Assembly: GCA_000004985.1 (NCBI GenBank)
Contig: GG738943.1
Strand: one strand, 5' to 3'
Length of the DNA: 40,920 nt
DNA from: Naegleria gruberi
Lineage: Eukaryota
In this document: one piece after another, positions 1 to 40,920 of the stretch
How positions within the stretch are numbered: position 1 is the stretch's first letter
How the letters are laid out: each line of letters opens with the position of its first letter
The notes under the pieces: generated by a model
The model's input: only the letters and a program-made list of their open reading frames with translations
The model's database searches: none
What the model was told of the DNA's origin: nothing
Translations under genes and position numbers: made by a program

Positions 1-400
1 CGAACCCAAACCCAAACCCAAACCCAAACCCAAACCCAAACCCAAACCCAAACCCAAACCCAAACCCAAACCCAAACCCAAACCCAAACCCAAACCCAAA
101 CCCAAACCCAAACCCAAACCCAAACCCAAACCCAACCCAAACCCAAACCCAAACCCAAACCCAAACCCAAACCCAAACCCAAACCCAAACCCAAACCCAA
201 ACCCAAACCCAAACCCAAACCCAAACCCAAACCCAAACCCAAACCCAAACCCAAACCCAAACCCAAACCCAAACCCAAACCCAAACCCAAACCCAAACCC
301 AAACCCAAACCCAAACCCAAACCCAAACCCAAACCCAAACCCAAACCCAACCAAACCCAAACCCAAACCCAAACCCAAAAACCCAAACCTAAAAACCTAA
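1..400. repeat. Telomeric tandem repeat (CCCAAA)n, about 60 units, degenerating into CCTAAAAA-like units at ~370-400. The C-rich strand reads 5'->3' at the left edge, the orientation expected for a left chromosome end.
   Basis: Direct reading shows near-perfect hexamer CCCAAA repeated from position 5 to ~380. Variant units are CCCAA at ~134-138 and CCCAA+CCAAA at ~345-354. The tract ends in aaaaacccaaacctaaaaacctaaaaaa. Confidence 0.85.
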
Positions 401-3400
401 AAAATATTTAAGTCCAGACCCAATGTTTCAAAGTTCAAACCCTAGCCCAATTTATTGATTATTATATCATTCGATTGTAAATGATGAATAGAACAATGTA
501 TTATATTTAGTTTTTCAATTTATAAAATATTAACATTGTAAATAATGTAAGATTAAAAATTTGTAAAATGAAACCATAGGAAGGATAATAATTTCAAAAT
601 CCTTTAATGAGATTATATAGTCTATATCATCATTAACAACATTTATAATCACTTTCATATCACATTTCTAAACTTCAAGTCTGTAGATATAAAAGTATGA
701 AAGTGAAAAGGGAAGTTGTGAGGTAAAAGAGGTAAACTATAACTTTTGAGTTTATCATCAAAACATATTGAATCCTGACATGAAAATGTTCCATTTGATG
801 AGTATACATCGAATATCAAATTTATTTTAACTTTCATATTTACAGATTTCTTCCCTCAACCATCAAGGTCAACTAGGGATGAAAAGGAGGAAATCTGGAA
901 AAAGGACCACCTATTGAAACTTTACCAAAATGATTTATATGATCTATAGTGATATAGATTTCAATTTCATATCATAAGAATTAGAAATGGTACCNNNNNN
1001 NNNNNNNNNNNNNNNNNNNNNNNNNNNNNNNNNNNNNNNNNNNNNNNNNNNNNNNNNNNNNNNNNNNNNNNNNNNNNNNNNNNNNNNNNNNNNNNNNNNN
1101 NNNNNNNNNNNNNNNNNNNNNNNNNNNNNNNNNNNNNNNNNNNNNNNNNNNNNNNNNNNNNNNNNNNNNNNNNNNNNNNNNNNNNNNNNNNNNNNNNNNN
1201 NNNNNNNNNNNNNNNNNNNNNNNNNNNNNNNNNNNNNNNNNNNNNNNNNNNNNNNNNNNNNNNNNNNNNNNNNNNNNNNNNNNNNNNNNNNNNNNNNNNN
1301 NNNNNNNNNNNNNNNNNNNNNNNNNNNNNNNNNNNNNNNNNNNNNNNNNNNNNNNNNNNNNNNNNNNNNNNNNNNNNNNNNNNNNNNNNNNNNNNNNNNN
1401 NNNNNNNNNNNNNNNNNNNNNNNNNNNNNNNNNNNNNNNNNNNNNNNNNNNNNNNNNNNNNNNNNNNNNNNNNNNNNNNNNNNNNNNNNNNNNNNNNNNN
1501 NNNNNNNNNNNNNNNNNNNNNNNNNNNNNNNNNNNNNNNNNNNNNNNNNNNNNNNNNNNNNNNNNNNNNNNNNNNNNNNNNNNNNNNNNNNNNNNNNNNN
1601 NNNNNNNNNNNNNNNNNNNNNNNNNNNNNNNNNNNNNNNNNNNNNNNNNNNNNNNNNNNNNNNNNNNNNNNNNNNNNNNNNNNNNNNNNNNNNNNNNNNN
1701 NNNNNNNNNNNNNNNNNNNNNNNNNNNNNNNNNNNNNNNNNNNNNNNNNNNNNNNNNNNNNNNNNNNNNNNNNNNNNNNNNNNNNNNNNNNNNNNNNNNN
1801 NNNNNNNNNNNNNNNNNNNNNNNNNNNNNNNNNNNNNNNNNNNNNNNNNNNNNNNNNNNNNNNNNNNNNNNNNNNNNNNNNNNNNNNNNNNNNNNNNNNN
1901 NNNNNNNNNNNNNNNNNNNNNNNNNNNNNNNNNNNNNNNNNNNNNNNNNNNNNNNNNNNNNNNNNNNNNNNNNNNNNNNNNNNNNNNNNNNNNNNNNNNN
2001 NNNNNNNNNNNNNNNNNNNNNNNNNNNNNNNNNNNNNNNNNNNNNNNNNNNNNNNNNNNNNNNNNNNNNNNNNNNNNNNNNNNNNNNNNNNNNNNNNNNN
2101 NNNNNNNNNNNNNNNNNNNNNNNNNNNNNNNNNNNNNNNNNNNNNNNNNNNNNNNNNNNNNNNNNNNNNNNNNNNNNNNNNNNNNNNNNNNNNNNNNNNN
2201 NNNNNNNNNNNNNNNNNNNNNNNNNNNNNNNNNNNNNNNNNNNNNNNNNNNNNNNNNNNNNNNNNNNNNNNNNNNNNNNNNNNNNNNNNNNNNNNNNNNN
2301 NNNNNNNNNNNNNNNNNNNNNNNNNNNNNNNNNNNNNNNNNNNNNNNNNNNNNNNNNNNNNNNNNNNNNNNNNNNNNNNNNNNNNNNNNNNNNNNNNNNN
2401 NNNNNNNNNNNNNNNNNNNNNNNNNNNNNNNNNNNNNNNNNNNNNNNNNNNNNNNNNNNNNNNNNNNNNNNNNNNNNNNNNNNNNNNNNNNNNNNNNNNN
2501 NNNNNNNNNNNNNNNNNNNNNNNNNNNNNNNNNNNNNNNNNNNNNNNNNNNNNNNNNNNNNNNNNNNNNNNNNNNNNNNNNNNNNNNNNNNNNNNNNNNN
2601 NNNNNNNNNNNNNNNNNNNNNNNNNNNNNNNNNNNNNNNNNNNNNNNNNNNNNNNNNNNNNNNNNNNNNNNNNNNNNNNNNNNNNNNNNNNNNNNNNNNN
2701 NNNNNNNNNNNNNNNNNNNNNNNNNNNNNNNNNNNNNNNNNNNNNNNNNNNNNNNNNNNNNNNNNNNNNNNNNNNNNNNNNNNNNNNNNNNNNNNNNNNN
2801 NNNNNNNNNNNNNNNNNNNNNNNNNNNNNNNNNNNNNNNNNNNNNNNNNNNNNNNNNNNNNNNNNNNNNNNNNNNNNNNNNNNNNNNNNNNNNNNNNNNN
2901 NNNNNNNNNNNNNNNNNNNNNNNNNNNNNNNNNNNNNNNNNNNNNNNNNNNNNNNNNNNNNNNNNNNNNNNNNNNNNNNNNNNNNNNNNNNNNNNNNNNN
3001 NNNNNNNNNNNNNNNNNNNNNNNNNNNNNNNNNNNNNNNNNNNNNNNNNNNNNNNNNNNNNNNNNNNNNNNNNNNNNNNNNNNNNNNNNNNNNNNNNNNN
3101 NNNNNNNNNNNNNNNNNNNNNNNNNNNNNNNNNNNNNNNNNNNNNNNNNNNNNNNNNNNNNNNNNNNNNNNNNNNNNNNNNNNNNNNNNNNNNNNNNNNN
3201 NNNNNNNNNNNNNNNNNNNNNNNNNNNNNNNNNNNNNNNNNNNNNNNNNNNNNNNNNNNNNNNNNNNNNNNNNNNNNNNNNNNNNNNNNNNNNNNNNNNN
3301 NNNNNNNNNNNNNNNNNNNNNNNNNNNNNNNNNNNNNNNNNNNNNNNNNNNNNNNNNNNNNNNNNNNNNNNNNNNNNNNNNNNNNNNNNNNNNNNNNNNN

Positions 3401-4375
3401 NNNNNNNNNNNNNNNNNNNNNNNNNNNNNNNNNNNNNNNNNNNNNNNNNNNNNNNNNNNNNNNNNNNNNNNNNNNNNNNNNNNNNNNNNNNNNNNNNNNN
3501 NNNNNNNNNNNNNNNNNNNNNNNNNNNNNNNNNNNNNNNNNNNNNNNNNNNNNNNNNNNNNNNNNNNNNNNNNNNNNNNNNNNNNNNNNNNNNNNNNNNN
3601 NNNNNNNNNNNNNNNNNNNNNNNNNNNNNNNNNNNNNNNNNNNNNNNNNNNNNNNNNNNNNNNNNNNNNNNNNNNNNNNNNNNNNNNNNNNNNNNNNNNN
3701 NNNNNNNNNNNNNNNNNNNNNNNNNNNNNNNNNNNNNNNNNNNNNNNNNNNNNNNNNNNNNNNNNNNNNNNNNNNNNNNNNNNNNNNNNNNNNNNNNNNN
3801 NNNNNNNNNNNNNNNNNNNNNNNNNNNNNNNNNNNNNNNNNNNNNNNNNNNNNNNNNNNNNNNNNNNNNNNNNNNNNNNNNNNNNNNNNNNNNNNNNNNN
3901 NNNNNNNNNNNNNNNNNNNNNNNNNNNNNNNNNNNNNNNNNNNNNNNNNNNNNNNNNNNNNNNNNNNNNNNNNNNNNNNNNNNNNNNNNNNNNNNNNNNN
4001 NNNNNNNNNNNNNNNNNNNNNNNNNNNNNNNNNNNNNNNNNNNNNNNNNNNNNNNNNNNNNNNNNNNNNNNNNNNNNNNNNNNNNNNNNNNNNNNNNNNN
4101 NNNNNNNNNNNNNNNNNNNNNNNNNNNNNNNNNNNNNNNNNNNNNNNNNNNNNNNNNNNNNNNNNNNNNNNNNNNNNNNNNNNNNNNNNNNNNNNNNNNN
4201 NNNNNNNNNNNNNNNNNNNNNNNNNNNNNNNNNNNNNNNNNNNNNNNNNNNNNNNNNNNNNNNNNNNNNNNNNNNNNNNNNNNNNNNNNNNNNNNNNNNN
4301 NNNNNNNNNNNNNNNNNNNNNNNNNNNNNNNNNNNNNNNNNNNNNNNNNNNNNNNNNNNNNNNNATACCAATAAA

Positions 4376-4486
4376 ACTCAATAGAAGAGTTAATTCTTCT
4401 CATTTTCAAATAGATTATTCAATATAGAACACATCTAGATAGTTTCCAGATCACAAAAGTCAAGATGCTATATATGGTCTTTGATT
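4376..4486. repeat. Copy A of a ~110-bp direct repeat (subtelomere-associated repeat family). It abuts the N-run, so it may extend into the gap.
   Basis: Hand alignment to 6325-6434 gives ~85% identity: actcaat-agaagagttaatt...cttctcatttt-caaatagattattcaatatagaacacatctagatagtttccagatcacaaaagtcaagatgctatatatggtc versus actcaattcaagagttaattttatttcttctttttttcatatagattattgaatatggaacacatctagcctatttccagactataaaagtccagatcccaaatatggca. Confidence 0.7.
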
Positions 4487-6324
4487 AAATTTAAAAATAG
4501 ACTGCCGTTAATTACTGGAATATTAATATTCAAAGCTTGATGATAAAGCTATTGATTGAAATCAAACAGATTATTGAATATTGATCATTGAATTGGTGAA
4601 TAATCACTCTCTTGATTCTTGATAATGCTACATATTTCATATTGCATGCAAATCAACCTGATTCAATCTACAAAGGTTGGTAGTTGCACCACTTCGTGGC
4701 GAAACTACCCATCCACGATCAATCAACATAAGAATCACTTCCATTCAACTCAATTTGACCGTTATATTCAATAAATCAATGAAATGTTCCTTTATTAGCA
4801 ATACCTATTCAATCTAATGAGTAGATTCACGTCCCAAACATTTGACTTCTAAAAGTCCATAATTCAAAAGTTAGTACTGACCTGACCTTTAAATATCTAT
4901 CAATACAAGAAATGAAAACATCAAATTTACATCATTAATAGATGATAAGAAATATAATCAATGATATGAATCTTCACTAAGTAATCTCTTAAATAACCCA
5001 AATAAATCAACTCTGAATCCTAACCAAACCCCCCTTTTCATTTCAAGAAATGAATCCGGTAGATAGTACATGATGGTAATTCAATGGAATGGCTGGAAAT
5101 CTGAAAGATATGGAAACAACTCCATTATCACTGAAATTAATATCATGATATGTAGACACTCTAATTAGCATATGGTATCAATTTCATGAATATTGGCTCA
5201 GTAGATATTGAGTTGACAACTCTATCATTTTACTATAGAACTTTGACATAAAATCAAAGATTATGCTCCAAATCACTTATTTTATATGTAATTAGTCTAG
5301 AATTGATAATACACATTCTGTACACCATTTATATACATCTATACAAGTTTAGAAACAATTCATGATACTTTCATTCAGTCAATCAGTAAATGTTCAATGT
5401 CAAGAGTGATTATATCCAAGTGTACGTTCTATCTCAGCGAAAGTACCTCCAACCGTCATGTAACTTTACCAGATACATTTAATCACGCTGATATACATCT
5501 GGAATCAATTTTAATGTTTTAGAATTGAATTCAGTATGATAATAATAACAATCTGTCAAATTGTCATATTTCAACACATTGAATATAATCCATCTCATTC
5601 ATTTTACAAAATATCATACAAGTATCAAATATGAATACACTTCCCTAGATGAGGAGAACAATCTGAGAAAGTTTCAAATTGATGGCTCAATATCTTCAAG
5701 TCAACTAAGGAAAATCTAAGGTAATCAATAGGGAAGAATCTTAATTTCAAAATTAAATTTTACCATCATATCAAAATCATTGAATAATGAATTAATTATA
5801 CAAGAATCATATATTCAATTATTATATTCATGTCAGTAATCAGTGAAGGTGACACTTCTTCAACCTTAGTATACACATCTCAATATCTAGACTGTCAATT
5901 CCACTGAAACTTGAAATACTACCTATCTAGATGATGGTATGACGACTCTTCATAGTAACATGTATGTGAAATTGAATGTTGACACTTTTCATCTCGTTAT
6001 ATTTATAGGGATGGTATCCAACAGAGTCTATTCACAATATCAAATATTGAAACTCATTCTTTATGGCATATGTGATGTCTAGAAGTGTTTTTGATGATAT
6101 CAATCTAGTTTAAAGCACTTTGGCGGAGTTGACACTGTTTAGTTACAAATACATGACATTTGGACCATAGTTTACATTCCATCTCAGTCATTTCGACGAG
6201 TTATTGATCAGTTTCACCACCATTATGTTTCTAACACACTTTAGTACAATTTATGTTTCATTAATGATTTCTGTGAAAGTTATTATCCAAATACCATATA
6301 TAGTAATATCAATAGTCGTTATAT

Positions 6325-6434
6325 ACTCAATTCAAGAGTTAATTTTATTTCTTCTTTTTTTCATATAGATTATTGAATATGGAACACATCTAGCCTATTT
6401 CCAGACTATAAAAGTCCAGATCCCAAATATGGCA
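6325..6434. repeat. Copy B of the ~110-bp direct repeat, 1949 bp downstream of copy A. Its 3' part (aaagtccagatcccaaatatgg) resembles the telomere-junction sequence at 405-440 (aagtccagacccaatgtttcaaag).
   Basis: Same alignment as copy A. No ORF of 60 aa or longer lies between the two copies. Confidence 0.7.
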
Positions 6435-6626
6435 AAATGAATTCTTGGCGAGAGGGCAAGTTTTTCTGACAAATTCCAAACTTTATTGATTATCTCAATA
6501 AATATAGAAAGTTACACCTTCCTGTTTTTACCACATGTAGATCAGTCTATTATACATCACATCGATAAGCTATAAGATCTGAGCCTGAGCATGTGCGGAT
6601 CCCAAACCAGAGAGATAATGACAGGT

Positions 6627-7063
6627 ACCAAAACCCAGTCTCCCAACAAACAACATCTTTACACCAGGTAATGGATGCCCTATAAAAGATTGCAAGGAAG
6701 AGGAGAACACTCAACACGCCATTTTCAACTGCAAGAAAACTGAATATCTTCGTGAAAGATTATGGAGAAGCCTAGAAGACAATATCCAACAAATAACCAA
6801 AAAACCTTTAGAAACAATCAGAAAAATACTAGTAACCCACTTGAAATCCAACACTATCCCTAAATATTCAACCATTTATATTGGAATACTTCCCAAAGAA
6901 GTCTACCAAACATTAGAGGCCTGGGATAAAGCACAAGAAATTCAAATAGAAATAATTAAATTCACTCACGCAATGTGGATAGAAAGATGCAACCACATAC
7001 ATCAACCAGCAACTTTACCAAACAACTATGTTTAAATAAACGAACTTACTAGCAAAAAAAAAA
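6627..7063 (+). mobile_element. 5'-truncated 3' end of a non-LTR (LINE-like) retrotransposon: the C-terminal ORF2 segment with a CCHC zinc knuckle, a short 3' UTR with AATAAA, and an A10 tail.
   Basis: Open frame 6627-7035 translates to ...GCPIKDCKEEENTQHAIFNCKKTEYLRERLW...HAMWIERCNHIHQPATLPNNYV* and carries a C-x4-C-x7-H-x4-C motif. TAA is at 7033-7035, AATAAA at 7035-7040 and ten As at 7054-7063. There is an in-frame TGA immediately upstream (~6624), so the element is truncated or degenerate. Confidence 0.45.
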
Positions 7064-7829
7064 CACAAACATAATCCATATAAAGCATGTGTCAATAATT
7101 TGGTACTCTTTTCTTGTGTAGGCATTGTCAAAGTTTGGTCCCATCAAATTTTGGAAACTATTCTTGAAGGCATTGAAATAGGATTCGAAATTTGTTTCTT
7201 TAACTGTTGGATTTTCAACCACATTTCTATTCGATTCTGATAACTGAACCGTTTCTGATCTATCCCCATCTAGAATCATATTCAAACCCTTGTGAGAACT
7301 GTGGCTGGCGCAAAGTTTGGCCACATGACCAACAAATCCTAAATTGACTTTTTTGGCATTCTTAAAGTGTCAATTGGATTCCAGGCACCTGAAGCATCTG
7401 ACATCCTACCTATATACTTTTCATCATAGAGACAATGAAGGTGATGTGAAATTTAATTAACAGAAAAATCAAAATCTTCATGGTTTCAACGAAACAAGAC
7501 GAAATAATTGATATGGTACATCTACAATAGTACTAATAAAAGTTTATTAATGTTTCAAGATGATTGGCTGTGTACTTTTGGCATGAATCATGATTGGTGA
7601 CCATGAATAACCCGAAGTTGGCAAAAACACAAAATGATGAAAATCTGATAATAAATATATTGTTTATTATGTATTTGAATAGAAGTGATGAAATATGGTC
7701 CATGTACATGTTGAAAATATACATGTATCTGACTTCATGATAACCAATAGGAAAATGTTCAATGTTCTGAAGTGATTTTACCTGGTGGAATCGACCATGA
7801 TGAACGAATCTAGATTGAAAGTTTTCCAA
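7049..7829 (-). other. Possible gene remnant or pseudogene on the minus strand. Exon-like ORF ...PDLYDNLENFQSRFVHHGRFHQ ends at a GTAAAA donor (7781). A candidate 421-nt intron (7361-7781) would join it to an ORF NAKKVNLGFVGHVAKLCASHSSHKGL...YQIIDTCFIW, which reads straight into the LINE poly(A) tract. No ATG start was found.
   Basis: Frame continuity was checked by hand across the GTAAAA...TTTAAG boundaries. The candidate intron would be much longer than the other introns in the window (54-129 nt). No recognisable domain. Confidence 0.2.
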
Positions 7830-8200
7830 ATTATCATATAAATCTGGCAGTGATATTGAATTTCACTAAAATAATACTATTATCAGATTTTTCCACAAAT
7901 ATTACTATTATAATGATGATAAATAACAATGATGAAATGTTAATATATTATTATTGTATTGATTGGATTTTGTAAAGTGTTAATTCAAGCGATCAAAACT
8001 TGAATTTCATGAAAAAGAAAACTGGCAATGTAACTTGAATCTTATTGTTTAGTAAAATACCATGAACGTGTTGATTCATGACCCAAGGTCATTTCGTCAC
8101 TCATGAATATCTGAGAGGGTGTTATGTATCCTAATATTCTAGCCAGCGCTGGATTTTCAGAATTTTGTCGAATTAAAGTGGCTGCAACCTCCTAAAATTC

Positions 8201-8251
8201 AAATTTATTCTGGATAAAATCAGATTTATCCAGATAAAAATAGAATAAATT
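8201..8251. promoter_or_regulatory. Imperfect 51-bp palindrome, 43 bp upstream of the ATG at 8294: aaatttattctggataaaatcagatttatccagataaaaatagaataaattt. Candidate promoter element or a tiny inverted-repeat (MITE-like) insertion.
   Basis: The outer 11-bp arms aaatttattct and agaataaattt are exact reverse complements. The inner 9-bp arms ctggataaa and tttatccag flank the loop atcagat. Confidence 0.3.
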
Positions 8252-8293
8252 TGAGTTTCTGAATAATAATTAATGATTAATTCAATTTAAAAA

Positions 8294-8900
8294 ATGGAAG
8301 AACTGCTAGGTATAGTCCAACAAATTAAATGTCTTACAGACATAGAATTAAAAGAAATCAATGATTTATTGAACAAGAACTTTATTAGAACTCCAAATTG
8401 TTTGAAATCTGAAAGTGCTGAAAGTTTGGCTGAAATTGGAATTAATATTAGGGTTGCAAGAATAATCATTGATTGTTCCACAGCTCATGCTTTACCAAAA
8501 CAAGATGTAGAACCAAAGGTCAAGAACAAAGATGACAAGTTTATCGAAAAATTAGAGGCTTTGGTTGAAGACGAAGTGCATTTTAAGGTTCAGTTTGAAT
8601 TACAAAATCCCTTTGAAGTTTATGATCCCATATCAAAGACCAATATTAAGTTAGGTTCTCCGTATAAGTTGTCTAATGTGAAATCCAAATTAAAAAATTA
8701 TAAGAAATCATCAGAAAAACAGAAAGTATTTGAAAGAACGCATTCTTTAATTAGAAACTATTTGGTGGACACTTATGAGGATTCCGCACCATTTACAATT
8801 ACAAGAGAATTGGTGGAAAAAGCTGAACAACATGAATCTGAAAAGAAAAAAAGAAAGAAGGAAGAACAATTACAACAAGAAAAAGAAAAACGACAAAAAG
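8294..8900 (+). CDS. Exon 1 of a hypothetical protein gene (MEELLGIVQQIKCLTDIELKEIN...EKEKRQK-). The ATG sits in an AAAAATGG context. The exon ends in phase 1 at a GTACGA donor.
   Basis: A 202-codon ORF. The stop seen in the ORF track (TAA at 8912) lies inside a 54-nt GT...AG intron (8901-8954, ~80% A+T). The reading frame continues unbroken after the intron. Confidence 0.55.
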
Positions 8901-8954
8901 GTACGAGTGATTAAATTATTTTTTGATTTAATTGTTAATTATTATTTGTTAAAG

Positions 8955-9525
8955 ACTTACAAAAAAAAAGAAATATTAAGGCAAGTTCGAAAAATGCTTA
9001 TGCAAGAATATTGCACTATCAAGCAAAAGAGAATGAGTTTAAGGAAAAATTAAACACCTCTCAATTACGATTTTTATCCTCAATTGATTGCATCAAGGAG
9101 CTAATAAGCAAGAATACATTGACGACAGAGGAAATAATCAAACTTGATTGGATTCAAAATATGTTTGTGGTTAAAAAGAAATTTTCAGCAGAAACTATCA
9201 ATTTATTCAAAAGAACATTGAATAATAATACGAACGGAATTGACTTTCTTCGGTTAAATGGTGCACCAATACCTTCAAAACAAACTTTGAAAAAAAATAC
9301 ATCAACAAGTGATCTATCATTCCACATTCTCATCACACTAGCACATAGATTTTTTGAATCATCAAGTAAGAAAAGGATTTCTTCTTCCGATCAGATATCA
9401 TTAAATCTATCAATCGATTCTACAGCATTAAATCAGGATATTTCTATTGATTTAAAGGATAACAAACTATACGGATTTGAAGAAGTTATTCAACTTGAAA
9501 ATGATGAAGCTTTCAAACAATTATT
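8955..9525 (+). CDS. Exon 2 (partial, runs into the N-run) of the same hypothetical gene: DLQKKRNIKASSKNAYARILHYQAKENEFKEKLNTSQLRFLSSIDCIKEL...LENDEAFKQLL. No domain recognised by eye.
   Basis: The frame is continuous from exon 1 once the 54-nt intron is removed (length divisible by 3, acceptor ttgttaaag|ac). The ORF runs open for 190 codons until the gap begins at 9526. Confidence 0.5.
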
Positions 9526-12500
9526 NNNNNNNNNNNNNNNNNNNNNNNNNNNNNNNNNNNNNNNNNNNNNNNNNNNNNNNNNNNNNNNNNNNNNNNNNNN
9601 NNNNNNNNNNNNNNNNNNNNNNNNNNNNNNNNNNNNNNNNNNNNNNNNNNNNNNNNNNNNNNNNNNNNNNNNNNNNNNNNNNNNNNNNNNNNNNNNNNNN
9701 NNNNNNNNNNNNNNNNNNNNNNNNNNNNNNNNNNNNNNNNNNNNNNNNNNNNNNNNNNNNNNNNNNNNNNNNNNNNNNNNNNNNNNNNNNNNNNNNNNNN
9801 NNNNNNNNNNNNNNNNNNNNNNNNNNNNNNNNNNNNNNNNNNNNNNNNNNNNNNNNNNNNNNNNNNNNNNNNNNNNNNNNNNNNNNNNNNNNNNNNNNNN
9901 NNNNNNNNNNNNNNNNNNNNNNNNNNNNNNNNNNNNNNNNNNNNNNNNNNNNNNNNNNNNNNNNNNNNNNNNNNNNNNNNNNNNNNNNNNNNNNNNNNNN
10001 NNNNNNNNNNNNNNNNNNNNNNNNNNNNNNNNNNNNNNNNNNNNNNNNNNNNNNNNNNNNNNNNNNNNNNNNNNNNNNNNNNNNNNNNNNNNNNNNNNNN
10101 NNNNNNNNNNNNNNNNNNNNNNNNNNNNNNNNNNNNNNNNNNNNNNNNNNNNNNNNNNNNNNNNNNNNNNNNNNNNNNNNNNNNNNNNNNNNNNNNNNNN
10201 NNNNNNNNNNNNNNNNNNNNNNNNNNNNNNNNNNNNNNNNNNNNNNNNNNNNNNNNNNNNNNNNNNNNNNNNNNNNNNNNNNNNNNNNNNNNNNNNNNNN
10301 NNNNNNNNNNNNNNNNNNNNNNNNNNNNNNNNNNNNNNNNNNNNNNNNNNNNNNNNNNNNNNNNNNNNNNNNNNNNNNNNNNNNNNNNNNNNNNNNNNNN
10401 NNNNNNNNNNNNNNNNNNNNNNNNNNNNNNNNNNNNNNNNNNNNNNNNNNNNNNNNNNNNNNNNNNNNNNNNNNNNNNNNNNNNNNNNNNNNNNNNNNNN
10501 NNNNNNNNNNNNNNNNNNNNNNNNNNNNNNNNNNNNNNNNNNNNNNNNNNNNNNNNNNNNNNNNNNNNNNNNNNNNNNNNNNNNNNNNNNNNNNNNNNNN
10601 NNNNNNNNNNNNNNNNNNNNNNNNNNNNNNNNNNNNNNNNNNNNNNNNNNNNNNNNNNNNNNNNNNNNNNNNNNNNNNNNNNNNNNNNNNNNNNNNNNNN
10701 NNNNNNNNNNNNNNNNNNNNNNNNNNNNNNNNNNNNNNNNNNNNNNNNNNNNNNNNNNNNNNNNNNNNNNNNNNNNNNNNNNNNNNNNNNNNNNNNNNNN
10801 NNNNNNNNNNNNNNNNNNNNNNNNNNNNNNNNNNNNNNNNNNNNNNNNNNNNNNNNNNNNNNNNNNNNNNNNNNNNNNNNNNNNNNNNNNNNNNNNNNNN
10901 NNNNNNNNNNNNNNNNNNNNNNNNNNNNNNNNNNNNNNNNNNNNNNNNNNNNNNNNNNNNNNNNNNNNNNNNNNNNNNNNNNNNNNNNNNNNNNNNNNNN
11001 NNNNNNNNNNNNNNNNNNNNNNNNNNNNNNNNNNNNNNNNNNNNNNNNNNNNNNNNNNNNNNNNNNNNNNNNNNNNNNNNNNNNNNNNNNNNNNNNNNNN
11101 NNNNNNNNNNNNNNNNNNNNNNNNNNNNNNNNNNNNNNNNNNNNNNNNNNNNNNNNNNNNNNNNNNNNNNNNNNNNNNNNNNNNNNNNNNNNNNNNNNNN
11201 NNNNNNNNNNNNNNNNNNNNNNNNNNNNNNNNNNNNNNNNNNNNNNNNNNNNNNNNNNNNNNNNNNNNNNNNNNNNNNNNNNNNNNNNNNNNNNNNNNNN
11301 NNNNNNNNNNNNNNNNNNNNNNNNNNNNNNNNNNNNNNNNNNNNNNNNNNNNNNNNNNNNNNNNNNNNNNNNNNNNNNNNNNNNNNNNNNNNNNNNNNNN
11401 NNNNNNNNNNNNNNNNNNNNNNNNNNNNNNNNNNNNNNNNNNNNNNNNNNNNNNNNNNNNNNNNNNNNNNNNNNNNNNNNNNNNNNNNNNNNNNNNNNNN
11501 NNNNNNNNNNNNNNNNNNNNNNNNNNNNNNNNNNNNNNNNNNNNNNNNNNNNNNNNNNNNNNNNNNNNNNNNNNNNNNNNNNNNNNNNNNNNNNNNNNNN
11601 NNNNNNNNNNNNNNNNNNNNNNNNNNNNNNNNNNNNNNNNNNNNNNNNNNNNNNNNNNNNNNNNNNNNNNNNNNNNNNNNNNNNNNNNNNNNNNNNNNNN
11701 NNNNNNNNNNNNNNNNNNNNNNNNNNNNNNNNNNNNNNNNNNNNNNNNNNNNNNNNNNNNNNNNNNNNNNNNNNNNNNNNNNNNNNNNNNNNNNNNNNNN
11801 NNNNNNNNNNNNNNNNNNNNNNNNNNNNNNNNNNNNNNNNNNNNNNNNNNNNNNNNNNNNNNNNNNNNNNNNNNNNNNNNNNNNNNNNNNNNNNNNNNNN
11901 NNNNNNNNNNNNNNNNNNNNNNNNNNNNNNNNNNNNNNNNNNNNNNNNNNNNNNNNNNNNNNNNNNNNNNNNNNNNNNNNNNNNNNNNNNNNNNNNNNNN
12001 NNNNNNNNNNNNNNNNNNNNNNNNNNNNNNNNNNNNNNNNNNNNNNNNNNNNNNNNNNNNNNNNNNNNNNNNNNNNNNNNNNNNNNNNNNNNNNNNNNNN
12101 NNNNNNNNNNNNNNNNNNNNNNNNNNNNNNNNNNNNNNNNNNNNNNNNNNNNNNNNNNNNNNNNNNNNNNNNNNNNNNNNNNNNNNNNNNNNNNNNNNNN
12201 NNNNNNNNNNNNNNNNNNNNNNNNNNNNNNNNNNNNNNNNNNNNNNNNNNNNNNNNNNNNNNNNNNNNNNNNNNNNNNNNNNNNNNNNNNNNNNNNNNNN
12301 NNNNNNNNNNNNNNNNNNNNNNNNNNNNNNNNNNNNNNNNNNNNNNNNNNNNNNNNNNNNNNNNNNNNNNNNNNNNNNNNNNNNNNNNNNNNNNNNNNNN
12401 NNNNNNNNNNNNNNNNNNNNNNNNNNNNNNNNNNNNNNNNNNNNNNNNNNNNNNNNNNNNNNNNNNNNNNNNNNNNNNNNNNNNNNNNNNNNNNNNNNNN

Positions 12501-13552
12501 NNNNNNNNNNNNNNNNNNNNNNNNNNNNNNNNNNNNNNNNNNNNNNNNNNNNNNNNNNNNNNNNNNNNNNNNNNNNNNNNNNNNNNNNNNNNNNNNNNNN
12601 NNNNNNNNNNNNNNNNNNNNNNNNNNNNNNNNNNNNNNNNNNNNNNNNNNNNNNNNNNNNNNNNNNNNNNNNNNNNNNNNNNNNNNNNNNNNNNNNNNNN
12701 NNNNNNNNNNNNNNNNNNNNNNNNNNNNNNNNNNNNNNNNNNNNNNNNNNNNNNNNNNNNNNNNNNNNNNNNNNNNNNNNNNNNNNNNNNNNNNNNNNNN
12801 NNNNNNNNNNNNNNNNNNNNNNNNNNNNNNNNNNNNNNNNNNNNNNNNNNNNNNNNNNNNNNNNNNNNNNNNNNNNNNNNNNNNNNNNNNNNNNNNNNNN
12901 NNNNNNNNNNNNNNNNNNNNNNNNNNNNNNNNNNNNNNNNNNNNNNNNNNNNNNNNNNNNNNNNNNNNNNNNNNNNNNNNNNNNNNNNNNNNNNNNNNNN
13001 NNNNNNNNNNNNNNNNNNNNNNNNNNNNNNNNNNNNNNNNNNNNNNNNNNNNNNNNNNNNNNNNNNNNNNNNNNNNNNNNNNNNNNNNNNNNNNNNNNNN
13101 NNNNNNNNNNNNNNNNNNNNNNNNNNNNNNNNNNNNNNNNNNNNNNNNNNNNNNNNNNNNNNNNNNNNNNNNNNNNNNNNNNNNNNNNNNNNNNNNNNNN
13201 NNNNNNNNNNNNNNNNNNNNNNNNNNNNNNNNNNNNNNNNNNNNNNNNNNNNNNNNNNNNNNNNNNNNNNNNNNNNNNNNNNNNNNNNNNNNNNNNNNNN
13301 NNNNNNNNNNNNNNNNNNNNNNNNNNNNNNNNNNNNNNNNNNNNNNNNNNNNNNNNNNNNNNNNNNNNNNNNNNNNNNNNNNNNNNNNNNNNNNNNNNNN
13401 NNNNNNNNNNNNNNNNNNNNNNNNNNNNNNNNNNNNNNNNNNNNNNNNNNNNNNNNNNNNNNNNNNNNNNNNNNNNNNNNNNNNNNNNNNNNNNNNNNNN
13501 NNNNNNNNNNNNNNNNNNNNNNNNNNNNNNNNNNNNNNNNNNNNNNNNNNNN

Positions 13553-15011
13553 CTCCCACCACTTGACTCATCCATTCCTTTCTGAGCTTTCCAACTCCGT
13601 GATGATGAGATAAACTTCCACCTTGAAGTAAGATTTCATCTCTTGCTTCAGCTTCAATCTCTGAGAATGCCTTAATTGGATCTTGTAATCCTCTAAAGAT
13701 GAATCCATAATAGAAATAGATACAGGCACCAGTTTCGTATACTTGAGTGACACGAGCCGAAACCCATGGTGTTGGAACATTTCGTTGCTTGGCACTTTCT
13801 TTGACTCTTTCTTCTACTTTCTTGATCATTGGAACGACTCTTGACCAAGGAGCTGAAGTTTCAAAACTTTCTGACATGAAATAATAATTGAAACCATAAT
13901 CTCTCAAATACGCAATGACATAGGTCAGTAAATAACCTCGATAACCAGCTTCAGCACCTGCCACAAGTCCTCCATATTTAGCAGTTATGTCATAAATAAT
14001 TTTCTGTTGCCTGTCAATGTCAGATTGACTTCCTTCGAATAATAAAGTAATGACACACATCTTTTCCTTATCAAATCCACAACCCTTAGTAACGTACAAT
14101 CCCTTAAACCAATCACTAAGGCCTTCAAGCTTACTTTCTTGTTTAGGTTTTAGTGATTGACCAAACTGAAATTGAGAATTGTCAATTAGACGAATCGAAG
14201 CAGGAGCAACTCTTCTATTCGAAACTTCATGAAGACAAGCAACTCCTGCCTCAAAATCAGGAACCAACACAGAGCCATAAACTTGACATTCAGGACATTT
14301 CCTTACTCTTAATGTCACTTCTGTCACAATTCCCAAAATTCCTTCAGATCCCATAAATAGCTGCATCAAATCTGGTCCAGTTGACTTTCGTGGAACATTA
14401 CATGGAAGAAACCAAGTTCCCTTTGGAGTGACAATCTTGACATTTACCAACATATCTTCGATATTTCCATATTCATTCTTTTTCATTCCTGATGCACGAG
14501 TTGCAATCCAACCGCCAAGAGAACTGAATTCAATGCTGTCTGGTTCGTGACCTAGTGTCAGATTGTATTTTTGTTTGAGTTCTTGTTGGAGATCAATACC
14601 AATGGCACCTGATTGGATGGTGGCAGTGTGACAGGTCATGTCAACATTTAAAATTTTGTTCATTTCTTGAAGGTCAACTGAGACAATCATTCTTGTTTCA
14701 TTTTCTGGACAGAGTAAAGCTTGTGTAACGTTCGTTCCTCCTCCATATGGAATTAATGTCAATTCATTGGAATATTTAGTGGCAAGTGACACAATCTTCT
14801 CGACATGTTCATGAGAATTTGGATAGATTACAACATCGACCAATCTCTTGAACTTTCCAAATCTTAATTGATAAATCTCTTGACAACAATGTCCATGAGA
14901 ATGCATCAAACGAACCTCATCATCAAATGTCAAATATTTGTAACATTTGACTTGCCTTAATTCCTCAATAAATTTTTCACAAATATTTGGCTTGTGAATT
15001 TTTTGTTTCAT
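13553..15011 (-). CDS. AGPS: Alkyldihydroxyacetone-phosphate synthase (alkylglycerone-phosphate synthase, FAD-linked oxidase family; peroxisomal ether-lipid biosynthesis). The N-terminal 486 codons are visible and intronless. The 3' end (about 30-40 codons) is hidden in the N-run.
   Basis: ATG is at 15009-15011 (minus strand), with an in-frame stop 9 codons upstream. The FAD-binding PCMH region reads LVDVVIYPNSHEHVEKIVSLATKYSNELTLIPYGGGTNV. The motifs HSHGH and HHHGVGKLRKEWM match the catalytic His-His-His loop characteristic of AGPS. Confidence 0.85.
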
Positions 15012-18000
15012 TTCTGACCATGATTGACTTGAAGATTCGAATTTTTATTCAAACCTGTGAAATTCTCAAANNNNNNNNNNNNNNNNNNNNNNNNNNNNNN
15101 NNNNNNNNNNNNNNNNNNNNNNNNNNNNNNNNNNNNNNNNNNNNNNNNNNNNNNNNNNNNNNNNNNNNNNNNNNNNNNNNNNNNNNNNNNNNNNNNNNNN
15201 NNNNNNNNNNNNNNNNNNNNNNNNNNNNNNNNNNNNNNNNNNNNNNNNNNNNNNNNNNNNNNNNNNNNNNNNNNNNNNNNNNNNNNNNNNNNNNNNNNNN
15301 NNNNNNNNNNNNNNNNNNNNNNNNNNNNNNNNNNNNNNNNNNNNNNNNNNNNNNNNNNNNNNNNNNNNNNNNNNNNNNNNNNNNNNNNNNNNNNNNNNNN
15401 NNNNNNNNNNNNNNNNNNNNNNNNNNNNNNNNNNNNNNNNNNNNNNNNNNNNNNNNNNNNNNNNNNNNNNNNNNNNNNNNNNNNNNNNNNNNNNNNNNNN
15501 NNNNNNNNNNNNNNNNNNNNNNNNNNNNNNNNNNNNNNNNNNNNNNNNNNNNNNNNNNNNNNNNNNNNNNNNNNNNNNNNNNNNNNNNNNNNNNNNNNNN
15601 NNNNNNNNNNNNNNNNNNNNNNNNNNNNNNNNNNNNNNNNNNNNNNNNNNNNNNNNNNNNNNNNNNNNNNNNNNNNNNNNNNNNNNNNNNNNNNNNNNNN
15701 NNNNNNNNNNNNNNNNNNNNNNNNNNNNNNNNNNNNNNNNNNNNNNNNNNNNNNNNNNNNNNNNNNNNNNNNNNNNNNNNNNNNNNNNNNNNNNNNNNNN
15801 NNNNNNNNNNNNNNNNNNNNNNNNNNNNNNNNNNNNNNNNNNNNNNNNNNNNNNNNNNNNNNNNNNNNNNNNNNNNNNNNNNNNNNNNNNNNNNNNNNNN
15901 NNNNNNNNNNNNNNNNNNNNNNNNNNNNNNNNNNNNNNNNNNNNNNNNNNNNNNNNNNNNNNNNNNNNNNNNNNNNNNNNNNNNNNNNNNNNNNNNNNNN
16001 NNNNNNNNNNNNNNNNNNNNNNNNNNNNNNNNNNNNNNNNNNNNNNNNNNNNNNNNNNNNNNNNNNNNNNNNNNNNNNNNNNNNNNNNNNNNNNNNNNNN
16101 NNNNNNNNNNNNNNNNNNNNNNNNNNNNNNNNNNNNNNNNNNNNNNNNNNNNNNNNNNNNNNNNNNNNNNNNNNNNNNNNNNNNNNNNNNNNNNNNNNNN
16201 NNNNNNNNNNNNNNNNNNNNNNNNNNNNNNNNNNNNNNNNNNNNNNNNNNNNNNNNNNNNNNNNNNNNNNNNNNNNNNNNNNNNNNNNNNNNNNNNNNNN
16301 NNNNNNNNNNNNNNNNNNNNNNNNNNNNNNNNNNNNNNNNNNNNNNNNNNNNNNNNNNNNNNNNNNNNNNNNNNNNNNNNNNNNNNNNNNNNNNNNNNNN
16401 NNNNNNNNNNNNNNNNNNNNNNNNNNNNNNNNNNNNNNNNNNNNNNNNNNNNNNNNNNNNNNNNNNNNNNNNNNNNNNNNNNNNNNNNNNNNNNNNNNNN
16501 NNNNNNNNNNNNNNNNNNNNNNNNNNNNNNNNNNNNNNNNNNNNNNNNNNNNNNNNNNNNNNNNNNNNNNNNNNNNNNNNNNNNNNNNNNNNNNNNNNNN
16601 NNNNNNNNNNNNNNNNNNNNNNNNNNNNNNNNNNNNNNNNNNNNNNNNNNNNNNNNNNNNNNNNNNNNNNNNNNNNNNNNNNNNNNNNNNNNNNNNNNNN
16701 NNNNNNNNNNNNNNNNNNNNNNNNNNNNNNNNNNNNNNNNNNNNNNNNNNNNNNNNNNNNNNNNNNNNNNNNNNNNNNNNNNNNNNNNNNNNNNNNNNNN
16801 NNNNNNNNNNNNNNNNNNNNNNNNNNNNNNNNNNNNNNNNNNNNNNNNNNNNNNNNNNNNNNNNNNNNNNNNNNNNNNNNNNNNNNNNNNNNNNNNNNNN
16901 NNNNNNNNNNNNNNNNNNNNNNNNNNNNNNNNNNNNNNNNNNNNNNNNNNNNNNNNNNNNNNNNNNNNNNNNNNNNNNNNNNNNNNNNNNNNNNNNNNNN
17001 NNNNNNNNNNNNNNNNNNNNNNNNNNNNNNNNNNNNNNNNNNNNNNNNNNNNNNNNNNNNNNNNNNNNNNNNNNNNNNNNNNNNNNNNNNNNNNNNNNNN
17101 NNNNNNNNNNNNNNNNNNNNNNNNNNNNNNNNNNNNNNNNNNNNNNNNNNNNNNNNNNNNNNNNNNNNNNNNNNNNNNNNNNNNNNNNNNNNNNNNNNNN
17201 NNNNNNNNNNNNNNNNNNNNNNNNNNNNNNNNNNNNNNNNNNNNNNNNNNNNNNNNNNNNNNNNNNNNNNNNNNNNNNNNNNNNNNNNNNNNNNNNNNNN
17301 NNNNNNNNNNNNNNNNNNNNNNNNNNNNNNNNNNNNNNNNNNNNNNNNNNNNNNNNNNNNNNNNNNNNNNNNNNNNNNNNNNNNNNNNNNNNNNNNNNNN
17401 NNNNNNNNNNNNNNNNNNNNNNNNNNNNNNNNNNNNNNNNNNNNNNNNNNNNNNNNNNNNNNNNNNNNNNNNNNNNNNNNNNNNNNNNNNNNNNNNNNNN
17501 NNNNNNNNNNNNNNNNNNNNNNNNNNNNNNNNNNNNNNNNNNNNNNNNNNNNNNNNNNNNNNNNNNNNNNNNNNNNNNNNNNNNNNNNNNNNNNNNNNNN
17601 NNNNNNNNNNNNNNNNNNNNNNNNNNNNNNNNNNNNNNNNNNNNNNNNNNNNNNNNNNNNNNNNNNNNNNNNNNNNNNNNNNNNNNNNNNNNNNNNNNNN
17701 NNNNNNNNNNNNNNNNNNNNNNNNNNNNNNNNNNNNNNNNNNNNNNNNNNNNNNNNNNNNNNNNNNNNNNNNNNNNNNNNNNNNNNNNNNNNNNNNNNNN
17801 NNNNNNNNNNNNNNNNNNNNNNNNNNNNNNNNNNNNNNNNNNNNNNNNNNNNNNNNNNNNNNNNNNNNNNNNNNNNNNNNNNNNNNNNNNNNNNNNNNNN
17901 NNNNNNNNNNNNNNNNNNNNNNNNNNNNNNNNNNNNNNNNNNNNNNNNNNNNNNNNNNNNNNNNNNNNNNNNNNNNNNNNNNNNNNNNNNNNNNNNNNNN

Positions 18001-21000
18001 NNNNNNNNNNNNNNNNNNNNNNNNNNNNNNNNNNNNNNNNNNNNNNNNNNNNNNNNNNNNNNNNNNNNNNNNNNNNNNNNNNNNNNNNNNNNNNNNNNNN
18101 NNNNNNNNNNNNNNNNNNNNNNNNNNNNNNNNNNNNNNNNNNNNNNNNNNNNNNNNNNNNNNNNNNNNNNNNNNNNNNNNNNNNNNNNNNNNNNNNNNNN
18201 NNNNNNNNNNNNNNNNNNNNNNNNNNNNNNNNNNNNNNNNNNNNNNNNNNNNNNNNNNNNNNNNNNNNNNNNNNNNNNNNNNNNNNNNNNNNNNNNNNNN
18301 NNNNNNNNNNNNNNNNNNNNNNNNNNNNNNNNNNNNNNNNNNNNNNNNNNNNNNNNNNNNNNNNNNNNNNNNNNNNNNNNNNNNNNNNNNNNNNNNNNNN
18401 NNNNNNNNNNNNNNNNNNNNNNNNNNNNNNNNNNNNNNNNNNNNNNNNNNNNNNNNNNNNNNNNNNNNNNNNNNNNNNNNNNNNNNNNNNNNNNNNNNNN
18501 NNNNNNNNNNNNNNNNNNNNNNNNNNNNNNNNNNNNNNNNNNNNNNNNNNNNNNNNNNNNNNNNNNNNNNNNNNNNNNNNNNNNNNNNNNNNNNNNNNNN
18601 NNNNNNNNNNNNNNNNNNNNNNNNNNNNNNNNNNNNNNNNNNNNNNNNNNNNNNNNNNNNNNNNNNNNNNNNNNNNNNNNNNNNNNNNNNNNNNNNNNNN
18701 NNNNNNNNNNNNNNNNNNNNNNNNNNNNNNNNNNNNNNNNNNNNNNNNNNNNNNNNNNNNNNNNNNNNNNNNNNNNNNNNNNNNNNNNNNNNNNNNNNNN
18801 NNNNNNNNNNNNNNNNNNNNNNNNNNNNNNNNNNNNNNNNNNNNNNNNNNNNNNNNNNNNNNNNNNNNNNNNNNNNNNNNNNNNNNNNNNNNNNNNNNNN
18901 NNNNNNNNNNNNNNNNNNNNNNNNNNNNNNNNNNNNNNNNNNNNNNNNNNNNNNNNNNNNNNNNNNNNNNNNNNNNNNNNNNNNNNNNNNNNNNNNNNNN
19001 NNNNNNNNNNNNNNNNNNNNNNNNNNNNNNNNNNNNNNNNNNNNNNNNNNNNNNNNNNNNNNNNNNNNNNNNNNNNNNNNNNNNNNNNNNNNNNNNNNNN
19101 NNNNNNNNNNNNNNNNNNNNNNNNNNNNNNNNNNNNNNNNNNNNNNNNNNNNNNNNNNNNNNNNNNNNNNNNNNNNNNNNNNNNNNNNNNNNNNNNNNNN
19201 NNNNNNNNNNNNNNNNNNNNNNNNNNNNNNNNNNNNNNNNNNNNNNNNNNNNNNNNNNNNNNNNNNNNNNNNNNNNNNNNNNNNNNNNNNNNNNNNNNNN
19301 NNNNNNNNNNNNNNNNNNNNNNNNNNNNNNNNNNNNNNNNNNNNNNNNNNNNNNNNNNNNNNNNNNNNNNNNNNNNNNNNNNNNNNNNNNNNNNNNNNNN
19401 NNNNNNNNNNNNNNNNNNNNNNNNNNNNNNNNNNNNNNNNNNNNNNNNNNNNNNNNNNNNNNNNNNNNNNNNNNNNNNNNNNNNNNNNNNNNNNNNNNNN
19501 NNNNNNNNNNNNNNNNNNNNNNNNNNNNNNNNNNNNNNNNNNNNNNNNNNNNNNNNNNNNNNNNNNNNNNNNNNNNNNNNNNNNNNNNNNNNNNNNNNNN
19601 NNNNNNNNNNNNNNNNNNNNNNNNNNNNNNNNNNNNNNNNNNNNNNNNNNNNNNNNNNNNNNNNNNNNNNNNNNNNNNNNNNNNNNNNNNNNNNNNNNNN
19701 NNNNNNNNNNNNNNNNNNNNNNNNNNNNNNNNNNNNNNNNNNNNNNNNNNNNNNNNNNNNNNNNNNNNNNNNNNNNNNNNNNNNNNNNNNNNNNNNNNNN
19801 NNNNNNNNNNNNNNNNNNNNNNNNNNNNNNNNNNNNNNNNNNNNNNNNNNNNNNNNNNNNNNNNNNNNNNNNNNNNNNNNNNNNNNNNNNNNNNNNNNNN
19901 NNNNNNNNNNNNNNNNNNNNNNNNNNNNNNNNNNNNNNNNNNNNNNNNNNNNNNNNNNNNNNNNNNNNNNNNNNNNNNNNNNNNNNNNNNNNNNNNNNNN
20001 NNNNNNNNNNNNNNNNNNNNNNNNNNNNNNNNNNNNNNNNNNNNNNNNNNNNNNNNNNNNNNNNNNNNNNNNNNNNNNNNNNNNNNNNNNNNNNNNNNNN
20101 NNNNNNNNNNNNNNNNNNNNNNNNNNNNNNNNNNNNNNNNNNNNNNNNNNNNNNNNNNNNNNNNNNNNNNNNNNNNNNNNNNNNNNNNNNNNNNNNNNNN
20201 NNNNNNNNNNNNNNNNNNNNNNNNNNNNNNNNNNNNNNNNNNNNNNNNNNNNNNNNNNNNNNNNNNNNNNNNNNNNNNNNNNNNNNNNNNNNNNNNNNNN
20301 NNNNNNNNNNNNNNNNNNNNNNNNNNNNNNNNNNNNNNNNNNNNNNNNNNNNNNNNNNNNNNNNNNNNNNNNNNNNNNNNNNNNNNNNNNNNNNNNNNNN
20401 NNNNNNNNNNNNNNNNNNNNNNNNNNNNNNNNNNNNNNNNNNNNNNNNNNNNNNNNNNNNNNNNNNNNNNNNNNNNNNNNNNNNNNNNNNNNNNNNNNNN
20501 NNNNNNNNNNNNNNNNNNNNNNNNNNNNNNNNNNNNNNNNNNNNNNNNNNNNNNNNNNNNNNNNNNNNNNNNNNNNNNNNNNNNNNNNNNNNNNNNNNNN
20601 NNNNNNNNNNNNNNNNNNNNNNNNNNNNNNNNNNNNNNNNNNNNNNNNNNNNNNNNNNNNNNNNNNNNNNNNNNNNNNNNNNNNNNNNNNNNNNNNNNNN
20701 NNNNNNNNNNNNNNNNNNNNNNNNNNNNNNNNNNNNNNNNNNNNNNNNNNNNNNNNNNNNNNNNNNNNNNNNNNNNNNNNNNNNNNNNNNNNNNNNNNNN
20801 NNNNNNNNNNNNNNNNNNNNNNNNNNNNNNNNNNNNNNNNNNNNNNNNNNNNNNNNNNNNNNNNNNNNNNNNNNNNNNNNNNNNNNNNNNNNNNNNNNNN
20901 NNNNNNNNNNNNNNNNNNNNNNNNNNNNNNNNNNNNNNNNNNNNNNNNNNNNNNNNNNNNNNNNNNNNNNNNNNNNNNNNNNNNNNNNNNNNNNNNNNNN

Positions 21001-24000
21001 NNNNNNNNNNNNNNNNNNNNNNNNNNNNNNNNNNNNNNNNNNNNNNNNNNNNNNNNNNNNNNNNNNNNNNNNNNNNNNNNNNNNNNNNNNNNNNNNNNNN
21101 NNNNNNNNNNNNNNNNNNNNNNNNNNNNNNNNNNNNNNNNNNNNNNNNNNNNNNNNNNNNNNNNNNNNNNNNNNNNNNNNNNNNNNNNNNNNNNNNNNNN
21201 NNNNNNNNNNNNNNNNNNNNNNNNNNNNNNNNNNNNNNNNNNNNNNNNNNNNNNNNNNNNNNNNNNNNNNNNNNNNNNNNNNNNNNNNNNNNNNNNNNNN
21301 NNNNNNNNNNNNNNNNNNNNNNNNNNNNNNNNNNNNNNNNNNNNNNNNNNNNNNNNNNNNNNNNNNNNNNNNNNNNNNNNNNNNNNNNNNNNNNNNNNNN
21401 NNNNNNNNNNNNNNNNNNNNNNNNNNNNNNNNNNNNNNNNNNNNNNNNNNNNNNNNNNNNNNNNNNNNNNNNNNNNNNNNNNNNNNNNNNNNNNNNNNNN
21501 NNNNNNNNNNNNNNNNNNNNNNNNNNNNNNNNNNNNNNNNNNNNNNNNNNNNNNNNNNNNNNNNNNNNNNNNNNNNNNNNNNNNNNNNNNNNNNNNNNNN
21601 NNNNNNNNNNNNNNNNNNNNNNNNNNNNNNNNNNNNNNNNNNNNNNNNNNNNNNNNNNNNNNNNNNNNNNNNNNNNNNNNNNNNNNNNNNNNNNNNNNNN
21701 NNNNNNNNNNNNNNNNNNNNNNNNNNNNNNNNNNNNNNNNNNNNNNNNNNNNNNNNNNNNNNNNNNNNNNNNNNNNNNNNNNNNNNNNNNNNNNNNNNNN
21801 NNNNNNNNNNNNNNNNNNNNNNNNNNNNNNNNNNNNNNNNNNNNNNNNNNNNNNNNNNNNNNNNNNNNNNNNNNNNNNNNNNNNNNNNNNNNNNNNNNNN
21901 NNNNNNNNNNNNNNNNNNNNNNNNNNNNNNNNNNNNNNNNNNNNNNNNNNNNNNNNNNNNNNNNNNNNNNNNNNNNNNNNNNNNNNNNNNNNNNNNNNNN
22001 NNNNNNNNNNNNNNNNNNNNNNNNNNNNNNNNNNNNNNNNNNNNNNNNNNNNNNNNNNNNNNNNNNNNNNNNNNNNNNNNNNNNNNNNNNNNNNNNNNNN
22101 NNNNNNNNNNNNNNNNNNNNNNNNNNNNNNNNNNNNNNNNNNNNNNNNNNNNNNNNNNNNNNNNNNNNNNNNNNNNNNNNNNNNNNNNNNNNNNNNNNNN
22201 NNNNNNNNNNNNNNNNNNNNNNNNNNNNNNNNNNNNNNNNNNNNNNNNNNNNNNNNNNNNNNNNNNNNNNNNNNNNNNNNNNNNNNNNNNNNNNNNNNNN
22301 NNNNNNNNNNNNNNNNNNNNNNNNNNNNNNNNNNNNNNNNNNNNNNNNNNNNNNNNNNNNNNNNNNNNNNNNNNNNNNNNNNNNNNNNNNNNNNNNNNNN
22401 NNNNNNNNNNNNNNNNNNNNNNNNNNNNNNNNNNNNNNNNNNNNNNNNNNNNNNNNNNNNNNNNNNNNNNNNNNNNNNNNNNNNNNNNNNNNNNNNNNNN
22501 NNNNNNNNNNNNNNNNNNNNNNNNNNNNNNNNNNNNNNNNNNNNNNNNNNNNNNNNNNNNNNNNNNNNNNNNNNNNNNNNNNNNNNNNNNNNNNNNNNNN
22601 NNNNNNNNNNNNNNNNNNNNNNNNNNNNNNNNNNNNNNNNNNNNNNNNNNNNNNNNNNNNNNNNNNNNNNNNNNNNNNNNNNNNNNNNNNNNNNNNNNNN
22701 NNNNNNNNNNNNNNNNNNNNNNNNNNNNNNNNNNNNNNNNNNNNNNNNNNNNNNNNNNNNNNNNNNNNNNNNNNNNNNNNNNNNNNNNNNNNNNNNNNNN
22801 NNNNNNNNNNNNNNNNNNNNNNNNNNNNNNNNNNNNNNNNNNNNNNNNNNNNNNNNNNNNNNNNNNNNNNNNNNNNNNNNNNNNNNNNNNNNNNNNNNNN
22901 NNNNNNNNNNNNNNNNNNNNNNNNNNNNNNNNNNNNNNNNNNNNNNNNNNNNNNNNNNNNNNNNNNNNNNNNNNNNNNNNNNNNNNNNNNNNNNNNNNNN
23001 NNNNNNNNNNNNNNNNNNNNNNNNNNNNNNNNNNNNNNNNNNNNNNNNNNNNNNNNNNNNNNNNNNNNNNNNNNNNNNNNNNNNNNNNNNNNNNNNNNNN
23101 NNNNNNNNNNNNNNNNNNNNNNNNNNNNNNNNNNNNNNNNNNNNNNNNNNNNNNNNNNNNNNNNNNNNNNNNNNNNNNNNNNNNNNNNNNNNNNNNNNNN
23201 NNNNNNNNNNNNNNNNNNNNNNNNNNNNNNNNNNNNNNNNNNNNNNNNNNNNNNNNNNNNNNNNNNNNNNNNNNNNNNNNNNNNNNNNNNNNNNNNNNNN
23301 NNNNNNNNNNNNNNNNNNNNNNNNNNNNNNNNNNNNNNNNNNNNNNNNNNNNNNNNNNNNNNNNNNNNNNNNNNNNNNNNNNNNNNNNNNNNNNNNNNNN
23401 NNNNNNNNNNNNNNNNNNNNNNNNNNNNNNNNNNNNNNNNNNNNNNNNNNNNNNNNNNNNNNNNNNNNNNNNNNNNNNNNNNNNNNNNNNNNNNNNNNNN
23501 NNNNNNNNNNNNNNNNNNNNNNNNNNNNNNNNNNNNNNNNNNNNNNNNNNNNNNNNNNNNNNNNNNNNNNNNNNNNNNNNNNNNNNNNNNNNNNNNNNNN
23601 NNNNNNNNNNNNNNNNNNNNNNNNNNNNNNNNNNNNNNNNNNNNNNNNNNNNNNNNNNNNNNNNNNNNNNNNNNNNNNNNNNNNNNNNNNNNNNNNNNNN
23701 NNNNNNNNNNNNNNNNNNNNNNNNNNNNNNNNNNNNNNNNNNNNNNNNNNNNNNNNNNNNNNNNNNNNNNNNNNNNNNNNNNNNNNNNNNNNNNNNNNNN
23801 NNNNNNNNNNNNNNNNNNNNNNNNNNNNNNNNNNNNNNNNNNNNNNNNNNNNNNNNNNNNNNNNNNNNNNNNNNNNNNNNNNNNNNNNNNNNNNNNNNNN
23901 NNNNNNNNNNNNNNNNNNNNNNNNNNNNNNNNNNNNNNNNNNNNNNNNNNNNNNNNNNNNNNNNNNNNNNNNNNNNNNNNNNNNNNNNNNNNNNNNNNNN

Positions 24001-27000
24001 NNNNNNNNNNNNNNNNNNNNNNNNNNNNNNNNNNNNNNNNNNNNNNNNNNNNNNNNNNNNNNNNNNNNNNNNNNNNNNNNNNNNNNNNNNNNNNNNNNNN
24101 NNNNNNNNNNNNNNNNNNNNNNNNNNNNNNNNNNNNNNNNNNNNNNNNNNNNNNNNNNNNNNNNNNNNNNNNNNNNNNNNNNNNNNNNNNNNNNNNNNNN
24201 NNNNNNNNNNNNNNNNNNNNNNNNNNNNNNNNNNNNNNNNNNNNNNNNNNNNNNNNNNNNNNNNNNNNNNNNNNNNNNNNNNNNNNNNNNNNNNNNNNNN
24301 NNNNNNNNNNNNNNNNNNNNNNNNNNNNNNNNNNNNNNNNNNNNNNNNNNNNNNNNNNNNNNNNNNNNNNNNNNNNNNNNNNNNNNNNNNNNNNNNNNNN
24401 NNNNNNNNNNNNNNNNNNNNNNNNNNNNNNNNNNNNNNNNNNNNNNNNNNNNNNNNNNNNNNNNNNNNNNNNNNNNNNNNNNNNNNNNNNNNNNNNNNNN
24501 NNNNNNNNNNNNNNNNNNNNNNNNNNNNNNNNNNNNNNNNNNNNNNNNNNNNNNNNNNNNNNNNNNNNNNNNNNNNNNNNNNNNNNNNNNNNNNNNNNNN
24601 NNNNNNNNNNNNNNNNNNNNNNNNNNNNNNNNNNNNNNNNNNNNNNNNNNNNNNNNNNNNNNNNNNNNNNNNNNNNNNNNNNNNNNNNNNNNNNNNNNNN
24701 NNNNNNNNNNNNNNNNNNNNNNNNNNNNNNNNNNNNNNNNNNNNNNNNNNNNNNNNNNNNNNNNNNNNNNNNNNNNNNNNNNNNNNNNNNNNNNNNNNNN
24801 NNNNNNNNNNNNNNNNNNNNNNNNNNNNNNNNNNNNNNNNNNNNNNNNNNNNNNNNNNNNNNNNNNNNNNNNNNNNNNNNNNNNNNNNNNNNNNNNNNNN
24901 NNNNNNNNNNNNNNNNNNNNNNNNNNNNNNNNNNNNNNNNNNNNNNNNNNNNNNNNNNNNNNNNNNNNNNNNNNNNNNNNNNNNNNNNNNNNNNNNNNNN
25001 NNNNNNNNNNNNNNNNNNNNNNNNNNNNNNNNNNNNNNNNNNNNNNNNNNNNNNNNNNNNNNNNNNNNNNNNNNNNNNNNNNNNNNNNNNNNNNNNNNNN
25101 NNNNNNNNNNNNNNNNNNNNNNNNNNNNNNNNNNNNNNNNNNNNNNNNNNNNNNNNNNNNNNNNNNNNNNNNNNNNNNNNNNNNNNNNNNNNNNNNNNNN
25201 NNNNNNNNNNNNNNNNNNNNNNNNNNNNNNNNNNNNNNNNNNNNNNNNNNNNNNNNNNNNNNNNNNNNNNNNNNNNNNNNNNNNNNNNNNNNNNNNNNNN
25301 NNNNNNNNNNNNNNNNNNNNNNNNNNNNNNNNNNNNNNNNNNNNNNNNNNNNNNNNNNNNNNNNNNNNNNNNNNNNNNNNNNNNNNNNNNNNNNNNNNNN
25401 NNNNNNNNNNNNNNNNNNNNNNNNNNNNNNNNNNNNNNNNNNNNNNNNNNNNNNNNNNNNNNNNNNNNNNNNNNNNNNNNNNNNNNNNNNNNNNNNNNNN
25501 NNNNNNNNNNNNNNNNNNNNNNNNNNNNNNNNNNNNNNNNNNNNNNNNNNNNNNNNNNNNNNNNNNNNNNNNNNNNNNNNNNNNNNNNNNNNNNNNNNNN
25601 NNNNNNNNNNNNNNNNNNNNNNNNNNNNNNNNNNNNNNNNNNNNNNNNNNNNNNNNNNNNNNNNNNNNNNNNNNNNNNNNNNNNNNNNNNNNNNNNNNNN
25701 NNNNNNNNNNNNNNNNNNNNNNNNNNNNNNNNNNNNNNNNNNNNNNNNNNNNNNNNNNNNNNNNNNNNNNNNNNNNNNNNNNNNNNNNNNNNNNNNNNNN
25801 NNNNNNNNNNNNNNNNNNNNNNNNNNNNNNNNNNNNNNNNNNNNNNNNNNNNNNNNNNNNNNNNNNNNNNNNNNNNNNNNNNNNNNNNNNNNNNNNNNNN
25901 NNNNNNNNNNNNNNNNNNNNNNNNNNNNNNNNNNNNNNNNNNNNNNNNNNNNNNNNNNNNNNNNNNNNNNNNNNNNNNNNNNNNNNNNNNNNNNNNNNNN
26001 NNNNNNNNNNNNNNNNNNNNNNNNNNNNNNNNNNNNNNNNNNNNNNNNNNNNNNNNNNNNNNNNNNNNNNNNNNNNNNNNNNNNNNNNNNNNNNNNNNNN
26101 NNNNNNNNNNNNNNNNNNNNNNNNNNNNNNNNNNNNNNNNNNNNNNNNNNNNNNNNNNNNNNNNNNNNNNNNNNNNNNNNNNNNNNNNNNNNNNNNNNNN
26201 NNNNNNNNNNNNNNNNNNNNNNNNNNNNNNNNNNNNNNNNNNNNNNNNNNNNNNNNNNNNNNNNNNNNNNNNNNNNNNNNNNNNNNNNNNNNNNNNNNNN
26301 NNNNNNNNNNNNNNNNNNNNNNNNNNNNNNNNNNNNNNNNNNNNNNNNNNNNNNNNNNNNNNNNNNNNNNNNNNNNNNNNNNNNNNNNNNNNNNNNNNNN
26401 NNNNNNNNNNNNNNNNNNNNNNNNNNNNNNNNNNNNNNNNNNNNNNNNNNNNNNNNNNNNNNNNNNNNNNNNNNNNNNNNNNNNNNNNNNNNNNNNNNNN
26501 NNNNNNNNNNNNNNNNNNNNNNNNNNNNNNNNNNNNNNNNNNNNNNNNNNNNNNNNNNNNNNNNNNNNNNNNNNNNNNNNNNNNNNNNNNNNNNNNNNNN
26601 NNNNNNNNNNNNNNNNNNNNNNNNNNNNNNNNNNNNNNNNNNNNNNNNNNNNNNNNNNNNNNNNNNNNNNNNNNNNNNNNNNNNNNNNNNNNNNNNNNNN
26701 NNNNNNNNNNNNNNNNNNNNNNNNNNNNNNNNNNNNNNNNNNNNNNNNNNNNNNNNNNNNNNNNNNNNNNNNNNNNNNNNNNNNNNNNNNNNNNNNNNNN
26801 NNNNNNNNNNNNNNNNNNNNNNNNNNNNNNNNNNNNNNNNNNNNNNNNNNNNNNNNNNNNNNNNNNNNNNNNNNNNNNNNNNNNNNNNNNNNNNNNNNNN
26901 NNNNNNNNNNNNNNNNNNNNNNNNNNNNNNNNNNNNNNNNNNNNNNNNNNNNNNNNNNNNNNNNNNNNNNNNNNNNNNNNNNNNNNNNNNNNNNNNNNNN

Positions 27001-30000
27001 NNNNNNNNNNNNNNNNNNNNNNNNNNNNNNNNNNNNNNNNNNNNNNNNNNNNNNNNNNNNNNNNNNNNNNNNNNNNNNNNNNNNNNNNNNNNNNNNNNNN
27101 NNNNNNNNNNNNNNNNNNNNNNNNNNNNNNNNNNNNNNNNNNNNNNNNNNNNNNNNNNNNNNNNNNNNNNNNNNNNNNNNNNNNNNNNNNNNNNNNNNNN
27201 NNNNNNNNNNNNNNNNNNNNNNNNNNNNNNNNNNNNNNNNNNNNNNNNNNNNNNNNNNNNNNNNNNNNNNNNNNNNNNNNNNNNNNNNNNNNNNNNNNNN
27301 NNNNNNNNNNNNNNNNNNNNNNNNNNNNNNNNNNNNNNNNNNNNNNNNNNNNNNNNNNNNNNNNNNNNNNNNNNNNNNNNNNNNNNNNNNNNNNNNNNNN
27401 NNNNNNNNNNNNNNNNNNNNNNNNNNNNNNNNNNNNNNNNNNNNNNNNNNNNNNNNNNNNNNNNNNNNNNNNNNNNNNNNNNNNNNNNNNNNNNNNNNNN
27501 NNNNNNNNNNNNNNNNNNNNNNNNNNNNNNNNNNNNNNNNNNNNNNNNNNNNNNNNNNNNNNNNNNNNNNNNNNNNNNNNNNNNNNNNNNNNNNNNNNNN
27601 NNNNNNNNNNNNNNNNNNNNNNNNNNNNNNNNNNNNNNNNNNNNNNNNNNNNNNNNNNNNNNNNNNNNNNNNNNNNNNNNNNNNNNNNNNNNNNNNNNNN
27701 NNNNNNNNNNNNNNNNNNNNNNNNNNNNNNNNNNNNNNNNNNNNNNNNNNNNNNNNNNNNNNNNNNNNNNNNNNNNNNNNNNNNNNNNNNNNNNNNNNNN
27801 NNNNNNNNNNNNNNNNNNNNNNNNNNNNNNNNNNNNNNNNNNNNNNNNNNNNNNNNNNNNNNNNNNNNNNNNNNNNNNNNNNNNNNNNNNNNNNNNNNNN
27901 NNNNNNNNNNNNNNNNNNNNNNNNNNNNNNNNNNNNNNNNNNNNNNNNNNNNNNNNNNNNNNNNNNNNNNNNNNNNNNNNNNNNNNNNNNNNNNNNNNNN
28001 NNNNNNNNNNNNNNNNNNNNNNNNNNNNNNNNNNNNNNNNNNNNNNNNNNNNNNNNNNNNNNNNNNNNNNNNNNNNNNNNNNNNNNNNNNNNNNNNNNNN
28101 NNNNNNNNNNNNNNNNNNNNNNNNNNNNNNNNNNNNNNNNNNNNNNNNNNNNNNNNNNNNNNNNNNNNNNNNNNNNNNNNNNNNNNNNNNNNNNNNNNNN
28201 NNNNNNNNNNNNNNNNNNNNNNNNNNNNNNNNNNNNNNNNNNNNNNNNNNNNNNNNNNNNNNNNNNNNNNNNNNNNNNNNNNNNNNNNNNNNNNNNNNNN
28301 NNNNNNNNNNNNNNNNNNNNNNNNNNNNNNNNNNNNNNNNNNNNNNNNNNNNNNNNNNNNNNNNNNNNNNNNNNNNNNNNNNNNNNNNNNNNNNNNNNNN
28401 NNNNNNNNNNNNNNNNNNNNNNNNNNNNNNNNNNNNNNNNNNNNNNNNNNNNNNNNNNNNNNNNNNNNNNNNNNNNNNNNNNNNNNNNNNNNNNNNNNNN
28501 NNNNNNNNNNNNNNNNNNNNNNNNNNNNNNNNNNNNNNNNNNNNNNNNNNNNNNNNNNNNNNNNNNNNNNNNNNNNNNNNNNNNNNNNNNNNNNNNNNNN
28601 NNNNNNNNNNNNNNNNNNNNNNNNNNNNNNNNNNNNNNNNNNNNNNNNNNNNNNNNNNNNNNNNNNNNNNNNNNNNNNNNNNNNNNNNNNNNNNNNNNNN
28701 NNNNNNNNNNNNNNNNNNNNNNNNNNNNNNNNNNNNNNNNNNNNNNNNNNNNNNNNNNNNNNNNNNNNNNNNNNNNNNNNNNNNNNNNNNNNNNNNNNNN
28801 NNNNNNNNNNNNNNNNNNNNNNNNNNNNNNNNNNNNNNNNNNNNNNNNNNNNNNNNNNNNNNNNNNNNNNNNNNNNNNNNNNNNNNNNNNNNNNNNNNNN
28901 NNNNNNNNNNNNNNNNNNNNNNNNNNNNNNNNNNNNNNNNNNNNNNNNNNNNNNNNNNNNNNNNNNNNNNNNNNNNNNNNNNNNNNNNNNNNNNNNNNNN
29001 NNNNNNNNNNNNNNNNNNNNNNNNNNNNNNNNNNNNNNNNNNNNNNNNNNNNNNNNNNNNNNNNNNNNNNNNNNNNNNNNNNNNNNNNNNNNNNNNNNNN
29101 NNNNNNNNNNNNNNNNNNNNNNNNNNNNNNNNNNNNNNNNNNNNNNNNNNNNNNNNNNNNNNNNNNNNNNNNNNNNNNNNNNNNNNNNNNNNNNNNNNNN
29201 NNNNNNNNNNNNNNNNNNNNNNNNNNNNNNNNNNNNNNNNNNNNNNNNNNNNNNNNNNNNNNNNNNNNNNNNNNNNNNNNNNNNNNNNNNNNNNNNNNNN
29301 NNNNNNNNNNNNNNNNNNNNNNNNNNNNNNNNNNNNNNNNNNNNNNNNNNNNNNNNNNNNNNNNNNNNNNNNNNNNNNNNNNNNNNNNNNNNNNNNNNNN
29401 NNNNNNNNNNNNNNNNNNNNNNNNNNNNNNNNNNNNNNNNNNNNNNNNNNNNNNNNNNNNNNNNNNNNNNNNNNNNNNNNNNNNNNNNNNNNNNNNNNNN
29501 NNNNNNNNNNNNNNNNNNNNNNNNNNNNNNNNNNNNNNNNNNNNNNNNNNNNNNNNNNNNNNNNNNNNNNNNNNNNNNNNNNNNNNNNNNNNNNNNNNNN
29601 NNNNNNNNNNNNNNNNNNNNNNNNNNNNNNNNNNNNNNNNNNNNNNNNNNNNNNNNNNNNNNNNNNNNNNNNNNNNNNNNNNNNNNNNNNNNNNNNNNNN
29701 NNNNNNNNNNNNNNNNNNNNNNNNNNNNNNNNNNNNNNNNNNNNNNNNNNNNNNNNNNNNNNNNNNNNNNNNNNNNNNNNNNNNNNNNNNNNNNNNNNNN
29801 NNNNNNNNNNNNNNNNNNNNNNNNNNNNNNNNNNNNNNNNNNNNNNNNNNNNNNNNNNNNNNNNNNNNNNNNNNNNNNNNNNNNNNNNNNNNNNNNNNNN
29901 NNNNNNNNNNNNNNNNNNNNNNNNNNNNNNNNNNNNNNNNNNNNNNNNNNNNNNNNNNNNNNNNNNNNNNNNNNNNNNNNNNNNNNNNNNNNNNNNNNNN

Positions 30001-33000
30001 NNNNNNNNNNNNNNNNNNNNNNNNNNNNNNNNNNNNNNNNNNNNNNNNNNNNNNNNNNNNNNNNNNNNNNNNNNNNNNNNNNNNNNNNNNNNNNNNNNNN
30101 NNNNNNNNNNNNNNNNNNNNNNNNNNNNNNNNNNNNNNNNNNNNNNNNNNNNNNNNNNNNNNNNNNNNNNNNNNNNNNNNNNNNNNNNNNNNNNNNNNNN
30201 NNNNNNNNNNNNNNNNNNNNNNNNNNNNNNNNNNNNNNNNNNNNNNNNNNNNNNNNNNNNNNNNNNNNNNNNNNNNNNNNNNNNNNNNNNNNNNNNNNNN
30301 NNNNNNNNNNNNNNNNNNNNNNNNNNNNNNNNNNNNNNNNNNNNNNNNNNNNNNNNNNNNNNNNNNNNNNNNNNNNNNNNNNNNNNNNNNNNNNNNNNNN
30401 NNNNNNNNNNNNNNNNNNNNNNNNNNNNNNNNNNNNNNNNNNNNNNNNNNNNNNNNNNNNNNNNNNNNNNNNNNNNNNNNNNNNNNNNNNNNNNNNNNNN
30501 NNNNNNNNNNNNNNNNNNNNNNNNNNNNNNNNNNNNNNNNNNNNNNNNNNNNNNNNNNNNNNNNNNNNNNNNNNNNNNNNNNNNNNNNNNNNNNNNNNNN
30601 NNNNNNNNNNNNNNNNNNNNNNNNNNNNNNNNNNNNNNNNNNNNNNNNNNNNNNNNNNNNNNNNNNNNNNNNNNNNNNNNNNNNNNNNNNNNNNNNNNNN
30701 NNNNNNNNNNNNNNNNNNNNNNNNNNNNNNNNNNNNNNNNNNNNNNNNNNNNNNNNNNNNNNNNNNNNNNNNNNNNNNNNNNNNNNNNNNNNNNNNNNNN
30801 NNNNNNNNNNNNNNNNNNNNNNNNNNNNNNNNNNNNNNNNNNNNNNNNNNNNNNNNNNNNNNNNNNNNNNNNNNNNNNNNNNNNNNNNNNNNNNNNNNNN
30901 NNNNNNNNNNNNNNNNNNNNNNNNNNNNNNNNNNNNNNNNNNNNNNNNNNNNNNNNNNNNNNNNNNNNNNNNNNNNNNNNNNNNNNNNNNNNNNNNNNNN
31001 NNNNNNNNNNNNNNNNNNNNNNNNNNNNNNNNNNNNNNNNNNNNNNNNNNNNNNNNNNNNNNNNNNNNNNNNNNNNNNNNNNNNNNNNNNNNNNNNNNNN
31101 NNNNNNNNNNNNNNNNNNNNNNNNNNNNNNNNNNNNNNNNNNNNNNNNNNNNNNNNNNNNNNNNNNNNNNNNNNNNNNNNNNNNNNNNNNNNNNNNNNNN
31201 NNNNNNNNNNNNNNNNNNNNNNNNNNNNNNNNNNNNNNNNNNNNNNNNNNNNNNNNNNNNNNNNNNNNNNNNNNNNNNNNNNNNNNNNNNNNNNNNNNNN
31301 NNNNNNNNNNNNNNNNNNNNNNNNNNNNNNNNNNNNNNNNNNNNNNNNNNNNNNNNNNNNNNNNNNNNNNNNNNNNNNNNNNNNNNNNNNNNNNNNNNNN
31401 NNNNNNNNNNNNNNNNNNNNNNNNNNNNNNNNNNNNNNNNNNNNNNNNNNNNNNNNNNNNNNNNNNNNNNNNNNNNNNNNNNNNNNNNNNNNNNNNNNNN
31501 NNNNNNNNNNNNNNNNNNNNNNNNNNNNNNNNNNNNNNNNNNNNNNNNNNNNNNNNNNNNNNNNNNNNNNNNNNNNNNNNNNNNNNNNNNNNNNNNNNNN
31601 NNNNNNNNNNNNNNNNNNNNNNNNNNNNNNNNNNNNNNNNNNNNNNNNNNNNNNNNNNNNNNNNNNNNNNNNNNNNNNNNNNNNNNNNNNNNNNNNNNNN
31701 NNNNNNNNNNNNNNNNNNNNNNNNNNNNNNNNNNNNNNNNNNNNNNNNNNNNNNNNNNNNNNNNNNNNNNNNNNNNNNNNNNNNNNNNNNNNNNNNNNNN
31801 NNNNNNNNNNNNNNNNNNNNNNNNNNNNNNNNNNNNNNNNNNNNNNNNNNNNNNNNNNNNNNNNNNNNNNNNNNNNNNNNNNNNNNNNNNNNNNNNNNNN
31901 NNNNNNNNNNNNNNNNNNNNNNNNNNNNNNNNNNNNNNNNNNNNNNNNNNNNNNNNNNNNNNNNNNNNNNNNNNNNNNNNNNNNNNNNNNNNNNNNNNNN
32001 NNNNNNNNNNNNNNNNNNNNNNNNNNNNNNNNNNNNNNNNNNNNNNNNNNNNNNNNNNNNNNNNNNNNNNNNNNNNNNNNNNNNNNNNNNNNNNNNNNNN
32101 NNNNNNNNNNNNNNNNNNNNNNNNNNNNNNNNNNNNNNNNNNNNNNNNNNNNNNNNNNNNNNNNNNNNNNNNNNNNNNNNNNNNNNNNNNNNNNNNNNNN
32201 NNNNNNNNNNNNNNNNNNNNNNNNNNNNNNNNNNNNNNNNNNNNNNNNNNNNNNNNNNNNNNNNNNNNNNNNNNNNNNNNNNNNNNNNNNNNNNNNNNNN
32301 NNNNNNNNNNNNNNNNNNNNNNNNNNNNNNNNNNNNNNNNNNNNNNNNNNNNNNNNNNNNNNNNNNNNNNNNNNNNNNNNNNNNNNNNNNNNNNNNNNNN
32401 NNNNNNNNNNNNNNNNNNNNNNNNNNNNNNNNNNNNNNNNNNNNNNNNNNNNNNNNNNNNNNNNNNNNNNNNNNNNNNNNNNNNNNNNNNNNNNNNNNNN
32501 NNNNNNNNNNNNNNNNNNNNNNNNNNNNNNNNNNNNNNNNNNNNNNNNNNNNNNNNNNNNNNNNNNNNNNNNNNNNNNNNNNNNNNNNNNNNNNNNNNNN
32601 NNNNNNNNNNNNNNNNNNNNNNNNNNNNNNNNNNNNNNNNNNNNNNNNNNNNNNNNNNNNNNNNNNNNNNNNNNNNNNNNNNNNNNNNNNNNNNNNNNNN
32701 NNNNNNNNNNNNNNNNNNNNNNNNNNNNNNNNNNNNNNNNNNNNNNNNNNNNNNNNNNNNNNNNNNNNNNNNNNNNNNNNNNNNNNNNNNNNNNNNNNNN
32801 NNNNNNNNNNNNNNNNNNNNNNNNNNNNNNNNNNNNNNNNNNNNNNNNNNNNNNNNNNNNNNNNNNNNNNNNNNNNNNNNNNNNNNNNNNNNNNNNNNNN
32901 NNNNNNNNNNNNNNNNNNNNNNNNNNNNNNNNNNNNNNNNNNNNNNNNNNNNNNNNNNNNNNNNNNNNNNNNNNNNNNNNNNNNNNNNNNNNNNNNNNNN

Positions 33001-33350
33001 NNNNNNNNNNNNNNNNNNNNNNNNNNNNNNNNNNNNNNNNNNNNNNNNNNNNNNNNNNNNNNNNNNNNNNNNNNNNNNNNNNNNNNNNNNNNNNNNNNNN
33101 NNNNNNNNNNNNNNNNNNNNNNNNNNNNNNNNNNNNNNNNNNNNNNNNNNNNNNNNNNNNNNNNNNNNNNNNNNNNNNNNNNNNNNNNNNNNNNNNNNNN
33201 NNNNNNNNNNNNNNNNNNNNNNNNNNNNNNNNNNNNNNNNNNNNNNNNNNNNNNNNNNNNNNNNNNNNNNNNNNNNNNNNNNNNNNNNNNNNNNNNNNNN
33301 NNNNNNNNNNNNNNNNNNNNNNNNNNNNNNNNNNNNNNNNNNNNNNNNNN

Positions 33351-33794
33351 AATAGCCTGACAGGGTTGATGAACGATGATGATGATGATATACTTCCAGT
33401 CATTTCATGTTTCCAACCAGTTATTGATCCAAAAGATGGTTCAATGATTGTTGGTATTCGAAACAATTTCCCAACCAACTTGTTTCAAATCTATTCTCAG
33501 AATGAACGTGGTGTATGGTCATGTGTGAAATCCATTGCAAAGGAAGGATTGTTTTCTTATCCACAAGATGAAGACATTTCCTTTTCATTTCTTCTCGACC
33601 AGACGAATCAATACATTCTCTTAAATAAGGAAGGACATGGTCTGTTGATGGTTAGTGTGGAGAGTGGCGCCATTGTCAAATCATTTGAGAATAGAAAGGA
33701 GGGTGCCAATGTTGGTGGAATGTGTTTCAATTCAATTAGTGGTGAATTATTTGTTTGTGATGCTCAATATGGTGTTGTGAGAGTTTTCAAATAA
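33351..33794 (+). CDS. C-terminal 147 codons of a + strand gene whose body lies in the 18.3-kb N-run. It has NHL-repeat-like beta-propeller blades (e.g. GANVGGMCFNSISGELFVCDAQYGVVRVFK*).
   Basis: Open frame from the gap edge to TAA at 33792-33794. The G-x-hydrophobic...D-x-x-N/Y-x-hydrophobic-x-V-F pattern is typical of NHL repeats. An acidic run DDDDD is also present. Confidence 0.4.
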   Translation, partial: NSLTGLMNDDDDDILPVISCFQPVIDPKDGSMIVGIRNNFPTNLFQIYSQNERGVWSCVKSIAKEGLFSYPQDEDISFSFLLDQTNQYILLNKEGHGLLMVSVESGAIVKSFENRKEGANVGGMCFNSISGELFVCDAQYGVVRVFK

Positions 33795-33977
33795 GGCAAT
33801 CATGATGATTCACAGTTCCAATACTAAATACTAACCAACAGCTAAATTCTGTTAAAGTCCTCAAGAAAAAGATGGTTCAAATCAAATTGACCAAATATGA
33901 AAAGGTTCCATTTTTGAACTTCAAATAATTGGACTAAAGAAAGATAATAAACAGTTAATTCAAATAATTCAAAAGAA

Positions 33978-34477
33978 ATGCATCAAACTGATCATCATTC
34001 TACTGCTACATCATCATCTGGCAGTTTTAAAGTATTCTACAGTGATTTGGACTTGTGGGCTCTCACAGTTGACCAATTAAAACAACACATGAAAGATTTG
34101 GGAATTTATCATGGTTGTTCCCATTTGAGAAAGGAAGAATTAATTGAAAAGATTAAAGAATTCAATCATTTGGTGGAGGAACATCATCATCATGATCATC
34201 ATGGAGAGAAGAGAAAACACAATGATTCTGAAATAAAGAAGGAAGAAAGTCCAAAGAAGGAGAAGGTGAGTGATGATATTCTGGAGGAGGATTTGTTGCA
34301 TCCACATTCATTCAGTTCCTTGTCCATTTCAAAAAAGGAAGAACCAGCTGAGGTTGCAGCAACCACTCATCATCATATTACTAGCTCTCACAAATCTAAA
34401 GAACATAGAAAGAGAAGATTTGTTTCCAGTTGTCCAATTAAAACTCAAGAAAGAATTGAAAGAGCTCTCACTCAAAA
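33978..34477 (+). CDS. Exon 1 of a SAP-SWIM-RING-variant protein gene. A SAP-like motif (LTVDQLKQHMKDLGIYHGCSHLRKEELIEKIKEF) is followed by His-rich low-complexity sequence (HHHHDHH, THHH). The donor is CAAAA|GTAGGT.
   Basis: ATG at 33978 in a context aaagaaATGc. The ORF-track stop (TAG at 34479) overlaps the GTAGGT donor. Splicing to 34545 keeps the frame open. Confidence 0.65.
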
Positions 34478-34544
34478 GTAGGTTGTTCCAATAATTTCAC
34501 AATTAATTCAATAATGATAATACTATTTAACACATATCATGTAG

Positions 34545-34695
34545 ATTATTCCTCATAGAAAGAAAGGTAAATAGTGCTCATGAGCAGACATTTGTCGTGA
34601 TGGGAACAACAGGTAATGTCTATGATGTTGTTATTGGTGAAGAACCTTCGTGTAATTGTCCTGATGCAGAGAATGGTAATCTGTGTAAACATGTT
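34545..34695 (+). CDS. Exon 2 of the same gene, encoding ...LFLIERKVNSAHEQTFVVMGTTGNVYDVVIGEEPSCNCPDAENGNLCKHVV, a SWIM-type zinc finger (C-x-C-x9-C-x-H).
   Basis: Intron 1 is 34478-34544 (67 nt, acceptor catgtag|a). The donor GTAAGT is at 34696. Frame was verified codon by codon. Confidence 0.6.
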
Positions 34696-34824
34696 GTAAG
34701 TAGTCTTTCCTTTTCTCTCTAATTAATTATCTATCTGTTGTTAATCACATGATGATGTAAATATATTTGTTAATTATTATTATAATGTTGTGTAAATTAA
34801 ATCAAGTTATTCGTTCTGTTGAAG

Positions 34825-35376
34825 GTACTACGTATAGAAGAGTCTTCCTATCTCATCTATCAACATGCCTTGCTACCATCAGAAATAGAGGAAATATTCA
34901 AGAAGGCTCCAGCTAATAATTCCATGGCAAATTCACAAGCCATAGCCACCTACAAACATCTAAAAGGAGAAGAGGAGAGAAATCCCTTCATCACTTCCAA
35001 TTGTCCTATTTGTTGTGATGGATTTTCTCAACTGGATGAACAGAAGGAGGCAGGATATTGTCATTGTTGTGGAGTAAATGTTCATGCGGATTGTTTAAAG
35101 GCATGGAAAGGATTTAATAAGGAGTATCCGTGTCCCATCTGTAAAGCTAGCAAGATGGGAGAAGGAGGAGGTGGTGTTGTTGCTTCTTCTTCTCATCATC
35201 ACTCCAACAACAATCAAGCCAAGATGAATGAAGGCTATTTAAATTTATCTGAATTTCAGCCTGAAATTAAAACTACAGAGAGGGAGTATGTTCATTCTAG
35301 TCGATGGAATCAACGGTACGGCTACAATGATGATGATGAAAGTTCTTCCAATCAAGAAGATGATGAAGAGTATTAA
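34825..35376 (+). CDS. Exon 3 of the same gene. It contains a C4HC3 RING-variant/PHD-like finger (CPICCDGF...YCHCCGVNVHADC...CPICK), Gly-, Ser-, His- and Asn-rich runs and an acidic tail. The overall SWIM plus RING-variant layout resembles the MEKK1 N-terminus and ZSWIM2 (MEX) E3 ligases.
   Basis: Intron 2 is 34696-34824 (129 nt, acceptor tgttgaag|g). An ORF of 184 codons ends at TAA 35374-35376. Cysteine and histidine spacing was read directly. Confidence 0.65.
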   Translation, partial: VLRIEESSYLIYQHALLPSEIEEIFKKAPANNSMANSQAIATYKHLKGEEERNPFITSNCPICCDGFSQLDEQKEAGYCHCCGVNVHADCLKAWKGFNKEYPCPICKASKMGEGGGGVVASSSHHHSNNNQAKMNEGYLNLSEFQPEIKTTEREYVHSSRWNQRYGYNDDDESSSNQEDDEEY

Positions 35377-35527
35377 TGTGAGTGAATAATATTGAAATTT
35401 TTATTTTGTTTTTTTGATGGATGAAATTTTTCTTTGCTTTTTCATTTTTAATTGTTGTTGTGGCGGGAAATGTTTACTGTAAATAATAAGAATTTTTCAA
35501 AATATTAATTTTATATTATAATACAAT

Positions 35528-35763
35528 TTATTCACTTGCTTTGGAATAGGTTTCCTCGTAGCCATCACTGGTAATTTGTCTGTTATTCTTCTTCAAGCTC
35601 AATAATTTCAAAAACATTCTGCTGACGAATCTCACTAAAAAGCCATATGGAATACTGATGAAACCAATGGAAATAGTTATGGCCCATTGATACCAATTCA
35701 ATGGAATGGTCTGTGTAAAATTGGAGGCAGTCAAACCATCATTCTTACCCAAACCAATAAGAA
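35528..35763 (-). CDS. C-terminal 78 codons of a P-type cation ATPase, most likely a type II Ca2+-ATPase. This is the last transmembrane helix (PLNWYQWAITISIGFISIPYGFLVRFV) plus the cytosolic tail. The rest of the gene lies in the 3.86-kb N-run.
   Basis: TGA at 35528-35530 (minus strand), followed immediately by an AATAAA overlapping the stop. The L-N-W-x-Q-W...G-x-x-S-x-P motif matches the TM10 region of PMCA/SERCA-family pumps. The apparent N-terminus at 39670 in the ORF track is an artefact. Confidence 0.5.
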
Positions 35764-38700
35764 NNNNNNNNNNNNNNNNNNNNNNNNNNNNNNNNNNNNN
35801 NNNNNNNNNNNNNNNNNNNNNNNNNNNNNNNNNNNNNNNNNNNNNNNNNNNNNNNNNNNNNNNNNNNNNNNNNNNNNNNNNNNNNNNNNNNNNNNNNNNN
35901 NNNNNNNNNNNNNNNNNNNNNNNNNNNNNNNNNNNNNNNNNNNNNNNNNNNNNNNNNNNNNNNNNNNNNNNNNNNNNNNNNNNNNNNNNNNNNNNNNNNN
36001 NNNNNNNNNNNNNNNNNNNNNNNNNNNNNNNNNNNNNNNNNNNNNNNNNNNNNNNNNNNNNNNNNNNNNNNNNNNNNNNNNNNNNNNNNNNNNNNNNNNN
36101 NNNNNNNNNNNNNNNNNNNNNNNNNNNNNNNNNNNNNNNNNNNNNNNNNNNNNNNNNNNNNNNNNNNNNNNNNNNNNNNNNNNNNNNNNNNNNNNNNNNN
36201 NNNNNNNNNNNNNNNNNNNNNNNNNNNNNNNNNNNNNNNNNNNNNNNNNNNNNNNNNNNNNNNNNNNNNNNNNNNNNNNNNNNNNNNNNNNNNNNNNNNN
36301 NNNNNNNNNNNNNNNNNNNNNNNNNNNNNNNNNNNNNNNNNNNNNNNNNNNNNNNNNNNNNNNNNNNNNNNNNNNNNNNNNNNNNNNNNNNNNNNNNNNN
36401 NNNNNNNNNNNNNNNNNNNNNNNNNNNNNNNNNNNNNNNNNNNNNNNNNNNNNNNNNNNNNNNNNNNNNNNNNNNNNNNNNNNNNNNNNNNNNNNNNNNN
36501 NNNNNNNNNNNNNNNNNNNNNNNNNNNNNNNNNNNNNNNNNNNNNNNNNNNNNNNNNNNNNNNNNNNNNNNNNNNNNNNNNNNNNNNNNNNNNNNNNNNN
36601 NNNNNNNNNNNNNNNNNNNNNNNNNNNNNNNNNNNNNNNNNNNNNNNNNNNNNNNNNNNNNNNNNNNNNNNNNNNNNNNNNNNNNNNNNNNNNNNNNNNN
36701 NNNNNNNNNNNNNNNNNNNNNNNNNNNNNNNNNNNNNNNNNNNNNNNNNNNNNNNNNNNNNNNNNNNNNNNNNNNNNNNNNNNNNNNNNNNNNNNNNNNN
36801 NNNNNNNNNNNNNNNNNNNNNNNNNNNNNNNNNNNNNNNNNNNNNNNNNNNNNNNNNNNNNNNNNNNNNNNNNNNNNNNNNNNNNNNNNNNNNNNNNNNN
36901 NNNNNNNNNNNNNNNNNNNNNNNNNNNNNNNNNNNNNNNNNNNNNNNNNNNNNNNNNNNNNNNNNNNNNNNNNNNNNNNNNNNNNNNNNNNNNNNNNNNN
37001 NNNNNNNNNNNNNNNNNNNNNNNNNNNNNNNNNNNNNNNNNNNNNNNNNNNNNNNNNNNNNNNNNNNNNNNNNNNNNNNNNNNNNNNNNNNNNNNNNNNN
37101 NNNNNNNNNNNNNNNNNNNNNNNNNNNNNNNNNNNNNNNNNNNNNNNNNNNNNNNNNNNNNNNNNNNNNNNNNNNNNNNNNNNNNNNNNNNNNNNNNNNN
37201 NNNNNNNNNNNNNNNNNNNNNNNNNNNNNNNNNNNNNNNNNNNNNNNNNNNNNNNNNNNNNNNNNNNNNNNNNNNNNNNNNNNNNNNNNNNNNNNNNNNN
37301 NNNNNNNNNNNNNNNNNNNNNNNNNNNNNNNNNNNNNNNNNNNNNNNNNNNNNNNNNNNNNNNNNNNNNNNNNNNNNNNNNNNNNNNNNNNNNNNNNNNN
37401 NNNNNNNNNNNNNNNNNNNNNNNNNNNNNNNNNNNNNNNNNNNNNNNNNNNNNNNNNNNNNNNNNNNNNNNNNNNNNNNNNNNNNNNNNNNNNNNNNNNN
37501 NNNNNNNNNNNNNNNNNNNNNNNNNNNNNNNNNNNNNNNNNNNNNNNNNNNNNNNNNNNNNNNNNNNNNNNNNNNNNNNNNNNNNNNNNNNNNNNNNNNN
37601 NNNNNNNNNNNNNNNNNNNNNNNNNNNNNNNNNNNNNNNNNNNNNNNNNNNNNNNNNNNNNNNNNNNNNNNNNNNNNNNNNNNNNNNNNNNNNNNNNNNN
37701 NNNNNNNNNNNNNNNNNNNNNNNNNNNNNNNNNNNNNNNNNNNNNNNNNNNNNNNNNNNNNNNNNNNNNNNNNNNNNNNNNNNNNNNNNNNNNNNNNNNN
37801 NNNNNNNNNNNNNNNNNNNNNNNNNNNNNNNNNNNNNNNNNNNNNNNNNNNNNNNNNNNNNNNNNNNNNNNNNNNNNNNNNNNNNNNNNNNNNNNNNNNN
37901 NNNNNNNNNNNNNNNNNNNNNNNNNNNNNNNNNNNNNNNNNNNNNNNNNNNNNNNNNNNNNNNNNNNNNNNNNNNNNNNNNNNNNNNNNNNNNNNNNNNN
38001 NNNNNNNNNNNNNNNNNNNNNNNNNNNNNNNNNNNNNNNNNNNNNNNNNNNNNNNNNNNNNNNNNNNNNNNNNNNNNNNNNNNNNNNNNNNNNNNNNNNN
38101 NNNNNNNNNNNNNNNNNNNNNNNNNNNNNNNNNNNNNNNNNNNNNNNNNNNNNNNNNNNNNNNNNNNNNNNNNNNNNNNNNNNNNNNNNNNNNNNNNNNN
38201 NNNNNNNNNNNNNNNNNNNNNNNNNNNNNNNNNNNNNNNNNNNNNNNNNNNNNNNNNNNNNNNNNNNNNNNNNNNNNNNNNNNNNNNNNNNNNNNNNNNN
38301 NNNNNNNNNNNNNNNNNNNNNNNNNNNNNNNNNNNNNNNNNNNNNNNNNNNNNNNNNNNNNNNNNNNNNNNNNNNNNNNNNNNNNNNNNNNNNNNNNNNN
38401 NNNNNNNNNNNNNNNNNNNNNNNNNNNNNNNNNNNNNNNNNNNNNNNNNNNNNNNNNNNNNNNNNNNNNNNNNNNNNNNNNNNNNNNNNNNNNNNNNNNN
38501 NNNNNNNNNNNNNNNNNNNNNNNNNNNNNNNNNNNNNNNNNNNNNNNNNNNNNNNNNNNNNNNNNNNNNNNNNNNNNNNNNNNNNNNNNNNNNNNNNNNN
38601 NNNNNNNNNNNNNNNNNNNNNNNNNNNNNNNNNNNNNNNNNNNNNNNNNNNNNNNNNNNNNNNNNNNNNNNNNNNNNNNNNNNNNNNNNNNNNNNNNNNN

Positions 38701-39638
38701 NNNNNNNNNNNNNNNNNNNNNNNNNNNNNNNNNNNNNNNNNNNNNNNNNNNNNNNNNNNNNNNNNNNNNNNNNNNNNNNNNNNNNNNNNNNNNNNNNNNN
38801 NNNNNNNNNNNNNNNNNNNNNNNNNNNNNNNNNNNNNNNNNNNNNNNNNNNNNNNNNNNNNNNNNNNNNNNNNNNNNNNNNNNNNNNNNNNNNNNNNNNN
38901 NNNNNNNNNNNNNNNNNNNNNNNNNNNNNNNNNNNNNNNNNNNNNNNNNNNNNNNNNNNNNNNNNNNNNNNNNNNNNNNNNNNNNNNNNNNNNNNNNNNN
39001 NNNNNNNNNNNNNNNNNNNNNNNNNNNNNNNNNNNNNNNNNNNNNNNNNNNNNNNNNNNNNNNNNNNNNNNNNNNNNNNNNNNNNNNNNNNNNNNNNNNN
39101 NNNNNNNNNNNNNNNNNNNNNNNNNNNNNNNNNNNNNNNNNNNNNNNNNNNNNNNNNNNNNNNNNNNNNNNNNNNNNNNNNNNNNNNNNNNNNNNNNNNN
39201 NNNNNNNNNNNNNNNNNNNNNNNNNNNNNNNNNNNNNNNNNNNNNNNNNNNNNNNNNNNNNNNNNNNNNNNNNNNNNNNNNNNNNNNNNNNNNNNNNNNN
39301 NNNNNNNNNNNNNNNNNNNNNNNNNNNNNNNNNNNNNNNNNNNNNNNNNNNNNNNNNNNNNNNNNNNNNNNNNNNNNNNNNNNNNNNNNNNNNNNNNNNN
39401 NNNNNNNNNNNNNNNNNNNNNNNNNNNNNNNNNNNNNNNNNNNNNNNNNNNNNNNNNNNNNNNNNNNNNNNNNNNNNNNNNNNNNNNNNNNNNNNNNNNN
39501 NNNNNNNNNNNNNNNNNNNNNNNNNNNNNNNNNNNNNNNNNNNNNNNNNNNNNNNNNNNNNNNNNNNNNNNNNNNNNNNNNNNNNNNNNNNNNNNNNNNN
39601 NNNNNNNNNNNNNNNNNNNNNNNGAACTGTCAGAGCTT

Positions 39639-40592
39639 TCATACTTTCTCAGTTGAGTGATTAATGACACCTGTACATTTGTAAATATGTTGTGAATTTG
39701 GATTTCTATATTCGGAAGTTTCTGGTCTTATCATGCAATGAGTTTCAGATGAAACAAATGTTGCAAAACAACTCTTTTTAAAGTATTCTTGCTCTAATAG
39801 AGTCCAATCAGAACTATCTATTGATAAAGAGCTTAAAAATTTGACATCTTGACCATTGACATTTAGAGATTCACAATCAGCTCTGTAAAATTTCCAAAAA
39901 TCTTCAATAGAAACGTTGCCAGATTGACGACACTGTCTTCTCTCATAACCAATCTCTCCCAGAGTTTCTCTCGATGCCTTCTTACAAAATGTCAGAAATC
40001 TGTCACTTCTCAAAAAAAGTGGAAAAACGTCTTCTTTGAGCTGTCTCTTAACTGTCACTAATGCTTCATCAAAAATGTTAATTGGATCCACCATTATAAA
40101 GGTAGAAGTCTCACTCATTGAAAAGCTCGTTTGCTTATTTGTTGAAGTTTCTGAATGTTCATCACTTTCGTTTTCTTTCTTATTGAGCATTTGCTTACTA
40201 TTAGAAACATGTTTCAACTCACAATTTTGTGGACTATTACCTAACAATCTCTTCACCCTCTCAAGTACTTGATTTCTCTCTCTTTTTCCAATGTTAATTT
40301 CATGCGCGGAGCCAACAACAATAAAACGCTCTACAATATTCTGAGCAAGTTTCGTCTGAAGTTCAGTCAGAGCTTGTCCTTCGAATGATTTAAATTCGAG
40401 AACTTTCTCATAGAAGAGGATAGCTTCTGGGGAATGTAAACTCTTCATTAGGAATTCTTTGAATAATTTCATCGTTCTTTGGTTGAGTATGACCTTGTCA
40501 AAGACAAATTGAAATTGTAAAGTGGTAGCATTTTGGTCAATGGATGTAGATGTTGTGGTATTGTTGGTGGTAGAGTTATTCTTGTGAGTCAT
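39639..40592 (-). CDS. Regulator of G-protein signalling (RGS) domain protein, 317 aa, intronless. The N-terminus is T/N-rich low complexity. The RGS domain carries a ~40-aa insertion.
   Basis: ATG at 40590-40592 and TGA at 39639-39641. RGS signature blocks read directly: MKLFKEFLMKSLHSPEAILFYEKVLEFK, AQNIVERFIVVGSAHEINIGKRERNQV, and DEALVTVKRQLKEDVFPLFLRSDRFLTF. Confidence 0.75.
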   Translation of the reverse strand: MTHKNNSTTNNTTTSTSIDQNATTLQFQFVFDKVILNQRTMKLFKEFLMKSLHSPEAILFYEKVLEFKSFEGQALTELQTKLAQNIVERFIVVGSAHEINIGKRERNQVLERVKRLLGNSPQNCELKHVSNSKQMLNKKENESDEHSETSTNKQTSFSMSETSTFIMVDPINIFDEALVTVKRQLKEDVFPLFLRSDRFLTFCKKASRETLGEIGYERRQCRQSGNVSIEDFWKFYRADCESLNVNGQDVKFLSSLSIDSSDWTLLEQEYFKKSCFATFVSSETHCMIRPETSEYRNPNSQHIYKCTGVINHSTEKV

Positions 40593-40920
40593 GTTTTGTT
40601 TTTTTGGTCAATTTTTCAGATAGTTTCGAATAACTTTATTGTTGGGCAGGTTTTTAAAATTTGCCTTTTTAGTAATTTGTTTGCCTGTCATTTCAATGCT
40701 CCTGAAAAATTGAGATTAATTGTGTCATCAAATCCATAAAAATCCTTGTTCTGTAAAAGTTTCGGCCACTTTCAGTTTCTAATTTGGTAAAATTTGGTTT
40801 TTCACATGACAAGTTTTCAAATTCATGTTCTCATACCTTATTTCTAGCACCATTGGTTCATTTAAAGTGATATTGGTAACCCAGATTCGAATAGTTTTAT
40901 ATTCGAAATGCATCCATTAT

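Follow-up and report, generated by a model that had tools for sequence, protein, structure and literature searches.

The 'human-type' telomere repeat TTAGGG has been inferred as the ancestral state both of eukaryotes as a whole and of Excavata; the excavate telomeres cited there as experimentally characterised come from trypanosomatids (Fulneckova et al. 2013, Genome Biol Evol 5:468, PMC3622300). That survey screened 143 genome assemblies for TnAmGo arrays and, using array position and orientation as its criteria, gave TTTGGG as the candidate telomere motif of Naegleria gruberi, whose genome data (cited there as the assembly of Fritz-Laylin et al. 2010) contained a convincing terminal pattern of this repeat. 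[quoted passage not shown] Another described system close to this motif is Paramecium, in which TTTGGG is one of two telomere units, the other being TTGGGG, and both come from a single telomerase RNA (PMC5855555, PMC13085455); the variability has been explained there by misincorporation at one position of the template (PMC13085455) or by a stuttering step (PMC5855555). Our literature search returned nothing on Naegleria telomeres or telomerase later than the 2013 survey, no experimental characterisation of them, and no relevant paper that links telomerase reverse transcriptase to Naegleria; the string 'telomer' does not occur in the papers on the Naegleria pangenome, on N. fowleri nanopore sequencing and on single-cell Naegleria.

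The DNA analysed here is one entire scaffold from the published draft genome of N. gruberi, 40,920 bp in length, which we will henceforth refer to as the window. Its readable part amounts to 11,383 bases (positions 1–994, 4365–9525, 13553–15070, 33351–35763 and 39624–40920), and the remaining 72% consists of N runs (995–4364, 9526–13552, 15071–33350 and 35764–39623). We take these runs to be gaps of the public scaffold, since the deposited model of one of its genes (AGPS; 490 aa) diverges from the open reading frame (ORF) exactly at an N boundary.

A preliminary description of this DNA had proposed that the left end of the window is a terminal telomere of the TTTGGG type in the orientation expected for a left end. 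This proposal is upheld by the start of the array at base 1, the inward run of the C-rich strand, the one-sided decay of the repeat, the eukaryotic host and the published survey. The feature is thus real and was correctly read, but it was already known for this species: given that the motif was published for N. gruberi in 2013, the array is a rediscovery, and the survey most likely used the very assembly that includes this scaffold. The same description had called the unit uncommon among described telomeres, which is true as far as it goes, although the motif had already been described for N. gruberi and is also a Paramecium unit. Overall, we assign a probability of roughly 0.9 to the reading that bases 1–387 belong to a (TTTGGG)n telomere made by telomerase at the end of an N. 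gruberi nuclear chromosome, of which they represent the inner, sequenced part.

Anatomy of the terminal array

TRF placed the array at positions 3–393 (period 6, 65.3 copies, 97% matches, score 736). A unit-by-unit parse of positions 1–387 resolved it into 60 perfect CCCAAA units, three shortened units and one lengthened unit (i.e., ~64 units), and with the array opening at base 1 this agrees with the preliminary estimate of about 60 tandem CCCAAA units from the first bases onwards. Bases 1–4 (CGAA) form a 4-nt partial unit that is in phase with the repeat and has one mismatch (G at base 2), while the first perfect unit occupies positions 5–10. The parts of the array and its inner boundary are as follows:

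1–387, plus strand (the C-rich strand): telomeric array (CCCAAA)n, supported by the unit parse, TRF and the probe scan
131–135, plus strand: variant unit CCCAA with one A missing, a visible break in the perfect run
346–355, plus strand: variant pair CCCAA+CCAAA, supported by the sequence and the probe scan
374–404, plus strand: degenerate transition zone, supported by the sequence and by a TRF period-8 row at 371–403
374–381, plus strand: transition-zone unit CCCAAAAA
382–387, plus strand: CCCAAA, the last perfect unit
388–395, plus strand: transition-zone unit CCTAAAAA
396–404, plus strand: transition-zone unit CCTAAAAAA

Both sites of variant units in the preliminary description were recovered, with its positions for them (~134–138 and ~345–354) offset by 1–3 nt. 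The pair at 346–355 would most simply be two perfect units minus one 2-nt 'AC' deletion. More generally, the variant units read as 1–2-nt homopolymer-type deletions on a small draft contig, which telomerase slippage (the process that the preliminary description had invoked), replication slippage and sequencing or consensus error would all predict equally. The decay into degenerate units that had been described at the subtelomere boundary was also seen, at 374–404 only: the degenerate units CCCAAAAA, CCTAAAAA and CCTAAAAAA are confined to the inner side of the array, and the distal units are homogeneous. Read on the G-strand, CCTAAAAA becomes TTTTTAGG and CCTAAAAAA becomes TTTTTTAGG.

The orientation is telomeric: from base 1 inward the plus strand is the C-rich one, and the minus strand accordingly reads TTTGGG, with its 5'->3' direction pointing at the scaffold end. 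When the window was scanned with a three-unit probe allowing at most one mismatch, we obtained 57 matches, all of them on the plus strand and within positions 5–379, compared to 0 matches in 100 dinucleotide-preserving shuffles. Outside the array, the readable window (11,383 bases) contained no CCCAAA/TTTGGG dimer; the alternative hexamer CCCCAA/TTGGGG was found nowhere in the readable window and in 0 of the 64 array units.

The array displays features expected of a telomere, namely a short (5–8 nt) unit with a G cluster (a TnAmGo minisatellite), a G-strand running 5'->3' outward and decay at the proximal side only. Interstitial or linker-coding arrays have unique DNA on both sides and often lie within an ORF; here, nothing lies distal to base 1. 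Nor were TTGGGG and TTTGGG interspersed, as they are in arrays of the Paramecium type. While the array is terminal on the complete public scaffold, it sits on a 994-bp contig that adjoins a gap, and because its length is set by what was assembled, the figure of ~390 bp is only a lower bound on the length of the telomere.

Near-perfect, short, G-rich hexamers which are homogeneous distally and degenerate proximally are the signature of templated synthesis by telomerase. Under such a mechanism, an enzyme made up of TERT and an RNA with a template of ~1.5 CCCAAA copies (e.g., CCCAAACCC) would add six nucleotides per round to the 3' end of the G-strand, lagging-strand synthesis would fill in the C-strand, and a 3' overhang would be expected. 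Distal repeats would be constantly renewed and so kept homogeneous, and the innermost units (374–404), never being resynthesised, would drift to forms such as CCCAAAAA and CCTAAAAA. We detected neither a telomerase RNA nor TERT in the readable window, which gave no Rfam match and held no other occurrence of CCCAAACCC.

From the array to the first genes

Going inward from the transition zone, the window contains the following features as far as AGPS:

405–994: unique, AT-rich telomere-adjacent DNA (26% G+C), ending at a scaffold gap
995–4364: first N run (3,370 bp), a gap of the public draft scaffold
4365–8293: gene-poor subtelomeric DNA with short ORF fragments only
8294–8914, plus strand: the telomere-proximal gene identified, with 100% identity over all 206 residues to EFC36101.1 / XP_002668845.1 (NAEGRDRAFT_76228, N. 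gruberi predicted protein)
13553–15011, minus strand: N-terminal 486 codons of AGPS (alkylglycerone-phosphate synthase), the rest of which lies in a gap

This layout, in which a telomere is followed by a short, gene-poor and repeat-bearing subtelomere and then by genes, is that of a normal chromosome end of a small eukaryote. The distance from the array to the first identified gene (at 8294) is ~7.9 kb, of which 3.4 kb is gap. The stretch at 405–994 contained no convincing ORF and no gene linking the contig to Naegleria; the array-bearing 994-bp contig is connected to the gene-bearing remainder solely by the original scaffolding, across the 3.4-kb gap. At the opposite end, the scaffold stops in ordinary unique sequence, which is an assembly break.

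For the readable subtelomeric ORF fragments, no homologue was found and no Pfam family exceeded the threshold, and Rfam and tRNA scans of the readable window found no family and no tRNA. The idea that an ORF at 6622–7032 is the tail of a retroelement was dropped, the ORF being without a Pfam match and without a homologue. A 106-codon open frame at 7052–7369 (minus strand) had a sub-threshold Pfam match to an ion-transport family (E = 0.0014) and may be a pseudogene fragment. Immediately upstream of the first identified gene, at 8193–8246, lies a 22-nt inverted repeat (ATTCAAATTTATTCTGGATAAA / TTTATCCAGATAAAAATAGAAT, with a 6-nt spacer) some 50 nt before the ATG of 8294–8914; this repeat, also scored by TRF as a period-20/21 repeat, may be a promoter-region element.

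An element of ~100 nt occurs twice in the subtelomeric DNA, at 4376–4477 and 6325–6432 (1,955 bp apart, 81% identity). The first 60–70 nt inside the junction (405–470) weakly resemble the end of the copy at 6325–6432, the score being reached by 3 of 1000 shuffles, and comparison of 405–470 with the copy at 4376–4477 gave no similarity signal. A further reading is that the two innermost units, CCTAAAAA and CCTAAAAAA, are not products of random decay; the weak likeness would in that case mean that the chromosome end was made by a break inside the ~100-nt element and then healed by telomerase. We regard this reading as very improbable.

The genes further in are AGPS, an RGS-domain protein, a RING-finger protein and the C-terminus of a P-type ATPase. 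The AGPS ORF is identical to EFC36103.1 at 484 of 485 residues, and its best named matches are from N. gruberi, N. fowleri (78%) and Willaertia magna (74%). A dictyostelid amoeba, which composition and the style of the ORFs had suggested as the source, was rejected on these AGPS matches. The deposited AGPS model is 490 aa long, whereas relatives have about 655 aa; given that the gene runs into the gap and the model stops at the edge, annotated N. gruberi proteins of this scaffold can be truncated.

A second copy of AGPS (EFC36883.1) is located on another N. gruberi scaffold (196,593 bp) and is identical at 283 of 300 residues, the differences comprising four point differences and one 14-residue divergent block. 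On the basis of this near-identical copy, the 40.9-kb telomeric scaffold may correspond to part of the 196,593-bp scaffold, either as a diverged haplotype or through subtelomeric duplication. As regards synteny, AGPS alone is in common with N. fowleri, where it lies ~130 kb from a contig end. The W. magna orthologue is located ~11.5 kb from an end of contig JBEGDK010000098.1, of which positions 413978–435960 of 437495 were covered. That end lies downstream of AGPS, as it does in the N. gruberi scaffold, and the intervening genes differ; the last 300 nt of the 413978–435960 stretch are extremely AT-rich and non-coding.

Look-alike arrays and alternative explanations

A scan for (CCCAAA)6 revealed perfect interstitial (CCCAAA)n arrays of 36–552 bp in more than 120 bacterial and archaeal genomes, including complete chromosomes (loci L125–L244, e.g., L209 at 1375–1926, L242, L144 and L170). 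In some of them the array falls within a large surface or secreted protein and is read as a Pro-Asn, Lys-Pro or Gln-Thr linker, as in Companilactobacillus nantensis, where an SlpA-domain protein contains 92 units, and in a Paenibacillus solani PL8 lyase; many other arrays are found outside long ORFs. Given how common interstitial arrays are in prokaryotes, the presence of (CCCAAA)n alone is not diagnostic of a telomere.

We also studied the orientation of the repeat in 120 sampled metagenome contigs with (CCCAAA)6, among which we found no Naegleria, i.e., none similar to the window. Ninety-two arrays were internal and short (29–138 bp), and the contigs concerned had a median G+C content of 52%. 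Among AT-rich contigs (defined as those with <42% G+C) that ended in the array, 17 had the telomeric orientation and 2 the opposite one (p = 7e-4). By contrast, GC-rich contigs ending in the array showed each orientation six times, which is what random assembly breaks would give. The difference between the 17:2 and 6:6 splits means that orientation at a contig end is informative in AT-rich genomes, in which the (CCCAAA)n hexamer behaves as a telomere. Comparing ORF lengths under the standard and ciliate codes did not separate the metagenome contigs; this comparison is uninformative because AT-rich DNA inflates ORFs under either code.

In one metagenome, JAESGV01, thirteen contigs (L010, L032, L034, L045, L057, L080, L081, L085, L086, L087, L105, L118 and L123) carried (TTTGGG)n at, or no more than ~40 nt from, an end, all in the telomeric orientation (p = 2e-4). 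These contigs have abrupt junctions to differing unique sequences, occasional G-richer units, 22–39% G+C and long standard-code ORFs, and one of them (L087) encodes two PPR-DYW deaminase proteins. The PPR-DYW deaminase family is known from Naegleria and from a few other protists. The source of the contigs is a eukaryote that shares the TTTGGG telomere motif, possibly a heterolobosean.

Three other explanations of the array in the window can be considered. The one that survives best is that the draft assembly happened to break inside an interstitial telomere-like repeat or ordinary hexamer microsatellite. Assemblies often stop inside tandem repeats and the contig concerned is short (994 bp); such an explanation can also appeal to the even split of orientations among terminal arrays of GC-rich metagenome contigs, to the occurrence of (CCCAAA)n inside many prokaryote genomes and to the internal blocks reported in most genomes with terminal repeats (PMC3622300). 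However, with its ~64 units the array exceeds in length all interstitial arrays of the metagenome sample (29–138 bp) and all but one of those in the prokaryote-genome sample. Moreover, it has the telomeric orientation, its repeat decays on the inner side only, and the same motif was found at terminal positions in the N. gruberi data (PMC3622300), all of which leaves an interstitial repeat unlikely.

Alternatively, the array may mark a real chromosome end that is kept up mostly through recombination or through copying from one end to another, and not by telomerase. The window carries no information on the enzyme, and our search found no paper on a Naegleria telomerase, so that both leave room for such maintenance. 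Ends maintained by recombination are usually built of long or heterogeneous units. The array instead pairs uniform, short distal units with degenerate proximal ones, which is the signature of telomerase and makes this second explanation very unlikely.

Finally, the least probable explanation, that the 994-bp contig is foreign or chimeric and was mis-scaffolded onto Naegleria genes (e.g., a ciliate macronuclear end or a cloning artefact), could draw on TTTGGG being one of the two Paramecium telomere units, on the absence from the 994 bp of any gene linking it to Naegleria and on a join that runs through a gap only, but it is opposed by the 0 of 64 units reading CCCCAA (whereas Paramecium mixes both hexamers; PMC13085455), by the weak similarity of the junction to an element further in on the scaffold (3 of 1000 shuffles reaching the score) and by the convincing terminal pattern of the motif published for N. 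gruberi (PMC3622300). A ciliate (Paramecium) origin in particular was rejected: there is no CCCCAA among the 64 units, which argues against a Paramecium-type contaminant, the long ORFs use the standard code, and the protein matches are to N. gruberi. Taken together, the three alternatives hold only a small share of the probability, and a telomerase-made telomere at a nuclear chromosome end of N. gruberi remains our preferred reading.

Comparison with known systems

As a discovery, the array carries little weight, the motif having been available since 2013 and most likely derived from the same assembly. Its value is practical and modest: one draft scaffold very probably reaches a chromosome end, the exact junction sequence becomes available for telomere-anchored PCR or for a terminal-restriction-fragment probe, and a CCCAAACCC-like template is predicted in the as yet undescribed telomerase RNA of Naegleria. 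Given that a pure TTTGGG telomere is rare among eukaryotes, wet-lab confirmation would still add a small missing piece to what is known of how telomeres evolved in Discoba.

The bacterial interstitial (CCCAAA)n arrays share with the N. gruberi end an identical hexamer in perfect tandem copies. They differ in being internal, in having mostly 6–20 copies and in lying in GC-richer DNA, and are look-alikes unrelated to chromosome ends.

In Paramecium, TTTGGG is a bona fide telomerase product, and both the hexamer length and the G3 block are common to the two systems. Paramecium arrays, however, interleave TTGGGG and TTTGGG, whereas 0 of the 64 units of the N. gruberi array are TTGGGG; furthermore, Paramecium is a ciliate, while Naegleria is a heterolobosean with ORFs in the standard code.

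With the TTAGGG repeat, the N. gruberi TTTGGG array has in common the six-nucleotide unit, the G3 block, the strand polarity and, very probably, the terminal position. The difference lies in position 3 of the unit, which is T and not A in N. gruberi, i.e., one template base away from the presumed ancestral motif.

The closest match is the candidate telomere of the 2013 survey (PMC3622300), which concerns the same species, the same motif and the same type of evidence (terminal position and right orientation); the window is one instance of it, and nothing substantive differs. What the present analysis provides beyond that survey is the anatomy of one end, including its ~64 units and their variants, the degenerate boundary, the ~8-kb gene-poor zone and the 994-bp contig on which the array lies.

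What the first reader, a model, noticed from the sequence alone, without database searches (positions are those of the whole stretch)
33978..35376. SAP + SWIM + C4HC3 RING-variant protein: MEKK1/ZSWIM2-like E3 architecture without a kinase domain
Three exons with short introns (67 and 129 nt). They encode a SAP-like DNA/chromatin-binding motif, His-rich tracts, a SWIM zinc finger (CNCPDAENGNLCKHV) and a C-x2-C...C-x2-C-x4-H-x2-C...C-x2-C finger. The SWIM plus RING-variant pairing is the regulatory module of MEKK1 and of ZSWIM2 ubiquitin ligases. Finding it fused to a SAP motif, with no kinase domain, in a protist-like genome is an unusual domain combination.
Basis: partly seen in the sequence, partly recalled or inferred. 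Interest (0 to 1): 0.5.

Follow-up and report, generated by a model that had tools for sequence, protein, structure and literature searches.

The report
Kinase-less SWIM–RING ubiquitin ligase gene
This is an already-annotated but unstudied Naegleria gruberi gene for a probable ubiquitin ligase built from the same SWIM-plus-RING zinc-finger module that human MEKK1 carries, here without a kinase, and it belongs to a large family found across eukaryotes, so it is a sound but fairly ordinary find.

Summary
The gene is real. Window 33978-35376 (+) encodes a 406-aa protein identical to an NCBI 'predicted protein' of Naegleria gruberi. The intron 2 acceptor is wrong by 18 nt: exon 3 starts at 34807, not 34825, so the intron is 111 nt, not 129.

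With the correct model, SWIM scores 31.1 bits (cut-off 19.6). Residues 153-331 align collinearly with PDB 9p40, 'MEKK1 SWIM and RING Domains' (E 6.6e-14; family profile 8.8e-25). The RING is C4HC3.

The N-terminal 'SAP' is below the Pfam threshold (13.8 vs 23.9 bits). Its predicted fold is helix-extended-helix, closest to the Rho N-terminal domain and to SAP domains.

The architecture is not rare. The kinase-less SWIM-RING family has over 1000 50%-identity clusters across Discoba, stramenopiles, cryptophytes, Rhizaria and fungi. About 10% of the sampled members carry an N-terminal SAP. 86% share a previously unremarked C-terminal EGYxNL...Y motif.

Most likely function: a nucleic-acid- or chromatin-tethered RING E3 ubiquitin ligase. 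This is inferred, not shown.

The parts
33978..34477 (+). Exon 1 (aa 1-166 plus 2 nt). Contains the start codon, the HeH/SAP-like domain, the His-rich/basic disordered linker and the start of the SWIM module's N-terminal helix.
   Evidence: ORF and translation. The corrected model is identical to N. gruberi protein P0001.
34478..34544 (+). Intron 1, 67 nt, GTAGGT...TGTAG, 24% GC.
   Evidence: Read-through hits a stop at 34479-34481. The junction gives 'RALTQK|LFLIERK', which matches the family consensus 'RAxxQRLFLI' and N. fowleri.
34545..34695 (+). Exon 2 (151 nt). Contains the beta-strands of the SWIM module and the zinc ligands C203, C205, C214 and H216.
34696..34806 (+). Intron 2, 111 nt, GTAAGT...TCAAG.
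   Evidence: One search lists both in-frame acceptors. Homology, Pfam and identity to P0001 select 34807.
34807..35376 (+). Exon 3. Contains the SWIM C-terminal helix (LFVLLKVL...), the helical connector, the RING, the C-terminal motif, the acidic tail and the stop codon.
34038..34190 (+). N-terminal helix-extended-helix (SAP/Rho_N-like) domain, aa 21-71.
34191..34394 (+). Disordered linker with His-rich, acidic and basic stretches, aa 72-139. Contains KRKH; the second basic cluster, HRKRR, lies just downstream at aa 143-147 in the SWIM-RING module.
   Evidence: pLDDT is below 50. The region is not conserved in length or sequence among homologues. Reading the basic clusters as nuclear-localisation signals is inference only.
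34395..35154 (+). SWIM-RING module, aa 140-333, spanning both introns. Order: basic EKRxxRF stretch, N-terminal helix, three beta-strands, CxC...CxH, helices, C4HC3 RING.
   Evidence: PDB 9p40 (MEKK1 SWIM and RING) aligns to aa 153-331 at E 6.6e-14 and to the family profile at 8.8e-25. pLDDT is mostly above 80 (60-97 per 10-residue block). Pfam SWIM scores 31.1 bits over aa 193-224.
35002..35148 (+). C4HC3 RING finger, aa 283-331. Ligands are C283, C286, C302, C305, H310, C313, C326 and C329. I285, W317 and K330 sit at positions that usually contact the E2.
   Evidence: One search gives the positions. All eight ligands and W317 are invariant in 16 sequences. zf-RING_2 scores 22.7 bits here (below the 27.3 cut-off) and 36-38 bits in homologues. 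Foldseek matches RING domains at probability 0.96-0.99.
35227..35316 (+). Conserved C-terminal motif NEGYLNLSEFQ...EREYVHSSRW, aa 358-387. The family consensus is EGYxNLxxxQGxSxxRDTSTY.
   Evidence: Present in 141 of 164 family members, a median of 21 aa after the RING. Conserved in N. fowleri. It is a local pLDDT island of about 70 with a beta-bridge at residue 363.

Best explanation
The locus is the Naegleria gruberi member of an ancient, kinase-less SWIM-RING protein family that is homologous to the N-terminal E3 module of metazoan MEKK1/MAP3K1. It most likely acts as a single-subunit RING-type E3 ubiquitin ligase.

Proposed roles of the parts:
- The C4HC3 RING (aa 283-331) recruits a ubiquitin-charged E2.
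- The adjoining SWIM domain (aa ~150-250), which forms one confidently predicted unit with the RING, provides the substrate- or partner-binding surface, as reported for MEKK1.
- The N-terminal helix-extended-helix domain (aa 21-71), joined by a disordered His-rich/basic linker, tethers the ligase to nucleic acid or chromatin, or to a protein partner.
- The conserved C-terminal EGYxNL...Y motif is a docking or autoregulatory element.

Shown here: the gene structure, homology to the MEKK1 SWIM-RING module, conservation of all 12 zinc ligands, absence of a kinase, the family's breadth, and the predicted HeH fold.

Inferred only: E3 activity, the SWIM domain's role as receptor, nucleic-acid binding, nuclear location, and the role of the C-terminal motif.
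For: Gene model:
- The 406-aa product is identical to N. gruberi P0001.

Homology:
- The match to PDB 9p40 'MEKK1 SWIM and RING Domains' is collinear (E 6.6e-14; profile 8.8e-25).
- Pfam SWIM scores above its cut-off.
- All 16 aligned members hit both SWIM and zf-RING_2.
- The invariant residues are C203, C205, C214 and H216 in SWIM, and C283, C286, C302, C305, H310, C313, C326, C329 and W317 in the RING. R330 is present in at least 90% of members (K here).

RING character:
- Foldseek matches RING E3 domains at probability 0.96-0.99.
- The family profile hits EL5, AMFR, RNF4, HRD1 and other RING E3s.

Function of the module in MEKK1, from the literature:
- The RING/PHD has E3 activity and the SWIM binds c-Jun as a substrate receptor (Lu 2002 and Rieger 2012, as summarised in PMC7474687, and PMC10236294).

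HeH domain:
- AF2 pLDDT is 85-95.

Selection on the whole architecture:
- The N. fowleri orthologue is 40% identical end to end, including the HeH domain and the C-terminal motif.
Against: - No biochemical or expression data exist for any member of the kinase-less family. Literature searches found none.
- In this protein zf-RING_2 (22.7 bits) is below the Pfam cut-off. The ligand spacing (C-x2-C-x4-H-x2-C) is PHD-like, so a non-catalytic reader finger is not strictly excluded.
- SAP is below threshold.
- An HMM built from the SAP domains of 12 other family members does not detect the Naegleria N-terminus (score -1.7, against shuffles up to 6.9).
- In Rho itself, RNA is bound mainly by the neighbouring OB fold, so an HeH fold does not guarantee nucleic-acid binding. 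The SLX4 SAP binds a protein (MUS81).
- The whole-model pTM is only 0.46, and the inter-domain geometry was not inspected.
- Structure searches did not return 9p40. It may not be in those libraries.
Confidence: 0.7

Rival explanations
1. A non-catalytic zinc-finger scaffold or chromatin reader. In this view the C4HC3 finger works as a PHD-type reader of histone tails, and the SWIM and HeH domains bind DNA. The protein would then be a transcription or chromatin regulator rather than a ligase.
For: - The ligand spacing C-x2-C-x4-H-x2-C is PHD-like, and the MEKK1 finger was first called a PHD domain (PMC4356348).
- Ten of 16 family members give weak Pfam PHD hits (best E 0.0077).
- SWIM occurs in DNA-associated proteins.
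- HeH/SAP domains are typical of chromatin proteins.
Against: - RING models score far better than PHD across the family (zf-RING_2 down to 9.6e-10, zf-ANAPC11 1.7e-9, zf-rbx1 2.3e-8).
- P0001 has no PHD hit at E<=10.
- The E2-contact-type residues are conserved: I/V after the first Cys, an invariant Trp317, and R/K after the last Cys.
- The homologous MEKK1 finger is an active E3 according to the literature.
Confidence: 0.12
2. A RAD18-like post-replication-repair ligase. UniRef names the N. fowleri orthologue this way. The protein would be a RING + SAP E3 that is recruited to stalled forks and mono-ubiquitylates PCNA with Rad6.
For: - UniRef labels the N. fowleri orthologue 'Postreplication repair E3 ubiquitin-protein ligase RAD18'.
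- RAD18 also combines a RING with a SAP domain (general knowledge).
- SWIM proteins such as Sws1/ZSWIM7 act in recombination repair (PMC10236294).
Against: - The domain order is reversed: HeH at the N-terminus and RING near the C-terminus.
- A SWIM domain is present, which RAD18 lacks.
- Pfam shows no UBZ-type finger and no Rad6-binding region, and NCBIfam gives no hit.
- The best solved relative is MEKK1, not RAD18.
- The name looks like automatic transfer based on RING + SAP similarity.
Confidence: 0.05
3. A truncated or mis-modelled MEKK-type kinase gene. The kinase exons would lie elsewhere on the scaffold, for example in the N-masked parts, so the 'kinase-less' state would be an annotation artefact.
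For: - Most of the window is masked with N, so neighbouring sequence cannot be read.
- Diatom homologues carry the database name 'kinase kinase'.
Against: - The ORF ends at a stop (35374-35376). A convergent minus-strand gene ends 151 nt further on, at 35528.
- The upstream + strand gene ends at 33794 with its own stop.
- The C-terminal motif and tail length match 141 of 164 homologues, whose proteins end 30-50 aa after the motif.
- Transcript-derived homologues (MMETSP) marked 'type:complete' end in the same way.
- None of the 10 longest members has a kinase domain.
Confidence: 0.02

Closest known systems
MEKK1 / MAP3K1 N-terminal SWIM-RING module (PDB 9p40)
   Same: - The SWIM domain and then the C4HC3 RING align collinearly, including the helix before SWIM and the 'C-x-H-(V/L)LFV(L/M)L(K/R)V' helix after it.
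- The ligand pattern is the same.
- In MEKK1 the RING is an E3 and the SWIM binds the substrate c-Jun.
   Different: - There is no TOG domain, caspase site, UIM or kinase domain.
- An N-terminal HeH domain is present instead.
- The C-terminal EGYxNL...Y motif follows the RING where the solved 9p40 construct ends; the MEKK1 sequence beyond it was not examined.
- The SWIM core of the kinase-less family (GSTGNVY...CxCPD..GNLCKH) is much more conserved within the family than it is to MEKK1.
- Identity to MEKK1 is low, and the relationship is that of a homologous module, not orthology.
ZSWIM2 / MEX (testis E3 ligase)
   Same: It has a SWIM followed by a RING in a kinase-less E3 (PMC10236294; PMC9277888).
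   Different: - ZSWIM2 also has a ZZ finger and a second RING. Neither is found here (no ZZ hit at E<=10).
- No ZSWIM2 sequence was available for direct comparison, so the degree of relatedness is untested.
SAP-containing RING-type ligases (RAD18; PIAS/Siz SUMO ligases)
   Different: The domain order and partner domains differ (PINIT/SP-RING or UBZ/Rad6-binding, against SWIM). There is no sequence-level membership. This is an analogy of design, not homology of the whole protein.
Rho_N-type HeH domains (bacterial Rho N-terminus)
   Different: The score is below the Pfam cut-off (24.9), and no OB fold follows the domain. Homology as opposed to convergence of a very small fold cannot be settled.

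Membership tests
SWIM zinc finger (Pfam PF04434) | A C-x-C-x(n)-C-x-H zinc signature and a score above the Pfam gathering cut-off (19.6 bits). | tested here: met
C203, C205, C214 and H216 are present. The score is 31.1 bits (E 1.6e-7) with the corrected exon 3 start at 34807.
MEKK1-type SWIM-RING module | Collinear homology of SWIM, connector and C4HC3 RING to the solved MEKK1 module. | tested here: met
   PDB 9p40 aligns to aa 153-331 at E 6.6e-14. The family profile scores E 8.8e-25.
MEKK1 / MAP3K1 (whole protein) | A C-terminal Ser/Thr kinase domain, plus a TOG domain. | tested here: not met
   Pfam finds no kinase or other domain. The gene is bounded by neighbouring genes. None of the 10 longest family members has a kinase.
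RING finger E3 (Pfam zf-RING_2 PF13639) | Eight cross-brace ligands and a score above the cut-off (27.3 bits). | tested here: inconclusive
   All eight ligands are present and invariant. This protein scores 22.7 bits, below the cut-off, while homologues score 36-38 bits. Foldseek matches RING domains at probability 0.96-0.99.
RING finger E3 | E2-dependent ubiquitin transfer. | not testable with these tools
   This is inferred from the conserved I285, W317 and K/R330 and from MEKK1 literature.
RING-variant / RING-CH (Pfam RINGv PF12906) | C4HC3 with MARCH-type spacing and a score above the cut-off (21.6 bits). | tested here: not met
   The score is 13.1 bits (E 0.11). The spacing C-x2-C-x4-H differs from the C-x-C-x7-H that I recall for RING-CH. 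The ligand pattern is C4HC3, but the protein is not a RINGv family member.
PHD finger (PF00628) | A score above the cut-off (24 bits). | tested here: not met
   P0001 has no hit at E<=10. Homologues give only weak hits (best E 0.0077).
SAP domain (PF02037) | A sequence match above the cut-off (23.9 bits) across the helix-loop-helix motif. | tested here: not met
   The score is 13.8 bits (E 0.045), and only profile positions 5-19 of 37 align. An HMM built from the family's other SAP domains scores -1.7, which is below shuffled controls.
HeH superfamily (SAP / LEM / Rho_N fold) | A helix, extended loop, helix fold. | tested here: met
   [not shown]
HeH superfamily | Nucleic-acid or chromatin binding. 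| not testable with these tools
   No assay is possible with these tools. This is inference only.
ZSWIM2 / MEX | A SWIM plus a RING, plus a ZZ finger and a second RING. | tested here: not met
   Only one RING is present, and there is no ZZ hit at E<=10.
RAD18 | An N-terminal C3HC4 RING, a UBZ finger, a central SAP domain and a C-terminal Rad6-binding domain. | tested here: not met
   The order is reversed and a SWIM is present. There are no UBZ or RAD18-type hits in Pfam or NCBIfam. The UniRef name for the N. fowleri orthologue is not supported.
Kinase-less pan-eukaryotic SWIM-RING family (unnamed) | An EKRxxRF basic stretch, a GSTGNVY...CxCPD..GNLCKH SWIM core, a C4HC3 RING and a C-terminal EGYxNL...Y motif. 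| tested here: met
   All four elements are present. The protein is 30-39% identical to members from other eukaryotic supergroups. The family has 1082 clusters at E<=1e-30.

The most novel reading that the evidence does not exclude
The kinase-less SWIM-RING proteins may be an ancestral, possibly LECA-age, stand-alone E3 ligase family whose module was later captured by metazoan MEKK1. In different lineages the family would be steered to nucleic acid, chromatin or ubiquitin-system partners by interchangeable N-terminal heads: a Rho_N-like HeH in Naegleria, a canonical SAP in diatoms and others, and a ubiquitin-like domain in one member. The near-universal C-terminal EGYxNL...RDTSTY motif would be a new autoregulatory or partner-docking element that engages the SWIM surface.
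Probability: 0.25. Interest if true: 0.55.

Novelty: new variant of a known kind. Interest (0 to 1): 0.33.

Why it matters
The only studied SWIM-RING E3 modules are in animal MEKK1, where the module is tied to a kinase, and in the testis protein ZSWIM2.

This work shows that the same module exists as a compact, stand-alone and strongly conserved protein across Discoba, stramenopiles, cryptophytes, Rhizaria and fungi. It also carries an extra conserved C-terminal motif that I did not find described in my literature searches. That gives MEKK1 researchers an evolutionary outgroup. It also offers genetically tractable systems, such as fungi and diatoms, for asking what a SWIM domain does next to a RING.

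For Naegleria itself, the result adds one candidate chromatin- or nucleic-acid-directed ubiquitin ligase. It also corrects misleading automatic names for relatives ('RAD18', 'kinase kinase'). It does not change any general concept.

Tried and rejected
Rejected. It deletes LFVLLK, loses the Pfam SWIM hit and disagrees with all homologues and with the deposited protein.
- **Profile search of the word-indexed database with the full alignment.** It returned only 17 hits because low-complexity words swamped the candidate list. A second search with the trimmed SWIM core returned mostly fragments of 207 aa or less. It was useful only for taxon names.
- **Shared origin of the Naegleria HeH and the SAP of other members.** My first seed HMM included Naegleria sequences, so it could not test this. 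The independent HMM failed to detect Naegleria, and common origin is left open.
- **Context of the second N. gruberi copy.** The look-up of encoding contigs for P0002 found nothing.
- **Literature.** Searches for SAP+SWIM+RING, 'MAPKKK-related SWIM', PF04434+PF13639 and a 9p40 paper found nothing relevant. 'Naegleria + SWIM' returned only swimming-pool papers. Rieger 2012 could not be opened.
- **RAD18 and truncated-kinase readings.** Both rejected; see the rival explanations.
Full report
**Where the window comes from**

The window is a 40,920-bp Naegleria gruberi scaffold. Most of it is masked with N, and the finding lies in an unmasked island at 33351-35763. The product of the corrected gene model is 100% identical over 406 aa to an NCBI/UniRef 'predicted protein [Naegleria gruberi]' whose longest contig is 40,920 bp. 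The letter-for-letter identity was verified.

**Check of the observation**

- the start codon at 33978;
- the stop codon ending at 35376;
- intron 1 at 34478-34544 (67 nt, GT..AG);
- the intron 2 donor at 34696 (GTAAGT).

Exons are 36-39% GC and introns 23% GC.

The intron 2 acceptor is not as described. Two in-frame AG acceptors exist, giving exon 3 starts at 34807 and 34825. The start at 34807 gives a 111-nt intron and a 406-aa protein reading 'CKHV|LFVLLKVLRIEESS'.

Four lines of evidence select 34807:
- Pfam SWIM hits only the 406-aa model (1.6e-7, 31.1 bits, cut-off 19.6). It does not hit the 400-aa model at all.
- All 15 aligned homologues, two of them from transcriptomes, read CKH(V/I/L)LFVLLKVL at this position.
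- The N. fowleri orthologue and MEKK1 align through the junction without a gap.
- The deposited protein is the 406-aa form.

The remaining features are confirmed: the His-rich tracts, the SWIM signature (C203, C205, C214, H216) and the C4HC3 finger (C283, C286, C302, C305, H310, C313, C326, C329).

**What it is**

The strongest single result is a collinear match of aa 153-331 to PDB 9p40, 'MEKK1 SWIM and RING Domains'. It scores E 6.6e-14 with the single sequence and 8.8e-25 with a 16-sequence profile.

The finger is a RING by several tests:
- Family members score up to 9.6e-10 on zf-RING_2, and also hit zf-ANAPC11 and zf-rbx1.
- The profile hits many solved RING E3s.
- Foldseek matches RING domains at probability 0.96-0.99.

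In this particular protein zf-RING_2 is just below the cut-off (22.7 vs 27.3 bits). RINGv is clearly below it (13.1 vs 21.6 bits), and PHD gives no hit. The ligand pattern is C4HC3, but the protein is not a member of the RING-CH/RINGv family.

**The N-terminal 'SAP'**

At the sequence level this is not demonstrated:
- SAP scores 13.8 bits against a cut-off of 23.9, and only the first half of the profile aligns.
- Rho_N scores 18.5 bits against a cut-off of 24.9 but covers the whole helix-loop-helix.

The full model also matches the DEK, FAN1 and Ku70 SAP regions. I therefore call it an HeH (SAP/Rho_N-like) domain.

**The family**

A profile search of 1.84 billion 50%-identity representatives gave 1082 proteins at E<=1e-30 and 4363 at E<=1e-10. 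The weaker tier will include SWIM-only and RING-only proteins.

Named members come from several groups:
- Naegleria gruberi and N. fowleri (Discoba);
- Seminavis robusta and Phaeothamnion (stramenopiles);
- Rhodomonas salina (cryptophyte);
- Reticulomyxa filosa (Rhizaria);
- asco-, basidio- and zoopagomycete fungi: Westerdykella, Xylaria, Collariella, Haloplaca, Naganishia, Syncephalis and Dimargaris.

Identity between supergroups is 30-39% over the module. The SWIM core is strikingly conserved: GSTGNVYxV...CxCPD..(K/R)GNLCKH(V/I)LFV(L/M)LKV. None of the 10 longest members contains a kinase domain, and one has an N-terminal ubiquitin-like domain.

- a basic 'EKRLxRFR' stretch and helix before SWIM;
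- a C-terminal motif, EGYxNLxxxQGxSxxRDTSTY, present in 141 of 164 members a median of 21 residues after the RING. In N. gruberi it reads NEGYLNLSEFQ...EREYVHSSRW, and it is conserved in N. fowleri.

**Is HeH/SAP + SWIM + RING unusual?**

It is not very unusual.
- Pfam SAP hits, all sub-threshold but all at the extreme N-terminus, occur in 4 of 16 aligned members. The best is 21.6 bits, E 1.6e-4.
- A motif HMM finds an N-terminal 'LSRKELQxxLKxxGLxAxGTTxxLRERY' SAP in roughly 17 of 155 representatives. One of them is the diatom Seminavis robusta.

There is an important caveat. An HMM built only from 12 non-Naegleria SAP-bearing members does not detect the N. gruberi or N. fowleri N-terminus. 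The scores are -1.7 and -1.8, while shuffled controls reach 6.9 and 10.6. The Naegleria head is therefore a distinct, Rho_N-like HeH variant with a longer loop. Whether it shares an origin with the SAP of other members or was acquired separately remains open.

**Mechanism**

This section is inference, marked as such. In MEKK1 the RING/'PHD' finger has E3 activity, and the SWIM domain binds c-Jun as a substrate receptor (Lu 2002 and Rieger 2012, as summarised in PMC7474687, and PMC10236294).

The Naegleria protein keeps all zinc ligands. It also keeps residues at positions that usually contact the E2 or activate E2~Ub in RING E3s, a point that rests on established RING structural knowledge:
- I285 after the first Cys;
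- the invariant W317;
- K330 directly after the last Cys, where at least 90% of the family has Arg.

SWIM and RING are predicted as one confident unit (aa 140-333). The most likely reading is a single-chain RING E3 whose specificity comes from the SWIM surface. It would be targeted by the HeH head through a flexible His-rich/basic linker. The KRKH and HRKRR clusters in and just after the linker look like nuclear-localisation signals, but this is untested.

The C-terminal motif is a local pLDDT island of about 70 with a beta-bridge at residue 363. That hints that it docks onto the folded module. A role as an autoregulatory or partner-docking element is speculative.

**Rivals**

- *PHD-like reader or scaffold.* Not excluded, but disfavoured by the RING-versus-PHD scores and by the conserved E2-contact residues.
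- *RAD18.* This is the UniRef name for the N. fowleri orthologue. It fails on domain order, on the presence of SWIM and on the absence of UBZ or Rad6-binding hits.
- *Truncated kinase gene.* This is excluded by the flanking genes, by the family-wide position of the C-terminus and by the architectures of complete transcripts.

**Novelty and verdict**

The gene is already in the databases as an uncharacterised predicted protein. The SWIM-RING module is a known kind. The kinase-less, HeH-headed architecture with the C-terminal motif is a variant of it. In the searchable literature I found no description of this family.

One splice junction was wrong. The 'SAP' label is only HeH-level. The claim of rarity does not hold. 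Interest is moderate to low. The main value is as an evolutionary outgroup for the MEKK1 E3 module and as a conserved eukaryotic E3 family of unknown function.

Noticed in passing
window 1-40920: About 72% of the window is masked with N. Readable islands are only 1-994, 4365-9525, 13553-15070, 33351-35763 and 39624-40920. As a result the ORF lister reports huge spurious 'ORFs' through the N runs.
   Followed up: partly
window 33351-33794 (+): This is the C-terminal end of an upstream gene on the same strand (…GELFVCDAQYGVVRVFK, then a stop), 183 nt before the ATG of the SWIM-RING gene. It has no significant Pfam hit; the only match is Peroxin-22 at E 0.034.
   Followed up: partly
window 35528-35763 (-): A convergent gene ends 151 nt after the stop codon. 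Its C-terminal fragment has a transmembrane-like stretch and a weak, sub-threshold Cation_ATPase_C hit (E 0.003, 17.8 bits against a cut-off of 27.3). It is possibly a P-type ATPase.
   Followed up: partly
P0002 (N. gruberi, 401 aa, on a 196,593-bp scaffold): A second N. gruberi copy is 97% identical. Its 13 differences are mostly indels in the His, Gly and acidic low-complexity tracts, plus a few conservative substitutions. It is either an allelic haplotig or a very recent paralogue. Its genomic context could not be retrieved.
   Followed up: partly
P0068/P0176 (N. fowleri XP_044563074.1); P0048/P0175 (Seminavis robusta): Database names for relatives look like misleading automatic transfers. 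The N. fowleri orthologue is called 'Postreplication repair E3 ubiquitin-protein ligase RAD18', and the 358-aa kinase-less diatom homologues are called 'kinase kinase'.
   Followed up: yes
window 35227-35316 (aa 358-387) and homologues: A C-terminal motif, EGYxNLxxxQGxSxxRDTSTY, follows the RING in 141 of 164 family members and is followed by a Tyr/Arg/Gly-rich tail.
   Followed up: partly
P0042 (545 aa, family representative): One family member carries an N-terminal ubiquitin-like domain (Pfam ubiquitin, 7e-8) in place of the SAP/HeH head. This suggests that the N-terminal targeting heads are interchangeable.
   Followed up: no
N-termini of P0001 / P0068 versus 12 other SAP-bearing members: The Naegleria HeH head is not detected by an HMM of the family's other SAP domains. 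Both kinds nevertheless sit at the same N-terminal position. Independent acquisition and extreme divergence cannot be told apart.
   Followed up: partly
[not shown]
   Followed up: no
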